From positions 30,750-94,749 of the forward strand of contig DAIDGV010000024.1 in NCBI GenBank assembly GCA_027452205.1: a stretch of DNA of 64,000 nt. The letters are read 5' to 3'. Positions 1 to 64,000 of this stretch are shown here, piece by piece. Position 1 is the stretch's first letter, and the number at the start of each line of letters is the position of its first letter. Origin of the DNA: a candidate division FCPU426 bacterium. GTDB lineage: Bacteria > Oederibacteriota > Muellerivitia > Muellerivitales > Muellerivitaceae. A model generated the notes under the pieces. The model was given only the letters and a program-made list of their open reading frames with translations. It did no database searches and was not told where the DNA came from. The position numbers were made by a program, and so were the translations under genes.

Positions 1-2
1 TC

Positions 3-380
3 TTGATGGGTTTGGTGAAGAAGAACTCCATCATGTTGGTGGATTTCACCAACCAGCGCCGTGCCCAGGGAATGACCGTGCACAACGCCTTGATGGACGC
101 TTGTCCCACGCGTTTGCGCCCTATCCTGATGACCTCTTTCGCCACCATCGCCGGGGCCCTTCCAGCGGCCATCGCCTTGGGACCGGGCGCCGAGCTTCGC
201 CAACCCATGGCCATCGCGACCATCGGCGGTATCTTTTTCTCCACGATGCTGACCCTGGTGGTCATCCCCTGCGCTTACAGCCTGATGTCAGGCTTGGAAC
301 GCACGAAGGCCCACCACACGACCGGCTATGAGAAATATTCCGCCGAGAAGGAACCGAAAAAATCCAAGAAGAAAAGATAA
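3..380 (+). CDS. RND efflux transporter permease (AcrB/CzcA family), C-terminal fragment; 5' end lies outside the window
   Basis: ORF-track translation shows the typical RND C-terminal TM11-12 region (…LVDFTNQRR…MTSFATIAG…VVIPC…) followed by a lysine-rich tail. The frame is open to the window edge. Confidence 0.75.
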   Translation: MMGLVKKNSIMLVDFTNQRRAQGMTVHNALMDACPTRLRPILMTSFATIAGALPAAIALGPGAELRQPMAIATIGGIFFSTMLTLVVIPCAYSLMSGLERTKAHHTTGYEKYSAEKEPKKSKKKR

Positions 381-444
381 GGAACGAGGACCCTGGACCA
401 CGATCCCTACTTGGGGATCGTGGTTTTTTTATGCCCGGATCCGC

Positions 445-765
445 TTAAAGACCCGCGGGAATCGAGGAGGGCGTATCCACCGGCGTGGGCCGGATTTCGG
501 GAGTCGGGGTCGGAGGGCTTTTGCTCTCTTCCATTTGGGATTGGTCCAAAACCTTCAGGGCCGCCGCGTCCTTGGCGGACTCGACCGGCGCGCCAATATC
601 ACCCTCTTGGGCGCCTTTGAGCCGTGTGCCATCCACATCGTCGTTGTCGTAGGAATGGTCGGCCAGGAAGGTCGGTTTGGGACCGGGGCTTAGGCTCAGG
701 TCATCTTCCGCCCAGGTAATAAGGGGCATGCCTGTCAAAAGGATCAGCAAAAGTAGGGTTCTCAT
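445..765 (-). CDS. hypothetical small secreted protein
   Basis: 106 aa with an N-terminal hydrophobic signal-like segment (MRTLLLLILLTGMPLITWAED) and an acidic/low-complexity remainder. No recognisable family. Confidence 0.4.
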   Translation of the reverse strand: MRTLLLLILLTGMPLITWAEDDLSLSPGPKPTFLADHSYDNDDVDGTRLKGAQEGDIGAPVESAKDAAALKVLDQSQMEESKSPPTPTPEIRPTPVDTPSSIPAGL

Positions 766-840
766 TCGCCATATCCTCTCAAGTCGTTCTGTTGATATTA
801 TAGTCCCGATCGACAGTTCCTCTCACATGGAGAATACCTT

Positions 841-2388
841 TTGATCCCCGAAACCATACGACGCCGTTATCCCCTTTTTCTCTTCATCGTTCTTTACCTG
901 TTGTTCACCTTTTTTACCTTCAAGGATTTCGGCGAGACCCTGGACGAGTCGGGTGTCTATCTCCGGGGGATGGGACTTCACCAACATCTGGTCCGCGATA
1001 ACTTTCCCAGTTTGGTGGTCAGGGACCCGGGCGACGACGGCGATTTTTATGACCACTTCTACGCCATGGGTTTGAACCTGTTGGATCCGGGTCTGGACCT
1101 GGACCGATACCATTTGTTGAACCTGCTGGTCGCAACAGTGCTTTTTATCGTTCTTTTCGAATCCCTTTTAAGCCAGACCCAAAGGCCCTGGCTGAGCCTG
1201 TCCGGGCCCCTTTTCTTGTTCTTCACCCCTCGTTTCACGGGGGACATCCCTGCCAATCCGAAGGATATGCCTTTCGCCCTTTTCTATTTTCTCGCCTTGA
1301 TGGGTATTTTTCATTTCTCCCGTCGTCCAAAGGCCCCGGTTCTATGGCAAGCCTTAAGCTTGGGTCTTTTGTTCGGCCTAGCCCAATCCAGCCGAGTCTT
1401 GGGCTTCACCCTTTATCCCATCTATCTTCTTTTTGACGCCCACCGGTTTTACCACGCGAAGAACCGTTCGAACCGGGAATGGGTCGCTTATTTTCTCGAA
1501 AAGACCCAGTTATTGACGCTTGTTCTGATTGTTTCTTTCTTTTGTATGGCCGTCACTTGGCCCTATCTGGGCACTAAATTCTTCGACCATTTAAGCGAGA
1601 TCCTGGCCCTTTCCACGAGCTTTTCCTGGAACAACCCGGTCCTCTTCATGGGTCAGGAGATCTCCAGCCATGCCCTGCCTTGGACTTACTTGCCGGTCTG
1701 GTTTCTGGTCACTACACCCCTCTTCCTCTTGGCCTTCCTGGGTCTCTGGTTCCTCAAACCCCTTTCGGTGCTGAAGAACGACCTGGCCCTTTTGATGGTC
1801 CTCGCGTTGGGCTTGAACCTGGTCCTCTATTTCGGACTTCACCCCGTTCTTTATGACGGGCTTCGGCACTATCTCTTCTTTCTACCGCTTCTGGCGGCGC
1901 TGGCCTCTTTGAGTTTTATCGGTCTTTTTGAGCGCGGGAACTGGAACAGCGGCGCGAAAACCTTGGTGGTCTTGGCCTTTTTGAACTTGGCCTGGGTCGG
2001 GGTTCACATGGTCCGCTTACACCCTTATGAATACGTTTATTTCAACGAATTGACGGGGGGCTTACCCGGCGCCCAGGGCCGCTTCGAGACCGATTATTGG
2101 GGGGCCAGTTTCAAGGAAGCGGTGGAATGGCTCAGGGCCAACGAGATCAAGCCCGACCGGACCTATAAGATCAACGGCAGCGGCAATTCTTATCAGATCT
2201 TCTGTTATTTCACGCCCAACATGAAATGGGTCGATGACCCCCAAAAGGCCGACTATTACCTGTCTTTCACCCGGGACAACAAGCAAAAGCTCGCGGGCCA
2301 AAGCCCGGTGCTTCATGTGGTCCAGCGGGAAGGCGTTCCTTTGAACTATGTTTTTGACATGAAAGGATCGGGAGGCAAAAAGAAATGA
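841..2388 (+). CDS. GT-C fold polytopic membrane glycosyltransferase-like protein (PMT/ArnT-like), paralog A
   Basis: 515 aa, with about 11 predicted TM segments and an acidic FDESGVY motif in the first extracytoplasmic loop, as in the DE/DD motif of GT39/GT83 enzymes. The C-terminal soluble domain carries DYWGASFKEAVEWL. Apparent TTG start at 841, preceded by GGAG. Confidence 0.6.
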   Translation: MIPETIRRRYPLFLFIVLYLLFTFFTFKDFGETLDESGVYLRGMGLHQHLVRDNFPSLVVRDPGDDGDFYDHFYAMGLNLLDPGLDLDRYHLLNLLVATVLFIVLFESLLSQTQRPWLSLSGPLFLFFTPRFTGDIPANPKDMPFALFYFLALMGIFHFSRRPKAPVLWQALSLGLLFGLAQSSRVLGFTLYPIYLLFDAHRFYHAKNRSNREWVAYFLEKTQLLTLVLIVSFFCMAVTWPYLGTKFFDHLSEILALSTSFSWNNPVLFMGQEISSHALPWTYLPVWFLVTTPLFLLAFLGLWFLKPLSVLKNDLALLMVLALGLNLVLYFGLHPVLYDGLRHYLFFLPLLAALASLSFIGLFERGNWNSGAKTLVVLAFLNLAWVGVHMVRLHPYEYVYFNELTGGLPGAQGRFETDYWGASFKEAVEWLRANEIKPDRTYKINGSGNSYQIFCYFTPNMKWVDDPQKADYYLSFTRDNKQKLAGQSPVLHVVQREGVPLNYVFDMKGSGGKKK

Positions 2389-3911
2389 GCGCTTCTCTCC
2401 GGTCCCGCTTTCCTCTGCTGCTTTTTTTATTGGTCTATTTGACCTGGAGTTTTGGCACCTTTGGCCACTATGGGATGACCTTCGATGAATCCGGGGTCTA
2501 TGTACGCGGAATGGCCCTGGGACACTCTTTCAGCCACGAGGATACCCAGATCCTTTTCAAACACGCGCCCGACGACGGCCTGGTCATCTATGACCATTTT
2601 TATCCTTATGTTCTTTCCCTGTTGAACCCCTCCGCGGATATCGACGTTTATCATTGGCTCAACACCCTCTTCGCGCTCACCGCCTTCATCCTGCTTTTCG
2701 AATTGCTCTTGGTCCGGGTCCAAAAACCCTGGCTGGCCTTGCTGGGGCCCGTCTTTTTGGCCCTGACACCCCGTTTTTTAGGGGATATCCCCGCCAATCC
2801 CAAGGACATGCCCTTCGCGGTCTTTTATCTGCTCGCCCTGGGGCTGATCTACTTTTTCCATCAAAGATCCCGCGCCGGACTTTTGGCCCAAGCCCTCTTG
2901 TTAGGCTTGGCCTTTGGCCTGGCCGAATCCAGCCGTATCCTCGGCCTGACCCTTTTCCCGGTCTATGTCCTTTTTGACCTCCACTTCCTTTGCCGGGACC
3001 CCAAACAAGGTTGGAAAGAGTGGAAAGTCCATCTGAGGGACATGATCCTGTTGCTGACCTCGGTCTTTATCGTTTCCAGTTTCTTCCTGATAGCGACTTG
3101 GCCCTACCTGGGTTCCAACTTCTTTTTACACTTCAAGGAAGCGTTGGATATTTCCAGCGACTTTTTCTGGAAAAACCCGGTCCTCTTTTTCGGCCAAGAG
3201 ATTCCCGCGGATCATCTGCCTTGGACCTATCTTCCGGTTTGGTTCCTTTTGACCACGCCTCTTTTCATCCTCTTTTTCTGCGCTACTTCTTTCTTCTTTA
3301 TCCCGAAAATGATGAAGGACCCCCTCTATATCCTGATGGGTGTGGCGGTGACCGTGAACGGCGCTTTTTACCTTTTGTTCAAGCCCGTGCTTTATGACGG
3401 CTTGCGTCATTTCCTTTTTCTATTGCCGCTCTTGGCGGCTATCGCGGCCTTATCCGCGGCCCATTGGTTCCAAAGCGCGAAAAGGAACGGATGGTTCAAG
3501 GGTCTTCTTTTCTTGTTGGTCCTCAATATGGCGCTCGTGGGAATTCACTTGGTCCGCTTGCACCCTTACGAGTACGTCTATTTCAATGAATTGACCGGAG
3601 GACTGAAGGGCTCTTTCGGAAAGTTCGATAATGATTACTGGGGCTCCAGCTTCAAGGAAGCGGTGGAATGGCTGGAGAAGAATGAGATCACCGACCCGCG
3701 CCACACCTATAAAGTGACGGGTAGCGGCAACCGGTACCAGATCCTCTACTACTTCACGCCCAACATGGTATGGGTGGATGATCTGAAGGACGCCGATTAC
3801 TACGTTTCTTACGGCCGGGACCACAAGCAGGACCTGGCGAACCCGCTTCAATTGGTCCATCTGGTCGAACGCGAAAGAGTTCCCCTCAATTACATCTATA
3901 AGTTGAAATAG
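2385..3911 (+). CDS. GT-C fold polytopic membrane glycosyltransferase-like protein, paralog B
   Basis: 508 aa, alignable with paralog A along its whole length (FDESGVYVRGM, TPRFLGDIPANPKDMPFA, VRLHPYEYVYFNELTGGL, DYWGSSFKEAVEWL). Its ATG overlaps the upstream stop (ATGA). GGGAGG Shine-Dalgarno upstream. Confidence 0.6.
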   Translation: MSASLRSRFPLLLFLLVYLTWSFGTFGHYGMTFDESGVYVRGMALGHSFSHEDTQILFKHAPDDGLVIYDHFYPYVLSLLNPSADIDVYHWLNTLFALTAFILLFELLLVRVQKPWLALLGPVFLALTPRFLGDIPANPKDMPFAVFYLLALGLIYFFHQRSRAGLLAQALLLGLAFGLAESSRILGLTLFPVYVLFDLHFLCRDPKQGWKEWKVHLRDMILLLTSVFIVSSFFLIATWPYLGSNFFLHFKEALDISSDFFWKNPVLFFGQEIPADHLPWTYLPVWFLLTTPLFILFFCATSFFFIPKMMKDPLYILMGVAVTVNGAFYLLFKPVLYDGLRHFLFLLPLLAAIAALSAAHWFQSAKRNGWFKGLLFLLVLNMALVGIHLVRLHPYEYVYFNELTGGLKGSFGKFDNDYWGSSFKEAVEWLEKNEITDPRHTYKVTGSGNRYQILYYFTPNMVWVDDLKDADYYVSYGRDHKQDLANPLQLVHLVERERVPLNYIYKLK

Positions 3912-4490
3912 TTATTCGGGCTGGTCGCCGTTGAGTTCCCGCATGGCCGCATCGGCGCCTTGAGCGAGGAAGATTTCCACGCCTTCGGCGGCCCGATGGA
4001 TCGCCTTTTCGATCTTTTCCTTATCGTCCGGCGCGAAACCCGAAAGGACATGGTTGGGACCCTCGTTGGCGCTAGGCGGCTTTCCCACCCCCAACCGCAG
4101 CCGAGGAAAATCTTTCGAGTTCAAATGGGTAATGACCGAATCCAATCCATGGTGGCCGCCGGACCCGCCCGTGGTCTTCAGGCGCAACCGGCCCACCGGA
4201 AGGTCCAGGTCATCGGACACCACCAAGATCTGCTTGGGCGCGATCTGCCGGTAACGGGCGAAAGGCCCCACAGCCCGGCCCGACTCGTTCATGTAAGTTT
4301 GCGGGAAGAACAAGAACACCTCATGGTTCTCATGGGTGAAGCTTCCCCAGATCGCCTCGTCCTTTTCCTTGAGTTTGACGTTATGTTTCACCACGAGCTC
4401 TTCCACCACGCGGAAACCCACGTTGTGCCGGGTGTTGCGGTAATTTTCGCCCGGATTACCCAGGCCGACAATGAGGTAAGGAATTCCCAT
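3912..4490 (-). CDS. pth: peptidyl-tRNA hydrolase
   Basis: 192 aa; N-terminal LIVGLGNPG…YxxTRHNVGF motif and overall Pth family similarity. Confidence 0.9.
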   Translation of the reverse strand: MGIPYLIVGLGNPGENYRNTRHNVGFRVVEELVVKHNVKLKEKDEAIWGSFTHENHEVFLFFPQTYMNESGRAVGPFARYRQIAPKQILVVSDDLDLPVGRLRLKTTGGSGGHHGLDSVITHLNSKDFPRLRLGVGKPPSANEGPNHVLSGFAPDDKEKIEKAIHRAAEGVEIFLAQGADAAMRELNGDQPE

Positions 4491-4525
4491 GACGGTTATT
4501 TTAGGTCCTTAAGGAAGTACGGAAA

Positions 4526-4558
4526 TAAAAAAAGCCACCCCGGAAGGACCGGGATGGC
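4526..4558 (-). terminator. rho-independent terminator downstream of rplY
   Basis: Minus-strand RNA GAGCCAUCCCGG-UCCUUC-CGGGGUGGC followed by UUUUUUU. A 10-bp stem with one G·U pair. Confidence 0.6.
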
Positions 4559-4581
4559 TCTGGAATGACTTAAAGTGCGGC

Positions 4582-5310
4582 TTATTTCTTCTCAGCGGGC
4601 TTCTTGTCGCCGGCCTTCGCGTCGGCCGCCGGGGCTTCTTCCTTCTTCTTGGCGGTGAGCACTTCGGGTTCAGCGGCACCAGCGGCAGGAGCCGCGGCAG
4701 CGGCACCTTCAGCGCCCGGAGCGGCGGCTTTGACTTCTTCCGCCATCTGTTGGGCGACCGAGACGACGACCGAGCCGCCGGCTTGGACGGCTTTGACGCC
4801 TTCCGGCAGTTTCAGGTCGGAAACGTGGACCGAGTTGCCGATGACCAAGGAAGTGACATCCACTTGGATGGATTCCGGGACCTCGGTGGGCAAACATTGG
4901 ACTTCAACGGTGCGCAACATGGTCTGGAGAACGCCGCCAGCCTTGACACCCTCGCAGATGTCGCTATTTAGGATGCGGATCGGCACCTTGATGCGGATCT
5001 TTTCTTTCATGTTGATCTTATGGAAATCCGCGTGCAACACGCGGTTGCTGATCTTGTTGTATTGGATCTCTTTCACCACGGCCAGGACATTGCTTTCCTT
5101 GGCGCCTTCGATATTCAAGGCGAAGAAAATGTTCTCGCCCTTGGCGGAAGAAAGGATCTTGGTGAATTCCTTCTCGACGATCTCGATGGATTGGTTCTCT
5201 TCTTTATGACCGTAGATCTCAGCGGGCACAACGCCTTCGTTACGGCTGCGGCGGGCGCGGCTGCTGCCACGGGATTGACGGATTTTAGCGGACAAAGGTA
5301 CTTGTTTCAT
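4582..5310 (-). CDS. rplY: 50S ribosomal protein L25 / general stress protein Ctc
   Basis: 242 aa; L25/Ctc N-terminal domain (…RNEGVVPAEIYGH…) with an Ala/Lys-rich C-terminal extension. GGAG Shine-Dalgarno upstream. Confidence 0.85.
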   Translation of the reverse strand: MKQVPLSAKIRQSRGSSRARRSRNEGVVPAEIYGHKEENQSIEIVEKEFTKILSSAKGENIFFALNIEGAKESNVLAVVKEIQYNKISNRVLHADFHKINMKEKIRIKVPIRILNSDICEGVKAGGVLQTMLRTVEVQCLPTEVPESIQVDVTSLVIGNSVHVSDLKLPEGVKAVQAGGSVVVSVAQQMAEEVKAAAPGAEGAAAAAPAAGAAEPEVLTAKKKEEAPAADAKAGDKKPAEKK

Positions 5311-5368
5311 TTCGGCACGACTCCATGATTAGATGCCGTAGCGGCCTAGGCTCGCCACGAAAAGTTGC

Positions 5369-6340
5369 TTAGCGAGGATCAAGATTCTCGAACAAGGAAC
5401 TGATCGACTGTTCATTGTGGATACGCATGATCGCATCCCCCAGCAAGGGGCCCACCGGGAGGACCGTGATCTTAGGGACCCGTTTCTCCGGAGGGAGGGG
5501 AATACTATCGGTAATGATGACTTCTTTCAAGGGCGAATTTTGCAGGTTTTGCACGGCGTTTCCCGACAAAATGCCATGGCTACAGCAGGCATAGACCTCG
5601 GTAGCGCCGGCCTTCAGGATGGCCCCAACCGCTTGTACCATCGACCCGCCGGTGGAGATCATGTCGTCGGGAATAAGGACTGAACGGCCCTTCACTTCCC
5701 CGATCAGGTTCATCACTTCCACCTCGTTGGGCCCCCAGCGGCGCTTATCGACCACCGCCAAGTCCGTCCCCAGGGCCTTCGCGAAGGCGCGGGCCATCTT
5801 GATACCGCCCACGTCCGGGGAAACTACCATCAGGTCCTTCAGGTTCTTCTGGCGGACATAGTTCACGATGACCGGCAGGGCGTAAAGATGGTCCACCGGG
5901 ATGTCGAAGAAACCCTGGATCTGCTGGGCGTGAAGGTCCATCGAAAGCACCCGGTCCGCGCCGGCGGTGGTGATGATATTGGCCATCAGTTTGGCCGTAA
6001 TGGGCACCCGGGGCTGGTCTTTGCGGTCCTGGCGGGCGTAACCGTAATAAGGAAGCACGGCAGTGATACGGCGGGCGGAGGCCCGGCGGAAAGCGTCAAT
6101 CATGATGAGCAATTCGATGACGTTATCGTTCACCGGCGGGCAGGTAGGTTGGACGATGAAGATGTCCCGGCCGCGCACATCCTCGTTGATCTTGATGCGG
6201 ATCTCGCCCTCGGAAAAGCGGCTGACCATCAGGTCGCCCAGGGGAACTTTCAGGAACTCACAGATCTTCTTGGCCAGGTCCGGGTTGGCGGTCCCGCTGA
6301 AGATTTTCAACCCATTGATCGCAGTGGAGCTCGGATTCAT
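5369..6340 (-). CDS. prs: ribose-phosphate pyrophosphokinase (PRPP synthetase)
   Basis: Canonical Prs motifs are present (…IFSGTANPDLAKKI…, …PYYGYARQDRK…, …DLHAQQIQGFFDIPVDHL…). The start is most likely the internal ATG at 6340, which is preceded by AAGGAA. The ORF track instead extends the frame to 6433. Confidence 0.88.
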   Translation of the reverse strand: MNPSSTAINGLKIFSGTANPDLAKKICEFLKVPLGDLMVSRFSEGEIRIKINEDVRGRDIFIVQPTCPPVNDNVIELLIMIDAFRRASARRITAVLPYYGYARQDRKDQPRVPITAKLMANIITTAGADRVLSMDLHAQQIQGFFDIPVDHLYALPVIVNYVRQKNLKDLMVVSPDVGGIKMARAFAKALGTDLAVVDKRRWGPNEVEVMNLIGEVKGRSVLIPDDMISTGGSMVQAVGAILKAGATEVYACCSHGILSGNAVQNLQNSPLKEVIITDSIPLPPEKRVPKITVLPVGPLLGDAIMRIHNEQSISSLFENLDPR

Positions 6341-6464
6341 GTTCGTTCCTTGTTCTTGATTGACCGACAAATGGCTGAGACCCACGGAGGTGGAGAAAGG
6401 AGGGTATCGTGGGGAAACAGAGTTTAAACCCAAAAAGCGGCGAATTCAAAAATTTTATGCGGCT

Positions 6465-7820
6465 CTAACTCCTCTTTTTAACGAAAGGCTTGGCCGGCAC
6501 CCCAACCACCGTTTTGCCCGTGGGCACATCCTTCGTCACCACCGACCCGGCCCCGATGACCGCGCCTTTGCCGATGACTACCGGCGCCACCAGAGTGCTA
6601 TTGCTGCCTAAGAAGACCTTATCCCCGATCTTGGAATGGTGTTTGTTCTTGCCATCGTAATTGGCGAACACACAGCCCGCGCCCACGTTCACATCCTTAC
6701 CCAAATGAGCGTCGCCGATATAGGAAAAATGTCCCGCTTTGCTGCCCGAGGCCAAATGGGCGTTCTTCAGTTCCGTGCCCGTGCCCACATGAACGTTCTT
6801 ATCCAGCACCGACCCGCCCCGGATGTGGGCGAAGGGACCGGCGTCCGAATTGTCGCCCAGAGTGCTTTCGCTGATCCTCGAGGAACGAACCACCACGTTC
6901 TTGCCTAACTTGGCCGAGTTCAAATGGCTACCCGACCCGATATGGCAATTTTCCCCGAGGACCGTCCGGCCCAAAAGTTGCACATTGCCTTCGATGATGG
7001 AATCTTTGCCGATAAGGGTCTGGGCGCTCACTTCGACCGACCCAGGATGAAGAAAGGTCACGCCTTCCCTTTGGTGCTCTTCGATCCGGCGTAAGTTCAG
7101 CAACCGATGGGCTTCGGCCAATTGCTCCCGGTCGTTCACGCCCAAAACTTCGGTGGCGTCAGGCACCATTAGGGCGTGCACTTTCCCCCCCTGGTTGATG
7201 AGGTAATGGATGGTATCCGTCAGGTAATATTCTTTTTTCGCGTTATTGGCTTTCAGCTTGCCGAGAGCCTCGACCAGCTTGGCGGTCTTGAAGATATAAA
7301 GGCCGGCATTGATCTCATTGATGGCCAGCTCTTCCTCGCTGGCATCCTTGTGTTCCACGATGCTGTTCACCGTGCCATCCTCATGGCGGACGATGCGGCC
7401 ATAACCGAAGGGATCGGCCACCCGGGCGCTCAACAAAGCCGCCTCACCGCCCTGGACCTGATGGAATTGCCGTAAGGCCTGCACCGTCTGGGGCTGGGTC
7501 AAAGGCGCGTCCCCATAAAGGATGACCACATTGCCGCCGGATTTCTTAAGGAAAGGAACTACCTGTTGAACAGCGTGACCCGTGCCCAAGCGCTGCTTTT
7601 GCACCACCGGGATCGCCCGGTCGCCGATATAGCCGATGACCTCTTCGGCATGGGCGCCGACCACCACATAGATCTTTTGGGGGTTCAGGGCTTCGGCGTT
7701 CTCGAGGGCGTAATCGATCATGGGCTGGCCGCCCAGGGGATGGAGGACCTTGGGGAGTTTGGAGTTCATGCGGGTGCCCTCGCCCGCCGCTAAGATGATC
7801 GCCGTCAAGGACTGAGCCAC
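6465..7820 (-). CDS. glmU: bifunctional UDP-N-acetylglucosamine pyrophosphorylase / glucosamine-1-phosphate N-acetyltransferase
   Basis: 451 aa; N-terminal LAAGEGTRMNSKLPKVLHPLGG nucleotidyltransferase motif and C-terminal left-handed beta-helix hexapeptide repeats. GGGAGG Shine-Dalgarno. Confidence 0.9.
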   Translation of the reverse strand: MAQSLTAIILAAGEGTRMNSKLPKVLHPLGGQPMIDYALENAEALNPQKIYVVVGAHAEEVIGYIGDRAIPVVQKQRLGTGHAVQQVVPFLKKSGGNVVILYGDAPLTQPQTVQALRQFHQVQGGEAALLSARVADPFGYGRIVRHEDGTVNSIVEHKDASEEELAINEINAGLYIFKTAKLVEALGKLKANNAKKEYYLTDTIHYLINQGGKVHALMVPDATEVLGVNDREQLAEAHRLLNLRRIEEHQREGVTFLHPGSVEVSAQTLIGKDSIIEGNVQLLGRTVLGENCHIGSGSHLNSAKLGKNVVVRSSRISESTLGDNSDAGPFAHIRGGSVLDKNVHVGTGTELKNAHLASGSKAGHFSYIGDAHLGKDVNVGAGCVFANYDGKNKHHSKIGDKVFLGSNSTLVAPVVIGKGAVIGAGSVVTKDVPTGKTVVGVPAKPFVKKRS

Positions 7821-7866
7821 TTGACCCTCCCAAAGTGAAGAAGATGGGCCCTATGATAACCGAGGA

Positions 7867-9966
7867 TCAGGGCTTTGGAACGGGGCTTTTCATCGTTAAA
7901 AGCAGGTTCGGTAAGACCTGTTGTCTCTTCACCGGTGTCGGTCTTAAGTGATAGATCGCCCAGGGTCCTTGCTCATAGACCAGGTCCGTCCGGTGCTGGA
8001 TCAAATCGTCCAACTTGGCCCACTCTTCGTTCTTTAAAGGAAAGTAATCCGGGTCCTGTTCGATCAATCGTTGGCCTTCTTGTCCCGAGACCACCAGGTC
8101 GTCGATGCCCATTTCATAAAGGCGGTGATAGATCCCCTCACCGTCTTTTTCTTGACCGGCCAATTCCCTGAGGGCTTGTTGGTCATAGATCGTATTGGCG
8201 TAAAAATCCCGGCGGTAATAAAGACTGCGAGAATCCCCCACCAAAAGGATCCGGTCCCGAGGGGCGGTCACTTTCCCCACCGCCTCGGCGAGGCCATAGT
8301 AAGAAAGGGTCTGGGGATTGGTCTCCAAATATCCCGCACGGTTCTTGACCCCCAGGACCATCTGATCCCATTGGTAATAATCCACGCTTACACGCAAGAG
8401 TGAAAGGAAGCTGAGGGCGCCGAAAACCACCAGGAACCAGGACCACCATCGCACTTTGTTTTTTTCAAGCAGATCCAGGGCCAGTCCGATCTCGACCACC
8501 AACAACACGCAAGCCGGTATGGCCAGCCTCAATTGATGGGATACCGCGAAGCAAAGGAGAAGATAAGAAAGACCGGTCCAGCCCACCCAACTGGAAGAAG
8601 AGGAAGATGGCCGGGCAATGAACCAAAGGGGCACAAAAGCCAGGAGCAACGGTCCCACGGTTTTATCCAGGCTTCGGGTAAAAATTTGGACGACCCAATC
8701 ACCGAAAGAATGATCCATCACCCAGGGGCTCTCATGAGCGATCATCAATGCCTGTTCTTGTACTTTGGAAAAATACATTCCGCCGAACCATTGGGATAGA
8801 TAGGGATAAACCGGATTGCCCGTATAAGCCGCGTTCTTGAGGAACCAGGGCATCACGCACAGACCCACCAGCACGAGGGTGCCGATCCAGCGTTTCCAGG
8901 GCAGGGCAAACCCGGACCGGGCCCAGACCACGAAGCCCGCCAGCCAAACCACTCCCACCCCCAGGACAGCGGTTTGTTTAACCGTCCAAGCGGCGCCACC
9001 CATCAACCCGGCCAACATGAACCAATTCTCCCTGCCTTCGGCCATGGCTTTGCGGAGGGAATAAACGAAGAGAAGGATGAAAAAAGCTAGCACCACGTCA
9101 TTTTGGGCGGACCAGACCGTGGTCGAAAAAAGCGGCAGGAAGAGAATCGAAAGACCCGTTAAAACGCCCGTTGTTCGGCTTCCCTCTTCAGCCACCCAGG
9201 CCCCCGCGGCCAGGGACGTCCAAAAGAGGAAAAAGATATTCAAACCCTTGGCCGCTTCGGTTCCCTGCAGGACCATTCCGTTCCAAAGGTACAGTTCCGC
9301 GCCGAAAGGGAAACAGGTGAAAAAGTTGCCGGGGGCCTCGGCCAAACCGTGATGGAAACCCCAAAAACTGAGGGTCGAAAGATGATAGACCAGTCCGTCA
9401 AAATAGGTCACGGGAGTCCAGATCTGGGCCCATTCCAGGGCGATAAAACCGCAGGCCAGCGCGATCAACCAAGGAGTACTCGTGATATCCAGCTTCCACG
9501 CAAGCGTCCCCTTCAAGACCGGGTCTTCCCGCCACAGATCGACCAAAGCCCAAAGACAAAAAACCGTGACCAGTACCACATCGAAAGGACCGTTCCAAAG
9601 ACCGTTCAGCCCCGATCCCATCCAGAACAGATCGAGAAAAACCACTCCCAAGGCCGTTTCAAAACAAAAGCGGAGGACTTTCGAACCGAAGTTCAGACCC
9701 AGTAATCGCAAACCATATCGGCCCAACCGCCAAGTGGCCAAAGCCACCGAGCCGCAGACCAAGGTTGCCTTTAAAGACCCCCAAAGGTTGGAAGCCCAAA
9801 GAACTCCTTGGGCCTGTCTGAGGTCTTGGGACAGGACCGAAATAAAGGACAGGTCCAGGGAACGCGGCGAGAAATAGAGAAAAAGGGCAAAAAGACACCA
9901 AAGGGAGAATATCCAAACGCCAAAAAGGCCCAATGGCTTGCGGATGGATTCGAGGAGATTTCGCAA
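7867..9966 (-). CDS. hypothetical large polytopic membrane protein, possibly a glycosyltransferase or polymerase
   Basis: 699 aa; at least 12 hydrophobic helices followed by a C-terminal soluble domain of about 200 aa. No firm family assignment from sequence alone. Confidence 0.5.
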   Translation of the reverse strand: MRNLLESIRKPLGLFGVWIFSLWCLFALFLYFSPRSLDLSFISVLSQDLRQAQGVLWASNLWGSLKATLVCGSVALATWRLGRYGLRLLGLNFGSKVLRFCFETALGVVFLDLFWMGSGLNGLWNGPFDVVLVTVFCLWALVDLWREDPVLKGTLAWKLDITSTPWLIALACGFIALEWAQIWTPVTYFDGLVYHLSTLSFWGFHHGLAEAPGNFFTCFPFGAELYLWNGMVLQGTEAAKGLNIFFLFWTSLAAGAWVAEEGSRTTGVLTGLSILFLPLFSTTVWSAQNDVVLAFFILLFVYSLRKAMAEGRENWFMLAGLMGGAAWTVKQTAVLGVGVVWLAGFVVWARSGFALPWKRWIGTLVLVGLCVMPWFLKNAAYTGNPVYPYLSQWFGGMYFSKVQEQALMIAHESPWVMDHSFGDWVVQIFTRSLDKTVGPLLLAFVPLWFIARPSSSSSSWVGWTGLSYLLLCFAVSHQLRLAIPACVLLVVEIGLALDLLEKNKVRWWSWFLVVFGALSFLSLLRVSVDYYQWDQMVLGVKNRAGYLETNPQTLSYYGLAEAVGKVTAPRDRILLVGDSRSLYYRRDFYANTIYDQQALRELAGQEKDGEGIYHRLYEMGIDDLVVSGQEGQRLIEQDPDYFPLKNEEWAKLDDLIQHRTDLVYEQGPWAIYHLRPTPVKRQQVLPNLLLTMKSPVPKP

Positions 9967-10168
9967 AAAGTCGTCCTTTCTTGGATTAAGGGCGCCTTTA
10001 TTCTACTGGAAGGTTCAAAAGGTGTTCAGGGTTTCTCGAGCGTCTCATTTCGGTCACCAAGACTGATAAAAGTAAAAACCCTTTCGATCAAACCGGTCCT
10101 TTCCACTTTAAAAGACCCTTCTTTTATGGGAAACTCCGTTCCCCAACAGTTCATCCCACGAGGCATCC

Positions 10169-10918
10169 ATGAATCCCCTTTGGTTCCAAACTCTGGTTAG
10201 TGTGACCATTGTCAGCCTTTTATCTTTACTGGTAGTCATGGTGCTATGGCTCCAGCCCAGGACCCTACAAAAACTCTTGATCCCTTTGATCAGCTTGGCC
10301 GTAGGAGGTCTTTTCGGCGACGCTTTCCTTCATTTGATCCCCGATTGTTTTCAAAACACCAAGGACCCTAGTCAGGTCTCCCTCTTGATCCTTGGAGGTC
10401 TTCTTCTTTTCCTTACCCTGGAAAAAAGCATGCATTACTACCATCATCACCAGCACGAGGAGGAGGAAGTCCATCCCTATGGTTATCTCAGCCTCATAGC
10501 CGGCGGCCTGCATAACTACATCGACGGCCTGCTGATCGGTGCCTCCTATTTGGCCGGTTTCTCCGTGGGTTTGGCCACCACCTTAGCGGTGATCCTGCAT
10601 GAGATACCGCACGAATTGGGGGATTTCAGCATTTTGGTCAAGGCTGGTTTCAAACCATTGAAGGCCCTTTTTTTCAACTTCTTCTCCGCCCTGCTGGCCA
10701 TTGCGGGCGCATTGACCGCCCTGGCGCTTTCCATCGGCAATCCAGAATCTGTCACGCGGATCATCCTTCCGATGACCGCGGGCGGTTTCATTTACATTGC
10801 CGGTTCGGATCTGATCCCGGAACTGCATAAGGAAAAGACCCTTTCTTCTTCCTTGGTTCAGATATTATCCATGATCGCTGGCGCTGGACTGATGTTGCTG
10901 ATCAAACTACTGGAGTAG
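10169..10918 (+). CDS. zupT: ZIP family divalent metal transporter
   Basis: 249 aa; His-rich cytoplasmic loop (HYYHHHQHEEEEVH) and the conserved HEIPHELGDF ZIP motif. GAGG Shine-Dalgarno. Confidence 0.85.
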   Translation: MNPLWFQTLVSVTIVSLLSLLVVMVLWLQPRTLQKLLIPLISLAVGGLFGDAFLHLIPDCFQNTKDPSQVSLLILGGLLLFLTLEKSMHYYHHHQHEEEEVHPYGYLSLIAGGLHNYIDGLLIGASYLAGFSVGLATTLAVILHEIPHELGDFSILVKAGFKPLKALFFNFFSALLAIAGALTALALSIGNPESVTRIILPMTAGGFIYIAGSDLIPELHKEKTLSSSLVQILSMIAGAGLMLLIKLLE

Positions 10919-10995
10919 CTGGATTTTACTAGCCGCGTCTAGCCTCCACTAAGGCCCGAGATTAAACTGATCCTAACCCATCCAAGGAGCCAAAC

Positions 10996-11478
10996 ATGAA
11001 CGTTTATGATTTCAAAGCCAAGACCATCGACGGAAAGGAAATTTCCCTGGACGTATACAAAGGAAAAACCCTTTTGATCGTGAATGTAGCCAGCAAGTGC
11101 GGCTTTACGCCTCAATACGAGGGTTTGGAAAAGCTTTATAAGGATTACCAAGCCAAGGGTTTAGAGATATTGGGGTTTCCTTGCAATCAATTCGGCCATC
11201 AGGAACCTGGCACCGAGGCCGAGATCCAAAGTTTTTGCAGCCTGACCTACGGGGTCTCTTTCCCCATGTTCGCCAAGGTGGACGTGAACGGCGACGACGC
11301 CCATCCGCTCTATAAATACCTCACCCATGACAAACCCGGCATCTTGGGAACCGAGGCCATCAAGTGGAACTTCACCAAATTCCTTATCGGAAAGGATGGC
11401 GAACCGCTGAAACGCTACGGCTCCGCGGACAAACCGGAGAGCCTGACCGGTGATATCGAAACCGCTTTGAACAAGTAA
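10996..11478 (+). CDS. glutathione peroxidase
   Basis: 160 aa; VASKCGFTPQYEGLE…LGFPCNQFGHQEPG active-site motifs of the GPx/BtuE family. AAGGAG Shine-Dalgarno. Confidence 0.9.
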   Translation: MNVYDFKAKTIDGKEISLDVYKGKTLLIVNVASKCGFTPQYEGLEKLYKDYQAKGLEILGFPCNQFGHQEPGTEAEIQSFCSLTYGVSFPMFAKVDVNGDDAHPLYKYLTHDKPGILGTEAIKWNFTKFLIGKDGEPLKRYGSADKPESLTGDIETALNK

Positions 11479-11483
11479 TTCTG

Positions 11484-11528
11484 AAAAAGAAAAGGCCCGG
11501 CTTCGATATCGAGGCTGGGCTTTTTTTA
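11484..11528. terminator. bidirectional rho-independent terminator between convergent gpx and nmrA-like genes
   Basis: GC-rich hairpin GCCCGGCTTCGA-TATC-GAGGCTGGGC, flanked by an A-run on one side and a T-run on the other. Confidence 0.6.
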
Positions 11529-11541
11529 TTGCGCTGCTTTG

Positions 11542-12438
11542 TTAATGGGCCGTGGGCGGTTGGGTCAAAGCCTCCCGGTGGGCCAAAAGATAATTTTCAA
11601 CGCTTTGAGGTTCTTTTCCGGTCAGGTCTTTCACAGCGGTGGAAGGCACCGCCAAATATCCCTCGGCAATAGCCATTTCAAAAGAAACTAAGGCTTCTTG
11701 AAGAAAATTCGGCAACCCCGCCCCCGCATAACCCGCCTTGAGGGTACTGGCGGCCACTTGCATGAATCCAATAGGTTTTGCGGTCAATCTCGCCGCGATC
11801 GTCGCCAATTCATTCCCTTTAACAATGGCCGGGCCAGTAATATCCAACGTTCGGTTCTTGGCCTCGGCGGACAAGAGGGCCGCCGCATCCGCCTGGGCGC
11901 AATCTTCCCGGGTGACATAAGCGGCGCCGCTATCCCCCGGCGCTCCGAACAACTTGCCTTTGACGATAGCTTGGGAAAGTTTGGGGATCAAATAATCGGT
12001 ATACCAGTTGTGACGCAGGATGGTCCAAGTCATGTTACTCGCGGCCAGGGCTTGCTCGGTGCCTAAATGATCCGGCGCGAAGGTGATGGGATTTCCGGCT
12101 TCCGGTCTCGGCATGGAGGTATAAACCACATGTTTGACGCCCGCTTTTTCGGCGGCGGCTACCGCGTTCTTATGCTGGATCAGGCGCTGTCCCGGGCGGG
12201 CCAATTCGTCCGTACTGATAAGAAGCAGACGATCCACCCCCGCGAAGGCCTTTTCTAAACCGGCGGGATCCTCGAAATTGCCCGCGCGCACTTCCACTCC
12301 TTGGGCGACGAGATCCTTTAACTTGTCCGGCGTGCGGGTGACCGCCACTATCGCTCCGGCCTTGGCTTCCAATAAAAGCTCAACAACCCTTCGGCCTAAA
12401 TGACCCGATGCGCCGGTGACAAGCAATTTTCGATCCAT
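11542..12438 (-). CDS. NmrA-like / atypical SDR NAD(P)H-binding oxidoreductase
   Basis: 298 aa; N-terminal LLVTGASGHLGRRVVELL Rossmann motif and NmrA-like overall architecture. Confidence 0.75.
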   Translation of the reverse strand: MDRKLLVTGASGHLGRRVVELLLEAKAGAIVAVTRTPDKLKDLVAQGVEVRAGNFEDPAGLEKAFAGVDRLLLISTDELARPGQRLIQHKNAVAAAEKAGVKHVVYTSMPRPEAGNPITFAPDHLGTEQALAASNMTWTILRHNWYTDYLIPKLSQAIVKGKLFGAPGDSGAAYVTREDCAQADAAALLSAEAKNRTLDITGPAIVKGNELATIAARLTAKPIGFMQVAASTLKAGYAGAGLPNFLQEALVSFEMAIAEGYLAVPSTAVKDLTGKEPQSVENYLLAHREALTQPPTAH

Positions 12439-12496
12439 TTATGACCCCTTGATTCAAGAATGTTTCAGGACAATTTAGACCGGGTCAACCTTAAAA

Positions 12497-12526
12497 CCAA
12501 GCCGTCACCAAATGGTGACGGCTTGG
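12497..12526. promoter_or_regulatory. perfect 13-bp-arm inverted repeat (candidate operator or hairpin) in a divergent intergenic region
   Basis: CCAAGCCGTCACC-AAAT-GGTGACGGCTTGG. It lies between the 5' ends of the nmrA-like gene (-) and the secreted-protein gene (+). Confidence 0.4.
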
Positions 12527-12730
12527 TGAACATTAACTAATTGTGGCAAACCTCGTAAGAAACATCGTCCATATTCAATTGCGACCAACAGAATACGCCC
12601 ATCCATCCCGAGTGATTGGCGGTTCATGGGGCGAACCGGCCAACATATAGTGAAATGTTCTTGCCGGGATGAAGCTTTATCGAGAATTGTGTAGAATCGT
12701 TCTGTTATTTATTTTCCGTAGGAATTACCC

Positions 12731-13186
12731 ATGAAAAAATTACAACTGGCTTTGTTTGCTCTCTTGGTCCTAGTGGGTTCTCAATCTTGGGCAACCCGCC
12801 AAGTGAACGAGCTCGAAAAGAATTATCCGGTCCTTTCCGCCTTTTACCCTGTCCCGGACAATGAAAAAAAACAATTTAAAGACGTTTATTTCCGCTTGGG
12901 CTGGAAGGCCCGTAAGCCTTACCGGATCGCCGTCCAATTCACCAACCAATCCTATAAGACCGTACCATTGAAGTTCGCCTTGAAGGATGTGACCACCCAA
13001 AAAATGGTCATTCTGGATAAAGGGAAGAACACGGCGGTGGGCGCGGAAACCTTAGGATCCATCTCCGAAGGGGCTCTTTGGTCGGCCCTCATCCAGGATA
13101 AGAAGGATCATTTCATCCTCAGGGTCTGGGATAAGGATGGGAGCGAGACTCGTTCAAGAGAGCTCGTTTTCCAAGAAAAGAAATGA
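12731..13186 (+). CDS. hypothetical secreted protein
   Basis: 151 aa; signal peptide MKKLQLALFALLVLVGSQSWA with cleavage-like SWA-T. No recognisable domain. Confidence 0.5.
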   Translation: MKKLQLALFALLVLVGSQSWATRQVNELEKNYPVLSAFYPVPDNEKKQFKDVYFRLGWKARKPYRIAVQFTNQSYKTVPLKFALKDVTTQKMVILDKGKNTAVGAETLGSISEGALWSALIQDKKDHFILRVWDKDGSETRSRELVFQEKK

Positions 13187-13201
13187 TCCTTCTTACAGCC
13201 G

Positions 13202-13954
13202 CTACTTGGCAGTCTTTTCCGGCGGGGTCACGCCGAATTGGGCATCTACCAACGAAGCGATGACCGAATGCCCCAGGTTGTTCGGGTGCACATCCCCGTT
13301 CACGAAATATTCCGGATGGCCCATAAAGGCCGTATAGACATCGGCCACTTTCACATTGTTGGCCGCCGCCACTTCCCGGATCGACTTGTTGAATTCTTGC
13401 AAGATCCCGGCGGGTTTCATGGGTAGGCAAATACCCTTGCCGCCGTTGTTCGGATCGGGAATAGTGCAGAGCACTAGGTCGCAGTGGGGATTGAACTTCA
13501 GGATCGCTTCCACGCAGGTTTGCAGTTTGCTCTTATAGGCGGCCGCGCAAGCCATGCCCTGTTCCAGGGTGGGCGGATGGTCACAAACAATGCAAGCGCA
13601 GGAGGACTGAAGATCGCCGATCCCCACGTTCAGGACCGCGCGTTCCATGGGTCCCTTATGGGCCTGCGTGACCTTATCCAGATCCGTCTGGAGGCTCCCT
13701 TTCACGGAATCGATGGTTCCTCCCCCTTGACCGTAATTGAGCAGAGTGATATGGGGATAATACTCATCTAGGTCGCCGGCCGTCAGCGAGGCGAAGGAAT
13801 CGCTCAAAGGCATCGCCTTAGCGCCGGCGGCATAGCAGTCGCCGAATACACCGAAGACCGTGTCTTTCGGGGCGTGGCGGTAAGGCAGGGTGCCGCAGCC
13901 GGCCCCGATCAAAGCGATGGTCAACAATAGGATCGATCCGATTCTCATTTTCAT
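13202..13954 (-). CDS. SGNH/GDSL-family hydrolase lipoprotein, with Cys at the nucleophile position
   Basis: 250 aa; lipoprotein-like signal (LIGAGC). Block I reads FGDCYAAG (GDS→GDC), block II is NYGQGGGT, and block V is DGVHPNNLGH. Confidence 0.6.
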   Translation of the reverse strand: MKMRIGSILLLTIALIGAGCGTLPYRHAPKDTVFGVFGDCYAAGAKAMPLSDSFASLTAGDLDEYYPHITLLNYGQGGGTIDSVKGSLQTDLDKVTQAHKGPMERAVLNVGIGDLQSSCACIVCDHPPTLEQGMACAAAYKSKLQTCVEAILKFNPHCDLVLCTIPDPNNGGKGICLPMKPAGILQEFNKSIREVAAANNVKVADVYTAFMGHPEYFVNGDVHPNNLGHSVIASLVDAQFGVTPPEKTAK

Positions 13955-14020
13955 GGGTAACCTTTGGCAGGAATGTTCAACGAGGACTTATATTATCACT
14001 TTTCTCCGGGACACTGAAGT

Positions 14021-15040
14021 TCAAGGCCCTCCGGGCCCATAAGGTCCCCCCGGCACACGGGCATGGTCCAGGGTCCTCGCGAACTCCCGGTTGAATTTCT
14101 TCCGACCCTGGTCATTCAAGTGGGCCGGATCGGAAAAGAGCTTCCAGGAATAGATGGGGGCTTTCGGGTCCAGGATGTGGAATTGAGGGATCCTTTGTGC
14201 CGTCTGGGATAAGTAGAGTCGAAAGTCGCGGATCACTTGCGCTTTTATATGAGGCACCGAAGCCTCGTTCACGGGCATGTCCGCGAAATAGACCGGTATG
14301 CCCGCCTTCCCTAAAAGGTCCAGCGTCCTTTGAAAATAGAGGTCCACCACCGGGCTGACATGGAACCCCTGCAGTTCGGTGTCGTTGTTCAACTGCCGCG
14401 AGCCGTCCATCTGCGGGAAGGAATAGTGTCCCCGGTTTTGGACGACCAATTCCAAAGCTTCCCGGTTCTCTTTCTCACGGACGCCGTAAGGCTGGGCAAA
14501 GAACGAGGAGACCGAGTAAGAAGGGAACCCGCGGGACAGTAAGAAGGAATAAAGGTCCTGTTGGAGACCCCACAGGCCCGGGTCGGTGATGGTCAATTCT
14601 TTATCGCCCTTCTGGCGGATGTTCCCTTCGACCTCGTCGGCCTCGGGGCCGGTCAAGAGCCCGAATTTGACCGTGTTCTCCCAGTAAAAATCCGGATGGA
14701 CGAAATGGTAAGCGCTGAAAGAAAGCAATACCGCCGCCGGTTTGACCGGGGCCTTCAGGAGCTGGCGGACGAGAAAATAACTTTCAATGGGGGTACTGCC
14801 GCTCATACCGAGGTCGACCACCGTCGGCCCCAACCGATCGGGCGCCAGGTCGTTCATCACCATGGAATCGCCGAACAGCACCAGGCCCGGACGGGAATAA
14901 GTTTCGATGAGCTTTTCTTTTCCCTGGAGGATGGCGTAATCCCGGCTCAGATAAGACAAGCGGTGGTCCACCGCCCATTTCCAAACCCCGCCGAAGACCG
15001 AGGCGAAGAACAACGTGAAAACGATCAAATAGGTTCTCAT
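14021..15040 (-). CDS. DltD/AlgJ-like SGNH protein (partner of the MBOAT)
   Basis: 339 aa; N-terminal TM anchor, VLFGDSMV block I, C-terminal DPAHLNDQG block V. Immediately downstream of the MBOAT gene, as in dltBCD, algIJ and patAB. Confidence 0.65.
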   Translation of the reverse strand: MRTYLIVFTLFFASVFGGVWKWAVDHRLSYLSRDYAILQGKEKLIETYSRPGLVLFGDSMVMNDLAPDRLGPTVVDLGMSGSTPIESYFLVRQLLKAPVKPAAVLLSFSAYHFVHPDFYWENTVKFGLLTGPEADEVEGNIRQKGDKELTITDPGLWGLQQDLYSFLLSRGFPSYSVSSFFAQPYGVREKENREALELVVQNRGHYSFPQMDGSRQLNNDTELQGFHVSPVVDLYFQRTLDLLGKAGIPVYFADMPVNEASVPHIKAQVIRDFRLYLSQTAQRIPQFHILDPKAPIYSWKLFSDPAHLNDQGRKKFNREFARTLDHARVPGGPYGPGGP

Positions 15041-15051
15041 TCCCGCCCTTT

Positions 15052-16641
15052 CTAGAACTTGAAGTAAAGAAATTCACTGTTGCCGGTGATCATCAAGAGG
15101 GTCATGCTGGCCAGCAAAGCCAAAGCGAGGGCCCAGCCCCAATTGTTGCGCCAAACAAAGGATAGGACCGGCTTCTCGGCCTTGATCTTGGTCAAAGAGG
15201 CTTTCTCCGCGTCGAAAAGCTGAAGGACGTTCGGAAAGAAAAGGATGATCGCCATCCCGACCGCCAGGCTCAGCCAGCAATTGGTGAAATTCCAATAAGG
15301 CACCGTTATCCCCAGGTAATCGAGCACCGACTCGACCGGGCCCGAAAGTCCACCCACGCTGTCCCCCGTTCCCCGTCCGATCAGGGATTGGATCAGGTTC
15401 CAGGCGTCCCGCAGGTTCTTGGCGCGGAAGAAGACAAAACTGACCAGGACCGCCGTGTAGGTGAGCGCCCATTTCCAAAGGCCGTCCAAACCGCGCAACA
15501 CCGGGGAGGAAACCGTCTTTTTGGGGCCGAACCAGCGCCAGAGATGGTTCACGCTAAGATACAGGCCGTGCAGCAGGCCGAAGATCATGAATTGAAGACC
15601 CGCCCCGTGCCAGATCCCCACCAGGGTCATGGTCACCAGGGTCGGTCCCGCCAGCATCTTGAGGAATCCCTCGGCGGTGATATCGCCGGGTCTCAAAAGG
15701 CTTTTGCCTTGGGCCGCCCGGCGGCGGATGACCCAAAGGGAGATCGGGTTGTAAAGGTATAGGGTCAAATAACGGGTCAGGGAAATGTGCCAGCGCTGCC
15801 AAAAGTCGATGATGCTGCGGCTCTTGTAGGGCGAGTCGAAATTGGCTGGGAAGAAGATGTTGAACATACGGGCCAGCCCCAGGGCCATTTCCGAGTAACC
15901 GGCGAAGTCGAAATAAAGCTGGAGCGAATAACAGGCCACTCCCGCCCAGGCTTCCAGCAGGTGTTTCTCGCCCGTGTTCCGGAAGACATCCGCGGCAATG
16001 GCGGACAGGGGGTCCGCCAAAAGGACCTTTTTGGCCAACCCGAGCACGAAAATGGAAAGGCCGATGGCGATATTGTCCCAGCGGAACCGGTAGGTCTGTT
16101 TCTCGGCGAATTGGGGCATCATTTCCCGGTGATGCAGGATCGGTCCAGCGATCAGGTGCGGGAAAAAAGTCACGAAGAGCAGGTATTCTAGGAATCCCCT
16201 TTCCTTGGCGCTTCCGTCCCGAACGTCGATAAGGAACCCGATCTGCGTGAAGGTGAAAAAGGAAATACCTAGGGGCAGGATCAGGCTTCCCCAAAGCGGT
16301 CCCGCGTAAAGGGTCCGGTCATGGAACCAAGACAACAAGGCCAGCAGGTATTTGTAATAGAAGAGCGCGCCCAGGTTGGCGGTAACACCTAAAGCGAGGA
16401 TCCAGGAACAGGTCCGGGGCCTATTCCCCAGTACCTGCATGGCATAACCGCAGGCGTAATTGAAAAGAATGGAGGCCACCAACAAGATCAAGAAGACCGG
16501 CGACCACCAACCGTAGAAGAAAAGGGAAAGGAACGCCAGCCACCACTTGGCGGCGGTCTCATGGGAAAGGCCTAATAGGTAATAGACCGCCAGGGAGGCC
16601 GGGAGGAAGATGAAAAGGAAAAAAAGTGAGTTGAAAAGCAT
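15052..16641 (-). CDS. MBOAT family membrane-bound O-acyltransferase (DltB/AlgI-like)
   Basis: 529 aa polytopic protein with the MBOAT signature region (…FWQRWHISLTRYLTLYLYNP…) including the conserved His. Confidence 0.8.
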   Translation of the reverse strand: MLFNSLFFLFIFLPASLAVYYLLGLSHETAAKWWLAFLSLFFYGWWSPVFLILLVASILFNYACGYAMQVLGNRPRTCSWILALGVTANLGALFYYKYLLALLSWFHDRTLYAGPLWGSLILPLGISFFTFTQIGFLIDVRDGSAKERGFLEYLLFVTFFPHLIAGPILHHREMMPQFAEKQTYRFRWDNIAIGLSIFVLGLAKKVLLADPLSAIAADVFRNTGEKHLLEAWAGVACYSLQLYFDFAGYSEMALGLARMFNIFFPANFDSPYKSRSIIDFWQRWHISLTRYLTLYLYNPISLWVIRRRAAQGKSLLRPGDITAEGFLKMLAGPTLVTMTLVGIWHGAGLQFMIFGLLHGLYLSVNHLWRWFGPKKTVSSPVLRGLDGLWKWALTYTAVLVSFVFFRAKNLRDAWNLIQSLIGRGTGDSVGGLSGPVESVLDYLGITVPYWNFTNCWLSLAVGMAIILFFPNVLQLFDAEKASLTKIKAEKPVLSFVWRNNWGWALALALLASMTLLMITGNSEFLYFKF

Positions 16642-16662
16642 AGCGTCCTTCGGGGCCGGGGC

Positions 16663-16920
16663 TTATTTCTTCGCCGCGACCCTTTTTTCGATCAGGGCCA
16701 CGAAATCTCCCACGTTGCGCAAGGCCTCCAGCTCGGAAGCGTTGAACTTGATCCCGAACTCCATCTCCACGGCCACGATGATGTTGATATGGTTGAAGGA
16801 ATCCCAACCCTCCACGTCATCCGCGGTGGTCTCGGGCTTCAGGGTGATATCATCGTTCCCCAGCACCTGGGCAAAGATAAGGGTCAGTCGTTGAAAGATC
16901 TCGCTGCGTTCCATGGTCAT
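16663..16920 (-). CDS. acyl/peptidyl carrier protein (DltC-like)
   Basis: 85 aa acidic four-helix protein with a phosphopantetheine-attachment-like …DDVEGWDSFNHI… serine motif. Overlaps the upstream FkbH-like gene by 4 nt. Confidence 0.7.
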   Translation of the reverse strand: MTMERSEIFQRLTLIFAQVLGNDDITLKPETTADDVEGWDSFNHINIIVAVEMEFGIKFNASELEALRNVGDFVALIEKRVAAKK

Positions 16921-18869
16921 TCGCCTTTCTTCACGCGGATAAAGTGGCTGGCGGGCGGTTTTTGGCCCAGCGTCCGGGCCCAGCGGCTCTCGCCCTCAGA
17001 GACGGCCTTCAAGGTCTCGAAGCCCAAACGGGGATAATGCTCTTTCACCATGCCGTTCTTGGCCGTGGCCCGATAGACCCCGATCAACCGTTGGCCGCCC
17101 TTCTGGGCGACCTGCTCCTCTAAAAGTCCCAGCATGGCTTGCTCCACTCCCCGCCCCAGGACCCGGCAGCTCATCAGCCAGCTGTCGATCTCCCAGTCCC
17201 CCTGACCCCGGTCCAGGGCGATAAGGACACCAATGATACCATTATCCCCAAAGCGGTCGGTCAAACGGCACCACAGGGTTACCGCCTTCGGGTCTGCGGA
17301 GAAGTGCTTCACTTCCGCTTCCGTGTGCCGGCGGGTGGTTAGGTTGAATTGGTTGGTCTTATGGAGCAATTGGGCTACCCGGGGCAGATTGACCGGATCG
17401 AAAGTTCCCCAGACCAATTCCATATTGAGGCTTTTCAAATACTCCGAAAGGTCCGTGAAAGAGGCCTGGGCCTGCACGCGTTGCTGGTTTTGCCGGTACT
17501 GTTCGGTACGGGCCAGGTCATCGGATGTTACGCGGACCGACTCGAAATACCCCGCCGAGGCCAGGGTATGGATGAAAAGCGCCGGGTCTTCGGGCATTTC
17601 GGGCACCCGCACCATGGGCAGGGCCTGCCGCACTTGTTCGCGTTCAAAGGGGTTGTCGTCGACGAAGACCAGGGCGTCCAGGCCGATATTAAGTTCCTCC
17701 GCGATCTTTTTCAGGTTGGAGGCCTTGTCGTTCCAGTTGACCGCGAAACAGGCGATGTCGGTCTTTTTGAGGACCATTTCGGGATGTTTGTCGAATGGTT
17801 CCAACCCATTCGTCTCGTCGTTCTTGGAACAGACCGCCAGGATGACGCCCCGCCGGCTCAAGTCCCGGGCGTAACGTTGAAAAGCGGCGTAAGACTCGCC
17901 CAAGGCGCTGCCTTGGCCCAACCGGATGCCTTCTAAACCTTCGTCGCCGATCACGCCGCCCCAAAGGGTGTTATCCAGGTCCAGGACCAGGCATTTGGCC
18001 GACAGCCCCCGCTGGGCCGCTAAAAGCCGGGCCAGCCATTCGCCATAGAGGGGCGCGGCGGCGGGGTTTACCTCTTGTTTCGCTTTGTGCCACAGGACCG
18101 GGTCATGCCATTGGCTCAGACCGTCCACCGCGGCGCGGCCCGCGATGTCCAGCAGATCGACGGAGTTCTCGTCCGCCCAGGACCGCAGGCGCTGTTGAAA
18201 GGTTAGGAGCAGGGCCGCCGGGGAATCCGGCAGTCTTTGCTCGTTGTTGCCCATCAGGGGCTCATAAAGCGGCAGGGGCGTTTGCTGAAGGATAGGGCCC
18301 TTGAACTTTTGCCGGGCCAGCCGCCACAAGGTCACCAGTTGCTGATGGACCGCTTCCAACCGGGTTTCCGCCTCCACGGCGGTCATGCCCGGCGGCTGGG
18401 TGCCGAAAAGATGAAAGGCGTCGAAAGCGAACAAGATCGCGTTGGGGCCAAATTGATGAAGCCGGGACCGGTCGTCGGAAAGTTCCTGCAAGGCCTGGCC
18501 GTAATCGGCCACGTAAGTTTGAACGATCAGTCGGTGGCGAAGACCGCCAATGCGGATACCCGGCAAAAGCTGTTCAACGGTGGAGGACCCCAGCAAGGCC
18601 AGCCGGATCACGGGCAAACCCGGCTCGGCGGTTGAGGCGGTCTTTTCTTGGAGCGCTTTATCGGCTTGCAGGGTTTCGAGGAAGTTCAGGTCGTACCGGG
18701 CTAGGTCGGCCAGAAGGAACAAACCTTCAACCCCCTGTTTTTGTTTAGCCGCTTGGAGGGCTTTGGAAAAATACGGATGTTTGAGAAGCCAAGGCATATT
18801 CATGGGTGAAGAAGACCTCAACTGACAAGATAACGCATTATATAGGGAAAAAGGCCTTCTTCCGTTCAA
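16917..18869 (-). CDS. FkbH-like HAD-IIIC phosphatase-family protein with C-terminal GNAT-like domain (candidate carrier-protein loader)
   Basis: 650 aa. HAD motifs are LVLDLDNTLWGG (DxDxT), AVCSKN and VFVDDNP. The C-terminal region (…NGIIGVLIALD…CRVLGRGVEQAMLG…) resembles the FkbH/GNAT domain. The start codon is uncertain: TTG at 18869, or ATG at 18803/18797. Confidence 0.65.
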   Translation of the reverse strand: MNGRRPFSLYNALSCQLRSSSPMNMPWLLKHPYFSKALQAAKQKQGVEGLFLLADLARYDLNFLETLQADKALQEKTASTAEPGLPVIRLALLGSSTVEQLLPGIRIGGLRHRLIVQTYVADYGQALQELSDDRSRLHQFGPNAILFAFDAFHLFGTQPPGMTAVEAETRLEAVHQQLVTLWRLARQKFKGPILQQTPLPLYEPLMGNNEQRLPDSPAALLLTFQQRLRSWADENSVDLLDIAGRAAVDGLSQWHDPVLWHKAKQEVNPAAAPLYGEWLARLLAAQRGLSAKCLVLDLDNTLWGGVIGDEGLEGIRLGQGSALGESYAAFQRYARDLSRRGVILAVCSKNDETNGLEPFDKHPEMVLKKTDIACFAVNWNDKASNLKKIAEELNIGLDALVFVDDNPFEREQVRQALPMVRVPEMPEDPALFIHTLASAGYFESVRVTSDDLARTEQYRQNQQRVQAQASFTDLSEYLKSLNMELVWGTFDPVNLPRVAQLLHKTNQFNLTTRRHTEAEVKHFSADPKAVTLWCRLTDRFGDNGIIGVLIALDRGQGDWEIDSWLMSCRVLGRGVEQAMLGLLEEQVAQKGGQRLIGVYRATAKNGMVKEHYPRLGFETLKAVSEGESRWARTLGQKPPASHFIRVKKGE

Positions 18870-18882
18870 AAGCGGGATCGGT

Positions 18883-20289
18883 TCAGCCTTGGAATTCCAA
18901 CAACCAGGGAAGGATCTGGTCCATGGGCGTTTCCGCCACCGGCATGGTCGTGGCGGTCTGGTCCGTCGGCAGGCGGGGCAGGCGCCGCGTCGTCACCCGC
19001 ACTCCCGGCAGGGTTTCTTTCAAGTTGGCGCAAAGGGCTTCGCCTTCCTCTTTGGCCATGGCGTATTCGGCCAGGGCCTTAGGCCGCTCCTCCGGCGAGA
19101 CCGCCACCGAGGAAGGATAGAACACCGAGAACTTTTCGGTCTTTTGCCGCAAGACCGCGCAAAGGTCGCGGAACCCTTCCACATAAAAGCGGCGGAACTC
19201 CTCAAGCAGCGCGGGATCGAATTCATTCCCCCGCTTCGCGAAGATGCGTCCGGTCGCGTAATAGTAAACGTGGGTGGGGGCCCAGGGCAGGGTTTGGAGC
19301 TGGCTGGCCGCGGAAGAACGGGCATCGTAAGGCAGAAGATAGGCTTTGCCGCCGAAAGCTTGGATCTCTTTTTGAACTCTTTGGGCGTCCGACAATCCCG
19401 TGGCATAGGTCAGCGCCACTTCCGCCCCGCCCGCGGCCGCCACCTTGGCCGTGTACTCGCCAATGCCCCGGGAACCGCCTACGACCAGAACTTTTTGGCC
19501 TTTGAATTTTCCGGCAGGAACCTGCCGGGCGATCTCCTCCAAAGCGGGTTGGGTAGCCGGGGGTTTACGCCAAGCGGCATCGACCGACCCTTTCCATTGG
19601 GCGCCTTGTACCTCCATGCGAACCCTCGAGAAACGGTCATCGACCGATTGCACCGAATAGCCCAATTCAACCGCCGTTTGGGAAGGATCGAAAGCGATCT
19701 GGAAACCGACAAAGAGCGATTGAAGACCCGGGCATTCCATCCCGACCAGTCGGGACAAAGAAACCAAAAAACCGACCGTCGAGGACCCCAGCCACTGGGC
19801 GGCCTGGGGAAACAGTCCTGCCGCCGCCTCGGACAAACCCAGATGCCCTGACAGACCTGCTTTTATTTGGGAAAAGGAAAGTTCTTTGGGAAGACTCGCC
19901 GCGGGTTTTGAGGTTTCTTTTAATACCGGAGAAGCGGTGGCCGCCTTCGATCCCGTTACTAGGTCCAGGGTCATCACCTTGGCCCCGCCCGCCTCGGCTA
20001 CGCAACGCCAAACCGGGGTCGTCGTCCAAGTGTAACGAACCTCATCTCCCACATAGACCGGTTTCATGAATTGAACTGTCATCTTCGCCAAAGCGGGTCT
20101 TTCACCGGACGTGGCGGCCCAAGCCTCCAATCCCGCTAGAACGGTATGAATGCCATGGACCACCGGCATACCCATGGGCGTGCGGCGGGCTGCCAAAGGG
20201 TCCATATGCAAAGGATTGTAGTCGCCCGAAACTTGGGCGAATCGTTCTTGGTCGGCTATTTCAAAAATTTTAGAGGTCATTCGGTGCAC
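18883..20289 (-). CDS. MaoC-like (hotdog) dehydratase fused to a short-chain dehydrogenase/reductase
   Basis: 468 aa. N-terminal …FAQVSGDYNPLHMD… MaoC motif. C-terminal SDR region with VLVVGGSRGIG…NAAS-like glycine motif and a YAMAK YxxxK motif. Confidence 0.65.
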   Translation of the reverse strand: MHRMTSKIFEIADQERFAQVSGDYNPLHMDPLAARRTPMGMPVVHGIHTVLAGLEAWAATSGERPALAKMTVQFMKPVYVGDEVRYTWTTTPVWRCVAEAGGAKVMTLDLVTGSKAATASPVLKETSKPAASLPKELSFSQIKAGLSGHLGLSEAAAGLFPQAAQWLGSSTVGFLVSLSRLVGMECPGLQSLFVGFQIAFDPSQTAVELGYSVQSVDDRFSRVRMEVQGAQWKGSVDAAWRKPPATQPALEEIARQVPAGKFKGQKVLVVGGSRGIGEYTAKVAAAGGAEVALTYATGLSDAQRVQKEIQAFGGKAYLLPYDARSSAASQLQTLPWAPTHVYYYATGRIFAKRGNEFDPALLEEFRRFYVEGFRDLCAVLRQKTEKFSVFYPSSVAVSPEERPKALAEYAMAKEEGEALCANLKETLPGVRVTTRRLPRLPTDQTATTMPVAETPMDQILPWLLEFQG

Positions 20290-20340
20290 AGGTCGATCTT
20301 AAGAATTTATTTAACCTTCAAAACAACAATTCTTAGAAAT

Positions 20341-21741
20341 TTATGGGGCCTCCGCTGGGTTCCACATCAGTTGCAGATCCTTGACCATCGTTTCCGCTAT
20401 CTCTTTTTCCCCGTTCGGGTCCGAGGCGATCTTCCCGGGTTGCAAGACTTCTAACACATGGGCCGCGGGCAACCACACGCTGCTCAAAGTGCCCATGACC
20501 AGGGGGCTTCTCAATCCCTCCGCCGTTTCCATGAATTTACGGGAGGCGTTCAGGTCTTTGTAGACTGTCGGCCAGAGCCGGTACCCTTTGCCGGTCAGAT
20601 AGGCTGCTGAGGGATAATTGGGGCTGTAGTCATAATGCCAGTCGCAAAGGATGATATCTTTGGGAATGTAAGCCAGCGCTCCGTCCGTTCCATTTTCGCT
20701 CGAATCGAACTTGCTATAACCCATTTGTTCTTTGTTCAGCAGCCGGTCCGCCCACATCAGCATGGTGACATGCCGTAAGGAGAAGAACTGATGGAAAGCC
20801 AGCACTTGCTTGGCGTAAAGCTCCGCCGGGGACTTGCCCTTGCATCGCGGACAATCCCCACTGGCGATCACCATCACCTCGTCCATCCCCACATGGAACA
20901 TATCGGTCTGGAAAGCGTCTAAAAGTTCGCCGAACAGGTCGAACATAATAGGATTCACCTTCGGGTTGAGAGGGCACCAGGAGCGGCAGTAAAAATCCTT
21001 GCTGCTCAAGGTCGTTTCCGGCGTCGAACCATCCGCTGGTTCTTCCAGGTCCGGATGGGCCTTCAACAGGGCGCCAGGAGGCAAATGCCAGGATTGATGG
21101 CCCAGGCAATTGATCTCCGGGATCACCTTGATCCCGTTGTCCCGGCAAGTTTGGGTCAGGTCCCGGATCTCGGCCAAGGTCCAGGGCCGGTCCGACTGCG
21201 CGGCGATCTCCGGGTGACTTTTAAAGGCAAAGTTATAGTCGATCTCATAGACCAGCACATTACAGTGGTTCTTCACCAGTACCGTTTGGATTAGTGCCTT
21301 GATCTGGGGCAGGCTCGCCGGGCCCGAATCAAGCACATGGACTCCCCGCCAGGCTTGGCGTGGCCAATCGGCGATCGTGGCATAAGCATAACTTCCATCC
21401 GGCAGGCGCAACTGCTGAAGGGTCTGCCTTCCATAAAGCTCGCCGTGTTTGTCTTTAGCCAAAAGCAGAGCGCCACTGGCATTCACTTGAAGTAGGTAAC
21501 CTTCGTAAGGGATCTGGTGCCGGGGAAGCTGTTGGGCAAAAGCTTGGAAGAGAGCTTCCGCCTGAGGCGATCTTTTCACGCTGTCATACTCGACCGCCAC
21601 ATTTCCAGTCGTCCCCGATCCGGCGAGCCAATTCAGGACCTGGGGCTTGGGCTCCAGGGAAGGTTCTGTTCCCCATACCTTTGAAAAAAAAACGAAACAG
21701 AGAACAGCCAGAACGAACCGGTGGATTGAAATTTGTCTCAT
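20341..21741 (-). CDS. secreted glycoside hydrolase family 20-like protein (beta-N-acetylhexosaminidase-like)
   Basis: 466 aa; signal peptide. …VIPEINCLGHQSW… and …HVGMDEV… resemble the GH20 catalytic (H-x-G-G/D-E) region. Confidence 0.5.
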   Translation of the reverse strand: MRQISIHRFVLAVLCFVFFSKVWGTEPSLEPKPQVLNWLAGSGTTGNVAVEYDSVKRSPQAEALFQAFAQQLPRHQIPYEGYLLQVNASGALLLAKDKHGELYGRQTLQQLRLPDGSYAYATIADWPRQAWRGVHVLDSGPASLPQIKALIQTVLVKNHCNVLVYEIDYNFAFKSHPEIAAQSDRPWTLAEIRDLTQTCRDNGIKVIPEINCLGHQSWHLPPGALLKAHPDLEEPADGSTPETTLSSKDFYCRSWCPLNPKVNPIMFDLFGELLDAFQTDMFHVGMDEVMVIASGDCPRCKGKSPAELYAKQVLAFHQFFSLRHVTMLMWADRLLNKEQMGYSKFDSSENGTDGALAYIPKDIILCDWHYDYSPNYPSAAYLTGKGYRLWPTVYKDLNASRKFMETAEGLRSPLVMGTLSSVWLPAAHVLEVLQPGKIASDPNGEKEIAETMVKDLQLMWNPAEAP

Positions 21742-21847
21742 GGTTATTCCTTAATGATTGCTGAAGGCCCCACAATTTTTACATAAGGCGGAACAAAGAG
21801 ACATCTTTTCAAGTTTAGAAAACACAATAAATCCGCCTAAAAACAAA

Positions 21848-21886
21848 AAAACCAGCCCCTTCTTTTAAAGGGGCTGGGTTTTTCAA
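21848..21886. terminator. bidirectional rho-independent terminator downstream of tRNA-Gln
   Basis: AAAAAAA-CCAGCCCCTT-CTTTTAA-AGGGGCTGG-GTTTTT. A 10-bp GC stem flanked by A- and T-runs. Confidence 0.7.
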
Positions 21887-21961
21887 TGGCTGGGGCGGTA
21901 GGATTCGAACCTACGAATGCCAGATCCAAAATCTGGTGACTTACCGCTTGTCGACGCCCCA
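21887..21961 (-). tRNA. tRNA-Gln (anticodon UUG), CCA encoded
   Basis: Reverse complement TGGGGCGTCGACAAGCGGTAAGTCACCAGATTTTGGATCTGGCATTCGTAGGTTCGAATCCTACCGCCCCAGCCA. Cloverleaf with a 7-bp acceptor stem, anticodon stem CCAGA/TCTGG, loop TTTTGGA, and a GTTCGAATC T-loop. Closely resembles E. coli tRNA-Gln. Confidence 0.9.
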
Positions 21962-22045
21962 ATGTTCGATAAATAAAGGAAAAACTGAAGAAACGAGGGT
22001 GTAATTTAATTCCCCGGAAGGCGTTAATCAAGTGTAAAGAAGGCC

Positions 22046-22282
22046 TTGGAGACCCGGAAAAGGCCGTGTTACGCTGAACTTATGAGCAATGAACAAGTTC
22101 CTTTCGAGATCCGCTCCCTTCCCTCGCTTTTAGAGCTTGGCCAGCGGACCAAACAAGACCGTTACGTCAATGAGACCGAGGAGCTTTTTTACACCTGTCC
22201 TCAATGCGGCCACCCCATGGTGACCAAAAAATGCAAGATCGTCTGCTACACCTGCCACTATTTCATTGGTTGCGTAGAATGA
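22046..22282 (+). CDS. hypothetical small zinc-ribbon protein
   Basis: 78 aa; CPQC-x12-CYTC plus additional Cys/His (…CHYFIGC). The 3' end overlaps the convergent hydrolase gene by about 25 nt. Confidence 0.35.
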   Translation: METRKRPCYAELMSNEQVPFEIRSLPSLLELGQRTKQDRYVNETEELFYTCPQCGHPMVTKKCKIVCYTCHYFIGCVE

Positions 22283-23346
22283 ACTTTCTTTAGGAAAAAG
22301 GCTTCTAATTTTTTCGAGAGACTTTCTTTAGGCTGCTGCATCGGCAGCACCTTGGCGTTCTTTAAAAGTTCCTTTTGGTCCGGCTCCGGAAAATGGTCAC
22401 GCACTTCTTTCAAGAACCCCTTGACCGCCTGCTCGTAAGCCTCGGGCGCGATCAGGTAGGTCTGTTCATGCCCCGCATCCGGCACATAGACCAGGGCCCG
22501 GTGGTGGGTTTGGGTCATATTGAACAACTGTCTCACTTCTGAGGATCGGGCTAGATCATCGGCTTCACCGGTGATATAGAGGATGGGCACCTCATTGAAA
22601 TGGGCCACTACCGGGGCCAGGTCTAGGTCCGTCGCGGTCAAGTTTAGCCCGGTCAAAAGATCGTAATCCTTCAAACATAGGTCCAAAAAGCCGGGCAACC
22701 TAGTGAAGACCCCACCCAAAGTACGCTGGGCGACATAGGACTTGCCATTAGGCAAGGGGCTGTCCGCGATGACCGCGTCCACTTGGGGATATTGGGCCGC
22801 CGCGCGGATCGAGCTAATGGCGCCCATGGAAAAGCCCATAAAGACCAGGGGCCGGACCAAATGATGGCTATCCTCAAGGTAATGGACTGCGGCTAGGTAA
22901 TCCCCTGCTTCAAGGACCCCGCCTGAAACCGGGCTCTCCCCGCTGAGGCCCTCTCCCCTTTGATCGAAAAGAAGGACCTGGTAACCCGCCTTGACCAGGA
23001 ATTCCGCGCGGCTCAGCATTTGGCCCCGGTTCTTGAAGATACCGTGGCTCAAGAGGATCGTTCCCAAGGGTTTATGGACCTTCGGAGGCATCCACCAGCC
23101 GGAGATGACAATATCTTCTGGGGTCTTGAAGGAAACGTCTTTATAGGCAAAACCATCGTCTTTGGGGGTCCAATGGATAGCCAGCCGGATCTTGGATTTG
23201 GCTACGATCGAGGCCGCGATCTTCCCTGGCAAAAGGACATAAACGAAATAACTGAAACCGGCCACAACAAGAGCCAAGAGAATGAGCCCAATGACCAGGA
23301 TGGTCTTGAGCCCTTTATTTGTCTTTTCCATCTTGGAATGATTCAT
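22258..23346 (-). CDS. alpha/beta hydrolase-fold membrane-anchored protein
   Basis: 362 aa; N-terminal TM, nucleophile elbow GFSMGA (GxSxG), and Asp/His candidates downstream. Confidence 0.7.
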   Translation of the reverse strand: MNHSKMEKTNKGLKTILVIGLILLALVVAGFSYFVYVLLPGKIAASIVAKSKIRLAIHWTPKDDGFAYKDVSFKTPEDIVISGWWMPPKVHKPLGTILLSHGIFKNRGQMLSRAEFLVKAGYQVLLFDQRGEGLSGESPVSGGVLEAGDYLAAVHYLEDSHHLVRPLVFMGFSMGAISSIRAAAQYPQVDAVIADSPLPNGKSYVAQRTLGGVFTRLPGFLDLCLKDYDLLTGLNLTATDLDLAPVVAHFNEVPILYITGEADDLARSSEVRQLFNMTQTHHRALVYVPDAGHEQTYLIAPEAYEQAVKGFLKEVRDHFPEPDQKELLKNAKVLPMQQPKESLSKKLEAFFLKKVHSTQPMK

Positions 23347-24215
23347 CGCTTCTCGATCCCCGTTGGAATGGTCTTGGTAATGAAGACCTCGAACCCTTCA
23401 GCTTGGAAACTTTCACTGATAGAAGTCGCTTCTTTTTCGTTAGCGGTCACCGCGAATACCGTTGGGCCGCTGCCCGAGACCAAGGCGCCCTTGGCCCCCG
23501 CTTGGACCAGACGGTCCTTGACCGCCTTCACATCGGGACGCAGATGGAAGGCCGCAGTCTCAAGACCATTAAAAAGGGCGGCGGCAAAATCGTCCACCGT
23601 TCCTTTTTCAAGGAACTTCTCGAAGGACAACACCTTTTCTCCCGAGGTCAGTTGGGCTTTGCCCGAACGGTATACCGCCGGGGTTGAAAGACCTTCGGGG
23701 GTCTTGATGAGCAAAAGGGATATGGGAATGAACCCTTTCCAGGGAGTGATCTTTTCCCCTCGGCCCGTGCCCAAAGCCGCACCGCCGGTCAAAAAGAAAG
23801 GAACATCGGACCCCAACCGGCCCGCCAGATCCATCATTTGGCTTTCAGGCACATCCGCTTCGTAAAGCCATTGCAAGCCCCGCAAGACCGCCGCCGCGTC
23901 ACTGGAACCGCCACCTAACCCCGCCGCCACGGGGATGTTCTTTTGCAAGGTGATCGACACACCGCCTTTGCCGCCTAAAACCTCGGCCATGAAAAGTTTG
24001 GCGGCCTTCACGATCAAGTTGGAATCATCCAAGGTCAGGTCTTGGGGACCCTTCTCAAGGACCAGTTGGATACCTTGGTCTTTTTTTTCAAAAGAAAGCT
24101 GGTCGAAAAGACCAACAGCTTGGAAGACCAGGGCCAGTTCATGATAACCGTCCGGCCGGAGTCCCAGCACTTCAAGGATCGGATTGATCTTGGCGGGGGT
24201 GCGAAGGGTCAGCAC
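23343..24215 (-). CDS. ispE: 4-diphosphocytidyl-2-C-methyl-D-erythritol kinase
   Basis: 290 aa; GHMP kinase fold with N-terminal PAKINPILEVLG…DGYH and PVAAGLGGGSSDAAA ATP-binding motifs. Confidence 0.88.
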   Translation of the reverse strand: MLTLRTPAKINPILEVLGLRPDGYHELALVFQAVGLFDQLSFEKKDQGIQLVLEKGPQDLTLDDSNLIVKAAKLFMAEVLGGKGGVSITLQKNIPVAAGLGGGSSDAAAVLRGLQWLYEADVPESQMMDLAGRLGSDVPFFLTGGAALGTGRGEKITPWKGFIPISLLLIKTPEGLSTPAVYRSGKAQLTSGEKVLSFEKFLEKGTVDDFAAALFNGLETAAFHLRPDVKAVKDRLVQAGAKGALVSGSGPTVFAVTANEKEATSISESFQAEGFEVFITKTIPTGIEKR

Positions 24216-24221
24216 GGATCT

Positions 24222-25961
24222 TTATTGCCCGTCCGTTGTGGCCGATTGATACTTTTTCAGTTCCGCGGCAAAATCCTTGTTATCCGGGTCCAGTTCCGCC
24301 GCCTTTTTCCATTGGAGTACCGCGTCGTCGGACTTGCCCAATTTAAGGTCGGTCTGCCCCAAGTGGTCATAAACGACCGCGTCATCTTTCTCTTTTTTCT
24401 CCGGCAAGAGGTCGATGGATTTCTCAAATTCCTCTTTGGCGGCCGGATATTTTCCCTGGCGGAAATAAACCCAACCCAAACTATCCATGTAGTAAGCGTT
24501 CTTCGGGTCCAACTTCAGGGCTGTCAGCACGTATTTTTCTGCGTCTGGCAGATTCTCCCCCCGATCAGCGTAAGAATAGCCTAAATAGTTATAGGCTTCA
24601 GCGTTGTCCGGCTGGACCTGGATGACCTTCTTCATGCATTCCATGGCTTCACTGAACTTTTGGTTTTTTTCCAAAACAATGGCCAGATTGAAATAGGCTT
24701 GTACCAGGGTGCCTGTGTTGTAATCGGCTTGTTGTTTGCTCTTAAAAGTCTGTTCGGCTGAGATCACCTTGCGGTAATCCGCTTCCGCTTCGTCCATCTT
24801 TTCCTTTTCCTGGGCCATCATGCCCTTCATCAGGACCAGCTCCGGATGGTTCGGATTGGCTTTCAATCCATCCTCGATCGTCTTTTCACTCAAGTCGTCC
24901 TTCTTTTCTTTGTTGTAAAGGATCCCCAATCGAACCCAAGCGTCCACCGACTTGTTGTCATTCTCGAGGATCGCTTTGACCTGGGCCTCGGCGTTGACGA
25001 AGTCGTTCATTTCTTCATAGACCGCCGATAAGCGGAAACGCACCAACGCGTTGGTCGGCTGGCTTTCCAAAAGCACCTTAAAGGACTCGATGGCCTTTTC
25101 ATAATTCTTTAAATTAAAATAACAAAGACCGATGTAATCATAGACCGCCGTGTCCTTGGAGTTGAGCTTGGAGTAGGTTTGGAAAGACTCCAAAGCCTTG
25201 GCATATTCCTTCTGGTTGTAATGGATCTCGCCCAAAGCCAAAAAGGTCTGTGCGCTTTGAGGATTGATCTTGGCCAAACTTTCATAGGTTGCGATGGCAT
25301 CCTCGGGTTTTTGGTCCAGTTCATAGACCAACCCCAGCGAGGTATAGGCCGGCTCCAATTCCGGATCGATCTCGATGGCTCTTTTGAAAGCCTCCTCGGC
25401 CTTGGCCACTTGGTTGCCACGGGTATAGATAAGACCCATGTTGTAATAGACTCCCGCGGTCTTGGGGTTGTTGATAAGGATCTTTTCATAGGTGTTCAGG
25501 GCGTCTTCGAGGCGGTTCTGATTGGCCAGGACCCCCGCCAAGTAATATTCAGCGTCCATGTTGTTCGGGTCGATCTCCAAGACCTTGCTGTATTCCTTTT
25601 GAGCCTTTCCATATTCACCCTGGGAAGCGAAAAGATTGGCCAACAGTAACCGGGTCTTGATGTTATTGGGTTCAAGCCGGATGGACTTCTGGAGTTCTTC
25701 CTCGGTCTTATATTCGAGGCCTTCCACGTAATAGTGCGAGGCTAATCTTTCGTGGATCGTCGAGGAAGCGGGGTCGTAACGGGCCGCTTGGTCGAATTCC
25801 ACGGTGGCCCGGCCGCCATCTTGGTAAAGCTGGGCGTAAAGCCCGCAAGCGTAATGCCAATAGGCCCGGGGATCGACCTTAAGACTATCGTCGCCTTTGG
25901 CTCGCAGGGGTTGGGCGCAAAGAAGGAGGACTAAAAGGAGGCTCTTTTTCATAAAATCCAA
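24222..25961 (-). CDS. secreted tetratricopeptide-repeat (TPR) protein
   Basis: 579 aa; signal peptide and more than 12 consecutive 34-residue TPR units (W-LG-Y/A-F-A-P pattern). Confidence 0.8.
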   Translation of the reverse strand: MDFMKKSLLLVLLLCAQPLRAKGDDSLKVDPRAYWHYACGLYAQLYQDGGRATVEFDQAARYDPASSTIHERLASHYYVEGLEYKTEEELQKSIRLEPNNIKTRLLLANLFASQGEYGKAQKEYSKVLEIDPNNMDAEYYLAGVLANQNRLEDALNTYEKILINNPKTAGVYYNMGLIYTRGNQVAKAEEAFKRAIEIDPELEPAYTSLGLVYELDQKPEDAIATYESLAKINPQSAQTFLALGEIHYNQKEYAKALESFQTYSKLNSKDTAVYDYIGLCYFNLKNYEKAIESFKVLLESQPTNALVRFRLSAVYEEMNDFVNAEAQVKAILENDNKSVDAWVRLGILYNKEKKDDLSEKTIEDGLKANPNHPELVLMKGMMAQEKEKMDEAEADYRKVISAEQTFKSKQQADYNTGTLVQAYFNLAIVLEKNQKFSEAMECMKKVIQVQPDNAEAYNYLGYSYADRGENLPDAEKYVLTALKLDPKNAYYMDSLGWVYFRQGKYPAAKEEFEKSIDLLPEKKEKDDAVVYDHLGQTDLKLGKSDDAVLQWKKAAELDPDNKDFAAELKKYQSATTDGQ

Positions 25962-26043
25962 ACTTTCAAGGTTTTAGGAAAGGTATTATATCGTACCCCA
26001 CCCGCAAAAAGACAAGGCGTCGCAGCGCCGTTCCATGGAGACT

Positions 26044-27351
26044 TTAGTGGTTCAAAAGGGCTTGGGCGGTCTGGATTCCCTGCTCCAGGGCCGATTCCAT
26101 GCTGCCATATTCCCACCGACCATACCGTCCCACCGAATACACATCCTGCTTTTGATAAAAACTCAAAAGCTCCTCAACGATCCCGTTACGAACATCGTCA
26201 TAAATGACATAAGCGCCCGGCAAGTCCAGATCGACCCGGGTCACAAGCTGCTTTTGGGAAGTGATCCAACCCAGTTCTTTCAGTTTTTTCACCGCATGCC
26301 GGCCTAATACCGCTGGATCTGGACGGCCACCCCGGTAAGAGAATTCCACATAGAGGGAATAATGGTTCTTGGGAGCCGCTGTCGGCACACAAGCGCTGAC
26401 CGAACCTGCCCGATGGAATTGAAATTCCTCCTCAGGGAAATAGACCCAACTATAAGGGATGGGCTGTTTCCCTTTGAGACCAAAATTGATGTTATAGATC
26501 GAAGTAGCTTTGAGTTCTTGGGCAGCCTTTCGAAGTCGCGAGGGCATGCCCTGAGTTAGCCGGACCAACTGCGGTAAAGGCAGGCTAGAGACCAAGTTCT
26601 GATAGTCGATCGTGAACCCTGACCCTAGGTAAGCTTGTTTCTTTTGAAGGTCCAGCCGATCCAAGCTGGCGCCCCTCCACAGATAAGGAAGTTCCGACGC
26701 GATGGTTTCGGGAAGCACCGAGATTCCGCCTTGGTCCGGATAAAGAAAAGTCGCATTGTAACCCGTATCCGACCATTTTTTCCTCAAGGCGCCCTCCACC
26801 ACTTCTTTTACCTTGGGCGATGGTACGAAGCGACCCATCCAATGGGTCGTCAGTTTCTCTAATGGGAATTTCCATAACTTTTGGTTGTAGGGGAACATGA
26901 AATGCTTCGAGATACCGTGTCCGAAGGAATCCACGCACCATTCCCGGAAGTTAGCCGGGGCCCGGGAGCTTGAATTGAACCGCCGATGAAGCTGAGCCTC
27001 CAAATAACCCAGGACGTTGTCCTTGGCGACCGAGGATGGTAACCCCGCGTTGTTCTCTTGGTAGGGATATTCGCTATAGGACCTTTGGCTATAGATCACC
27101 GCGTGACGGTGCCGCGTCTTGAAACTTTTACCGATGAACCGCTCCGCCCACCGATGGATCTCCGGTTTATGGAAATGCAAGAAATGCCCGGTGTAGTCGA
27201 AAGTGAACCCGTGATCCATGATGGTGCGGCACAGGCCGCCGAGGTTCTTTTGTTTTTCGACCAAGAGATAGGGTTTGAACTTGTCCGCTAGTTCCCGGGC
27301 GCAAGAAAGCCCCGCTAAACCACCCCCTGCGATCAGCGTTTCGACCTTCAT
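26044..27351 (-). CDS. FAD-dependent flavoprotein of the UDP-galactopyranose mutase / amine-oxidase superfamily
   Basis: 435 aa; N-terminal GGGLAGLSCA Rossmann motif. …TGHFLHF… resembles the UGM G-x-H-x-F-H segment. C-terminal …GRYGRWEYGSM… resembles the UGM terminal motif. Confidence 0.5.
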   Translation of the reverse strand: MKVETLIAGGGLAGLSCARELADKFKPYLLVEKQKNLGGLCRTIMDHGFTFDYTGHFLHFHKPEIHRWAERFIGKSFKTRHRHAVIYSQRSYSEYPYQENNAGLPSSVAKDNVLGYLEAQLHRRFNSSSRAPANFREWCVDSFGHGISKHFMFPYNQKLWKFPLEKLTTHWMGRFVPSPKVKEVVEGALRKKWSDTGYNATFLYPDQGGISVLPETIASELPYLWRGASLDRLDLQKKQAYLGSGFTIDYQNLVSSLPLPQLVRLTQGMPSRLRKAAQELKATSIYNINFGLKGKQPIPYSWVYFPEEEFQFHRAGSVSACVPTAAPKNHYSLYVEFSYRGGRPDPAVLGRHAVKKLKELGWITSQKQLVTRVDLDLPGAYVIYDDVRNGIVEELLSFYQKQDVYSVGRYGRWEYGSMESALEQGIQTAQALLNH

Positions 27352-28439
27352 TTTTTTTGGCCTTTTTTTGGCAGGCTGGGAGGTTCTTTCAGGAATATCT
27401 GGAAGCGACTTTCCTTGATCTTGACGATACCTTCATCCATTGGAATGAGCGCGACAAAAAGGGTGACCAGCATCAACGCGAAGAAGAACACCAGGATAAA
27501 GACTAGGGCCCTTTTTTCGGAAAGACGAACAAGAAATCCAGCCATGAGGACCAGGATAAAAGAGACGAACCAAAGGGTATGGACCGTCTGTTTGACCGTG
27601 AAGCCGATCTTGCGAAGCCGTAGGGCTAAATGATCATTGGAGCCCCGGAACATGGACCGGCCCCGGATGAAACGGATCATCATGACCAACGCGGTATCGT
27701 AGAGGGGAACGGCCAGGATAAGGACTGGAGCGCAAAGACCCACGATATTGTTCTGGGTATAACCATGGCCCATCGCTAGCGCCGAGAGGGTGAACCCTAA
27801 AAAGAGCGCGCCCGAGTCCCCCATATAAATACGGGCCGGTTGGTAATTGTAAGGCAAAAAACCCAGCACGCTGCCCGCCAAGACCGCGGCGGCCAATGGC
27901 ACATAACTATGCGCCGCCAAGGAAGGGACCATCACAAAACCTAAACAGGCGATGGCCACCACTCCGCTGGAAAGCCCATCCATGATGTCGATGATGTTCA
28001 CCGCGTTGGTCACCGCCAACACCCAAAAGATGGTCATCGCATAGGTCAGGATGGGATGGCTTGGAAGGAACTCGATCTTGAGGCCGAAGACGATCAAAAG
28101 GACCGCCGCCACGATCTCAAAGAAGAACTTCATGGCCGGGCTCAGGGAGAAAAGATCATCCACTAGACCCATCAAGGCCACGACCGTGCCGCCGATCAGG
28201 ATAGCGAAAAGGGCTTTGGTATCCGGCGGCGGGGCCAGGCTGAGCGTGCCGAAGAGGACTAGAAGGAACGAAAAATAAATAGCCAGGCCGCCCAAATAGG
28301 GGATGGGGGCTGTATGTTTTTTGAGTTGTCCGCTGGGCGCATCCAGGAATTGGGACTTCAGGGCGACCTTGCGGAAGACGGGGGTAAGCCCCAAGGAAAG
28401 GACGAAGGCGCAGATAAAGGTGATCCAGTTGGTGTTCAT
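27348..28439 (-). CDS. polyprenyl-phosphate HexNAc-1-phosphate transferase (WecA/MraY family, GT4 PNPT)
   Basis: Polytopic protein with MraY/WecA-like motifs (…IPYLGGLAI…, …NAVNIIDIMDGL…). The likely start is the ATG at 28439, which has a GGGAGG Shine-Dalgarno. The ORF track instead extends to a TTG at 28472. Confidence 0.8.
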   Translation of the reverse strand: MNTNWITFICAFVLSLGLTPVFRKVALKSQFLDAPSGQLKKHTAPIPYLGGLAIYFSFLLVLFGTLSLAPPPDTKALFAILIGGTVVALMGLVDDLFSLSPAMKFFFEIVAAVLLIVFGLKIEFLPSHPILTYAMTIFWVLAVTNAVNIIDIMDGLSSGVVAIACLGFVMVPSLAAHSYVPLAAAVLAGSVLGFLPYNYQPARIYMGDSGALFLGFTLSALAMGHGYTQNNIVGLCAPVLILAVPLYDTALVMMIRFIRGRSMFRGSNDHLALRLRKIGFTVKQTVHTLWFVSFILVLMAGFLVRLSEKRALVFILVFFFALMLVTLFVALIPMDEGIVKIKESRFQIFLKEPPSLPKKGQKK

Positions 28440-28559
28440 AGGTGTCCTCCCTGGTCTTTCGGCCACGGGCAATGGGAATCACAAAGGCATTAGAACTATA
28501 ACATAGGGCTTAAAGGCTTAACGGAACGAAAGGCTTTTTCCGGAAGCTTTTTGAGGCAT

Positions 28560-28596
28560 AAAAAAAGCCCCGGTGGGTCGGACCGAGGCTTGGAGG
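28560..28596 (-). terminator. terminator-like hairpin (bEBP gene terminator and/or attenuator in the wecA-like leader)
   Basis: Minus-strand RNA AAGCCUCGG-UCCGACCCAC-CGGGGCUU followed by UUUUUUU. It lies between the sigma-54 promoter and the wecA-like start codon. Confidence 0.5.
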
Positions 28597-28663
28597 CTGT
28601 TTAGATTGTTGATTCGTTTGAAAACCATCCAGTTGTCGCTGGCCGTTTTCACCTTTATTTAAA

Positions 28664-28678
28664 GCAACCATCGTGCCA
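28664..28678 (-). promoter_or_regulatory. sigma-54 (-24/-12) promoter
   Basis: Minus-strand TGGCACGATGGTTGCT matches the consensus TGGCAC-N5-TTGC exactly. It points toward the wecA-like gene. Confidence 0.65.
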
Positions 28679-28750
28679 ACTGGGACTTTTTTAAAAAGCC
28701 TTTAATTCGGCCCCTTTTGAAAACCCCGTGTAAAGAATTTCGTCTCAAAT

Positions 28751-28800
28751 GTGTAAAATATATTAACACTATTTACACTATGTATCAATAATTTACACTT
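28751..28800. promoter_or_regulatory. AT-rich repeat cluster, candidate enhancer (UAS) for the adjacent bEBP
   Basis: Four copies of GTGTAAA(T)/GTGTTAA in about 50 bp, including the inverted pair GTGTAAAATATATTAACAC. It lies 70-120 bp upstream of the sigma-54 promoter and immediately 3' of the activator gene. Confidence 0.5.
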
Positions 28801-30688
28801 ACGACTCCGTATGAATACCGTATTTACGGATCTTTTGATACAGCGTGGGTCGGCTGATCCCTAGCCGTTGGGCCGCTTCCTTCTTGTTGTAGCGGGATTC
28901 TTGGAGCACTTTCAGGATCATTTCTCGTTCCACCGATTGGAGTACCCCCGAAGAAGGCAAGGTCCTTTCTTCTACCGGGTTCGAGGCCACCAACAACGGC
29001 GAACCAGTCAGTTCGGCGGGCAAATGTTCGGGCCGGATGACCACGTCATCGTTCAGTGTCACGATCCGTTCGACCACGTTCTCCAGCTCACGCACATTTC
29101 CCGGCCAGCGGTATTGCTGCATGAGGACCAAGGCTTCTTTCGAAACTCCTTCGAACCGGGTCTGGCGTTTTGACTTCATTTTATCCAGGAAGTATCGGAT
29201 CAAAAGTTGAAGATCACCCTCTCTGGCGCGTAGCGGTGGCATCTCCACGACAATAACATTGAGCCGGTAAAAAAGGTCCTCACGGAAACGGCCGGTCTGG
29301 ATGGCTTGTTTAAGGTCGCGGTTGGTGGCGGCAATGACCCGTATATCCACCTTTACCGTCTCGTTCCCGCCTACCCGTTCCAGTTGGCGCTCTTGGAGTA
29401 CCCGTAAAAGTTTGACTTGGGTCGAAAGGGATATTTCCCCGATCTCGTCCAAAAAGACGGACCCCTGGTTGGCCGCCTCGAACTTACCTTGTTTTTGTCC
29501 CAGGGCTCCGGTGAAGGAACCCTTTTCATGCCCGAAGAGCTCGCTTTCCAACAGGGATTCGCTCAGTGCCGAACAGTTGATCGCCACGAAAGGTTTGTCA
29601 TGCCTGGCCGACAGCTCGTGAATGGACCGGGCCACTAATTCTTTTCCCGTTCCGTTCTCGCCCAAAATGAGTACCGTGGCGTCACTGGCGGCGGCCCGTT
29701 TGATGAGTTCTTGGATCTGTTTCATCGATCGGCTTTCGCCGACTAGATGTGTCTCTTCCCCGCGCCGTTCAGGCTTGGCGGCCGCCGCAGAGACCATGGA
29801 TTTGGACAAAGAGAAAAGGATCGAAGCCGCGTCCTTGGAGGACTTCACGAATTCCTCGTAATCCTGTTTCATCTGGCCCGTAAGGCCCTCGTGATAATAG
29901 ACCTGTCCCAGGTTATAGATAGCGTTCTTATGGTCCGGGTCTTTTTGAAGAACGGACTTGAATTCGACAATGGCTTTTTCCATTTCATTCTTCTTGAAAT
30001 AACAGACCCCCAAGTCATTCTGCAAATTCAGCTTTTCGGCGCCGTCGGGCAATATCTTCAGGGCTTTTTTATAGACCGATATGGCCTCATCGTAACGCTC
30101 CAGGGTCATCAAACAGTCGCCCAAGCCACCCAGGGCTAGGACGTTCTTGGGGCCTGTCTTTAAAGCGATCTCATATTGTTCGAGCGCGTTCTCGACATCG
30201 CCCCGCTGTTTGAAGAGCATCCCCAGGTTTAACCGGCATTGCAGTTGTAAACTCTCTTGAGTATGGAAAAGGCCTAAATAAAAACTGCCCGGAGTCAATG
30301 GATGAATGAGCCGGAGGGTCTCAGAAAAGGCGAACATGGCATCCCCCACCCGCCCCCGTTTGAGATGGATAAGACCCATGTTGAACCGGACATCCAATAA
30401 ATCGTGCCGCAGCTTGAGGGCGGTTTCGTAATGATCCAAAGCGTCATCATCGCGTTGTAAGTGGAAAGAAGCGTGCCCCATGTCCCGGAAGGCGAAGAAA
30501 CTATTCGGTCTTTTCTTGAGCGTGGCGCGAAAAAGCTCCAGGGCTTGGGCATATTCGCCTTGTTCGAAGGCATCCATGCCTTCGACCGTAGTCTTATCCA
30601 AGGGTTCATAGGCGATACCGCAGACCGGGCAAAAACGGAAAGCTTCTTGCGTACGCTCGCCACATTCCCGGCAAAGGAAGCTGTCCAT
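28799..30688 (-). CDS. sigma-54-dependent transcriptional activator (bEBP) with N-terminal zinc ribbon and TPR sensor region
   Basis: 629 aa. N-terminal CRECG…CPVCG, followed by about 300 aa of TPR repeats. AAA+ sigma-54 activator core (GESRSMKQI…[14 protein letters not shown]…[21 protein letters not shown]-like). C-terminal Fis-type HTH. Confidence 0.85.
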
Positions 30689-30690
30689 GG

Positions 30691-31074
30691 TCAGCCCCTT
30701 CCCCTGGGCTTTTTAGTCGCCTTTTTGGAGGCCATCTCGTTCTTTTTGCCTGTCAATTGGCGGATCTGGAGGGTGGCTAGTTTGGCGCCCTGGGGTAGGT
30801 TTGTATATCGCTTCTCCAGCTTCTGATACCAAGCCAAGGCTTCTTTGGTCTTCCCTTCTTTTTGGAGTTTGTAACCCTTTCGGAACTCCTTTTCGAACTC
30901 GATGAACTTCTCTTGCTCTTCCCGAGAAAGTTTGGTGGTCCAAAGATGGGCGAATTCGGTCAGCGCCGCCATAGTCATGAGATAGATGAAGTAGGGGGGG
31001 AAAGCGTACGCGGCCAAAAGGGCGATGATAGTCAGCCCGCCCCAATCCTCTTTTTTTAAGATGGTCTTAGCCAT
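30691..31074 (-). CDS. hypothetical small membrane protein co-transcribed with the bEBP
   Basis: One TM helix ([25 protein letters not shown]) then a Lys/Glu-rich tail. The stop overlaps the bEBP start (ATGA). The start is uncertain: ATG at 31074 with GAGGGG upstream, or the longer ORF starting at 31143. Confidence 0.45.
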
Positions 31075-31442
31075 GTACCCCTCGTGTAAAAGAACCTGAC
31101 ACCTAAAGACGCAAAAGTGGCTTGCTACAGATTGAACAGTCACATTCTACGCCCGAGCTAAGGGTGCTTGAAGCTTTGGTTTTTGATTTTGCCTTAAAAA
31201 CCCAGTCTCATCCCTGCAAGCCCCCAGACAATGGCGTAAAAATGCAGCGATTCCGTAGCGCAAGGGGGCGCCTCTTGGAAAGCTTCAGTCCCCTGTTTTT
31301 TGCCAAAACCGTGTCGCTCATAACTAAGGACCCACGGGGGGATGGGTGGAGCAGTAGTCTCTCGGCATTCGTAATTTTCTGATCCACGCAGGTGCGTGGC
31401 GGGCTTAAAGGGATGAGGCTAAAAGAAAAAGTCTGCACAAAA

Positions 31443-31474
31443 CAAAAAAGCCCCGGTGGAATTCCACCGAGGCT
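31443..31474 (-). terminator. rho-independent terminator downstream of pnp
   Basis: Minus-strand GCCUCGGUGG-AAUU-CCACCGGGGC followed by UUUUUUGUUUU. Confidence 0.7.
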
Positions 31475-31494
31475 TTGGTTTTACGAGCGGATCG

Positions 31495-33603
31495 TTAATT
31501 CTTCTTATAATCCGCGATATTCAGGCCCAAGGCTTCCTTGCGGGAAAGCTTGATCTTCTTGGTTTTCGGGTCGATCCCGATGCACTTCACCAAGAGTTCA
31601 TCACCTTCCTTCAGGACGTCTTCCACCCGTTCCACCCGCTTGTTGTCCAGCTGGGAAACGTGCACCAGACCGTCTGTACCCGGAAGGATCTCGACAAAAG
31701 CACCGAAGTCCATGATCTTCTTGACCGTACCGAAGTAGACCTTACCTTCTTCCGCTTCAGCCATAAGGCCGTTGATGAAGTTTTGGGCGTTCTCGATATC
31801 TTTGCCATTGGCTGAAGCGATGGCGACCGTACCATCGTCCTCCACGTTGATATCGACCTTATAGTCTTCTTGGATCTTCTTGATCATCGCACCGCCCTTA
31901 CCGATGATGTCGCGGATCTTGTCCACGGGGATCTTCATCGAAACGATCCGGGGAGCGTAATCCGACATTTTGGTGCGAGGCGCCGACAGGCTCTTATCCA
32001 TGATATCCAAGATGGTCAAGCGGCCTTGCTTGGCCTGGGTCAGGCCCTTTTCAACGACCTCAAAAGTGAGGCCGGTGATCTTGATGTCCATTTGGATGGC
32101 AGTGATGCCTTTACGGGTACCGGCCACTTTGAAGTCCATATCACCGAAATGATCTTCCAAACCTTGGATGTCGGTCAGGATAGCGTACTTGGACAGGTCT
32201 TCATTGGAGACCAAACCTAGAGCCACACCCGCGCAAGCGCTCTTTAAAGGAACGCCGGCGTCCATCAACGACAAAGAGCCGCCGCAGACCGAGGCCATGG
32301 AGGACGAACCGTTCGATTCCAGGATATCCGAGGTCACTTGGATGGTGTAAGGGAACGAATCCGCCGGTGGCAGCAGAGGCTCCAACGCGCGTTCGGCCAA
32401 ATTGCCATGGCCGATCTCACGACGGCCCGGACTCATGATGCGCTTGATCTCGCCCACCGAGTAAGGCGGGAAATTGTAGTGAAGCATGAAACGCTTCTTT
32501 TGTTCGCCTTCGAGCTCTTCGAGGATCTGTTGATCGTCCTTCGTGCCCAGGGTCGAGACCACCAAAGCCTGGGTCTGACCACGGGTAAAGAGCGCCGAAC
32601 CGTGGGTCCGGGGCAATATCCCGACTTCGGTCGTGATCGGGCGGAATTCATCGAATTTCCGGCCGTCTTGGCGTTCATGACGGTCCAAAATGGCCTCGCG
32701 GACCAGGTCGGACTCGATGGAATGAAGGATCGATTTGATGTCCTTCTCCTTTTCCGGGTACTTTTCCTTCAAGGCCGTGACGGTCTCTTTAGCGACCGCG
32801 CTGATGGCGTCTTGACGCTTGAGTTTGTCCTTTTCCGCCATGGCGGTCTTCATCTTCACCAAAGCGAAGCCCTTCACATCCGCGACCAAAGCCGCGTCCG
32901 GCAAGACCAGGGTCAAGGCGCGTTTCGATTTCCCGGCGCGCTTCACCAGTTCATCCTGCAGGTCGATGATTTTTTGGCATTCTTTGTGGGCCAGTTTGAT
33001 GGCTTCGAGAACGACCGATTCGGACTCTTCTTTCGCCCCGCCTTCGACCATGACGATGGCCTTACGACTAGCTGCCACGATCAGATCGAGAGTGCTGTTT
33101 TCCATCTGCTTGAATGTCGGGTTGACGACCAAGTCGCCGTTCACCCGGCCAACGCGCACGCAGCCAAAACGATCGGCCACGGGGATATCCGAGACCGCCA
33201 AAGCGGCGGAAGCGGCGGAAACCGCCAAAACATCGGAATTGTTCTCTTGGTCCGACGAGACCACCGTGGCCATCAACTGGACTTCATTGAAGAAGCCATC
33301 CGGGAAAAGCGGACGGATCGGACGGTCGATCAAGCGGGAGGTCAAGATCTCGGTCGTCCGGGGACGGCCTTCGCGCTTGAACCAGCCGCCGGGGATACGA
33401 CCCGCAGCCGACGAGCGTTCGCGGTATTCAACGGTGAGCGGGAAAAAATCCTTGCCGGGCATCGGTTCTTTTGCCCCGACGACGGCGACAATGACGACGG
33501 TGTCGCCATATTGGGCGACGATCGAACCATCGGCTTGCTTGGCCATACGGCCGGTCTCAAATGACAGCGTGGTGTGGCCTAGCGTAGTGCTGACACGTTC
33601 CAT
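31495..33603 (-). CDS. pnp: polynucleotide phosphorylase
   Basis: 702 aa; two RNase PH domains, KH and S1 domains (…GRRFMLHYNFPP…, …KFGAVRIA-like C-terminus). Confidence 0.92.
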   Translation of the reverse strand: MERVSTTLGHTTLSFETGRMAKQADGSIVAQYGDTVVIVAVVGAKEPMPGKDFFPLTVEYRERSSAAGRIPGGWFKREGRPRTTEILTSRLIDRPIRPLFPDGFFNEVQLMATVVSSDQENNSDVLAVSAASAALAVSDIPVADRFGCVRVGRVNGDLVVNPTFKQMENSTLDLIVAASRKAIVMVEGGAKEESESVVLEAIKLAHKECQKIIDLQDELVKRAGKSKRALTLVLPDAALVADVKGFALVKMKTAMAEKDKLKRQDAISAVAKETVTALKEKYPEKEKDIKSILHSIESDLVREAILDRHERQDGRKFDEFRPITTEVGILPRTHGSALFTRGQTQALVVSTLGTKDDQQILEELEGEQKKRFMLHYNFPPYSVGEIKRIMSPGRREIGHGNLAERALEPLLPPADSFPYTIQVTSDILESNGSSSMASVCGGSLSLMDAGVPLKSACAGVALGLVSNEDLSKYAILTDIQGLEDHFGDMDFKVAGTRKGITAIQMDIKITGLTFEVVEKGLTQAKQGRLTILDIMDKSLSAPRTKMSDYAPRIVSMKIPVDKIRDIIGKGGAMIKKIQEDYKVDINVEDDGTVAIASANGKDIENAQNFINGLMAEAEEGKVYFGTVKKIMDFGAFVEILPGTDGLVHVSQLDNKRVERVEDVLKEGDELLVKCIGIDPKTKKIKLSRKEALGLNIADYKKN

Positions 33604-33639
33604 TCATTCCTCCTTGGAATTTTTAGGATAAAAGCGAAG

Positions 33640-33906
33640 TTATTTGCGAAGTCCCAAACGATCCAAGAGCGCGGCATAACGGTTCACATTGTTCTTTTTC
33701 AAGAAGTCCAACAGCCGGCGGCGTTGGCCGACCAGTTTGAGCAATCCACGGCGGGACGCGTGGTCTTTCGGATGGGACTTGAAATGTTCCGTGAGATAGT
33801 TGATGCGTTCGGTAACGAGAGCGACTTGGACTTCCGGGGAACCGGTATCCCCTTCCTTCTGTTTGAAATCTTGGATCAACTGGGTCTTCTTATCTTTCGT
33901 CATCAT
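33640..33906 (-). CDS. rpsO: 30S ribosomal protein S15
   Basis: 89 aa from the ATG at 33906, which has a GAGGAG Shine-Dalgarno ([14 protein letters not shown]…LLDRLGLRK). The ORF track instead extends the frame upstream to 34026. Confidence 0.9.
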
Positions 33907-34107
33907 GGCGTACTGCTCCTCAAATAAAAATTTACGGATAGGCTCCCCCTGGACCAAGCCGCCGTTAGAGAGAACGGGGGCCGAGTGAAGGATCATTGCC
34001 TTCGTCTTGCGGGCAAAGCCCAGCAAGGTGCGTCATTCTAGGGAGTTTGAAAGGGGGTGTAAAGGAGATAACCCATGGAAAACCAAGGAAAAGGCCTGGT
34101 TTTGGTC

Positions 34108-35007
34108 CTATTTAAGCCCAGCCAAAGAAGCTTTCTCGATCTTCGCCAGGTCTTTCTGGATCTGCCGGACGAGGAGCCCCGATGAGGCGAATTTCTTCTC
34201 CGGGCGAAGGTAATCCAACAAGTGGACCCGCATGGTTTTGCCATAAAGCTTGCCGTAATAATGCATCAAATGTACCTCGGCCTGGCGGTGATGATCATCG
34301 TTCTGGAAAGTGGGACGGTGGCCCAGGTTCATCCCGGCCCGGTAGTACTTGGAACCAAGCTTGACCGCGGCGGCATAAACACCATCTTTCGGCAAAAGCT
34401 CCTCAGCCACTTTTAAGTTCGCCGTGCGAAACCCGATCCGGCGGCCTTCTTTTTTGCCATGCACGACCAACCCCTCGATGGAATAGGGCCGGCCTAACAT
34501 TTGATTGGCCCACTGGGTCCTTCCCTGGGCCAAGGCCTCCCGGATGCGACTGGAGGACACCACTTGGCCTTTTAACCGGACCGGCTTCACACCTTTCACT
34601 TCAAAACCGTGCTTCTTTCCCAGTTGGACCAAAGTCTTCACATCACCCTGGGCTTTGTGCCCAAAACGGAAGTTGTCGCCGATCACCACTCCTTTCAGTT
34701 GACCCTTGGAACGGAGCCACTGAACGAACTGTTCAGGAGATTTTTGGGAGAACTTTTTATCAAAACGAATGATATGGACTTCCCGCGCGCCTTTAGCCCG
34801 AAGCAGTTCAAAATTGGCGGATCGGCTCAAAAGAAAAGGGACACGCGGCCCGCCGCGAAGCACATGGATCGGATGGTCATGGAAGGTAAGGACCTGGGGC
34901 TGGGCCCGGTATTTGCGGGCCAAACGGATGGTTTCTTTCAATAAGGCTTGATGGCCCAAATGCACGCCATCAAAGACCCCGATCGTCAATATGATGTTCT
35001 TTTTCAT
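34108..35007 (-). CDS. ribF: bifunctional riboflavin kinase / FMN adenylyltransferase
   Basis: 299 aa; N-terminal GVFDGVHLGHQ adenylyltransferase motif and C-terminal riboflavin kinase domain. Confidence 0.9.
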   Translation of the reverse strand: MKKNIILTIGVFDGVHLGHQALLKETIRLARKYRAQPQVLTFHDHPIHVLRGGPRVPFLLSRSANFELLRAKGAREVHIIRFDKKFSQKSPEQFVQWLRSKGQLKGVVIGDNFRFGHKAQGDVKTLVQLGKKHGFEVKGVKPVRLKGQVVSSSRIREALAQGRTQWANQMLGRPYSIEGLVVHGKKEGRRIGFRTANLKVAEELLPKDGVYAAAVKLGSKYYRAGMNLGHRPTFQNDDHHRQAEVHLMHYYGKLYGKTMRVHLLDYLRPEKKFASSGLLVRQIQKDLAKIEKASLAGLK

Positions 35008-35912
35008 TCCATTCCCTCAAGACCGAAAACTTTCTTCGGCTTCAGCAACCCTTCTTCCCATTCGCCGATGGCGCAAAGTCGGCCCTGAGCATTCATCAAG
35101 CGCATCGGACCCGCCGGTGCTTTTTCCCAGTTCAATTTTTGACCCAAGCAAATGGCGGTCAGCTGCTGTTCCTCCAATTCCAATGCCGGTAAGTGCGCGG
35201 CCAAGCGGGAGGACGGAAGCAACATACCCGAAAGGTCCCCTGCTTCAACCTTTTTCTGGATCTCCTCCAGCGCGATCGCATTGGACAAGGTGAAAGGACC
35301 GACTTTCGACCGTTCCAGCTTTTCCATGCAACCGCCAGTACCCAAGGCAACACCCAGGCTTTCGCAAAGGACCCTCACATAAGTGCCCGGTGAGCAAAGG
35401 ACACGGAAAGAGACCCGTGGCAATTCCACCGAAAGAACTTCGACCTCGAATATCTGGATGGGGCGGGCCTTGCGTTCGACCGTCACGCCCTTGCGGGCTA
35501 GCTCATGCAGTTTTTGACCACCCACTTTGACCGCTGAAACCATCGGCGGCACCTGTTCGGTAATGTTTTTAAGTTCCATGACCGCTTGCTTCGCATTTTT
35601 GGAGGTCAGGCCATTGACTGGATTTTCTGAAAGGACCTTTCCCGTCACATCACCGCTGTCGGTGGTCTTTCCGAGCAGGCAAACGGCCCGGTATTCTTTA
35701 TTGAATGAGGCATATTCGACTAAACGGGTAGCGTCACCGATCGCTAAAGATAGAACACCCGTGGCCAAAGGATCCAGGGTGCCTAAATGACCTATTTGTT
35801 TTTCTTTGAGGATGCGACGGACCACCGCGACCACATCATGGGAGGTGAAAGAGGGGGCTTTGTGAACGTTCAACACACCGTTCATAGGGCCTACTTGATC
35901 GCTTGTTGGCAA
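35004..35912 (-). CDS. truB: tRNA pseudouridine(55) synthase
   Basis: 302 aa; catalytic motif HLGTLDPLATGVL and C-terminal PUA-like region. Overlaps ribF by 4 nt. Confidence 0.9.
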   Translation of the reverse strand: MPTSDQVGPMNGVLNVHKAPSFTSHDVVAVVRRILKEKQIGHLGTLDPLATGVLSLAIGDATRLVEYASFNKEYRAVCLLGKTTDSGDVTGKVLSENPVNGLTSKNAKQAVMELKNITEQVPPMVSAVKVGGQKLHELARKGVTVERKARPIQIFEVEVLSVELPRVSFRVLCSPGTYVRVLCESLGVALGTGGCMEKLERSKVGPFTLSNAIALEEIQKKVEAGDLSGMLLPSSRLAAHLPALELEEQQLTAICLGQKLNWEKAPAGPMRLMNAQGRLCAIGEWEEGLLKPKKVFGLEGME

Positions 35913-36874
35913 ACCTTCAGCACTTTTTGGAGGGCGCTTTTTAACGGTCCGGGCAGGATGGCGCCCGCCGCATAGGTATGTCCACCGCCGTGAAAGAACC
36001 GGGCGATGTTCGCCACGTTGACCTTGTTGTCCCCCGAGCGTAGTGACAATTTATATTGGCCGTCAGCTCGTTCCTTAAGAAAGGCCGCGATCTTGACCGT
36101 GTCGATCTTGCGGATCTGGTTGACAAGGTTCTCCGTATCGTCGTCCACCGCGCCGGTTTTTTTGAGTTCTTTCAGGGAAAGGGTCATGGTGCCGATCTGG
36201 CCCTTATCGTGAAGCCGGATATTCCCCAACGAAAGTCGGTTCAGTTCCATGGCTTCTTTAGTGATGCCTGAGAATATCTTCTTGTTCACTTCAGCGCCAT
36301 CCGCGCCCTTTTCCATCAGCTCCGCAGCTAGGCGCAGCACATCCGGGGTTGTGTTGGAATTACGGAACCCGCCGGTGTCGGTCACCACCGAGGTATAAAC
36401 GCTTTCGCTGATGGCCTTATCGATCTTGACGCCCATCTTTTCGATCAAGCGATAGACCACTTCTCCCGTTGCAGCGGCCTTGGGAAGGACCAGATTGTAA
36501 TCCCCATAATAGTTGTTGGAATAATGGTGGTCGATGTTGACCAGGATACCGAACTCTTCCCGGCGGACTCCTTCCCGGATGCGGGAGAAGTTCCCGGCAT
36601 CCATGACCACACAAACATCATGGGAGGGGATCCGGTCCGACTGGCGATAGGCCTTCGCGAAAGGCAAATAGGTATAGCGGGGCGGCAAGGCGTCGTGGTT
36701 CACCACGAACACTTTTCTTCCCATCCGTTTCAGGGCCACATAGAGGGCCGATTGAGCCCCCAATCCGTCGCCGTCCGGATTCACGTGGGTGGTCAACACA
36801 AAGGTCTTTTTCGAGCGGATAAGACGGACTACATCCTCGTAACGGTTCTGATGGCGGTGAGGTTTACTCTTCAT
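35891..36874 (-). CDS. nrnA: DHH-family phosphoesterase (NrnA-like oligoribonuclease/pAp phosphatase)
   Basis: 327 aa; DHH motif HVNPDGDGLGA…DHH and DHHA1 C-terminal GGGH. Confidence 0.85.
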   Translation of the reverse strand: MKSKPHRHQNRYEDVVRLIRSKKTFVLTTHVNPDGDGLGAQSALYVALKRMGRKVFVVNHDALPPRYTYLPFAKAYRQSDRIPSHDVCVVMDAGNFSRIREGVRREEFGILVNIDHHYSNNYYGDYNLVLPKAAATGEVVYRLIEKMGVKIDKAISESVYTSVVTDTGGFRNSNTTPDVLRLAAELMEKGADGAEVNKKIFSGITKEAMELNRLSLGNIRLHDKGQIGTMTLSLKELKKTGAVDDDTENLVNQIRKIDTVKIAAFLKERADGQYKLSLRSGDNKVNVANIARFFHGGGHTYAAGAILPGPLKSALQKVLKVCQQAIK

Positions 36875-37229
36875 TTTTAGGTTTTTCCTCGGCCTTAAGT
36901 TCGTTGAGGATGGTGCGGATCTTCAACGAATGGTCCAGGGATTCATCCAGTTTGAAATGGATATCCGGGTTATAGCGCAAATTCAGCTTCGCGCCCAACT
37001 CCTTGCGAATGAACCCCTTGGCCCTTTGAAGGCCCTCAAGGGATTCTTTCCGGGTCTGTTCGTCACCCATGATGGAAACATAAATGGTGGCGTTTCGCAG
37101 GTCTTCCGCGGTATCCACAGTGGTCACCGTGACGAAATGGATGCTTGGGTCCTTAACGCCGGAGATCAGCATGAGGCTGACTTCCCTTTTGATCGCTTCA
37201 GAGACCCGGTCCGCTCTTTTGAAACTCAT
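36864..37229 (-). CDS. rbfA: ribosome-binding factor A
   Basis: 121 aa; RbfA KH-like fold (…RADRVSEAIKREVS…VTVTTVD…). Confidence 0.88.
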   Translation of the reverse strand: MSFKRADRVSEAIKREVSLMLISGVKDPSIHFVTVTTVDTAEDLRNATIYVSIMGDEQTRKESLEGLQRAKGFIRKELGAKLNLRYNPDIHFKLDESLDHSLKIRTILNELKAEEKPKNEE

Positions 37230-37242
37230 CGCGTCAAGCCCC

Positions 37243-39534
37243 TTAGTCGATCAGCTTTTGAGCGACCGCTTCGAGCACATAAGCCTCGATCTGATCGCCT
37301 TCTTTAAGGTCGGCGCCATCAACACCGATACCGCACTCGTAATTGGTGGCCACTTCTTTGACGTCGTCCTTGAAACGGCGCAAAGAGGTTAAAGGACCTT
37401 CATAGACCATTTCCTCGCCGCGATAGACCTTCACCTTGCACTTGCTGGTGATCTTGCCCGAGAGGACCATGGACCCGGCGATGACGCCCTTAGGCGTGCT
37501 GAAGAGCTGGCGCACTTCCGCGCGTCCGATGACGGCTTGTCGATAGACCGGCTCCAGAAGGCCTTCCATGGCCTTGCGAACGTCTTCCACGGCGTCGTAA
37601 ATGATCTTATAAACACGGACGTCCACGTCTTCTTTTTCAGCGGTGGCCTTACCATTCGAGTCCATCTTCACGTTGAAACCAACGACGATGGCGTTCGAAG
37701 CGGAAGCCAGGAGGATATCCGAATTCACGATATTCCCCGTGCCGCTATGGATAACTTTAAGAATGACCTTTTCGGTCGAGAGTTTTTCCAGGGATTGACG
37801 CAAGGCTTCGACCGACCCTTGCACGTCACCCTTGACGATGACCTTGAGTTCCTTGATCTGTCCCTCTTTGATCTGCTCGAAGAGGTTGTCCAGGGTAATG
37901 TGCTTCATGGCGCCGACCAAGCGGTTATCCTTCTGGGCTTCCGCGCGGCGGCTTGAGATCTCACGGGCCAATTTGGCGTCCTCGACCACATAGAACACAT
38001 CGCCGGCTTGGGGCACATCGTTCAACCCGAGCACTTCCACAGGGGTAGCGGGTCCAGCGGACTTCACCAAATGCGCCAGGTCGTCCTGCATGGCCTTCAC
38101 ACGGCCATAAGTATTACCAGCCAAAAGGTTATCGCCTACCTTGAGCGTTCCTTTTTCGACCAGCAAGGTGGCCACCGTACCGCGGCCTTTGTCCAACCGG
38201 GCCTCCAGCACCACTCCCTTGGCGGTGCGGTTCGGATTGGCTTTCAACTCCAAAACTTCCGCTTGGAGAAGGATCATTTCGAGAAGCTTCTCGAGGTTCA
38301 AACGCTTCTTGGCCGAAACCTCCACGAAAATGGTCTGGCCACCCCATTCTTCAGGCACCAATCCCCTTTCGGCGACCTGGGTCTTGACCCGGTCCGGGTT
38401 CGCTTCGGGTTTATCGATCTTGTTGATCGCAACGATGATGGGTACCTTGGCTTCTTTGGCGTGGTCGATGGCTTCGAGGGTTTGTGGCATCACACCGTCG
38501 TCAGCGGCGACGACCAGGACCACAATATCCGTGGCCTTGGCGCCACGGGCGCGCATCAGGGTGAAAGCCTCATGACCCGGGGTATCGAGGAAGGTGATAA
38601 GGCCTTTCTCATGCTTCACTTGGTAAGCGCCGATATGCTGGGTGATACCACCCGCTTCGCCTTCGGCCACCTTGGTCTTACGGATGGCGTCCAGCAGCAA
38701 GGTTTTCCCATGGTCAACGTGACCCATAATGGTCACCACCGGAGGACGGGAAACGAGGGTTGTCGGATCTTCAGCTTCTTCTTGGAGCATTTCGGTGCCG
38801 AACAAGGGAACCACTTCCACTTCGGCGTCATGGGCCCCGGCCAATGTTTCGGCCACGGTCATGTCCAAGCGTTGGTTGATGGTGGCGAGGATCTTGAGGT
38901 CGAACAATTCCTTGATGAGTACGCCCGGTTTCACGTTAAGCTTTTGGGCCAATTCAGAGACCGTAATGCCTTCGCTGATCTTGATCTTGGTCAGGACCTT
39001 CTTTTCGCCGGACTCGTCCACATTGGCGTGTTCCAAGGCTTTGAGCTTTTCTTCCATGGAAAGCTCGGGTTTGGCCGGGGCCGCGGCAACGTTTTTCTTC
39101 CGGGCCGCCATACCATGACCGCCGGACTTACCGGGCATCGGCGGCTTAGCGCCGACAGGCACCTTGCGCGGAGCGATCGTCTTGGGTGCCGGATAGGTCG
39201 CGGTGGGAGATGGATTTTGATTGTACTGAGGTGCACCCAGCTTCATGCCGGGACGCAGCGTGGTGGTGATCTTCGGGGCGGCTGGTCGGGCCGTGGGAGC
39301 CGCAGCGGTGGCGGTTGTCGCCGGAGTTTTGGTCGGAGGCGGTGGGGCGGTCGCCACAGGAGTGACCGAAACCAGGTCCGCGAGACCTAAGTCTTTGCGA
39401 ATGGCCGATTGAATGGCGTCGTCCACCAAGGTCAATTGGCTGGGCACCACAAAACCGAGCTTCTTGCAGCGGTCGAGTATGTCCTTACTAGGAAGGTTCA
39501 GTTCTTTAGCGAATTCAAAAAGGCGTTTATTCAT
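37243..39534 (-). CDS. infB: translation initiation factor IF-2
   Basis: 763 aa; N-terminal IF2_N ([13 protein letters not shown]), proline/alanine-rich linker, GTPase G-domain ([17 protein letters not shown]), and C-terminal beta-barrels. Confidence 0.93.
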
Positions 39535-39537
39535 GGA

Positions 39538-40827
39538 TTATTCGTTTCCTTCGCTTTCCGTAACAGGGTCAATATGGGGAATCACCGGTAACCCGGCCTC
39601 ATCCTTGGTTAATTCCACTTCGGCCGGCACTTCGCCGGTCACCGCGCCCTCGTCGATCTCATCCGGAGGGGCCGCGGCCTTTTCTTCATCGGTCTTGAAA
39701 ACGGCTTCCGCCGAGGGGGCCGCCGCAGGGGCTTCCTGTTCCTCACCGGTCACTTCCTGGAAGTGGGCATCCATGCGGGCGCGTTCTTCTTGGGCGTGCT
39801 GTTCTTCGTTCTTGATGTCGATCTTAATACCCGTCAAACGGGCCGCCAAACGGGCGTTCTGGCCCTTCTTGCCGATGGCTAAGGACAACTGATCATTGGG
39901 CACGATCACTTCCGCCGAAGGAATTTCAGGATGGAACACAATGCGCGCAATCTTGGCCGGCGACAAGGCGTTGGACAGATAGGAATGAGGGTCCTCGTCC
40001 CAACGGACAATATCCACCTTCTCACCGTGGATCTCGTCCACGATGTTCTGCACACGGATACCCTTCACGCCCACGCAAGCGCCCACTGCGTCGATACGGT
40101 CGTCGCCCATGGAACGCACGGCGATCTTGGTGCGGGCCCCGGCTTCGCGGGCCACGTTCTCGATCTTCACGGCGCCGTCATAGATCTCCGGCACTTCCAA
40201 TTCGAACAATTTACGGACTAGGCCCGGATGGGCGCGGCTAACGATGATGGCGGGACCCTTCAAGGTCTTTCGCACTTCAAGCACCAACAACTTCATGCGG
40301 TCGCCGGTGGCGTAATGCTCCCGGGGAACTTGTTCCTTGGCAGGCATCATGGCTTCGGTGTCGCCCAGGGACACGATGACATTGCGGCCTTCGTAGCGAA
40401 GGATACTGCCGGTGATGATGTCGCCTTCCTTTTCCTTGAACTGATCGAACACGCTTTGGCGCTCGGCATCCTGGACGCGTTGCACGATGACCTGCTTGGC
40501 GGTTTGCGCGGCGATGCGGCCGAACTGTTCGTTAGGAATGCGCACCTTGATGACCCCGCCCAATTCGGCGTTGGCGTCCAATTTGCGAGCATCTTCCAAT
40601 TTGATCTGGGTGGCGGCATCTTCGATCTTGTCGACGACCTCTTTTAAATAAAAAGCCCGGAACTCATAGTTGATCTCGTCGAACTCCACGTCCACTTCCT
40701 GATTGGCGCCATAGACCTTCTTGGCGGCTGACGAAAGGGCGGCTTGGATCGCCTCGATGAGTTTTTTCTTATCGATGCGTTTTGTATGTTCCAGTTGGCT
40801 CATCACTAAAGCTAATTCGTTACCCAT
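39538..40827 (-). CDS. nusA: transcription termination/antitermination factor NusA
   Basis: N-terminal domain, S1 domain and two KH domains are recognisable. There is an acidic C-terminal extension. Start ATG at 40827 (alternatively GTG at 40836). Confidence 0.9.
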   Translation of the reverse strand: MGNELALVMSQLEHTKRIDKKKLIEAIQAALSSAAKKVYGANQEVDVEFDEINYEFRAFYLKEVVDKIEDAATQIKLEDARKLDANAELGGVIKVRIPNEQFGRIAAQTAKQVIVQRVQDAERQSVFDQFKEKEGDIITGSILRYEGRNVIVSLGDTEAMMPAKEQVPREHYATGDRMKLLVLEVRKTLKGPAIIVSRAHPGLVRKLFELEVPEIYDGAVKIENVAREAGARTKIAVRSMGDDRIDAVGACVGVKGIRVQNIVDEIHGEKVDIVRWDEDPHSYLSNALSPAKIARIVFHPEIPSAEVIVPNDQLSLAIGKKGQNARLAARLTGIKIDIKNEEQHAQEERARMDAHFQEVTGEEQEAPAAAPSAEAVFKTDEEKAAAPPDEIDEGAVTGEVPAEVELTKDEAGLPVIPHIDPVTESEGNE

Positions 40828-40859
40828 GTCCCTCACTCCAAGTAAGCGTAGGTTAAGCG

Positions 40860-41321
40860 TCAGATCTCAACGACCAAATTCGATCGCTTCACAGCCTTGA
40901 AAGGCACCCAAAGGGTCCTTTTTCCATCCACGACTTCCACTGACCCATCCTTCACTTCGCCCAATCGGCCTCGGAAGGTGATCATCCCCTCAACCGGCTC
41001 GGCGAAAACGAACTGAGCCAAACGGCCCGAGAACCTCTGGCAATCTTCCAAATGCCGCAAGGGCCGGTCCATACCCGGCGAGGAAACCTCTAGCAGATAA
41101 GAAGGACCAATCAGGTCCAACTCATCAAGCTTCTTCTCCAGCTCCATGCTGACCGCCGCGCATTCTTCCACAGTGATCTTGCCGGACTTCTTATCGATGG
41201 CCACCGACACCGTCAATTTCTTGCCTTGGGGGCGCACCGTCAGGTCGAACAACTCGACGAAGTTGTCTTTCGCCACGGCCTCGGCCAATTGCCTCAGTTG
41301 CCCGACCTGGGTCATATCCAT
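40860..41321 (-). CDS. rimP: ribosome maturation factor RimP
   Basis: 153 aa from the ATG at 41321, which has a GAGGG Shine-Dalgarno. RimP N and C domains (…LFDLTVRPQGKKLTVSVAID…). The longer ORF-track frame would read through an upstream terminator hairpin. Confidence 0.85.
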   Translation of the reverse strand: MDMTQVGQLRQLAEAVAKDNFVELFDLTVRPQGKKLTVSVAIDKKSGKITVEECAAVSMELEKKLDELDLIGPSYLLEVSSPGMDRPLRHLEDCQRFSGRLAQFVFAEPVEGMITFRGRLGEVKDGSVEVVDGKRTLWVPFKAVKRSNLVVEI

Positions 41322-41375
41322 AGATGCCCTCAAATAAAAAACGGCCTTTCGGCCGCAGGTTTGTCCCAACAGGTG

Positions 41376-41409
41376 AAAAAAAAAGTGGGCCTGGAAGGGC
41401 CCACTTTTT
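41376..41409. terminator. bidirectional terminator between polC and rimP
   Basis: AAAAAAAAA-GTGGGCC-TGGAAG-GGCCCAC-TTTTT. Confidence 0.6.
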
Positions 41410-41637
41410 GGGACTGCCTTAAATTCGAGCGTTATTCTATGCAGAAAGCCCTTTGAAGGCAAGGGAAGGCCCTGAAAATGGCCGGAAATAAAGGGTTTTA
41501 AGGGCTAGCAGGTTGTTGAAAAAGTCAGGTTTAGGGACTTTTTCATACTTACGAACGAGCCGCCCATCATAAAAACCACGTTTTAAGTGGCTCGTTCTAA
41601 CCCATGGCGGCCGACAGGAAGCTTTATCGGCTTCCTG

Positions 41638-44600
41638 TTAAAAAAGCGAAACCTGTTTGGAATCGGGCATATTCTTGAGACATCCCGTTTCCTTAAGGAT
41701 CTCAATGACGTTCTTGTTCACCCCGCAGCGCTCCGTAATGTCCTCAATGGAGGTATAGGGGCCCTTTTGGCGATCTTCCTTGATGGATTCCGCTGCGGTC
41801 TCGCCCAACCCCGGCAAGCCGATCAGCGGTGGGCGAAGCATCTTCTCCCCGTTGGATTCCTCGACGAGGAACTGGCTACTGTCGGATTTATAGATGTCGA
41901 CCGGCAAGAATTTGAATCCTCGGGCATAGACCTCTTCCACCACATCCAGCACGGAGGCTTCGTCCAGTTCTTTGTTCGTGGGTTTTTCCAGGGAACGGAT
42001 CAATTTGATGCGGTCCTTGGTACGGCCGAGACCGCCGCAAGCCACGATCGCGTCAAAACCGAAAGCCTTATTGGTGAAATAGTCGGCGTAAAAAGCTAAG
42101 GGATGATGCACTTTGAAATAGGCGATACGGAAACTCATGATGCAATAAGCCACCGCGTGGGCTTTTGGGAAGATATATTTGATCTTCCGGCAGCTTTCGA
42201 TGTACCAGACCGGGGTCTTCACATCCTTCATGGCTTGTTCGTATTCGGGTTTAAGACCCTTGCCCTTACGCACATCCTCCATGATCTTGAAGGCCAGAGC
42301 CTCGTCCATACCCCGGCCCACGAGATCGTTCAACATATCATCCCGGGTCGAGACCACTGTGGCAATGGTGGCGGTCTTGTTCTTGATGAGGTCTTGGGCA
42401 TTGCCCAACCAAACGTCCGTACCGTGGGCCAATCCCGACAGACGCACTAAATGCTCGAACTTGGTCGGTTTGGTGTCCCTCAACATGTCCATGGCGAAAT
42501 TGGTGCCGAACTCGGGTACGCCTAAGGTACCCAGATCTTTGTCGATCTTGGTCTTGAGATTGAGGGTCGAGGTGTCGGAAAAAAGTTTCATCGTTTTTTC
42601 GTCGTTCAACGGAATGAAGATGGGATCAACGCCCGTCATGTTCTGCAGGCGCTTCAGGCTGGTCGGATTATCATGGCCGAGAATGTCGAGTTTGACCAAA
42701 CAGTCGTGCATACTGGCGTAATCGAAATGGGTCGTGACGATCTCGCCATCTTTATTGTCCGCCGGATGCTGCACCGGGCAAACGTCCGTGATCTCGATGT
42801 CTTGAGGAAGAATGACGATACCGCCCGGATGCTGACCGGTGGTTTTTGAAACCCCTGAGCAGCCCTTGACCAACCGGTTGAGTTCCGCGTTCCGGGCCTT
42901 TTTCCCTTGTTCTTCCACATATTTCTTCACAAAACCATAAGCGATCCGGTCTTGGACCGCCGAGATGGTACCCGCGCGGAAACAGTGGTCCTTGCCGAAA
43001 AGTTCTTCTACATATTTATGGGCGTGGTGCTGGTACTCGCCGGAGAAGTTCAGGTCGATATCCGGCATCTTGTCTCCCTTGAAACCCATGAAGACCTCGA
43101 ATGCGATACTGAACCCGTCCCGGATCATTTCTTTGTCGCACTTTGGACAGTTCTTGGAAGGCAGGTCCACCCCCGCAGTCGAGGCGGGTTTTTCGGGGAA
43201 CTCATGATGAAGGTCTTCCGCGCAGCGCCAATGCGGCGGCAAGGGATTGACCTCGGTAATGCCGCTCAAGAAAGCCACGAAAGAACTGCCGACGGACCCA
43301 CGGCTTCCAACGATGTATCCGTCCGACAGGGACTTGGTGACCAGCTTCATCGCGATCACATAGAGCGTCGCGAACTTGTTATTGATGATGGCATCTAATT
43401 CCTTGTTGAGACGCTTCTCAATAAAGGCCGGCAAGGTCTCGCCGTAAAGAGCATGGGCCTTGTCGATCGCGGTCTTTCGCAGCTGCTCGTCGGCCCCTTC
43501 CCAATTGGGAGATAAGGTCTTGGTGGGCAACGGCTCCACATCCTCGATCATCGCGGCGATCTTTTGCGGGTTGGTCACCACCAGCTCGTGGGTGATCTCT
43601 TCGTCGAAATAGGAAAAATCATCCTTCAGCTCATTCGTGGTCTTGAAAAAAAGCGGGGCCTGGCGTTCAATGCCGTAACCCATTCCCGCTTGCAGGATCT
43701 TGCGGTAAACCCCGTCCTGGGGTTCGATAAAATGGGAGTCACCAGTGGCCACGACCGGCTTGCCCAGCTTTTTGCCGGTCTCATAGATGACCTTGGTCAG
43801 GGATTGAAGCTCCTCCATGTCCTTGACCGTCCCGTCGGAGATCATGAACTCGTTATTGGCGCAGGGCTGGATCTCCACGTAATCGTAAAACTTCGCCACT
43901 TCTTCGATAGGTTTGGTCTTGTGCAGCAAATGCTGCCAAATCTCGCCCTGTTCGCAGGCCGACCCGACCACCAAACCTTCGCGGTGCTGTTCTAGTAAGG
44001 CCTTCGGGATCAGGGGACGTTTATAGAAGTACTTCATGTGGCTTTCAGAGACCAATTGATAAAGGTTCTTGAGGCCTGTGCGGTTCTTCACCAGAAGGAT
44101 GATGTGGTATATCTCCATGCCCCGTTCGCGCTTGAACTCATCCACGAGATAGCCTTCGATGCCCAATATCAGCTTGATCCCATGCTTTTTCGCGGCCGCC
44201 TTGGCGTCCGGATAGGCCTGGACCACCCCGTGGTCCGTAATGGCGATCGCCGGATGTCCCCATTTGGCGGCCCTTTCGATCAAGGCTTCGATCTTCGAAA
44301 GGCCGTCCATCCGGCTCATCTGCGTGTGGCAGTGAAGCTCCACCCGTTTCTCTGTAGCTGTATCCATACGGCCCGCAGGCCGTCCCACTTTAACAATATC
44401 CTTTGCCGTCAAAGTCAGCTCGTCGGCCTGGTACTTATCGAACCGAAGGTCCCCCCTCACTTTGACCCAATCCTTCTCTTTTAACCCGCCTTTGAATTTT
44501 CCGTCGTTCTCGTGAAAGAGCCGGATATCCAGCGAGTCATTGAAATCCGTGATGGTCATCTTGACCAAATGTCGTCCGCTACGGGTTTGGAACTCCTCAT

Positions 44601-45375
44601 ACAGGATGATCTCGCCCTCGACCACGTAACCATTGGCCTCGTCGGTCACGCTCATAGTCTGGGGGTCCGCGGCGATAGTGCGGCCAAAGATAAGGGTCGA
44701 AATTTGGGCCTTGGGCGCGTTCGCTTCTGCCGGTTTTTGTTCGGGTTCGGGAGGTAATTCGGGCATGACTAGGGAGTTGATCTCAAGCTTCACTTCCAGT
44801 TCGACACCACAACGGGCCCGCAGGACTTCTTTAGTGAACTTTTCACATTGGCGGCGTTCTAACTGCTGGCGGGCCAGCTCATGGGGCACTTGGATCAACA
44901 AGGTCGGCCCCTCGACCTTGAATTGATAATGGGAGAACCACCCTTCGGCGATTTCCGCATCTTCCATCAGACAAAAAACAAAATCCTTTTGATGGCAAAC
45001 CAGATAATCCGCCGGCGCCATGACCCCGGCCAAATAATGCACGTCCAGCACTACGCGGTTCACACCGGGCATACTTTCTTTTAAATGCGTGGAGACATTG
45101 GTATAGCATTCGGCGCTCACGGGCTTGGGCATACGCAACCGAAGGACCAGGATTCCCTTTTCGGGATAGATCTGGACGCCCAAAACCTCGGACTCCATGA
45201 ACTTTTCTTTTTCATGGCACTCGAGGGGGATCTGTTGAAGTAATTGGTAAAAAGGAGAGGCGGATGTTTCGGTTTCCGGGGACGACGGACTGCTGACGGG
45301 TGTCATCCTGCCTCCATCAAAGATCATGTGGGAATGGGTCAAAGGAGTGAGCGAAGTTCTTTTTGAACTATACAA
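41638..45375 (-). CDS. polC: DNA polymerase III alpha subunit, PolC-type, lacking the inserted 3'-5' exonuclease domain
   Basis: 1245 aa. An N-terminal domain plus OB fold precede the PHP domain. …VELHCHTQMSRMDG…KWGHPAIAITDHGVVQAYPDA…KKHGIKLILGIEG… is near-identical to the Firmicutes PolC PHP. The PHP region is contiguous with no DEDD exonuclease insertion. The C-terminus carries PolC-type tandem HhH (…GVNKNVIEILKETGCL…QVSLF). Confidence 0.85.
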   Translation of the reverse strand: MYSSKRTSLTPLTHSHMIFDGGRMTPVSSPSSPETETSASPFYQLLQQIPLECHEKEKFMESEVLGVQIYPEKGILVLRLRMPKPVSAECYTNVSTHLKESMPGVNRVVLDVHYLAGVMAPADYLVCHQKDFVFCLMEDAEIAEGWFSHYQFKVEGPTLLIQVPHELARQQLERRQCEKFTKEVLRARCGVELEVKLEINSLVMPELPPEPEQKPAEANAPKAQISTLIFGRTIAADPQTMSVTDEANGYVVEGEIILYEEFQTRSGRHLVKMTITDFNDSLDIRLFHENDGKFKGGLKEKDWVKVRGDLRFDKYQADELTLTAKDIVKVGRPAGRMDTATEKRVELHCHTQMSRMDGLSKIEALIERAAKWGHPAIAITDHGVVQAYPDAKAAAKKHGIKLILGIEGYLVDEFKRERGMEIYHIILLVKNRTGLKNLYQLVSESHMKYFYKRPLIPKALLEQHREGLVVGSACEQGEIWQHLLHKTKPIEEVAKFYDYVEIQPCANNEFMISDGTVKDMEELQSLTKVIYETGKKLGKPVVATGDSHFIEPQDGVYRKILQAGMGYGIERQAPLFFKTTNELKDDFSYFDEEITHELVVTNPQKIAAMIEDVEPLPTKTLSPNWEGADEQLRKTAIDKAHALYGETLPAFIEKRLNKELDAIINNKFATLYVIAMKLVTKSLSDGYIVGSRGSVGSSFVAFLSGITEVNPLPPHWRCAEDLHHEFPEKPASTAGVDLPSKNCPKCDKEMIRDGFSIAFEVFMGFKGDKMPDIDLNFSGEYQHHAHKYVEELFGKDHCFRAGTISAVQDRIAYGFVKKYVEEQGKKARNAELNRLVKGCSGVSKTTGQHPGGIVILPQDIEITDVCPVQHPADNKDGEIVTTHFDYASMHDCLVKLDILGHDNPTSLKRLQNMTGVDPIFIPLNDEKTMKLFSDTSTLNLKTKIDKDLGTLGVPEFGTNFAMDMLRDTKPTKFEHLVRLSGLAHGTDVWLGNAQDLIKNKTATIATVVSTRDDMLNDLVGRGMDEALAFKIMEDVRKGKGLKPEYEQAMKDVKTPVWYIESCRKIKYIFPKAHAVAYCIMSFRIAYFKVHHPLAFYADYFTNKAFGFDAIVACGGLGRTKDRIKLIRSLEKPTNKELDEASVLDVVEEVYARGFKFLPVDIYKSDSSQFLVEESNGEKMLRPPLIGLPGLGETAAESIKEDRQKGPYTSIEDITERCGVNKNVIEILKETGCLKNMPDSKQVSLF

Positions 45376-45474
45376 CCGCCACCAAAAAAATCAATGGTTT
45401 TAAACCCGCCAAGCGGAACAATATAAAATATTTATACGAACTCGCAAAAGGTCAATAATCGGGGCAAATAAATT

Positions 45475-46290
45475 TTACGGCTCAAAAAAGATCCCGAGTC
45501 CCCAATAACTTTCCGGGGACTGATAGAACTGACCATAAGGGCTGTTCCCGGTATAAAAAACAAGAGCTGTCTGAATGGACTGATGGCTGTCCCGGTGCCA
45601 CTTATATTGTAGCCCGATCTGCAAAGTTTGATCGACCACACCTCCCGCCTCACCCAGGATCTTGATGTCATAGGTCGCGTAACCGCGGATCTGTGTACCC
45701 AAGATAAAATGGGAGAAATCGGTATAACCTTCGATACCGCCGTGGAAAAAAAGCCGCGGGTCATTTTCATCCGGGGACAAGTGGGTCCAATAACAAGGTC
45801 CGCCATAGATCCTGAAATTATCAAAAAGATGATCGGAAAATGTCAGTCGGAGACTTTCCCTGGAATAGATGATGTGGGGAAATTGGTAAAAGAACTCGTC
45901 CCCCAGATGGGAACTGACATGTTCATATTCCAACCGGCCAGAAAAGGTCCCTGCGACATAACTGAAGTAGGTTCCCAAGTACCAATCGCTGACCCGTAAC
46001 GGAAAGATCGCGTTACCCAAAGAATCCAATTGGAGATAAGAATCACCCTCGATACCCCAGCCCCATTGGGACGCGTCCTGGGGCTGCCATTGAAGGATCT
46101 CGATCGTTTGGCCAATGGAGCCGTCGTAATGGTTCTTGTCCGGCTGAGCGATGATGCCATACTGCGGCTCCCGCAGGTCGCCGATCAAAGGTTCGAACAA
46201 GGGTTCCGCTGGCAAAAAAGTCCATCGATCAGCCCAGGCGCCCGAGCTCGTGGCCCAGAAGAAGAGGAGAAGGATGATCTTTTTCTTCAT
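45475..46290 (-). CDS. hypothetical secreted protein, paralog 1 of tandem pair (possible outer-membrane protein)
   Basis: 271 aa; signal peptide MKKKIILLLFFWATSSGAWA. Shares with its neighbour W-FLP…P-IGD-RE, …HLGD…, and a C-terminal aromatic-rich …YGQFYQSPESYWGLGIFFEP. Confidence 0.55.
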   Translation of the reverse strand: MKKKIILLLFFWATSSGAWADRWTFLPAEPLFEPLIGDLREPQYGIIAQPDKNHYDGSIGQTIEILQWQPQDASQWGWGIEGDSYLQLDSLGNAIFPLRVSDWYLGTYFSYVAGTFSGRLEYEHVSSHLGDEFFYQFPHIIYSRESLRLTFSDHLFDNFRIYGGPCYWTHLSPDENDPRLFFHGGIEGYTDFSHFILGTQIRGYATYDIKILGEAGGVVDQTLQIGLQYKWHRDSHQSIQTALVFYTGNSPYGQFYQSPESYWGLGIFFEP

Positions 46291-46302
46291 GTCGCTCGGT
46301 CC

Positions 46303-47139
46303 TTAAAAATCGAAAAAGGTTGCCAGGCCCCAATGAGAATCTGGCTGGTTATAGAATTGGCCGTATTGGCTCAATCCGTTGTAATAAAGGATCGCCATGC
46401 GGATAGCCCGGGGCTCGTTCGGCGAAGCTTTCCACTCGATACCCAATTGGAATTCCAGGTCCCAAATGGAATATTCAGCGTCCCATTTGCCATAACCAGT
46501 GAGATAGGACCGCATGGAACTGGAATCGATCTTCCAATAGGGGGAATAGAACTCCGTTCCAAGGGAAGCGTAATATTGGACCGTGTCGCCCACCACAAAA
46601 GGTAGGTCCCAAATACCCGCCCTTGAATAGACCCGGAAATAGTCGCAAGGTTCGAAGGAGACGGTTTCCTCGATAGCTTCTCGCGAATAATTCACGGCCG
46701 GACTATAAAAAAGAGGGATTTGGATACCTTGAAGAGAATCGCCCAAGTGAGTGCTTTCATGGAAGGCGTCGAGCTTGAAGGAAAAGTCGCTCAAACAACT
46801 CGAAAGGTAGGTGCCGATATAAAAATCCCCGTCCCGCATCGGAAAGGTGGCCCCATCCTCATCCAACAGGATGAAAGCCGAGGCGAAAAGTCCCCAACCG
46901 AACTGGATATCCTCTTGGGGCGCGTAACGGATCAATTCCAAGCTGCCGCCGACTTGGCCTTCATAACGGACCGAATCCAAATGAGCGGTGATACCCGTCA
47001 GAGATTCCCGAAAATCCCCGATCATAGGTTTGAAGACCGTACTCGAGGGTAAAAAAGACCAATCCGAAGCGCCAGCCCACAGCGGTGACGTTCCAGAAAG
47101 AAGGATGAGGAGGGAACTAACCTTTAAGAATTTTTTCAT
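46303..47139 (-). CDS. hypothetical secreted protein, paralog 2 of tandem pair
   Basis: 278 aa; signal peptide. Alignable with paralog 1 along its length. C-terminus …YGQFYNQPDSHWGLATFFDF. Confidence 0.55.
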   Translation of the reverse strand: MKKFLKVSSLLILLSGTSPLWAGASDWSFLPSSTVFKPMIGDFRESLTGITAHLDSVRYEGQVGGSLELIRYAPQEDIQFGWGLFASAFILLDEDGATFPMRDGDFYIGTYLSSCLSDFSFKLDAFHESTHLGDSLQGIQIPLFYSPAVNYSREAIEETVSFEPCDYFRVYSRAGIWDLPFVVGDTVQYYASLGTEFYSPYWKIDSSSMRSYLTGYGKWDAEYSIWDLEFQLGIEWKASPNEPRAIRMAILYYNGLSQYGQFYNQPDSHWGLATFFDF

Positions 47140-48271
47140 AGGCGCTGATCATGCGTTTGGCCATCGAGGTTGAGGACCATTTATCCGCTTCCGATAAAGT
47201 TTCGGATTTTTTCTGGTCGTAAAGCTTCGGGTCGGTCAACATCCGGCGCACCGCGTCGGTGAACTCGTCCTCGTTCAGTTTGGTCACCAAGCCACCCTTG
47301 CTGGACGCCATCACGTCCTTGATGCCCATCTCGCCTACAGCCACCACCGGCGTACCCGCCGCCATGGCCTCGGTCACGACCAACCCTTGGGTCTCGGTAA
47401 TGGAAGCGAACACGAACAGGTCGGATCCCGCGTAACAATCGCGCCAATCCTCTTTGCTGAGATACCCGGCGAAATGAACGATATCTTGCATTTTGAGTTC
47501 ATCGACCAGTTTTTCCAAACGCTTCTTGGCGGCCCCTTCCCCAGCGATGAGGAAACGGATCTGAGGGATCTCCGGACGGAGACGATGGACGACCTTGATG
47601 AGGAAATCAATGTTCTTCTCTTCGGCGACCCGGCCCATGAAGAGCAGCAATTTATCGCCCGGTTTATAACCTTTAAGGTTCCGGAAACGTTCCCGGTCCC
47701 GTCCCTCGAAACGTTGAAGGCGGATGCCTGTCGGGATGACCTCGATGGGTTTCGTCACGTTATAGCTCAACAGAACGTTCTGCATTTCAGTGGACGGTGT
47801 GATGAGCAGGTCACAAGAGTTGCAGTATTTTCGGCTGGTGGACTTGGCATACCAAATACCCAGCGCTTTGGGCAGGAACCAAAGGTAATGTTCGGTATAA
47901 GCGGCGAAAAGCGTGTGATAGGTATGAACGACCTTGGCCCCGCTTTTGCGGGCCCATTTCACCGCAGGGCCGCCGATCGTGAATGGCGTCTGGGTATGAA
48001 CGATGTCGTATTTCTCATCGATGAATTGTTGGACCAGCTTTTTATCCTTGCTCGGCAGGCCCAAACGGTCTTCCGGATCGAAGAACAAGTACATGGAAGG
48101 AAAGCGGAAAACCTTATAGTGGTCGCTGTCATCGATGGAATTGGGAAAAGCAGGGGCGTAAATATGGACTTCGTGGCCTAACTTGCCGAATTCCTCAGCG
48201 AAAATCTGGGTAGAGGCGGCGACCCCGTTGATGCGGGGAAAATAGGTGTCGGTGACCAAGGCGATTTTCAC
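47117..48271 (-). CDS. glycosyltransferase family 4 (GT-B, retaining)
   Basis: 384 aa. N-terminal MKIALVTDTYFPRINGVA sugar-acceptor domain. C-terminal E-x7-E-like donor-binding region (…GEGAAKKRLE…ETQGLVVTEAMAAGTPVV). Confidence 0.8.
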   Translation of the reverse strand: MKIALVTDTYFPRINGVAASTQIFAEEFGKLGHEVHIYAPAFPNSIDDSDHYKVFRFPSMYLFFDPEDRLGLPSKDKKLVQQFIDEKYDIVHTQTPFTIGGPAVKWARKSGAKVVHTYHTLFAAYTEHYLWFLPKALGIWYAKSTSRKYCNSCDLLITPSTEMQNVLLSYNVTKPIEVIPTGIRLQRFEGRDRERFRNLKGYKPGDKLLLFMGRVAEEKNIDFLIKVVHRLRPEIPQIRFLIAGEGAAKKRLEKLVDELKMQDIVHFAGYLSKEDWRDCYAGSDLFVFASITETQGLVVTEAMAAGTPVVAVGEMGIKDVMASSKGGLVTKLNEDEFTDAVRRMLTDPKLYDQKKSETLSEADKWSSTSMAKRMISAYEKILKG

Positions 48272-48289
48272 GTCGGACCTTTCATACGT

Positions 48290-50017
48290 CTAGGGTGTGC
48301 AGAACTTCCATTCGACTTCGGCCACTTCTTTCACTTTGTTCATTACGTCGGCCACTACCACTTTGGCCACGTCCTTTTCCCGGCGGCGTTTGATCTCGAC
48401 CAGGCCTTCTTTAAGGCCCCGCGCGCCAACCCGTACCGAAATAGGGAATCCTAGCAGGTCCGCGTCCTTGAACTTGAACCCAGCGGAAGCTTCCATGCGG
48501 TCATCATAAAGAACCTCATAGCCTGCCTGTCTTAATTTTTCGTAAAACTCGTCGGCGATCTTGGCCACTTCCGGCTCCGCCGGGTTCAGGCAAAGCAGGT
48601 GAACTTGATAAGGCGCCGTTGCGATAGGCCAGATGATGCCATCCGCATCATAATGCTGCTCGATGGTTGCCGCTACCGTGCGGGTCACGCCGATGCCATA
48701 ACAACCCATGACCGCTTCTTTATCTTTGCCGTCCTCGCCCAGGTACACGCACTTCATGGCTTGAGAATATTTGGTGCCTAGTTTGAAGGTTTGGCCCACT
48801 TCGATGCCCCGCCCCACTTTCAATTCTTTGCCGCATTTCGGGCAACCATCGCCGTTGATCACATTACGGAAGTCGCCCCACTCGGGTTCTGCAAAGTCTC
48901 GTCCAAATTCCACACCGGTCAAATGGATATCTTTCTTCAATCCGCCGGTCACATATTGGTGACCACCCTGTAAGGCCTTGTCCGCCAGAATCTTCACTCC
49001 CGACAGGCCCACTGGGCCGGCGAAACCCACCGGGGCTTTGGTCACTTCATAGACCTTTTCCCCGCTCGCCAAGGCGATCTCGGCCGCTTGCAGGTGATTT
49101 TGAACTTTCACTTCGTTCACATCATGGTCGCCCCGCACCAGCACCACCACCGGTTTGCCATCCGCGATGAAGACGAGAGTCTTAATGAATTGGCTAGCGG
49201 GCAATTTTAAAAGAGCGCCCACATCCTCGACCGTGTGTTTGCCCGGTGTGGAGACTTCTTGAAAAGGTCCGCCCGCGGCCGCGGTCGCGTGGGGCGTGGG
49301 ATTGCCGAAAGCTTTTTCCAGATTGGCCGCGTAATCGCAGGAAGAGCACATGGCCACCGCTGCTTCGCCGGTGTCAGCCAACACCATGAACTCATGGGTA
49401 AAGCTGCCTCCGATAAGACCCGAATCCGCCTCGACTGGCGAGAAGTTCAATCCACAGCGTTTAAAGATGCGTTTGTAAGCTTCGACCATGATCCAATAGG
49501 TCTTGTCCGCCGCCGCGTCATCGACATCGAAGGAATAACCATCCTTCATCAGGAACTCACGGCTGCGCATCACGCCAAAGCGGGGGCGTACTTCGTCGCG
49601 GAACTTGGTGGCGATCTGGAACAGGTTCATCGGTAGTTGTTTGTAGCTCTTGAGTTCCCGGCGGACCAGATCCGTGATGACCTCTTCGTGGGTAGGCCCC
49701 AAGGCGTAATCCCGCTCATGACGATCCTTGACCCGCATCAGTTCTTTTCCATATTTCTGCCAGCGGCCTGTTTCCTGCCACAATTCCGCCGGGGTCATGA
49801 TAGGCATCAGCACTTCTTGCGCGCCCGCCCGTTCCATTTCCTCCCGGATGATCTGGTTGATCTTGAGGATGACCTTCTGGCCCAGGGGCAGGTATTCATA
49901 GAAACCCGCCGCGACCTTGCGCATCAACCCGGCCCGAAGCATCAGCTTGTGGGACGGGATCTCCGCTTCTTGGGGTGTTTCTTTAACGGTGGGAATGAAG
50001 GCTTTCGAAACGCGCAT
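48290..50017 (-). CDS. proS: proline--tRNA ligase (bacterial type with editing domain)
   Basis: 575 aa; class II aaRS motifs, INS editing domain and C-terminal anticodon-binding domain. Confidence 0.92.
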   Translation of the reverse strand: MRVSKAFIPTVKETPQEAEIPSHKLMLRAGLMRKVAAGFYEYLPLGQKVILKINQIIREEMERAGAQEVLMPIMTPAELWQETGRWQKYGKELMRVKDRHERDYALGPTHEEVITDLVRRELKSYKQLPMNLFQIATKFRDEVRPRFGVMRSREFLMKDGYSFDVDDAAADKTYWIMVEAYKRIFKRCGLNFSPVEADSGLIGGSFTHEFMVLADTGEAAVAMCSSCDYAANLEKAFGNPTPHATAAAGGPFQEVSTPGKHTVEDVGALLKLPASQFIKTLVFIADGKPVVVLVRGDHDVNEVKVQNHLQAAEIALASGEKVYEVTKAPVGFAGPVGLSGVKILADKALQGGHQYVTGGLKKDIHLTGVEFGRDFAEPEWGDFRNVINGDGCPKCGKELKVGRGIEVGQTFKLGTKYSQAMKCVYLGEDGKDKEAVMGCYGIGVTRTVAATIEQHYDADGIIWPIATAPYQVHLLCLNPAEPEVAKIADEFYEKLRQAGYEVLYDDRMEASAGFKFKDADLLGFPISVRVGARGLKEGLVEIKRRREKDVAKVVVADVMNKVKEVAEVEWKFCTP

Positions 50018-50125
50018 GGACTTCCTTACAAAGAAGATGGACCGGACAAAAGACGAGGGGCCCGGCCTAGGCCGAACCCCTCAAGTCGACTATTTTCACC
50101 AAAGCCGGAAAGACCGCAAGACCTT

Positions 50126-51223
50126 TTACTTCTTCTCGGTCATTTCCTTTTGGCGCTTTTTGATCTCTTCGATCAGGTTCGGGACCAGGTCTTCTTCTTT
50201 CAGGCGGCGTTTGATCTTCCCGCCCTTTTCAATGATGACGCCATGGCCCTTTTCGGAGCAAAGGCCGACATCCGCCTCGGCGCCTTCGCCCAGTCCGTTG
50301 ACCACGCAGCCCATGATGGCTACCCGCATGGGGGTCTTCATGGTGAGGGTCGCGGTCTCCACTTGATCGACCATCTTCTCCAGGTCCACATGGCAGCGCC
50401 CGCAGGTGGGGCAAGCCACGATATCGACCCCTTCTTTACGGTAACCCATGGAACGGAGCAGGTGGGTCGCCACCTTCACTTCTTCCACCGGGTCCGCGGT
50501 GAGGGAAACACGGATCGTGTCGCCGATACCATCGGCCAACACCGCGCCGATACCCGCCGCGCTCTTGGTCGTGCCTTGCATCTTGGTCCCAGCTTCGGTC
50601 ACACCGACATGGAACGGATAGTCGCATTGTTCAGCCAAGAGACGATAGGAACGGATCATGGTCGGCACATGGGAGCTCTTCACCGAGATGATCATTTGGT
50701 GGTAATCAAAGGTTTCGATGAACTTGATATGGCGCATGGCCGATTCGACGATGGCTTCCGGGGTCGGGTGCCCGTGCTTTTCGAGGATGTCTTTTTCGAG
50801 GGAGCCCGAGTTGACACCCACCCGCATGGCCACATTGTGCTTTTTGCACTTTTCGACCACTTGGGCCAAACGGTCCATCCCGCCGATGTTACCCGGATTG
50901 ATGCGGATCTTATCCGCTCCGGCGTCGACCGCGCCTAAAGCGATCTGGTAAGCGAAATGGATATCCGCCACCAGAGGAACGGTCATTTTGGCTTTGATCT
51001 TATCGAGCACTTTAAGGGACTGTTGGCTTTCGACCGTCACGCGGATGATCTCGCAACCCGCGTCTTCCAGTCGTTTGATCTGATCGATGGTCTCTTGCAC
51101 GTCATAGGTATGGGTATTGGTCATCGATTGAATGGAGACGGGGGCGCCGCCGCCTACTTGGACTTTACCCACCATCACCGCGCGGGTCTTCCGGCGGGGG
51201 ATCTCGTAGAACATTTCAGCCAT
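50126..51223 (-). CDS. ispG: 4-hydroxy-3-methylbut-2-en-1-yl diphosphate synthase (GcpE)
   Basis: 365 aa; TIM-barrel N-domain (…VSIQSMTNT…) and C-terminal 4Fe-4S Cys motif (CPTCGRC…). Confidence 0.92.
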   Translation of the reverse strand: MAEMFYEIPRRKTRAVMVGKVQVGGGAPVSIQSMTNTHTYDVQETIDQIKRLEDAGCEIIRVTVESQQSLKVLDKIKAKMTVPLVADIHFAYQIALGAVDAGADKIRINPGNIGGMDRLAQVVEKCKKHNVAMRVGVNSGSLEKDILEKHGHPTPEAIVESAMRHIKFIETFDYHQMIISVKSSHVPTMIRSYRLLAEQCDYPFHVGVTEAGTKMQGTTKSAAGIGAVLADGIGDTIRVSLTADPVEEVKVATHLLRSMGYRKEGVDIVACPTCGRCHVDLEKMVDQVETATLTMKTPMRVAIMGCVVNGLGEGAEADVGLCSEKGHGVIIEKGGKIKRRLKEEDLVPNLIEEIKKRQKEMTEKK

Positions 51224-51391
51224 TTTTACCTCGAACTAACATTTTAATGAAACCGGCTTGTGCCGCTTCGCAGAAGCGGTGCGGCCATGACTATTTGTTA
51301 ACCTCTTGATTATCCGGCACCCCCTCGACCGTTTCAAGGTAAGAAACCCCTCAAAAACCCACGGATTCAGCTAAAAGGCTATAATGCCCGC

Positions 51392-52285
51392 ATGTCCACC
51401 AACACCTTGGTCCTATCCGCGGGAAGCTTGGGTGATTCGATCTTAGCCTTGCCCGCCTTGCAACAACTTCAGGCCCGGTCACCGGTCACCTTGGCTGGCA
51501 CTTCTCCTTACATTCAAATGGGCGCCTCCCTCTTAGGGGTGGAAAAAGTGGTTCCTCTGGAAGGTCTTCTTCAAGTCATCCACGCGGATCAAGCTCTGGA
51601 CAAGGCCTTTTGGGATGGATTTTCCGACGTTTATGTTTTTTTCAAGGACCGGGACCCCAAGTTGATCGAGCGGCTCCAAGGTCTTTCTCACTTGAAGCTT
51701 CATTTATCCTCCGAGACCTTCGCGGAATTCTTGAAGAAAGAGCGGTGGGCCGGGGAATATTGGCTCAACTTGATCCAGGACAAGACCCCTTCCTCATCCG
51801 AAACCTCGCATTCATGCCGCCTTCACATCACACCCGACATCCTCGAAAGAGGCGCCCTCCTTTGCGACTTTTTGGGCGTTTTGAACCCCCTGATCATCCA
51901 TCCCGGCAGCGGTAACCCGGCCAAGAACGCACCTTTGGGCTTTTTCAAGAAAGCCGCCGAAAAAGCCGCTAAAGAATCCGGAAAAGATGTCCTGGTCATT
52001 TGGGGCGATGCCGAGCTTCAACAAGCTGACGAGATCATGGAAACTTTTAAAGGGATGGAAAAGGTGAAGGTCCTGCCCGACCTTTTGATGCTCCGGGACC
52101 TGATCGCGGTCTTGACCCAAGCCCGGGGTTATCTGGGCAACGATAGCGGGGTCACACATCTCGCTTCCGCTTGCGGCGTAAAGACCTTCGCGGTCTTCAA
52201 TTCCACCGACGCCAAGGTCTGGGGCCCTCAGGAAGCCATCATCCTGGCCGCCATGCAGACCCTCTACTCAAGCAAGGATCAGTGA
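51392..52285 (+). CDS. glycosyltransferase family 9-like (LPS heptosyltransferase-like) protein
   Basis: 297 aa. N-terminal SAGSLGDSILALPAL resembles the GT9 RLSSLGDVVLTLP motif. C-terminal YLGNDSGVTHLASACGV resembles GNDSGPMHLAAA. Confidence 0.6.
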   Translation: MSTNTLVLSAGSLGDSILALPALQQLQARSPVTLAGTSPYIQMGASLLGVEKVVPLEGLLQVIHADQALDKAFWDGFSDVYVFFKDRDPKLIERLQGLSHLKLHLSSETFAEFLKKERWAGEYWLNLIQDKTPSSSETSHSCRLHITPDILERGALLCDFLGVLNPLIIHPGSGNPAKNAPLGFFKKAAEKAAKESGKDVLVIWGDAELQQADEIMETFKGMEKVKVLPDLLMLRDLIAVLTQARGYLGNDSGVTHLASACGVKTFAVFNSTDAKVWGPQEAIILAAMQTLYSSKDQ

Positions 52286-53344
52286 ACCCACCCGGTTACG
52301 GCCGCTTTGCTTGGCCTCATAAAGGCTTTTGTCCGCCGACACCTTCAGGTTCATGGGGTTTGGCGCCGTCTCCGGGAATGAAGCCACTCCCACACTCAGG
52401 GTCACCGCCTGTACCTGATCGACCCCTACATCCTTCGCTACCGCTTGCACTAACCGGTCCGCGATCATCTTCGTCCGTTCGATCGGTGTTTCCGGCAGGA
52501 TGATGGCGAACTCTTCCCCGCCAATCCTGGAAACGATATCGATGTTGCGTACGCCTGAACGCAGGGTCAAAGCCGCTCGCTTCAAGACCTCGTCCCCGAT
52601 ATTGTGTCCCCAACGGTCATTGATGGATTTGAAATGGTCCAGGTCCGCGTAAAGAAGGCCCATGGAACGCATGTGACGGGCCGCCCGTTTGAACTCGAAT
52701 TCCAAGGCTTCATCGAAATAACGGCGGTTATAGACACCCGTCAGCGGGTCGGTGATGGTCAGGTTCAACACTTTATGATGCAGACGGTAAGACTCGATGG
52801 CTAATCCCGCCTGGGTGGCAAAATTGAGAAGCGCTTGCAGATCGGATTTTTTGATGGTCTTTTTCGTGAAGAGATTGTCCACCGCAAGGACACCGATGGT
52901 CTTGTTCTTGTCCAACTTGATGGGTACTTGGGCGCAGCAAATGACCTTGCCCAAAAAGTCCCTTTCGTAGACTTCCTTAGTGACCTTCTTTTTGACGTTG
53001 TTGCTGATACCCCACTGTACATGGCCGTGTACCAGGTCCGAGAACCAATGGATGCCCTTGGCTGGACCGCAGGGGAACTCAATATCGGTTGTTTCGTATT
53101 CGCCGTGCTGGTCGATACCCATCACTTGTTTGATCAGGTTACCGGTTTCGTTGACCAAAAAAATACCGGCCCGGTCGAACCCGAGACCTTTGGTCACGTT
53201 GTCGATGATGAGTTTGTAGATGTCCTCAAGCGATTGATGGGTGCGGATGCTTTCCATCACGTTGCGGTACATCAAGACTTCTTGTTGAAGTTCATTTTTC
53301 TGAAGGGTCAGCTTCCGAAGACGACTATTGCGTGGTTGTGCCAT
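52268..53344 (-). CDS. GAF-domain diguanylate cyclase (GGDEF)
   Basis: N-terminal GAF-like region. GGDEF domain with …RIGGEEFAIILP… active site and RxxD-like I-site context. Start ATG at 53344 preceded by GGGAG. Confidence 0.8.
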   Translation of the reverse strand: MAQPRNSRLRKLTLQKNELQQEVLMYRNVMESIRTHQSLEDIYKLIIDNVTKGLGFDRAGIFLVNETGNLIKQVMGIDQHGEYETTDIEFPCGPAKGIHWFSDLVHGHVQWGISNNVKKKVTKEVYERDFLGKVICCAQVPIKLDKNKTIGVLAVDNLFTKKTIKKSDLQALLNFATQAGLAIESYRLHHKVLNLTITDPLTGVYNRRYFDEALEFEFKRAARHMRSMGLLYADLDHFKSINDRWGHNIGDEVLKRAALTLRSGVRNIDIVSRIGGEEFAIILPETPIERTKMIADRLVQAVAKDVGVDQVQAVTLSVGVASFPETAPNPMNLKVSADKSLYEAKQSGRNRVGSLILA

Positions 53345-53479
53345 AGGTGTTGTCTCCCGAGGTAAACATTTTCCCACAATTCCCAAAAAAGGGAGCGAAT
53401 TTCAGGGGGAAAATGCACGGGAAATGACCGCAATGCCTGAGAACGTGCTCAGGACAAGAACATCTTCATTTCCAAGGTC

Positions 53480-55879
53480 TTATCGGATAGAGCTGTTCAC
53501 GGGGCCCAGAGCGGACAAGGGGACCGGTCGATATCGGTTTTCCCTGGGGGTTTTCCACGCCAGGTTCATCGCCGAAAAATACCCATCGCCCATTTGGAAC
53601 CCGATCTCAAATCGGTGCCATCCCTTTTTCAAGGTCATCGCACCTGAGGGAGAGGGTCCCCAAGGAGTTAAGGGTTTTTGGTCGACGGACAGATTCGCTT
53701 TGTCCGTGGATTGGGTGAGGGCCAAAAAGGAATATTCACCGGTCGCGGGAGCGAAGATTTGACCCGACCAGCGCGCCGTGGAAACGTTCGAGTAAAAATC
53801 TGCTTTGGAAACATAATTGACCACCGGATCCCATTGTTCAAAAACCACAGAGTCTTCTTTTTCATATTGGACCAACAAACCGCGATCGAGCGATAACTGG
53901 GTCAAACAATTCTCGTCCAAGGGTATCCTCCGCCCCTCCGGATCCGTCTGCCATAATTGAAGGGTGTCCAGGTCCGCCTTGGTCACACGCACTTTCAAGG
54001 AGTGGTAACCCCGGATTAGGGCAACAGCCTTATTCCCTCGCACTGGATTCCCATCGACCTCCCAAAGGACCTGACGGGCCCCTCGGGAACCAAAACGATA
54101 GGACCCACTTTCCGGGACGAACCAACAAGCTGCGCCGGTCCTTCGAAAGGCCTTTTTCGCCGAAGACCCGGGCGTCCATTTCATCCCGCGTGAGGCGCGC
54201 AGCAGGGCCGAAGTCACTTTCACTTCATAGACCAAGGGCGATCCTTGGGGATCATTTAGAACGGTTACGGAAGCATCCGGATAAAGTTCTTTCAAAAGCT
54301 CCAGGATGCCCGCTTCCCCACGGGTCAGAATGAAACAAACGCCTTCCTTGGATAAAGGCGCCTGCGCGAAGGCCAGATCCCGGGGCCAATCCCATTGCCG
54401 GAAGTCCTTCAGGTGATCGAAAGCTAGGAACCGAACGGTCAAATGGGGTCCGAAACTGGGGCAAAGGATCATTTGATATTGGGAACCCAGCCGGGCGATC
54501 TCCTGACCCGCCAAGGTTGGTCCCAGGTCAAAGAAGATCGGGGCACGATTATCTTTTTCTTGGATCCGGAAAAGCTCGTCCGCGTTAAGACCCGCGATAA
54601 GGACGCAACACAGCACCGGCAACACCGCTTTCCATGGTCCTTGGCCAACCCGCTGGGTAAGCGACCACAAGGCTTGGCCCGCCCAAAAAAGCACACAAGG
54701 TAACAGTGGGAACACGTGGCTGATGTTGGTTGGGTCCGTGGAAAGGATGTCGGTCAGGCTAAAACCAAAGAAGACGGCCAAAGTATAGAAAAACACCCTT
54801 TGCCGCCAATTCCACAGTGCCCAAACCAATCCGATTACGGCCAAAAAGTGCGTGACCGGGTCCAACATGGGCATTTGATCGGTCGTCTGTTTGGGGGAGG
54901 GGTCTCCTTGACGGCCAAAAAGTCCCAGGAACTTTCCTGTATTTTCGACCAAAGGCATCAGGCTTTTCTGTTCGACAATGGTCCAACCAACGAACTGTTC
55001 CGCCGGATAACCCTGGCCAAATTGGGGCGTCTGGGCCCAATGGCAGATTAGCGGGGATAAAACAGCTAAGAACGTCAGTCCAAAGGCCAGCCATTTCCCT
55101 TTTTGGTCCTGGAAAGCCTGCGGTACACGGGTGATCTCATAAAGAAAGACCAACACAACGATGACCGGAAAGACCCGGTAGGAATAATACCCATAGAAAC
55201 CCAACCCGACCCAAAGACCCGCGGCCCAAAAGGGCCAACGCTTGCCGCTCTTTGATCCATGTGACAGCAAAAAAAGACTTCCATAAGCGAAAAAGAACGG
55301 AAGTTGATCGATCCCTGCCCAGCGGCAAAGATAAGCGTCCCAATGACAGACCGCGCCCAAGGCCGTGGCACAGAGGGCCGGCCCCACTCCAGCCAATTTC
55401 CGAAAAAAAAGATAGGTCACGATCAAGGCCAGGAATGAATAGGTCGCCGTCAACAAAGCGGCGTTCAAGGCGGTCGGTTGGAAGAATTTGAACCACAACG
55501 CCCCCGGATAAAGGGGCAAGGAGGGACAGTCCAGCAAGGGGGTCTCAAAGAAAGGATGCCAACCGTTCAAGACCATCAAACTGCCCAAAGCGGGCACTGC
55601 CTGGTCCAAGCACAGTCCACTGGGAAACCGGTCCAAGTGGTAGGTTCGAAAGAAGACTGCTGCAACAAGGATGACCGGCAACAAGGTCATTTCCGCCCAA
55701 GGCGAAAGTGGGTTGGGGTTGTCTTTTTTTGAAGTGTCTGTCTTAATGAAAAGGACGGCGGAGAGGACAAAAAGGGACAAGGAACAAAGGGTCAAAATAA
55801 AACCGCCGTGCTGGGCCAATAAGAACTGACCCAGCACGGCGGATAGAACGACCAGGAAAGGGTAAAGAATACCGATCAC
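53480..55879 (-). CDS. GT-C-like polytopic membrane glycosyltransferase fused to C-terminal PA14-like carbohydrate-binding domains
   Basis: 799 aa. N-terminal region of about 480 aa has about 12 TM helices and an ArnT/PMT-like first loop (…FRTYHLDRFPSGLCLDQA…). The C-terminal region of about 300 aa has two beta-rich repeats with PA14-like G-x-Y-x-F…W-x-G-x-H signatures. Confidence 0.6.
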   Translation of the reverse strand: MIGILYPFLVVLSAVLGQFLLAQHGGFILTLCSLSLFVLSAVLFIKTDTSKKDNPNPLSPWAEMTLLPVILVAAVFFRTYHLDRFPSGLCLDQAVPALGSLMVLNGWHPFFETPLLDCPSLPLYPGALWFKFFQPTALNAALLTATYSFLALIVTYLFFRKLAGVGPALCATALGAVCHWDAYLCRWAGIDQLPFFFAYGSLFLLSHGSKSGKRWPFWAAGLWVGLGFYGYYSYRVFPVIVVLVFLYEITRVPQAFQDQKGKWLAFGLTFLAVLSPLICHWAQTPQFGQGYPAEQFVGWTIVEQKSLMPLVENTGKFLGLFGRQGDPSPKQTTDQMPMLDPVTHFLAVIGLVWALWNWRQRVFFYTLAVFFGFSLTDILSTDPTNISHVFPLLPCVLFWAGQALWSLTQRVGQGPWKAVLPVLCCVLIAGLNADELFRIQEKDNRAPIFFDLGPTLAGQEIARLGSQYQMILCPSFGPHLTVRFLAFDHLKDFRQWDWPRDLAFAQAPLSKEGVCFILTRGEAGILELLKELYPDASVTVLNDPQGSPLVYEVKVTSALLRASRGMKWTPGSSAKKAFRRTGAACWFVPESGSYRFGSRGARQVLWEVDGNPVRGNKAVALIRGYHSLKVRVTKADLDTLQLWQTDPEGRRIPLDENCLTQLSLDRGLLVQYEKEDSVVFEQWDPVVNYVSKADFYSNVSTARWSGQIFAPATGEYSFLALTQSTDKANLSVDQKPLTPWGPSPSGAMTLKKGWHRFEIGFQMGDGYFSAMNLAWKTPRENRYRPVPLSALGPVNSSIR

Positions 55880-55891
55880 CTTTCCGACAGC

Positions 55892-56872
55892 TTACTTCTT
55901 ATTTTTCTTCTTTTCTTTTTTACGCTTCTCTTTTTCCAACTTCTTACGGTCTTTTTTGGAGAGTTTCTCCGGCTTGGCCGCTTTTTTCTTGCCCTTGGAC
56001 TTTTTCATGGCTTCCAAAAGGGCATTGCCGATCTCGCCGGGGCTCTTCGCCACAACGATCCCCGCCGCTTCTAACGCCGCGATCTTCTCTTTGGCCGTCC
56101 CTTTACCGCCCGAAACGATGGCGCCGGCATGGCCCATGCGTTTGCCCGGGGGCGCTGAGGCGCCCGCGATGAAGGCAGCGACAGGCTTTTTCATGTGTTT
56201 CTTCACATAGAGGGCCGCTTCTTCCTCGTTGGACCCGCCGATCTCACCGATCATGATGACCGCTTCGGTATTTTTATCCTCGTTCAGCAATCGCATGGCG
56301 TCGATATGGGTGGTTCCCACGATCGGGTCGCCGCCAATGCCGATACAGGTGGATTGGCCCATGCCCAATTGGGTCACTTGCCAGACCGCCTCATAAGTAA
56401 GCGTCCCCGAGCGGGAAACGATGCCGATCTTGCCCGGGCGGTGGATATAACCCGGCATGATGCCCACCTTGGCCACGCCCGGCGTGATGATGCCTGGGCA
56501 GTTGGGACCGATGAGGCGTACGTCTGGATAACCCTTGAGGATCTTATTCACCTTGGCCATGTCATTGGCCGGGATGCCTTCGGTGATGCAAACGATGAGC
56601 TTGATGCCTCCAGCCGCCGCTTCCAGGATGGCGTCCGCGGCGAACAGGGCCGGAACGAAGATCATCGTGGTGTTGGCGCCAGTAGCCTTGACCGCTTGTT
56701 CAACGGTGTCGAACACCTTAAAACCCTCGATCTCGGTGCCGCCCTTGCCCGGCGTTACGCCGCCGACCATCTTGGTGCCGTACTCACGGCAGGCTTTCGA
56801 GTGGAACAATCCGGCAGTACCGGTGATCCCTTGGCAAATGACCTTCGCGTTCTTGTCGAGTAATACGCTCAT
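55892..56872 (-). CDS. sucD: succinyl-CoA synthetase alpha subunit, with about 35-aa lysine-rich C-terminal tail
   Basis: The SucD CoA-binding and phosphohistidine domains are intact. The protein ends …[37 protein letters not shown]. Confidence 0.88.
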
Positions 56873-58041
56873 GAGTTGGCTCCTTTCACCGCAGCCACCA
56901 CAGCTTTGGCGGCTTCATCCATGCTGGAGGCGAAGCTGTATTTAAGACCGGATTGGGCCAGGAGTTCTTTCCCCTTTTCCACGTTGGTCCCTTCCAAACG
57001 CACGACCAAAGGCAGCGACAAGCCCACTTCCTTGGCCGCGTCGATGATGCCCTGGGCGATGACATCGCACTTGGCGATGCCGCCGAAGATGTTGACCAAG
57101 ATGGCCTTCACCCGGGTATCGGACAAAATGATCTTGAAAGCCTGGGTGACCGCCTTTTGGCTGGCGCTGCCGCCCACGTCCAAGAAGTTAGCTGGGGAAC
57201 CCCCGAAATATTGGATCGCGTCCGCGGTGGCCATGGCCAGACCCGCGCCATTCACCAGGCAGCCGATATAACCGTCCAGGGAGATATAGGAAAGGCCATG
57301 CTGGGCCGCTTCCAGTTCCCGGGCGTCTTCCTCGTCGGGATCGCGCCAGGTGGCGTAATCTTTATGACGGGCCAGGCCGTTGTCCTCAAAATCGACCTTG
57401 GCGTCCAAGCAATGGATGGAACCATCCTTCAGGACGACCAGGGGATTCACTTCGAGCATCGACAGGTCCAGGTCCATGAAGCATCTCACCATGTTCTGGA
57501 ACAACTTGGCCCCTTGGTTGATCGCTTCTTGAGGCAACCCTAAGCGCAGATGTAACTGACGGGCTTGATAGGCGTGCAACCCTTCGATCGGGTCCACGAT
57601 GATCTTGAAGATGGCTTCCGGTTTGGTGACAGCCAACTCTTCGATCTCCGTGCCGCCCTCGGCGGAAGCCAGGATGATCGGCGTGCGGTTCACGCGGTCC
57701 AGGACCACGGAAACATAGAGTTCCTTTACGTAATCCACCGCGGGGGTAATGAAGATCTTCTTCACCAGTTTGCCTTCGGGCCCGGTCTGGGGGGAAATAA
57801 GGGTCATGCCCAGGATGGCCGCGGACTTCTCTTGCACTTCCTGCTCGGTCTTCGCGAACTTGACCCCGCCAGCCTTACCACGGCCACCGGCATGGACTTG
57901 GGCTTTCACCACCCAGGGACCCTGGGGGAACTTTTTCAAGGCTTCATCGACCTCGGAAAGGTGCTTCACCACCGCGCCCGGTGTGACCGGGATGCCGTAC
58001 TTGGCGAAGATCTCCTTGGCTTGATATTCATGAAGTTTCAC
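56869..58041 (-). CDS. sucC: succinyl-CoA synthetase beta subunit
   Basis: 390 aa; ATP-grasp N-domain ([19 protein letters not shown]) and CoA-ligase C-domain. Overlaps sucD by 4 nt. Confidence 0.92.
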
Positions 58042-58094
58042 GATCGCTCCTTCAAGAAAAGATTGAACGACAGCTCACAGCCACTCGAACATCC

Positions 58095-59507
58095 TCAACG
58101 AATATGATTGTGCATTTCGAGGAAGATATTTTTGAAATCATTGAAGACCGTCAAGGCCATCAGACCGATCACCAGCACGAAACCAACCTGCTGGTAGATC
58201 ATCTGGGCTTTCACCGAGACCGGGCTCCTTTTGATGGCTTCGATCAGGCAAAGGACGATCTGGCCGCCATCCACCACCGGGATAGGCAGCAGGTTCATCA
58301 CGAAAAGGATGAGGGAGATCACGATCACGCTGTGGATCAGGTCCTGCAGGCCTTGGGTGGCGTTCTGGTACATCATCCGCATGATGGTCACCGGCCCGGC
58401 CACATTGTCCTTCAGGGAAACTTGCCCCGTGAACAACTTCACGATTCCGTCGACCAGCATTTTGGACAAGTTCAGGGTGTAGTTGGTCGCGTCGCTTACC
58501 GCCGTCAGGACGGGTACCCGTTTCATTTCGGGTTTGCCATTGTCCACCGGGCTGATACCGATCGCCTTGTAATAACCATTGAAGATACGGGGGATGGTGA
58601 TGGTGTGGGCCGTTTTATCGCGAATGAACTCGATCTGCAAATTTTCAGTCGAGGCGTTGCGGATCAGATAGGCTAGTTGGGCCCAGTCGGTCACTTTTTG
58701 GCCATTCACTTGGGTGATCTCATCCCCATCTTGAAGCCCGGCGTTACGGGCCGGTTGTCCTAAGAGCGCCTGCCCCACGATGGGGTCTTTTCGGTCCGAG
58801 ATGCCCAGTTCGGTATTGTCCGTCGGCACAGGACCCAACCCCGCCTTGGCTAACAAACGCAGCGCACTGATATCCGAACTCGCCCAGGGACTTTCCGGTT
58901 TGGCCCCACGCTCGATAGTGGCGGTCTCGACCTTATTCTTGCGTTGATAAGTGATGACAACGCTCTTGCCATAATCGGGTAAAAGATCGTCGTAGGCCGT
59001 GTTCAGGTTGTCGATCGGTTTGCCGTTGACCGTCAAAAGAAGGTCGCCTTCGTGTAACCCCGCTTTGGCCGCTAGGCTGTTCGGCGGCACGAAGCCCAAG
59101 AGAGGCTGCGCGATCTCCATCGGTTCGCCTAGGCAAATAAAGAGCCCTGCGGTCAGTACAAGCGCGGAAAGGAAGTTCATGCCCGGTCCGGCTAAAAGGA
59201 TGATGACCCGCTTCCACCAGGAAGCGAAGAGGAACTCTCCCGGTTCGGCGGGCTTTTGGTGCATCGTCTCGGCGGAAGAATCGCTCAGGTCCCCGCCCTT
59301 CATCTTGCAAAAGCCGCCCAAGGGCACCACCCGGATCGCGTAAAGGGTCTTGCCCCATTGGCGGGAAAGGAAAGTCGGGCCGAAACCCAGGGCGAACTCC
59401 TCGACTTCCACTCCAAAGAGACGGGCAGCCAGGAAATGGCCCGATTCATGGATAAAGATCATGAAGCTGAAGAAAAGAAGGACTTCGACTAGGTGAATGA
59501 TGTTCAT
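58095..59507 (-). CDS. rseP: RIP metalloprotease RseP (site-2 protease) with PDZ domains
   Basis: 470 aa; HExxH motif in TM1 (IHESGHFLAA), tandem PDZ domains, and LDG motif (…NLLPIPVVDGG…). Confidence 0.88.
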   Translation of the reverse strand: MNIIHLVEVLLFFSFMIFIHESGHFLAARLFGVEVEEFALGFGPTFLSRQWGKTLYAIRVVPLGGFCKMKGGDLSDSSAETMHQKPAEPGEFLFASWWKRVIILLAGPGMNFLSALVLTAGLFICLGEPMEIAQPLLGFVPPNSLAAKAGLHEGDLLLTVNGKPIDNLNTAYDDLLPDYGKSVVITYQRKNKVETATIERGAKPESPWASSDISALRLLAKAGLGPVPTDNTELGISDRKDPIVGQALLGQPARNAGLQDGDEITQVNGQKVTDWAQLAYLIRNASTENLQIEFIRDKTAHTITIPRIFNGYYKAIGISPVDNGKPEMKRVPVLTAVSDATNYTLNLSKMLVDGIVKLFTGQVSLKDNVAGPVTIMRMMYQNATQGLQDLIHSVIVISLILFVMNLLPIPVVDGGQIVLCLIEAIKRSPVSVKAQMIYQQVGFVLVIGLMALTVFNDFKNIFLEMHNHIR

Positions 59508-59534
59508 GGATTTCCTTTTAGGACCAGCAGCAAC

Positions 59535-60689
59535 TCAGCCAACGATGCGGGCGGCTTCAGATCGGGCCCAGCGATCGGCCAACAATATACCATCGAGGTT
59601 TCCGTTTGTCAGGGGCCGGTATCGGGACAAAACCTTCGAAATGATCTTGGGAATGCTGATAAAAGCTATCTGTTTATTCAGAAAACGGCTTACTGCCACT
59701 TCGTTGGCCGCATTTAACACAGCCGGATAAGTCCCACCTTTCTTCCCCGCCGCGTAAGCCAGGTCCACGCAGAGGAATTTCTTCCGGTCGGGTTTTTGGA
59801 AATTCAATTGGGCGATCTCCGTCAGTTTCAACCGGCTCACCGGCGCGTGTCCTCGGAAAGGATAGGTCATGGCGTATTGGATGGGGATCTGCATGTCCGT
59901 CGTTCCCAACTGGGCCAACACCGACCCGTCGATAAATTCCACCATGGAATGAACGATGGACTCGGGGTGGATGACGATGTCGATCTTCTCGAAAGGCACG
60001 TTAAAGAGGAAATGAGCCTCGATGACCTCCAGCCCCTTGTTCATCAGGGTGGCTGAATCGATGGTGATCTTGGGGCCCATGCGCCAAGTCGGATGGTTCA
60101 AGGCTTGCTTGAGCGTGATCTTTTTGAAGTGCTTCTGGTCGAGATTCCGGAAAGGGCCGCCCGAAGCGGTCAGGATGACCTTGTGGATCTCCGACAAGGG
60201 CGGGGCCCCCGCCAGGCATTGGAATACCGCGCAATGCTCGCTATCGACCGGGAGGATTCTCGAACCGGACTTTTTCGCGGCCTTCGTTACCACTTCCCCG
60301 GCCATAACCATGGTCTCTTTGTTCGCTAAGGCGATATCCTTGCCCTTTTCGATGGCGGTCAGGGTCGGCTTTAATCCCGCCGCGCCCACAATGGCCGAAA
60401 GCACCAGGTCCGCGCCCGACTCCCCGGCCACCGTCACGACCCCTTCTTCCCCAGCTAAGAGTTTGGTCGAGGTTCCCTTCGTCAACGCTTTGAGTTCCTG
60501 CCAAAGATTGGCGTCCATAATGGCGGCCATCCTGGGTTTATAGGTTTTGATCTGTTGGGCCAGCAGTTTGACGTTTCGGTACGCGGTCAGCCCGGTCACT
60601 TGGAATTGGGGCTTGAGGTTATCAACGACCTTCAGGGTGGAAACACCGATGGACCCGGTCGAACCCAGGATGGCGATCTTTTTGGACAT
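59535..60689 (-). CDS. dxr: 1-deoxy-D-xylulose 5-phosphate reductoisomerase
   Basis: 384 aa; N-terminal GSTGSIG NADPH-binding motif and DXR catalytic and C-terminal domains. Confidence 0.92.
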   Translation of the reverse strand: MSKKIAILGSTGSIGVSTLKVVDNLKPQFQVTGLTAYRNVKLLAQQIKTYKPRMAAIMDANLWQELKALTKGTSTKLLAGEEGVVTVAGESGADLVLSAIVGAAGLKPTLTAIEKGKDIALANKETMVMAGEVVTKAAKKSGSRILPVDSEHCAVFQCLAGAPPLSEIHKVILTASGGPFRNLDQKHFKKITLKQALNHPTWRMGPKITIDSATLMNKGLEVIEAHFLFNVPFEKIDIVIHPESIVHSMVEFIDGSVLAQLGTTDMQIPIQYAMTYPFRGHAPVSRLKLTEIAQLNFQKPDRKKFLCVDLAYAAGKKGGTYPAVLNAANEVAVSRFLNKQIAFISIPKIISKVLSRYRPLTNGNLDGILLADRWARSEAARIVG

Positions 60690-60748
60690 TCATATTCCCT
60701 GCGTTTTGATGAACGGCAAGCGGTGTTGGATTATAGCACCGCCGAACA

Positions 60749-60783
60749 TAAAAAAAACGGGAAGCGGTTTCCCGCTTCCCGTT
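60749..60783 (-). terminator. rho-independent terminator downstream of dnaK
   Basis: Minus-strand AACGGGAAGCGGG-AAA-CCGCUUCCCGUU followed by UUUUUUUU. Confidence 0.75.
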
Positions 60784-60805
60784 CATGGATCCTATCGGGA
60801 TAAAG

Positions 60806-62737
60806 TTATTTCTTATCCTTATCCACCGGTTCGTACTCGGCATCGACCGCGCCCTCTTGGCCGCCGTCTTTCTTGGCCCCGTCGCCTCCCGGGGCGCCAG
60901 CCGCGCCGGCCCCTTGGGCTTCCTGGGCCGCCTTGTACATGACCTCACCTAGCTTCATCGAGGCTTCGTTCAACTCGTCCGAAGCCTTCTTGATGGCCTC
61001 GATATCGTCACTAGAGAGGACCTTTTTCAGTTCCTCCAACTTCTCCTCGATCTTCTTCTTGGTGTCGCCATCGACCTTATCGCCGTAATCCTTCAGCGCC
61101 TTTTCGGTGCTATAGACCAGGGTATCGGCATGGTTCTTGGCTTCGATCTTCTCTTTCTTCTTTTTGTCCTCTTCAGCGTGCAGTTCCGCGTCCTTCTGCA
61201 TCTTCTTGATCTCGTCTTCCGAGAGACCCGAGGAGGGGGTAATGCGGATAGCTTGTTCCTTGCCCGTGCCCAGGTCCTTGGCGGACACGTTCAAGATACC
61301 GTTGGCGTCGATGTTGAACGTCACCTCGATCTGGGGGACGCCGCGCGGCGCCGGCGGGATGCCGACCAGGTCGAACTTGCCCAGCGTGCGGTTGTCCGAG
61401 GCCATTTCGCGCTCGCCTTGGAGCACGTGGATGGACACCGCCGGTTGGTTGTCCGAGGCGGTCGAGAACACTTGGCTCTTCTTGGCCGGGATGGTGGTAT
61501 TGCGTTCGATGACCTTGGTCATCACCGCGCCCATGGTTTCCACGCCCAAAGAGAGCGGGGTCACGTCGAGCAGCAGAACGTCCTTCACTTCACCCTTCAA
61601 AACGCCACCCTGGACCGCGGCGCCGATGGCGACGACTTCGTCCGGATTCACACCCTTATGGGGTTCCTTCTTGAAGAAGTCTTTCACGGTCTTTTGGACC
61701 AGCGGCATGCGGGTCATTCCACCCACCAGCACCACTTCATGGATATCGTCCACCGTCAACCCGGCGTCCTTCAAGGCCTTGCGGCAGGGTTCCAGGGTAT
61801 TGGTGACCAGGTCGCCGACCAATTGTTCCAGCTTAGCGCGGGACAATTTCACGTTCAAATGCTTCGGGCCCGAGGCATCCGCGGTGATGAAGGGCAGGTT
61901 GATATCGGTCTCGTTGGAGGCCGACAGGTCGATCTTCGCTTTTTCAGCCGCTTCCTTCAGGCGCTGCAGGGCCATGCGGTCGTTCTTCAGGTCCACGCCC
62001 GTTTCTTTTTTGAAATCGTCGATGAGCCACTCGATGATGTGCTGGTCGAAGTCGTCTCCGCCCAAGTGGGTGTCCCCGTTGGTGGACTTCACTTCAAAAA
62101 CCCCATCACCCAGTTCGAGCACGGACACGTCGAAAGTACCGCCGCCCAGGTCATAGACCGCGATCTTCTCGTTCTTTTGTTTCTTGTCCAGGCCATAGGC
62201 CAGGGCCGCCGCTGTCGGCTCGTTGATGATGCGCAGAACATCCAACCCGGCGATCTTGCCGGCGTCCTTGGTGGCTTGGCGCTGGGCGTCATTGAAATAA
62301 GCCGGGACCGTAATGACCGCTTCGGTAATAGGGGAGCCCACATAGGCTTCCGCGTCGGCCTTGAGCTTTTGCAGGATCATGGCCGAAATTTCCGGGGGGG
62401 AGAACTCTTTATCGTTCACGCTCACCCGGACGTCGCCGTTGGAGGATTCTTTCAGGTTATAAGGGACCAATTTGCGGTCGCGTTCCACCTCGGCGTCATG
62501 CAGCTTGCGGCCCATGAAGCGCTTGATGGAAAAGACCGTGTTGGTCGGGTTGGTGATGGCTTGGTTCTTGGCCACCCGGCCCACCAGACGTTCTCCCGAT
62601 TTGGAAAAGCCGACCACCGACGGGGTGGTGCGGGCGCCTTCGGAATTGGCGATAACAACCGGTTCGCCGCTTTCCATGATCGCCATACAGGAATTGGTCG
62701 TTCCCAGGTCGATGCCTAAAACTTTGTTCGTAGCCAT
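60806..62737 (-). CDS. dnaK: molecular chaperone DnaK (Hsp70)
   Basis: Hsp70 signatures ([28 protein letters not shown]). Start ATG at 62737 with a GGGAG Shine-Dalgarno; the ORF track extends 6 codons further upstream. Confidence 0.93.
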
Positions 62738-62816
62738 AATGATTCTCCCTTTCATTCACAAGGCCAGTTTAGGCCTTGGATTCTTCCTTCTAAATGATGT
62801 GCGTCATGACCGCCGC

Positions 62817-63332
62817 TTAAGAAGCGGGGTTTTTCGCGATCTTCACTAATGTCGGGCGCAGGACCCGGTCGTTCAACATATAACCGGCCTGCAATTCCTC
62901 GATCACCGTCTCATCCGGATGGTCTTGGGTTTCTTCTTGGAACATCACTTCGTGGAAGCGGGGGTCGAACTTCTGGCCCTTGGCTTGGATGCGGGTTACC
63001 TGGTTCTTTTCCAGGAACGAGTGGAACTGTTTGAGCGTCAATTCCACGCCTTGCTTCAAACTGAGCAGACCCTTGTCCGTATCGTCCGCGGGTAAAGCCG
63101 CCAACGCCCGTTCCAGATTGTCCGCGATGACCAAGACCTCTTTCAGGAGCCCGGCTTGCGAGAATTTAAGAAGCTCTTCCTTTTCCTTCAAGGCGCGTTT
63201 CTTGAAGTTCTCAAAATCCGCGGCCAAATAGAGCATCTTCTCTTTGACTTCGTCGTGTTTCTTTTGCCAATCCTCGGCCGGAGCGGCCTCGGTGGCGGTT
63301 TGAGCTTCTGGGTTAACGACAGGTTCGGTCAT
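62817..63332 (-). CDS. grpE: nucleotide exchange factor GrpE
   Basis: GrpE coiled-coil and beta-domain (…YLAADFENFKKR…). Probable start ATG at 63332 with GGAG. The ORF track extends to a TTG at 63365. Confidence 0.85.
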   Translation of the reverse strand: MTEPVVNPEAQTATEAAPAEDWQKKHDEVKEKMLYLAADFENFKKRALKEKEELLKFSQAGLLKEVLVIADNLERALAALPADDTDKGLLSLKQGVELTLKQFHSFLEKNQVTRIQAKGQKFDPRFHEVMFQEETQDHPDETVIEELQAGYMLNDRVLRPTLVKIAKNPAS

Positions 63333-63386
63333 TACGAATACTCCAAGGGGATCGGCTTGGCCCAAAAAGGCCTGTAACGCTCAGCC

Positions 63387-63414
63387 ATAATAGGTAGGCT
63401 CATTGGAAAGTCAA
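63387..63414 (-). promoter_or_regulatory. candidate sigma-70-type promoter for grpE-dnaK
   Basis: Minus-strand TTGACT-N16-TATTAT about 50 nt upstream of the grpE ATG. No CIRCE inverted repeat is present. Confidence 0.35.
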
Positions 63415-63448
63415 CGTCTGCGGGACAGCTGGAAGAGGGCTAAAACCC

Positions 63449-64000
63449 TCACACCATAAGGGTTTCGAGAATGCCGTTGAGTACGAAGTACCCTTTGGCC
63501 GTGGCCCGGTAATGGCCGTCATGGAGGGAGAGAAAACCCTCTTTCACGAAACGATTGAACCGCTCTTTATAAGACGACCCGCCTTGGGAGCGGACATAGG
63601 CTTCCAGTTCTTCCTGGGACACGCCGTCCTTGGTGCGGAACCGGAGCATGATCCTTTCCCAGGCCTGGACCGATCCGGACAGGGCTTCCTTCACCAATAG
63701 ACCGCGGCGGCCCTGGGGCGCTTGGCGGATATACTCCATCAGGTCGTCGCCATGCCCATGGCGGACGCCTTTGACCGTACCCACCGCGGAGACACCGAAA
63801 CCCCAATAATCTTCCCCCCGCCAAATGTTCCAATTATGGTGGCAAGCGAAACCCCGCTTGGAAAAATTGGAGACCTCGTATTGCTCGTAACCCCGCTCGG
63901 TCAGGAACATCTGGGCAAAGGTATATTCATCAGCCATTTGCTCGTCGCTGGGCAGCAACAACCCTTCTTCGACTTGCCGGGCCAAAGGCGTTCCTTCTTC
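63449..64000 (-). CDS. hemW: radical-SAM heme chaperone HemW / oxygen-independent coproporphyrinogen-III oxidase-like protein, C-terminal part; 5' end outside the window
   Basis: HemN_C-like C-terminal domain (…LMLRFRTKDGVSQEELE…). The reading frame continues past position 64000. Confidence 0.7.
   Translation of the reverse strand, partial: EEGTPLARQVEEGLLLPSDEQMADEYTFAQMFLTERGYEQYEVSNFSKRGFACHHNWNIWRGEDYWGFGVSAVGTVKGVRHGHGDDLMEYIRQAPQGRRGLLVKEALSGSVQAWERIMLRFRTKDGVSQEELEAYVRSQGGSSYKERFNRFVKEGFLSLHDGHYRATAKGYFVLNGILETLMV

Follow-up and report, generated by a model that had tools for sequence, protein, structure and literature searches.

A Predicted Sigma-54 Activator with a Zinc-Ribbon and TPR Sensor, Its Conserved Membrane Partner Gene and a Candidate Small RNA in the Candidate Phylum FCPU426/Firestonebacteria

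Introduction

Sigma-54 activators (bEBPs) are a textbook case of signals converted into AAA+ assembly. Their described inputs consist of receiver, PAS/V4R/ACT or GAF domains, or else of soluble inhibitors that are separate proteins, and established partner-controlled bEBPs include those of PspF/PspA, NifA/NifL and FleQ/FleN. In PspF with PspA/PspB/PspC, NifA-NifL, FleQ-FleN and HrpRS-HrpV, AAA+ activity is set by protein contact and not by phosphorylation, and in Psp small integral membrane proteins relay the signal from the membrane. In RseA-sigma E and PtsG-Mlc, a small or integral membrane protein holds a soluble transcription factor inactive at the membrane until the signal arrives. LapB (YciM) is a membrane-anchored protein with a TPR array and a rubredoxin-type Cys4 metal site, and it works at the cytoplasmic membrane face in envelope homeostasis. 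On the output side, a sigma-54-dependent small RNA adjoins the bEBP gene in luxO-qrr1 of Vibrio and in glrKR-glmY of enterobacteria. In Myxococcus, the bEBP gene nla19 is followed by the sRNA gene pxr, which is under a sigma-54 promoter (PMC5568312).

Here, we analyze a locus of an FCPU426 bacterium contained in a 64-kb window (i.e., the whole stretch of 64,000 nucleotides under study), in which an activator gene is preceded by a small partner gene and followed by a candidate small RNA. We propose that this activator, like those of the contact-controlled systems cited above, is set by protein contact, and that its signal, as in Psp, would come from the membrane through a small integral membrane protein. 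PspF, however, has no N-terminal domain, whereas the activator described here has a zinc-ribbon-TPR module of its own; the inhibitor PspA is a coiled-coil protein, soluble or peripheral, whereas the 127-aa partner is predicted to be integral to the membrane and to contain one TPR-like unit; and, unlike in Psp, this partner would be co-transcribed upstream of the activator, outside the sigma-54 regulon. Neither a PspA-family inhibitor nor PspB/PspC membrane proteins were found near the activator; the genes around it are pnp and those of the small protein, a GT4 transferase, an amine-oxidase-like protein and a TPR protein. LapB consists of a single polypeptide that serves as a proteolysis adaptor and is not a transcription factor, while here the anchor and the TPR/zinc module are split over two proteins, the TPR protein also carrying AAA+ and HTH domains. 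The factors held by RseA and PtsG are a sigma-70-type factor (sigma E) and a ROK repressor (Mlc), whereas the sequestration hypothesized here would concern an AAA+ activator. As in nla19-pxr, luxO-qrr1 and glrKR-glmY, the bEBP gene adjoins a small structured RNA, here a candidate, that is under a separate sigma-54 promoter and has its own terminator; those activators are nevertheless response regulators, unlike this one, and the binding site and the RNA sequence found here are unrelated to theirs.

The activator also resembles the group 1 bEBPs NtrC1, DctD and ZraR (PMC7175178) by its AAA+ core, its GAFTGA-type loop and its C-terminal Fis-type HTH, predicted here to bind dyads located about 100 bp upstream of the promoter, and it has a helical linker before the AAA+ domain, as in NtrC1 and DctD. 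In contrast to these response regulators, it has neither a receiver nor a phospho-acceptor. TPRs are absent from the bEBP regulatory-domain types tabulated in the review PMC7175178, and full-text searches of the literature returned no characterized TPR-type bEBP. We likewise found in the literature no characterization of a TPR/zinc-ribbon input coupled with a dedicated membrane protein, an association that is conserved across a whole uncultured phylum.

The Activator and Its Domain Architecture

The activator gene (28799-30688, minus strand) encodes a 629-aa protein, analyzed using Pfam, 86 full-length homologues and an AF2 model (pLDDT 87.6 overall). Its AAA+ sigma-54 interaction domain and lid (residues 315-562; 29003-29746, minus strand) correspond in Pfam to Sigma54_activat (PF00158, residues 315-481, E 3.1e-73) and AAA_lid_14 (residues 487-562, E 2e-25). 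The Walker A (GENGTGKE) and Walker B (FLDEIGE) motifs lie in invariant alignment columns, and the GAFTGA-type loop reads GSFTGA (residues 390-395), with G390, F392, T393, G394 and A395 invariant in 61 sequences. A Fis-type HTH DNA-binding domain follows (HTH_8, residues 584-623, E 4.6e-15; 28820-28939, minus strand). The AAA+ core is homologous to PspF chains (E ~1e-66) and to FleQ (E ~1e-80), and the best solved-structure match of the protein is ZraR (1ojl, E 3.5e-90).

Upstream of this core, a preliminary description of the locus had proposed a zinc ribbon followed by TPR repeats, with no receiver, GAF or PAS domain, and had called for a domain annotation, which confirms the TPR repeats and the absence of these other domains and points to a probable zinc ribbon. 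This predicted zinc ribbon occupies residues 1-30 (30599-30688, minus strand). Its four cysteines (C6-x2-C9 and C20-x2-C23, i.e., CxxC-N10-CxxC) are conserved family-wide and missing in a few homologues; Zn_Ribbon_1 scores 23.6 bits (E 4e-5), just below its 25-bit cut-off, and the model places short beta-strands in this region. Many Pfam TPR families (TPR_1, TPR_2, TPR_11, TPR_16 and related ones) then match over residues ~36-290, the strongest being TPR_2 (E 3e-32) and TPR_1 (E 2e-31), and four stretches per family score individually. In the model, residues 32-303 are all-helical and the TPR array proper (residues 32-267; 29888-30595, minus strand) consists of 14 paired helices, i.e., about seven pairs, at pLDDT >90, with residues 152-268 matching consensus-TPR crystal structures. 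The array contains a conserved non-helical insert (residues 128-143), in which Y137, L138, G139 and L140 are nearly invariant. A helical linker (residues 268-314; 29747-29887, minus strand), identified in both alignments and model, joins the array to the AAA+ domain. It carries the conserved motif DYEEF.K.S..AASILF.LSKSMV, is modelled as helices 271-283 and 287-303 (pLDDT ~70) and is followed by a short disordered stretch (305-310, below 50).

Pfam detects in the activator no receiver (PF00072) and none of the GAF, PAS or V4R domains of ligand-sensing bEBPs (NifA, NorR, XylR/DmpR), and receiver, GAF and PAS domains are likewise missing from the precomputed Pfam lists available for the 86 full-length homologues. 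The whole segment 1-303 is modelled as zinc-ribbon strands and helices only, and no cryptic receiver, GAF or PAS domain was found with Pfam, NCBIfam and the model. The NCBIfam equivalogs match only residues ~300-626, all below their cut-offs, the NifA and NorR models aligning from residue ~298 onward, so that no named equivalog could be retained. The JGI labels carried by homologues ("response regulator", "PAS, ATPase and Fis domain") are generic names. By sequence and model, the protein is thus a predicted sigma-54 activator in which a putative zinc ribbon and TPR sensor replaces the phospho-receiver. An RpoN-box search found no rpoN gene within the 64-kb window.

The Small Partner Gene and Its Membrane Protein

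The small partner gene (30691-31074, minus strand) encodes 127 aa and was delineated from its ORF, 193 homologues and their alignment, AF2 helices and TPR profile matches. The ATG at 31074 is its most likely start, being preceded by a GAGGGG Shine-Dalgarno sequence, with homologue alignments beginning at residues 1-3; on these grounds, it is preferred to the GTG at 31143, which had been taken as the upper limit of the unit. The shares of substitutions falling on the three codon positions are 0.26/0.20/0.54, the third position varying 2-2.7 times more than the first and second. This bias, the 193 homologues and a nearly invariant hydrophobic segment show that the gene encodes a real protein.

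The preliminary description had depicted a single-pass protein of about 130 aa with a charged cytoplasmic tail. The size, the hydrophobic segment and a basic tail are indeed found, while a single pass is only one of two possible topologies and the C-terminal part also contains a TPR-like unit. The hydrophobic stretch (residues ~12-45) is almost invariant, with an invariant FPPYF in its middle and W11, G12, L14, T15, L19, F25, P26, P27, Y28, F29, A36, L38, T39, L44 and W45 nearly invariant in and beside it; it could form either one long kinked helix or a hairpin. Alignment and model then place a conserved TPR-like unit and a capping helix at residues ~58-112, followed by a variable basic tail. 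Profile positions 64-100 match repeats of bona fide TPR proteins, and a positive-inside argument, the only one available, would place this unit in the cytoplasm. The AF2 model is of moderate confidence (pLDDT 64). A Foldseek search of the PDB gave no significant match to it (best E 0.39), TPR-type proteins being frequent among the weak ones; these include the LapB chains 4zlh and 9up5 at non-significant values (E >2), with no homology demonstrated. None of the 193 homologues carries a Pfam domain, and the partner itself belongs to no Pfam or NCBIfam family, its TPR_1 match (E 0.16) being insignificant alone.

Conservation of the Gene Pair

In each of the 27 FCPU426/Firestonebacteria loci, the activator gene is immediately preceded by the partner gene, whose product shows 52-77% identity except in L027 (39%). 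Within the phylum, the whole block rpsO-pnp-small-bEBP-wecA-amox-TPR-ispE is syntenic, and adjacency alone is therefore weak evidence there. The pair is, however, also found in seven distant contexts (L034, L036, L037, L040, L041, L042 and L043), whose activators are 38-44% identical where measured. L036 is otherwise unrelated, with a secretin upstream, parAB downstream and no pnp, and L037 has kept the pair despite a Fe-ADH gene inserted in the neighbourhood. The preliminary description had held that homologous activators elsewhere lacking the membrane gene would speak against the pairing; these contexts retain it, supporting the view, drawn from sequence comparison, that the small gene genuinely belongs with the activator as its conserved partner. 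We found no conserved protease gene or further partner in the neighbourhood.

The two reading frames had been described as overlapping by ATGA. In the window, the junction actually reads ...GGC TGA CC ATG GAC, the stop codon of the small ORF (30691-30693) and the ATG of the activator (30686-30688) being separated by 2 nt. The overlap does exist in relatives: among the 25 FCPU426 loci that could be evaluated along with the window, nine have a junction of -4 (ATGA/GTGA), while the 16 others and the window are at +2 or +3. In the distant contexts, L037 and L043 overlap by 4 nt, and L034 and L036 have gaps of ~130 nt.

Dyads in the Enhancer and Upstream of the Operon

A motif seen in the enhancer had been reported to recur once upstream of the small gene, with the reservation that an 8-mer match could be due to chance. 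GTGTAAAA is indeed present at 31084-31091, where it makes up half of a dyad of 19 bp, TGTAA-N7-TTACA. Scanning the 64-kb window for this dyad with at most one mismatch returned only three matches, all at positions conserved across relatives, which leaves little room for chance. Two of them form the enhancer: dyad 1 (28780-28798) begins right after the activator stop codon, and dyad 2 (28751-28769) lies 29 bp from it. They are located, respectively, 119 and ~90 bp upstream of the sigma-54 promoter. The 29-30 bp spacing of the pair recurs across loci, and the dyad-to-promoter distance is mostly 89-91 bp, with variants at 80 and 99-102 bp, i.e., about one helical turn apart.

The third match is a single dyad (31084-31102; GTGTAAAAGAACCTGACAC on the plus strand) located 8 nt before the Shine-Dalgarno sequence of the small gene, and it constitutes a putative autoregulatory site. 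An equivalent dyad precedes the small gene in 25 of the 27 loci, which strengthens the idea of autoregulation put forward earlier from the half-site. We found no sigma-54 promoter near this dyad, and a sigma-70 consensus scan of 31075-31440 gave no minus-strand match.

The Sigma-54 Promoter and a Candidate Small RNA

The sigma-54 promoter TGGCACGATGGTTGC (28664-28678, minus strand) has a perfect -24/-12 consensus and is the only exact match in the window. TGGCAY-N5-TTGC occurs at the equivalent place in 21 of 24 evaluable FCPU426 loci; in L010 and L013, the promoter is found further downstream, after an insertion. It is followed by a candidate small RNA of ~93 nt (28559-28652, minus strand), supported by sequence conservation, RNAalifold, the covariance model R1 and a terminator scan, and whose 5' end we infer from the promoter geometry. 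Its predicted elements are a 5' hairpin, two segments left single-stranded (AAACGAAUCAA and C(A/U)(C/G)CCUCC) and a strong terminator made of a hairpin (28565-28591; 10 pairs, 6 of them G-C) and a U-run (7 T in the DNA). Model R1 has one copy in the window (28559-28663) and others in 23 of the 27 FCPU426 loci and in 11 metagenome contigs, always beside the activator gene in the latter. Compensatory changes affect 8 of 13 pairs, with 91% of cells paired, a result reached by none of 500 shuffles.

The element presents the features expected of a trans-acting small RNA, namely its own promoter, an intrinsic terminator, a conserved structure and no conserved ORF within it. In Rfam 15 (Qrr, GlmY/Z, Pxr and others), searched up to E 10, it gave only three chance-level matches (E 1.8-7.3) to unrelated families, far below gathering scores. 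When duplexes of the RNA with the translation-initiation regions of six neighbouring genes were predicted across 21 loci, no best target emerged consistently. In deeper-branching relatives, the same position is occupied by a self-contained sigma-54-driven gene of 62 aa with its own terminator and no wecA after it; no homologue of this protein was found in the window. The local target of the activator appears to be an undescribed small RNA and not the neighbouring cell-envelope genes.

Proposed Mechanism and Alternative Readings

On balance, we think it probable that these elements form a five-part regulatory module conserved in FCPU426/Firestonebacteria, consisting of an operon, dyad recognition, RNA activation, autoregulation and a protein-contact input. 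A two-gene operon would produce a small membrane-embedded protein and, 2 nt on, the sigma-54 activator, whose zinc ribbon and ~7 TPRs would be the input domain, connected through the conserved helical linker to the AAA+ core. Its Fis-type HTH is predicted to recognize the dyad GTGTAAA-N5-TTTACAC, and the pair of dyads, spaced by 29 bp and located ~90 bp before the perfect sigma-54 promoter, would serve as the enhancer from which the assembled activator drives the ~93-nt non-coding RNA up to its strong intrinsic terminator. The candidate RNA would expose a single-stranded, C-rich, anti-Shine-Dalgarno-like sequence, most likely base-pairing with the ribosome-binding sites of mRNAs. The third, single dyad before the operon would let the activator control how much of itself and of its partner is made, probably by repression. 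The signal itself would enter through protein-protein contact and not through phosphorylation, as the preliminary description had suggested: the cytoplasmic TPR-like unit of the partner, or its membrane-proximal helix, may bind the TPR/zinc-ribbon module and hold the activator inactive, either membrane-tethered or assembly-incompetent, until a membrane or envelope cue changes the partner. At the level of sequence and model, the first three parts of the module are shown, apart from the way in which the RNA acts, as are the presence and conservation of the third dyad. Control of the activator by the membrane protein is inferred, including their contact, its sign and the signal, and so are the sign of autoregulation and the targets of the RNA.

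Could the partner play another role, or none at all? Given its almost invariant membrane segment, which is more conservation than a simple anchor needs, and the tight translational coupling, which suggests stoichiometric complex formation, the partner might be a positive co-sensor or assembly platform recruiting the activator to the membrane for oligomerization or modification. It might also be removed by regulated proteolysis, the helix-breaking FPPYF marking an intramembrane-protease substrate, as with RseA and sigma-E. The neighbourhood has no conserved protease gene or other partner to go with such a scheme, and the evidence does not discriminate the sign of regulation between an inhibitor and a positive partner; we regard this reading as possible, though rather doubtful. 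More improbable still is that the small protein does not regulate the activator, their adjacency being inherited operon structure and the TPR/zinc ribbon sensing a soluble protein or peptide, or redox or metal through its four cysteines. It is established that zinc sites with four cysteines serve as thiol switches in regulators such as the ZAS anti-sigma factors, block synteny weakens the weight of adjacency within the phylum, and a relative of the partner exists without the activator. Yet the pair outlives the loss of other synteny (L036, and L037 with its insertion), junctions keep to between -4 and +3 nt in the window and in the 25 FCPU426 loci that could be evaluated (among the distant homologues, L037 and L043 still overlap, while L034 and L036 have long gaps), one upstream dyad is common to both genes, and some family members devoid of cysteines, such as the P0084-like activator of L042, keep the partner gene.

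The other question concerns the output, which had been presumed to be the wecA-like envelope operon. In such a reading, the sigma-54 promoter would drive this operon and the ~93-nt element would be a 5' leader or attenuator with a conditionally read-through terminator. Sigma-54 often controls cell-exterior functions. The element is co-oriented with wecA, ~120 nt upstream of its start, all RNA copies with readable flanks lie between the activator gene and wecA, and the insertion in L010 and L013 left the enhancer, promoter and RNA attached to wecA and not to the activator gene. On the other hand, the terminator is not only strong but conserved with compensatory changes, the RNA consensus fold shows no alternative anti-terminator pairing, and the sigma-54 unit of the deep relatives is a monocistronic 62-aa gene followed by unrelated genes (e.g., Carb_kinase or parA). 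Moreover, an extended -10-like sequence, TGTTATAGT (28495-28503, minus strand), is located between the terminator and the wecA-like gene and is likely the separate promoter of this operon; in most loci, (T/C)TGTTATA(G/T)T recurs as a conserved motif ~40-60 nt past the terminator. Since the ~93-nt RNA and its terminator follow the sigma-54 promoter and wecA has its own extended -10, the wecA-like operon is probably not a direct sigma-54 target, and we consider the leader reading unlikely, some read-through into wecA being possible. This corrects the earlier view of the adjacent envelope operon as the output under regulation.

Returning to contact control by the partner, a more specific form of it, namely a membrane sensor split over two proteins, is possible but less likely than not. 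The integral membrane protein, with its kinked hydrophobic segment and lone TPR unit, would dock on the TPR/zinc-ribbon module of the activator and gate AAA+ assembly in response to a cue from the membrane or envelope, and its only direct output would be phylum-specific: a small RNA in most FCPU426/Firestonebacteria and the 62-aa protein in deeper relatives. If true, this would add a class of bEBP regulatory domain to the response-regulator, PAS/V4R, GAF and domain-less ones, and would show a swap between a protein effector and an RNA effector under one conserved regulator.

The analysis yields a new candidate small-RNA family and a defined, predicted DNA recognition motif. The predicted regulon is unusually clean and compact, with a single enhancer, promoter, small RNA and autoregulatory site, and is thus attractive for reconstitution in a heterologous host. 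As for the partner, P0306, a distant relative (E 2e-4), occurs as a PilZ fusion with no activator next to it, which means that the membrane module can also function in other contexts.

A Sigma-54 Activator with a TPR Input Domain

The minus strand carries every gene in this part of the window, in the order rpsO; pnp (31495–33603); a small ORF (listed as 30691–31143); the 629-aa activator ORF (28799–30688); after a spacer of 326 nt, the wecA-like gene, which encodes a GT4/WecA-MraY-family transferase (27348–28439); a gene for an amine-oxidase/UDP-galactopyranose-mutase-like flavoprotein (26044–27351); a gene for a 579-aa TPR protein (24222–25961); and, finally, ispE. The preliminary description had read the activator as a zinc ribbon followed by TPRs, an AAA+ core, and a Fis-type HTH, and this architecture is correct. 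In Pfam, the protein carries Sigma54_activat (residues 315–481, E = 3e-73), AAA_lid_14 (487–562), and HTH_8 (584–623), and many TPR families match residues ~36–290. Its first 30 residues contain C6-x2-C9 and C20-x2-C23 and, scanned alone, match Zn_Ribbon_1 with E = 4e-5 and 23.6 bits, for a cut-off of 25 bits. The AlphaFold model, built on 61 homologues (mean pLDDT 87.6), predicts short strands over residues 1–30; 14 helices across residues 32–267, enough for about seven TPR pairs; an insert at residues 128–143 that is conserved and non-helical; two linker helices at residues 271–303; and a disordered hinge at residues 305–310, followed by the AAA+ and HTH domains. Among solved structures, no sigma-54 AAA+ core combined with TPRs was found.

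Domain searches for a cryptic receiver or GAF domain returned TPRs instead, and receiver, GAF, and PAS domains are absent from both the activator and its homologues. The protein has every bEBP feature that can be read from a sequence, and it lacks the feature that defines a response regulator. Hence, the label "NtrC family response regulator" given by annotation pipelines is a misnomer, and a predicted TPR/zinc-ribbon input domain stands in place of the receiver.

A Small Membrane Protein Conserved with the Activator

The partner gene just upstream likely starts at the ATG at 31074, which is preceded by a GAGGGG Shine-Dalgarno and gives a protein of 127 aa; alignments with homologues begin at residues 1–3. 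We found 193 homologues in databases (115–145 aa), none of which has a Pfam domain, and in 28 orthologues the third codon position differs 2–2.7 times more often than the first or second. By these two lines of evidence, the small ORF encodes a real protein. Residues 11–47 form a hydrophobic stretch with hardly any variation (W11, G12, L14, T15, L19, F25, P26, P27, Y28, F29, A36, L38, T39, L44, and W45). The partner had been described as a single-pass membrane protein with a charged tail. The hydrophobic segment is indeed present, but its helix is broken at P26-P27 in the predicted structure, so that a single pass is possible and a helical hairpin fits equally well. As for the tail, only the last ~15 residues are variable and basic. 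Residues about 58–112 form conserved helices, and the profile of the family matches, via positions 64–100, more than one repeat in long proteins that carry a TPR assignment in Pfam; this region is therefore best described as a single TPR-like unit capped by a further helix. The near-invariance of the hydrophobic segment suggests that the partner either detects a cue within the membrane or interacts with a second membrane protein.

We scanned species-representative genomes with the N-terminal domain of the activator and obtained 27 orthologous loci, the named records among which are MAGs of candidate division FCPU426 or Candidatus Firestonebacteria. The partner lies directly upstream of the activator in all 27, with 52–77% identity (39% in the most distant). 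An ATGA overlap between the two genes had been proposed; in the window, the junction reads GGC-TGA-CC-ATG-GAC, i.e., a 2-nt spacer. All evaluable loci show one of two arrangements from partner stop to activator start: −4 nt (ATGA or GTGA overlap) in 9 loci, and +2/+3 nt in 16 others and in the window. Since the whole rpsO-to-ispE block is syntenic throughout the phylum, adjacency within it says little by itself, and we examined distant relatives. In L034, L036, and L037, the activators are 38–44% identical to that of the window and each is immediately preceded by a homologue of the small membrane gene; the neighborhood of L036 is otherwise unrelated (secretin upstream, parA/parB downstream). 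Conversely, next to distant members of the partner family (L040, L041, and L042), the following gene opens with the zinc ribbon and/or the TPR region of the activator family; L043 has the same arrangement. Relatives without the coupled membrane gene would have spoken against the pairing; the partner is retained in 27/27 loci and in seven distant contexts. Partner and activator are therefore a conserved pair, predicted to be co-transcribed and tightly coupled. The sole exception is P0306, a remote relative of the partner (E = 2e-4; L038:4001–5092) with no activator present.

In P0306, the membrane module occurs twice and is joined to PilZ, a c-di-GMP-binding domain; GGDEF and Fe-ADH genes adjoin the P0306 gene. 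L037, too, has an Fe-ADH gene, immediately ahead of its small gene.

Dyads at the Enhancer and before the Operon

An 8-mer shared by the enhancer and the region upstream of the small gene had been noted as a possible chance match. It turns out to be half of a dyad, TGTAA-N7-TTACA, of which the 64-kb window, with one mismatch allowed, holds exactly three copies. Two copies form the enhancer: one at 28751–28769, the other, 29 bp from it, at 28780–28798, directly after the activator stop codon. The third (31084–31102) ends 8 nt ahead of the Shine-Dalgarno of the small gene. Across loci, the downstream pair is spaced by 29–30 bp, and its promoter-proximal dyad usually begins 89–91 bp before TGGCAY-N5-TTGC; the variant distances (80 and 99–102 bp) are about one helical turn off. 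In 25/27 loci, the small gene is preceded by one dyad, usually just past the pnp terminator. Sequence and comparison define a putative activator-binding dyad, with conserved helical phasing at the enhancer and an operator-like copy conserved before the operon. The search for a sigma-54 promoter ahead of the small gene found none. The simplest reading of the 31084–31102 dyad, on the model of NtrC acting at sigma-70 promoters, would be an autoregulatory operator; the autoregulation, whose sign we infer, is probably repressive.

The left half of this operon dyad is degenerate in the window (GTGTCAG on the coding strand). The spacer from the pnp terminator to the small gene (31104–31446, −) is about 370 nt long, vs. 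about 65–130 nt in most relatives, and the search for the promoter of the operon gave no convincing candidate.

The Product of the Sigma-54 Unit

The sole perfect −24/−12 match in the window, TGGCACGATGGTTGC (28664–28678), is followed by an element of ~93 nt (28559–28652, −) that is conserved across loci. Its 5′ hairpin has a stem that varies by compensatory substitutions; its conserved segments include AAACGAAUCAA and CUCACCUCC; AAACGAAUCAA and C(A/U)(C/G)CCUCC are single-stranded; and its G+C-rich 3′ hairpin, with a conserved CCGACCC loop, is followed by 7–8 U. A terminator scan places this hairpin at 28565–28591 (−), with 10 pairs, 6 of them G-C. The covariance model finds a single copy in the window (28559–28663, −), copies in 23/27 FCPU426 loci, and 11 more on metagenome contigs. 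Each of these 11 adjoins the activator gene wherever the flank can be read; on contigs that retain both flanks, the copy is bracketed by the activator gene and the wecA-like gene. In the model-based alignment, 91% of cells pair, vs. 83% in shuffles, and 8/13 pairs change on both sides, a number reached by 0/500 shuffles while slid controls collapse; these counts come from related sequences and a model-fitted alignment, both caveats stated by the tool. The element matches no Rfam family and contains no conserved ORF; a listed 53-aa ORF has its start within the promoter, and its ATG varies among loci. We conclude that a structured, terminated RNA is predicted after a perfect sigma-54 promoter, and that a small RNA is most likely the product of this unit in the clade of the window. 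The C-rich single strand suggests pairing with Shine-Dalgarno regions. When targets were predicted among neighboring genes, none consistently stood out.

The wecA-like operon had been presumed to be the output. Yet, in most loci, an extended −10, (T/C)TGTTATA(G/T)T, lies about 40–60 nt past the terminator and before the wecA-like gene (TGTTATAGT, 28495–28503, −, in the window), which suggests a separate sigma-70-type promoter for this envelope operon. Moreover, in the deep-branching L027, L036, L037, and L043, the sigma-54 promoter past the activator gene precedes a conserved 62-aa ORF with its own terminator (L027:8020–8205; L036, about 6190–6380; L037:6037–6225; L043:2312–2437, 41 aa as called). 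The protein shows the pattern VFLYDC.VKMGH.GSGR..ER...; its family comprises 65 clusters with no Pfam domain, unrelated genes come after the ORF, and it has no homologue in the window. As the unit carries a terminated RNA in one clade and a terminated ORF in deep relatives, it is small and self-contained in every lineage. Some sigma-54 transcripts may read through into wecA, and the element could alternatively be a leader. Read-through would agree with L010 and L013, where an insertion of about 1 kb (about 7875–8800 and about 7878–8930, respectively) parts the activator stop codon from the enhancer dyads, and enhancer, promoter, and RNA stay by wecA. In view of the terminator and of the extended −10, we consider the leader reading unlikely and the small RNA the probable output. 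The preliminary finding is thus real, and its support now goes beyond what the window alone could give, the ATGA overlap and the output being the two points corrected.

In L006, RNA and wecA are both absent downstream within the contig. The stem arms of the pnp terminator (31447–31476, −; AAAGCCTCGGTGGAATTCCACCGGGGCTTT) and of the RNA terminator (28565–28591, −; AAGCCTCGGTCCGACCCACCGGGGCTT) are almost identical, and the covariance model also weakly matches the pnp terminators of L013 and L025. The 21-nt terminator core CYCGGTCCGACCCACCGRGGC occurs in seven metagenome contigs (L049, L050, L051, L055, L056, L058, and L061) without the RNA or any module gene.

A Proposed Gating Mechanism

Our central mechanistic proposal is gating of the activator by its membrane partner, which would bind the N-terminal module of the activator and so control AAA+ assembly. 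Candidate contacts would be the lone TPR unit of the partner and two stretches of the activator: the YYLGLF loop, which is nearly invariant, and the linker AASILF.LSKSMV. This conserved linker sits where NtrC1 and DctD have a regulatory coiled coil. In its logic, the module resembles the partner-gated activators PspF-PspA-PspBC, NifA-NifL, and FleQ-FleN. Other activator genes, in luxO-qrr1 and glrKR-glmY, also have an adjacent sigma-54-dependent small RNA. The module is a member of none of these systems, nor of nla19-pxr, which it resembles in layout, an activator gene lying beside a sigma-54-dependent small RNA (PMC5568312). The regulatory domains of bEBPs have been grouped as RR/PRD, PAS/V4R/ACT, GAF, or absent, TPR not being listed (PMC7175178), and full-text literature searches found no characterized TPR-type bEBP. 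Conserved across an uncultured phylum, the module offers a compact and experimentally tractable regulon.

Genes Downstream of the Module

The transferase, the flavoprotein, and the 579-aa TPR protein form a conserved envelope-related block. One-mismatch sigma-54-like motifs are not above chance in the window (3 seen, 4.2 expected); one of them, TGGCATTACGCTTGC (25845–25859, −), lies within the 5′ end of the 579-aa TPR-protein ORF. This protein (24222–25961) is akin to PEP-CTERM PrsT and PilW-type TPR lipoproteins, PilW alone reaching the cut-off.

Follow-up and report, generated by a model that had tools for sequence, protein, structure and literature searches.

A predicted PolC-type DNA polymerase III alpha subunit without the integral DEDD exonuclease in candidate phylum FCPU426

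In canonical PolC, which makes up 86% of PolCs, the PHP domain carries an inserted DnaQ-like DEDDh exonuclease. The architecture without this exonuclease (Exo) is already known from the survey of Timinskas et al. (2014, NAR 42:1393, PMC3919608): Exo-less PolCs made up 6% of PolCs, all occurred in Clostridia or Negativicutes, they were paired with DnaE1, and a conserved PHP metal-binding site marked the variant. An engineered delta-N delta-Exo PolC of Geobacillus kaustophilus (3f2b/3f2c/3f2d), a laboratory construct made for crystallography, shows that Exo is dispensable both for folding of the PolC PHP and for polymerisation. In the other branch of the C family, the DnaE1 polymerases of Thermus thermophilus and Mycobacterium tuberculosis have no integral DEDD domain and carry a complete HHDHEH[C/H]DH site, with PHP at the N-terminal and OB at the C-terminal side. 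Exonuclease activity has been demonstrated for these PHP-proofreading DnaE1 enzymes (M. tuberculosis DnaE1: PMC5636811), whereas for Exo-less PolC it is a prediction from sequence.

The host of the gene described here lies outside Clostridia and Negativicutes, in FCPU426, which NCBI ranks as a separate candidate phylum. The gene was analysed within a stretch of 64,000 nucleotides (the window), and its parts were located as follows, with residues numbered in the 1245-aa ORF throughout.

41638..45375, minus strand: maximal polC ORF from the TTG at 45375, 1245 aa
41638..45306, minus strand: probable polC CDS with ATG start at 45306, 1222 aa
44782..45252, minus strand: PolC N-terminal domains NI and NII, residues 42-198 (Pfam PF14480, E 7e-5; PF11490, E 2e-6)
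44389..44625, minus strand: OB fold, residues 251-329 (Pfam PF01336), N-terminal to PHP
43696..44349, minus strand: uninterrupted PHP domain, residues 343-560 (Pfam PF02811, match 346-496)
44104..44154, minus strand: Exo-insertion junction, residues 408-424 (...GYLVDE-FKR-ERGMEIYH...)
42259..43485, minus strand: polymerase core with palm, thumb and fingers, residues 631-1039 (Pfam PF07733, PF17657)
43126..43233, minus strand: zinc module, residues 715-750 (C718-x2-D721...C743-x2-C746)
41659..41919, minus strand: tandem helix-hairpin-helix, residues 1153-1239 (Pfam PF14579, HHH_6, E 7e-15)
41641..41655, minus strand: QVSLF beta-clamp-binding-type motif, residues 1241-1245, at the C-terminal end

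The initial annotation gave the protein a length of 1245 aa. An ORF of this length exists, but the protein is likely to have 1222 aa, because GGAGG sits 5-7 nt 5' of the ATG at 45306 and the database protein P0001, of 1222 aa, is 100% identical to the polC product.

Judged from its sequence, the product of ORF 41638-45375 is a PolC-type DNA polymerase III alpha and not DnaE, as had been proposed at the outset. Both NCBIfam PolC equivalogs were passed, NF001688 with 1384.8 bits (cut-off 873) and TIGR01405 with 1263.6 bits (cut-off 1043.45), and the profile match came in two stretches that skipped the Exo part. All DnaE models stayed far under their cut-offs (best 256.8 bits against 1002). The OB fold is N-terminal to PHP, which is the PolC arrangement and not the DnaE order with PHP at the N-terminus and OB after the clamp motif. 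Pfam recovered PolC NTD-I, NTD-II, OB, PHP, pol3 alpha, finger and HHH_6 domains at the residues listed above, confirming the order NTD-OB-PHP-Pol3-(HhH)2 given in the initial annotation. The catalytic D772, D774 and D897 were present, and the PDIDLNF and KLDILGHD motifs were invariant across 119 aligned PolCs. QVSLF (26 sequences) and QLSLF (17) were the commonest C-terminal pentapeptides in this alignment, and the QVSLF end is a candidate beta-clamp-binding motif. NTD, OB, PHP, Pol3, HhH, catalytic aspartates and clamp motif are all shared with canonical PolCs (B. subtilis, G. kaustophilus and the full-length structure 9qpc), which differ from the query in having the exonuclease of about 200 aa.

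The clean absence of Exo claimed at first reading was confirmed by several analyses. The product had no Pfam match to RNase_T (PF00929). In a MAFFT alignment of the 119 PolCs, the interval at query residues 413-417 held 3 aa in the query versus 198-203 aa in Exo-bearing PolCs; a loop of some ten residues within PHP takes the place of canonical PolC's ~200-aa DEDD exonuclease. The query aligned continuously with delta-Exo 3f2b (E = 0, 1054 bits), whereas its alignment with full-length PolC 9qpc fell into two pieces (query 173-446 to 188-470 and query 412-1245 to 632-1471). A divergent DEDD motif set was sought both by motif and by HMM, and none was found: the ExoI, ExoII and ExoIII motifs (DxETTG, HNxxFD, HRAxDDA) seen in Exo-bearing inserts did not occur in the query, and an HMM trained on 39 Exo inserts, which gave E ~1e-82 for positive controls, had no match in the six-frame translation of the 64-kb window (best E = 2).

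The predicted structure agreed with this picture. The AlphaFold2 model of the PHP domain reached a pLDDT of 90.4 and a pTM of 0.87, and its junction was modelled as strand, short loop and strand, with a mean pLDDT of 92 over the ten-residue block that contains the loop. Foldseek placed 3f2c/3f2b at the top of its matches (TMq 0.85). The model matched this delta-Exo PolC best, free of any large gap, over 314 columns, whereas full-length 9qpc needed 512 columns. Unlike the crystallography construct, the FCPU426 PolC occurs in nature and has retained its N-terminal domains.

The same form was found throughout the clade. We collected 43 FCPU426-clade orthologues from NCBI, JGI, ENA and Logan assemblies (57-100% identity, 1153-1248 aa), all of which were without the Exo insert, suggesting that the Exo-less state is fixed in every sequenced member of FCPU426. 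Nearly all of them ended in a QxSLF-type C-terminus. The Exo-less PolCs of Clostridia and Negativicutes, such as those of Thermoclostridium stercorarium (P0046) and Heliorestis convoluta (P0084), were 45-53% identical to the query. They resembled it in domain order, in a junction loop of 0-10 aa with no DnaQ insertion, in the intact nine-residue PHP site and in the C-terminal clamp motif, but differed in host phylum and in the zinc module. Of the usual four-cysteine CxxC...CxxC pattern, the query keeps C718, C743 and C746; it has D721 in place of the second cysteine, and has H723 and H724 nearby. This second cysteine was kept in 76 of 76 non-FCPU426 PolCs and replaced by G, D or A in 43 of 43 FCPU426-clade sequences.

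The genes around polC were identified as follows.

40860-41321, minus strand: rimP, downstream of polC
39538-40836, minus strand: nusA, downstream of polC
37243-39534, minus strand: infB, downstream of polC
45475..51223, minus strand: ispG, proS, a GT4 glycosyltransferase gene and two DUF1207 paralogues (Pfam), upstream of polC

Thus polC directly adjoins rimP-nusA-infB (37243..41321, minus strand) on their upstream side, as the initial annotation had it. This gene order was common to FCPU426-type loci, and tblastn synteny recovered the upstream block, from ispG to DUF1207, in those loci that extend far enough upstream. The 17 related loci with readable titles (71-86% identity) were labelled candidate division FCPU426 (9), uncultured proteobacterium (3), uncultured bacterium (4) and bacterium (1). 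In Clostridia, loci L016, L017 and L019 showed ispG-polC, and L017 goes on to rimP-nusA-infB. The order in B. subtilis we take to be proS-polC-rimP-nusA-infB. The presence of an ispG-proS-polC-rimP-nusA-infB cluster as in Clostridia argues for vertical inheritance of polC long ago rather than by recent transfer, and agrees with the earlier proposal of a Firmicutes-like organisation of replication genes in this lineage. The order around polC is a usable character for placing FCPU426. Recent horizontal acquisition was considered separately and rejected in view of the GC content of polC, which is ordinary relative to the 64-kb window, the synteny with Clostridia and the order conserved phylum-wide.

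Three elements are new: the host phylum, the ispG-proS-polC-rimP-nusA-infB synteny of Firmicutes type, and the clade-specific loss of the zinc-module cysteine. The range of PolC, and in particular of its Exo-less form, is extended from Clostridia and Negativicutes to a whole candidate phylum of uncultured bacteria that is common in soil and peat; current understanding is not overturned.

The joint explanation that we prefer, and consider probable, is that polC encodes a functional PolC-type DNA polymerase III alpha of FCPU426, a natural Exo-less variant of old vertical inheritance. In this protein the DnaQ-like DEDD exonuclease is absent from PHP, and a short loop closes the PHP barrel as in the delta-Exo Geobacillus construct. 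The polymerase active site, a C-terminal motif of clamp-binding type and all nine residues of the PHP metal site are retained. By analogy with Exo-less PolC hosts and bacteria generally, it would be expected to act beside a DnaE1-type polymerase. No second C-family polymerase gene was seen in the 64-kb window or within +/-10 kb of polC in relatives.

In a less probable, though still plausible, reading the main replicase of this lineage is a DnaE1 rather than PolC. Such a DnaE1, itself equipped with an active PHP, would copy most of the chromosome, and Exo loss from a PolC of restricted or auxiliary role would be cheap. This was raised as a possibility for Clostridia with PolC and DnaE1 by Timinskas et al., who found all PolCs without an integral exonuclease in PolC + DnaE1 genomes (PMC3919608), and a DnaE-type subunit occurs in every bacterial genome surveyed so far (PMC12926913). 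Against it stand the strong phylum-wide constraint on the protein, seen in the identity range, the invariant catalytic residues and the nearly universal QxSLF-type end, and the position that polC keeps in a conserved housekeeping cluster.

How a functional Exo-less PolC would proofread was approached through its PHP domain. The metal-binding residues, which had looked preserved at first reading, were all intact (H348, H350, D357, H382, E407, H424, C474, D546 and H548; HHDHEHCDH), and the nine columns were invariant across the 119 aligned PolCs. The "near-identity" to Bacillus PolC claimed for this region was overstated, identity to Geobacillus PolC being ~62% in the N-terminal PHP segment and 44% over the entire domain. 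Among 159 broadly sampled PolC sequences (the query, 140 representatives and a further 18 hits), HHDHEHCDH was intact in 38 of 39 Exo-less versus 72 of 120 insert-bearing PolCs (Fisher p = 1.8e-6, kinship ignored); the site was degraded in the other 48 of 120. An intact PHP was also kept by all nine PolCs whose insert is degenerate and DEDD-less. In the sample analysed, a perfect PHP metal site was nearly universal among PolCs that have no usable DEDD domain, in support of the rule that replicases of the C family retain at least one candidate proofreader.

Because the nine PHP ligands, the polymerase aspartates and the clamp motif are intact, PHP-based proofreading is the best-supported mechanism, as suggested by ligand conservation, and Exo-less PolCs would be good subjects for tests of PHP proofreading in the PolC branch. 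It is unlikely that proofreading comes instead from a DnaQ/epsilon-like exonuclease encoded by a gene of its own and acting in trans by docking on PolC, which would leave the PHP site a structural or other role. E. coli DnaE1 and epsilon are arranged in this way, and bacteria commonly encode stand-alone DnaQ homologues, more than three per proteome on average (PMC12926913). However, a search that recovered its positive controls detected no DEDD domain across the 64-kb window, nor up to 10 kb from polC at the FCPU426-type loci. Moreover, degraded PHP sites are common among DnaQ-dependent polymerases, for example E. coli DnaE1 and many PolCs of Bacilli (PMC12926913), and were seen in the 48 insert-bearing PolCs above, whereas the nine ligands are invariant here.

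Two points weigh against the preferred explanation: intact PHP ligands also occurred in Exo-bearing clostridial PolCs and are therefore not specific to the Exo-less state, and the clade has lost one zinc-module cysteine.

Neighbour-joining trees were built from 118 near hits (midpoint-rooted) and from 160 broad representatives (rooted on the CPR DnaE fragment L021). The backbones of both were unresolved (bootstrap 0-31). Sister pairs of an Exo-less and an insert-bearing PolC recurred with 96-100% support, which points to repeated loss of Exo among PolCs. The FCPU426 sequences clustered with one another, with weak support, and fell inside no single Exo-less group of Clostridia. Long-branch artefacts may account for four Exo-less singletons close to the root. 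It is quite improbable that the Exo-less FCPU426 PolC represents a primitive, pre-insertion architecture with PHP as the original proofreader, kept in a deep non-Firmicutes lineage by vertical descent of polC within an ancestral dxr-rseP-ispG-proS-polC-rimP-nusA-infB cluster. If true, the DnaQ insertion would postdate the origin of PolC, and FCPU426 would be tied to the Firmicutes stem.

The idea that the missing Exo is an artefact of frameshift, mis-assembly, pseudogene formation or a DnaE taken for PolC is scarcely credible and was rejected: the source is a metagenome-assembled genome, in which such errors occur, but the gene is intact in a single, unbroken reading frame, 43 orthologues from independent assemblies share its architecture and the identical junction, that junction lies within a confidently modelled stretch, and the equivalog scores and N-terminal OB fold identify PolC.

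The initial annotation also took the lineage for a diderm from LPS-type and outer-membrane genes (GT9-like). This was not established by the window, where the GT9-like gene scored 51.7 bits, below the heptosyltransferase I cut-off of 185 bits, and matched in its C-terminal half only.

The spacer between polC and rimP contained the following elements.

41331..41462, minus strand: putative rimP-nusA leader, with a promoter-like site and, after it, two tandem elements of hairpin and U-run
41462-41434, minus strand: promoter-like site, 5' of both hairpins
41407-41373, minus strand: first hairpin and U-run, found by reading the sequence and by a custom scan
41356-41331, minus strand: second hairpin and U-run, in tandem with the first

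A bidirectional terminator had been proposed for this spacer. A hairpin with A-run and T-run flanks is indeed present between polC and rimP, but two tandem elements follow a promoter-like site and the flanking genes are co-directional. A simple terminator scan missed the first hairpin (41407-41373). Rfam gave only sub-threshold matches on the spacer; the rimP leader RF01770 scored 21 bits against a gathering threshold of 47 (E = 0.46), and the likeness to it lies in the two-hairpin architecture only. The elements are conserved phylum-wide: of 16 FCPU426-type loci examined, 14 carry both hairpins and two carry only the first. The spacer looks more like a rimP-nusA leader or attenuator combined with a polC terminator than like a bidirectional terminator.

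The polC gene was recovered by ORF search as the longest minus-strand ORF (45375..41638) of 1245 aa, the length that the initial annotation had given to the protein. The figure held for the maximal ORF, but TTG at 45375 is merely the first possible start codon, and the likely product is a 1222-aa protein starting from ATG at 45306 with GGAGG ahead of it, which matched the database protein P0001 at 100% identity. Residue numbers here follow the 1245-aa ORF. Pfam assigned two N-terminal domains specific to PolC, followed by an OB fold, PHP, the catalytic and finger domains of pol III alpha, and HHH_6. The query was comfortably above the cut-offs of the NCBIfam PolC equivalogs (1384.8 and 1263.6 bits), and identity as DnaE was rejected because all NCBIfam DnaE models scored far below theirs. 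The polymerase aspartates D772, D774, and D897 lie within the PDIDLNF and KLDILGHD motifs, which were invariant in the alignment. The C-terminal QVSLF is of the clamp-binding motif type, which most aligned PolCs have at their C-terminus. The GC content of polC was that of the window.

In canonical PolC, a DEDD 3'-5' exonuclease of about 200 aa (Exo) is inserted within PHP. Pfam found no RNase_T/DnaQ domain in the query, and the match to the NCBIfam PolC profile was split, breaking off after query residue 420 and resuming at profile position 612. In the PDB comparison, the query aligned end to end with 3f2b, a crystallography construct of Geobacillus PolC with the exonuclease removed, whereas it aligned with the full-length PolC 9qpc in two pieces, skipping chain residues about 470-632. 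When the query was aligned with 118 homologues, the stretch from query position 413 to 417 spanned 198-203 residues in the 39 sequences with Pfam RNase_T, against three (FKR) in the query and 0-10 in the other 79, which are Exo-less. The ExoI/II/III motifs (DxETTG, HNxxFD, HRAxDDA) were found in the 39 inserts and not in the query. An HMM built from these inserts recovered the clostridial control loci L016 and L017 with E about 1e-82, but it matched nothing in the window translated in all six frames (best E = 2) or in 19 other loci, all FCPU426-type ones included. The AlphaFold2 model of residues 330-640 was confident (pLDDT 90.4, pTM 0.87) and showed a strand, a short loop, and a strand at the Exo junction; its top structural matches were 3f2c and 3f2b over 314 columns, while full-length PolC structures needed 479-512. 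Taken together, the Pfam result, the split profile, the alignments, the negative motif and HMM searches, and the model indicate that Exo is cleanly absent and that the PHP barrel is continuous. Mapping of domain boundaries against PolC and DnaE references thus bore out the earlier description of a PolC with an uninterrupted PHP.

An artefact was ruled out as the reason for the absence, because the insert was missing throughout the 43 closest homologues (query included). These proteins, which make up the FCPU426 clade, showed 57-100% identity, came from NCBI, JGI, ENA, and Logan assemblies, and were 1153-1248 aa long (all but one 1216-1248 aa). When one genome per GTDB species was scanned, 17 loci with identities of 71-86% emerged. 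Their source metagenomes were from bog, palsa, and soil, and their titles were candidate division FCPU426 bacterium (9), uncultured proteobacterium (3), uncultured bacterium (4), and bacterium (1). NCBI ranks FCPU426 as a candidate phylum and leaves its position uncertain.

PolCs without the Exo insertion made up 6% of PolCs in a survey of about 2000 genomes (Timinskas et al., NAR 2014; PMC3919608). All of them were in Clostridia and Negativicutes, except for an extra copy in Thermotogae, and their hosts pair PolC with DnaE1 (PMC3919608). A 2026 survey by the same group, limited to complete genomes, does not mention FCPU426 (PMC12926913), and a full-text literature search for FCPU426 returned ecological papers only. 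The architecture is therefore already known and only the host phylum is new. The initial annotation was right in its observation and largely right in its interpretation, but what it described is a phylum-level addition to a known variant.

All nine PHP metal ligands (H348, H350, D357, H382, E407, H424, C474, D546, and H548) were kept in the query, as the annotation had supposed, and their columns were invariant in 119/119 aligned sequences. PolC PHP sites are conserved in general (PMC3919608), and 3'-5' exonuclease activity of PHP is established for DnaE1 of Thermus and M. tuberculosis (PMC5636811; cited in PMC3919608). On the best-supported reading, proofreading in the Exo-less FCPU426 PolC would be supplied by PHP. 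An exhaustive HMMER search gave a broad PolC sample, in which 140 of its 150 best 50%-identity representatives were joined by 18 added hits and the query. The intact ligand set HHDHEHCDH was present in 38/39 Exo-less PolCs versus 72/120 insert-bearing ones (Fisher p = 1.8e-6, kinship ignored). In nine further representatives, the Exo position was taken by an insert of 135-284 aa that resembled the Exo profile slightly or not at all (none reached E 1e-5):

Exo-unlike inserts, representatives from the HMMER search: P0132, P0143, P0148, P0159, P0164, P0203, P0209, P0216, P0237

Their E values against the clostridial Exo HMM ranged from 4e-7 to above 1, with no hit reported for the P0143 and P0164 inserts, and no ExoI motif was seen in the inserts as printed. 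The PHP site was intact in 9/9. These inserts look like decaying exonuclease domains, midway between canonical and Exo-less PolC. Judging from these counts in the broad sample, with kinship ignored, PHP degradation appears almost confined to PolCs with a recognisable Exo. The pattern is new supporting evidence in accord with the published view.

P0240 (1178 aa) was the sole Exo-less PolC of the sample with a destroyed PHP metal site (HRSLENSDQ). It would be left without a candidate proofreader; the gene may be decaying, or it may be an accessory second copy.

The Exo-less state was scattered over the NJ trees, in which Exo-less and insert-bearing PolCs formed several sister pairs with 96-100% bootstrap (P0128/P0131, P0162/P0135, P0167+P0171/P0183, and P0127+P0050+P0046/P0061). 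These pairs and the degenerate inserts indicate that Exo was lost repeatedly among PolCs. The FCPU426 PolCs clustered with P0043, P0045, P0055, and P0165 in trees whose backbone and root were unsettled; P0055 itself carries the FCPU426 name. It is quite improbable that the Exo-less state is ancestral for the FCPU426 clade.

The clade also differed in the CxxC...CxxC zinc module:

43126-43233, minus strand: zinc module (PolC residues 715-750), second Cys replaced by D721 in the query

The second cysteine was present in 76/76 aligned PolCs from outside FCPU426 and replaced in 43/43 of the clade by G, D, or A, with His as the next residue in most; G and then H was the form in most members other than the query. 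Through this change His/Asp may have taken over as ligand, or zinc binding may have been lost.

The genes around polC were ordered as follows:

Minus strand, first part: hemN-like, grpE, dnaK, dxr, rseP, sucC, sucD, PMT_2/PA14 protein, GGDEF protein
Minus strand, second part, after the plus-strand GT9-like gene: ispG, proS, GT4, DUF1207, DUF1207, polC
Minus strand, third part, after polC: rimP, nusA, infB, nrnA-like, truB, ribF, pnp

The block ispG-proS-GT4-DUF1207x2-polC-rimP-nusA-infB-nrnA-truB-ribF was kept in FCPU426 loci as far as each extends. The clostridial locus L017 has ispG-polC-rimP-nusA-infB-nrnA-truB-ribF-pnp, and in B. subtilis the order is dxr-rasP-proS-polC-rimP-nusA-...-infB. 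By this comparison polC occupies a Firmicutes-type position, which argues against recent stand-alone transfer. No DnaE or DnaQ was found among window ORFs of at least 150 aa. Pfam matched neither the two adjacent plus-strand ORFs of 515 and 508 aa (841-3911) nor two minus-strand ORFs, one of 150 aa (30691-31143) and one of 650 aa (16917-18869), in which NCBIfam recognised an FkbH / HAD-IIIC domain (308 bits).

The GT9-like protein (51392-52285, plus strand) had been taken as LPS-type and as a sign of a diderm. LPS heptosyltransferase models matched only its C-terminal half (residues about 170-282), at 51.7 bits against a cut-off of 185.3. It is poor evidence for LPS, and the window by itself is no proof of an outer membrane. 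Another gene pair is compatible with one:

45475-47139, minus strand: pair of DUF1207 paralogues in tandem, 271 and 278 aa long, between proS/GT4 and polC

Both proteins have signal-peptide-like N-termini and aromatic residues that end the chain or lie close to its end (...FFDF, ...FFEP), and they could be located in the outer membrane. The pair was kept at the same position across FCPU426 loci.

The spacer between polC and rimP was initially annotated as a bidirectional terminator. The hairpin AAAGTGGGCC-CTTCCA-GGCCCACTTT with its T-run and an A-run ahead was confirmed, but it was the first of two tandem elements behind a promoter-like site:

41331-41462, minus strand: promoter-like site and two tandem hairpin/U-run elements upstream of rimP-nusA-infB

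Across FCPU426-type loci the first hairpin had the consensus AAAGTGGGCC-loop-GGCCyrCTTT-T(n), and the second, about 50-85 nt downstream, ACGGCC-GAAA-GGCCGT-TTGTCGTTT. Both were found with similar sequence in 14/16 loci examined (L001-L015 and L018); L009 and L018 had the first alone. The Rfam rimP leader gave a full-length but sub-threshold match in the spacer (21 bits vs 47). Compared with a bidirectional terminator, a conserved rimP-nusA attenuator is the more specific interpretation of the region. NusA of B. subtilis is autoregulated through termination in its own leader (PMC12288461), and by analogy the two-hairpin element may be a similar NusA-autoregulatory attenuator.

Directly 3' of the polC stop lies a 9-bp perfect hairpin, ACAGGAAGC-cgataaa-GCTTCCTGT (41612-41637, minus strand), which has no U-run downstream and whose first base is the last A of the stop codon. 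The polC-rimP spacer was larger in some relatives, at loci L005, L006, and L010 (about 0.4-1.6 kb vs about 0.25 kb), where an extra insert lies upstream of the conserved hairpins.

Follow-up and report, generated by a model that had tools for sequence, protein, structure and literature searches.

Results

A tandem gene pair behind a glycosyltransferase gene

The window analysed here, i.e. the whole stretch of 64,000 nucleotides from a candidate division FCPU426 bacterium, carries on its minus strand the gene string ispG, proS, GT4 glycosyltransferase, A, B, polC, rimP and nusA, in which A and B are the two genes under study (Table 1). An earlier note made from the DNA letters had described two adjacent open reading frames of 271 and 278 residues between polC and the GT4 gene, and both the frames and this gene order were recovered. 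The same note had the start of the GT4 gene overlapping the second paralog; it is in fact the 3' end of GT4, with its stop, that lies within the 278-residue gene, where its last 23 nt coincide with the beginning of A. The spacing is 18 nt between proS and GT4 and 12 nt between A and B, with an AGGA ribosome-binding site for B. A terminator-like hairpin after ispG, this tight spacing and a promoter-like site in the gap before polC make it plausible, on the basis of consensus scans, that proS-GT4-A-B is one transcription unit.

Table 1 Features of the locus, in window coordinates. Residue counts out of 125 refer to the alignment of DUF1207 members described in the text.
Feature	Coordinates	Strand	Basis
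DUF1207 paralog A, 278 aa, upstream copy	46303..47139	minus	ORF
DUF1207 paralog B, 271 aa, downstream copy	45475..46290	minus	ORF
GT4 glycosyltransferase	47117..48271	minus	Pfam Glycos_transf_1 and Glyco_transf_4
proS, probable first gene of the unit proS-GT4-A-B	48290..50017	minus	ORF, synteny
ispG	50126-51223	minus	
polC	41638-45375	minus	
Terminator-like hairpin, 13 pairs, between ispG and proS, just upstream of proS	50054..50083	minus	Consensus scan only
Promoter-like site in the 99-nt gap between B and polC	45427..45455	minus	Consensus scan only, 9/12 matches
Signal peptide of A, about aa 1-24, MKKFLKVSSLLILLSGTSPLWAGA	47068..47139	minus	Sequence and heuristic; region conserved in homologues
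Signal peptide of B, aa 1-20, MKKKIILLLFFWATSSGAWA	46231..46290	minus	Sequence and heuristic
Conserved N-terminal segment of A, WSFLPSSTVFKPMIGDFRE	47005..47061	minus	P31, F36, A/G41, D42 and P43 in >100/125 members
Conserved N-terminal segment of B, WTFLPAEPLFEPLIGDLRE	46168..46224	minus	Same motif; pLDDT about 95
HESTHLGD, A residues 127-134, signature H-x-S-x-H-L-G-D, outer end of strand 5	46738..46761	minus	Translation; lipid-facing phase
HVSSHLGD, B residues 124-131, same signature	45898..45921	minus	Translation; both paralog clades
Glu154 codon of A, outer end of strand 6, candidate third triad member	46678..46680	minus	Translation SREAI; lipid-facing phase
Glu145 codon of B, equivalent to Glu154 of A	45856..45858	minus	Translation SRESL; clade conservation
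C-terminal strand of A, YGQFYNQPDSHWGLATFFDF	46306..46365	minus	Last strand 266-277 in model; G260, Q261 and F262 near-invariant
C-terminal strand of B, YGQFYQSPESYWGLGIFFEP	45478..45537	minus	Last strand 259-270

The two proteins are 36% identical over their full length (BLASTP, E 4e-50), which is far beyond chance and bears out the paralogy that had been proposed for them. Every motif quoted in the earlier note was found in both: the N-terminal W-x-F-L-P...P-[ML]-I-G-D-x-R-E, the internal HLGD and the aromatic C-terminal stretch YGQFY..P[DE]S[HY]WGL[AG][TI]FF[DE][FP]. Signal peptides had also been assigned to both, and the two N-termini are indeed Sec-like by heuristic, with a Lys-rich start, a hydrophobic core and small-residue cleavage sites (..LWA/GA and ..AWA/D); a lipobox Cys is absent from the N-termini of A and B. 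By a crude rule (basic n-region, hydrophobic core, AXA-like site), 39 of 44 homologues have a Sec-type N-terminus. The conserved N-terminal segment that follows in A could form a plug or strap. At the other end, A terminates in Phe (..ATFFDF), as the earlier note had observed for one of the proteins when comparing it to outer-membrane protein signatures, but this terminal residue is no feature of the family: B ends in Pro, and most relatives share with it a C-terminus of the form ..[YF]FDP, in which Pro comes last and position -2/-3 is aromatic.

Membership and distribution of the DUF1207 family

A and B could not be placed in a nameable family from the letters, yet both match Pfam PF06727 (DUF1207) with scores of 76.6 bits (E 2.4e-21) and 66.8 bits (E 2.3e-18), above the gathering threshold of 22 bits. 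None of the NCBIfam models is matched by A or B. DUF1207 proteins come in two length classes, a short one of about 260-300 residues and a long one of about 350-450 residues; with ~250 mature residues covering profile positions 87-342, A and B represent the short form. A word-indexed search returned 60 homologues, all of them with PF06727 and all from metagenomes or MAGs, the NCBI copy of A from this genome being one of them, and an exhaustive profile search returned 1,819 cluster representatives at E<=1e-3, of which 945 at E<=1e-10 (clusters counted at 50% identity, ~1,800 in all). Relatives are found in FCPU426, Firestonebacteria, Ignavibacteria and Chlamydia, and a scan of viral contigs for the phage-like homologue gave no match. 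For conservation we used 125 diverse members, about 20-36% identical to A, whose numbering is used throughout; three of these 125 carry a BON domain.

The family is known in Pfam and uncharacterised, and our literature search on DUF1207/PF06727 gave one preprint and no functional study; what distinguishes A and B among its members is their paired arrangement. For the Chlamydia DUF1207 protein CT_389, an independent preprint arrived at the same best match as here (bioRxiv 10.1101/2025.07.10.664186). Compared with C. trachomatis CT_389, A and B lack the N-terminal extension of ~100-200 residues that marks the Chlamydia-type long form.

Synteny and duplication of the pair

A scan limited to one genome per species yielded 30 loci, all in MAGs that bear the label candidate division FCPU426 or Candidatus Firestonebacteria, or that are unclassified or loosely labelled. 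The FCPU426/Firestonebacteria clade is an uncultured phylum of soil and peat. PolC and ProS of the window are 86-92% identical to those of two of these loci (L002 and L001), and 85-92% identical to those of FCPU426/Firestonebacteria MAGs, which places the window in this clade. Co-occurrence with the GT4 gene, put forward earlier as a check across genomes, was observed in 26 of the 30 related loci, where GT4 lies directly upstream, most of them with ispG-proS before and polC-rimP-nusA after. The tandem pair is present in 26 of 27 informative loci, and in locus L026 only one copy stands between GT4 and polC.

In a neighbour-joining tree the upstream and the downstream copies form two separate clades. 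Three genomes (L024, L027 and L028) possess a second pair elsewhere, the members of which fall in their respective clades, indicating that the pair was duplicated as a unit. Both clades keep His-x-Ser-x-His-Leu-Gly-Asp and the Glu, and they differ from each other at fixed positions 71-72, 135, 137, 155, 157 and 244. The A and B clades are old, and the pairing pattern could reflect two subunits that need each other. The single copy in L026 means that a heterodimer is not obligatory everywhere.

The best NCBIfam matches of the GT4 protein are lipid glycosyltransferases, namely MGlcDAG synthase (156.8 bits), IagA/BgsA and GlcNAc-PG synthase; none of these scores comes near its equivalog cut-off, and no close solved relative of the GT4 was found. 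In the other DUF1207 contexts that we examined, single copies occur in place of the tandem pair beside GT4. On Ignavibacteria-type contigs, the single DUF1207 gene belongs to a tight cassette, in which genes for a polysaccharide deacetylase, a GT2 with a GT21-like domain and a radical SAM protein come before it, in this order, and a gene for an M50 peptidase after it. The GT2 of this cassette has PgaC/IcaA as its best NCBIfam match, and an assignment of the cassette to hopanoid hpnI/J/K was rejected, as the HpnI score of 51 bits falls short of the cut-off of 310. Housekeeping genes with no evident relation to it flank DUF1207 in another lineage. The association with glycosyltransferases recurs in two lineages; the GT4 synteny of FCPU426, which belongs to a single phylum-level clade, may reflect shared ancestry and inherited gene order rather than function.

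Barrel models of both paralogs

AlphaFold2 models were obtained for A (pLDDT 82.6, pTM 0.78, alignment of 44 sequences) and for B (pLDDT 90.6, pTM 0.84, 58 sequences). Both are closed barrels of 12 long strands, joined by two-residue turns on the periplasmic side and by longer loops on the outer side. Mean hydrophobicity by position alternates cleanly in 12 of 12 strands. A Foldseek search of the PDB retrieved generic outer-membrane barrels only, all structural neighbours being of this kind, and PDB searches by sequence, either with the single protein or with the family profile, gave no meaningful match. The proposal of a small outer-membrane β-barrel made in the earlier note is therefore supported by the 12-strand models, the alternation, the Foldseek neighbours and the Sec-like N-termini, and the soluble non-barrel fold that it had named as the opposite outcome did not appear in either model. 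Taken together, we regard it as very probable that the products of both genes are exported by Sec and form 12-stranded β-barrels of the DUF1207 family in the outer membrane.

Conserved polar residues in the lipid-facing phase

Across the 125 members, Asp105 is invariant (125/125), and the strand 5 motif is nearly so: His127, His131 and Asp134 are each present in 121 members, Ser129 in 118 and Gly133 in 117, while position 154 is Glu in 105 members and Asp in 16. Further near-invariant residues are R169, Y171, G194, E196, G233, G255, G260 and Q261. The signature composed of H-x-S-x-H-L-G-D, D105, G194, G233, G255 and G260-Q261 is present in both paralogs, and its residues are conserved in 117-125 of 125 members. 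Distant subfamilies show the related pattern ..H-I-S-A-H-L-x-D-G .. Y-S-R-[ED]-F.

The lipid-facing hydrophobic phase of strand 5 runs through F119, F121, L123 and A125 and then continues with H127, S129 and H131. E154 opens the hydrophobic phase of strand 6 (156, 158, 160, 164). Apart from these four residues (H127, S129, H131 and E154) and S152, no polar residue in the lipid-facing phase is strongly conserved anywhere in the barrel. With both termini in the periplasm and the short turns on that side, strand 5 would join strand 6 through loop 3 on the outer-leaflet side. The position of the patch, its depth in the membrane and the geometry of its His, Ser and Glu residues are those suggested by strand periodicity and secondary structure.

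Comparison with known outer-membrane barrel enzymes

OMPLA (PldA, Pfam PF02253; PDB 1QD5, 1QD6 and 1FW2) is active only as a dimer, and its activation by dimerisation depends on Ca2+. Its catalytic His142-x-Ser144 lies at the end of strand 5 and its Asn156 at the beginning of strand 6, both on the outside of the barrel at outer-leaflet level; for this strand assignment we used the E. coli PldA sequence, confirmed against PDB 1fw2 and PF02253. The triad of PagL, a lipid A 3-O-deacylase, consists of His126-x-Ser128 and Glu140. OMPLA H142 and N156, as well as PagL H126, have been described as lipid-facing triad residues (bioRxiv 10.1101/191650). By its sequence periodicity and secondary structure, the DUF1207 patch would copy the OMPLA/PagL design in strand number, spacing, orientation and membrane side.

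Like OMPLA, A and B have a 12-stranded barrel in the models. Their His-x-Ser falls on strand 5, in the predicted lipid-facing phase. They differ from OMPLA in the partner on strand 6, which is Glu in A and B and Asn in OMPLA, and in the extra invariant His-Leu-Gly-Asp that comes after the Ser; the residues of the OMPLA Ca2+ site could not be identified in A or B. Any dimer of A and B would be a putative heterodimer of paralogs. PagL is an outer-membrane barrel esterase with a membrane-facing His-x-Ser ... Glu triad at the outer leaflet, and its acidic Glu fits A and B better than the Asn of OMPLA, although its barrel has 8 strands where A and B have 12.

This likeness would be one of design. 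Neither A nor B matched PF02253 (OMPLA) at E<=1, and PF02253 was absent among the 25 families most matched by the 125 members at E<=10. An hhalign comparison of DUF1207 with a shallow PldA profile gave a probability of 0.36% (E 0.17) and left the His-x-Ser motifs unaligned, a negative result that is weak since the PldA profile comprised enterobacterial sequences only, of at least 70% identity, from among the best 120 matches. Membership of the OMPLA family finds no support in these comparisons; A and B may work like OMPLA or PagL, and we do not say that they are OMPLA.

Discussion

To our knowledge, few enzymes are known inside the outer membrane, namely OMPLA, PagL, PagP, LpxR and OmpT. Outer-membrane enzymes shape membrane asymmetry, virulence and antibiotic tolerance. 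Our leading reading of the locus, to which we give a probability of about 40%, is by analogy that A and B could be an esterase of outer-leaflet lipids, built on the OMPLA/PagL design and perhaps heterodimeric, with a functional link to the lipid-type GT4. The active site would be the lipid-facing patch made of His127-x-Ser129-x-His131 on strand 5 and Glu154 on strand 6, at the level of the outer leaflet, and would serve to hydrolyse or transfer acyl chains of outer-leaflet lipids. As far as could be found, this catalytic-patch argument is absent from the literature. Since A-type and B-type copies are kept and duplicated together, the two proteins may act as a heterodimer, by analogy with the OMPLA dimer. 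Furthermore, A and B would be co-transcribed with a GT4 that is nearest to diacylglycerol-type lipid glycosyltransferases, and A would be translationally coupled to it; this coupling and the lipid-type GT4 suggest that the substrate could be a membrane glycolipid, or depend on one.

A broader form of the esterase reading, which we consider unlikely as a whole, is that DUF1207 would be a large unrecognised family of outer-membrane serine esterases that includes CT_389 and resembles OMPLA and PagL through remote kinship or convergence, and that in FCPU426/Firestonebacteria the pair would form an obligate heterodimer remodelling the glycolipid made by GT4, a new outer-membrane lipid-remodelling system. 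If DUF1207 were a family of enzymes of this kind, some 1,800 protein clusters would gain a function, among them a conserved Chlamydia surface protein under consideration for use as a vaccine antigen, and candidate phyla without any cultured member would be shown to remodel their lipids. Should the proteins be small porins only, the result would amount to routine annotation.

That last possibility corresponds to a small substrate-specific channel or exporter, moving an oligo- or polysaccharide made by the glycosyltransferase, or a glycolipid head group, across the outer membrane. KdgM and NanC are 12-stranded oligosaccharide porins, and a channel resembling them is the strongest competitor of the esterase, improbable as we find it. 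A pore gives no reason for the strongest conservation to fall in the lipid-facing phase, on H-x-S-x-H and the Glu, and DUF1207 differs from KdgM/NanC in conserving this polar patch together with an N-terminal segment. The interior of the barrel may be filled, as suggested by conserved bulky polar residues in the lumen phase (R169, Y171, Q192, E196, D216 and Q261) and by the proline-rich N-terminal segment, likewise conserved, ahead of strand 1. In addition, no KdgM-type Pfam family is found among the 25 families most matched by the 125 members. Known barrels for polysaccharide export have 16-18 strands, against 12 here, and the GT4 of the window resembles cytoplasmic lipid glycosyltransferases and not a processive synthase.

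Still less probable is a non-catalytic outer-membrane protein with a structural or ion-handling role, in which the His/His/Asp/Glu cluster would bind a metal (copper as in PcoB, or Ca2+) or serve as an anchor for LPS or for the head groups of lipids. The second invariant His and the Asp could equally well belong to a metal site. The esterase arrangement, rather than a typical metal site, is favoured by Ser129, which matches the histidines in conservation and follows His127 by two residues, with both on one face of the strand, whereas H127 and H131, four residues apart on an extended strand, are probably too far from each other to hold one ion; metal-resistance genes are not adjacent.

Finally, that A and B would be soluble periplasmic proteins, or mis-called or unexpressed open reading frames, is hardly credible: the host has a PolC-type polymerase, a type common in monoderms, and the NCBI copy of A is annotated without its signal peptide, but full length with signal peptide is conserved across hundreds of homologues, two independent AlphaFold2 models give closed 12-strand barrels with alternating hydrophobicity, and genes for an AcrB-type RND fragment and a GT9 heptosyltransferase-like protein are present in the window, as would be expected in diderms. 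The NCBI gene call for A (P0001) starts at M39; paralog A of the window is thus mis-annotated there, being cut at Met39 with loss of the signal peptide.

Genes of the DUF1207 locus

The features considered here are listed in the table. The strong hairpin between ispG and proS is followed by a T-rich tail, which suggests that a separate transcription unit begins at proS. For paralog A, the 278-aa DUF1207 protein of the window, the NCBI copy (P0001) is 240 aa long and starts at Met39, a choice that cuts off the signal peptide as well as the conserved WxFLP segment, both of which are kept in homologues of 280-293 aa.

PolC of the window is only 1245 aa long. No Pfam match to RNase_T (exonuclease) was found in it at E<=1, and its alignment to the NCBIfam model shows a jump, near residue 420 of the protein, to position 612 of the model, so that the enzyme appears to be devoid of the proofreading exonuclease insert. 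PolC matches of similar span were found again in most of the related loci.

Features of the window and of homologous loci
Feature	Location	Strand	Remarks
Two adjacent ORFs	window 841-3911	+	~510 aa each; N-termini alike
PMT_2 (GT-C type) protein	window 7867-9966
GDSL-like lipase/acylhydrolase, weak DUF1574-like protein, MBOAT acyltransferase	window 13202-16641	-	cluster
polC	window 41638-45375	-	PolC-type by NCBIfam NF001688, 1385 bits
5' region of paralog A dropped in NCBI copy	window 47025-47139	-	P0001 compared with homologues
Terminator-like hairpin	window 50054-50083	-	ispG/proS interval; strong; 13 pairs, 9 G-C
PMT_2 (GT-C type) protein with PA14 domain	window 53480-55879
Single DUF1207 gene	L026:4369-5160		between GT4 and polC
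Ignavibacteria-type cassette	L031:1272-6847		conserved; also L035, L036, L037
DUF1207 homologue	L032:5001-5915		481-kb contig
DUF1207 homologue	L033:5001-5933		177-kb contig
DUF1207 homologue	L038:5001-5822		44-kb contig

DUF1207 genes in other genomes

Among the related loci, L026 holds one DUF1207 gene only, whose branch is basal within the downstream-copy clade of the tree; two others (L011 and L017) carry GT4 in two tandem copies and an additional gap of ~1 kb ahead of the DUF1207 pair. The Ignavibacteria-type cassette comprises, in this order, genes for a polysaccharide deacetylase, a GT2 that is GT21-like and nearest to PgaC/IcaA, a radical SAM protein, DUF1207 and an M50 peptidase; these genes overlap or abut, and a TPR protein is encoded upstream in L031. 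BON, a putative phospholipid-binding periplasmic domain, is additionally present in 3 of the 125 diverse DUF1207 proteins aligned (best E 5e-6).

Three further homologues, with the motif H-I-S-A-H-[LQ]-G-D intact, come from contigs full of small ORFs of unknown kind. All three contigs encode HAD_SAK_2, and those of L032 and L033 also carry EF-G, RNA 2'-phosphotransferase, HNH and NUDIX genes. As PHROG families are matched by several neighbours in L032, the three contigs resemble genomes of huge phages. One of them is labelled at NCBI as a Promethearchaeota MAG, and a viral_contigs scan for the phage-like DUF1207 homologue found nothing.

Other genes in the window

The two ~510-aa ORFs, neither of which has a Pfam match, are probably tandem paralogs, as judged from their N-termini. 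The acyltransferase cluster resembles polysaccharide O-acetylation systems of the AlgX/AlgJ/AlgI type.
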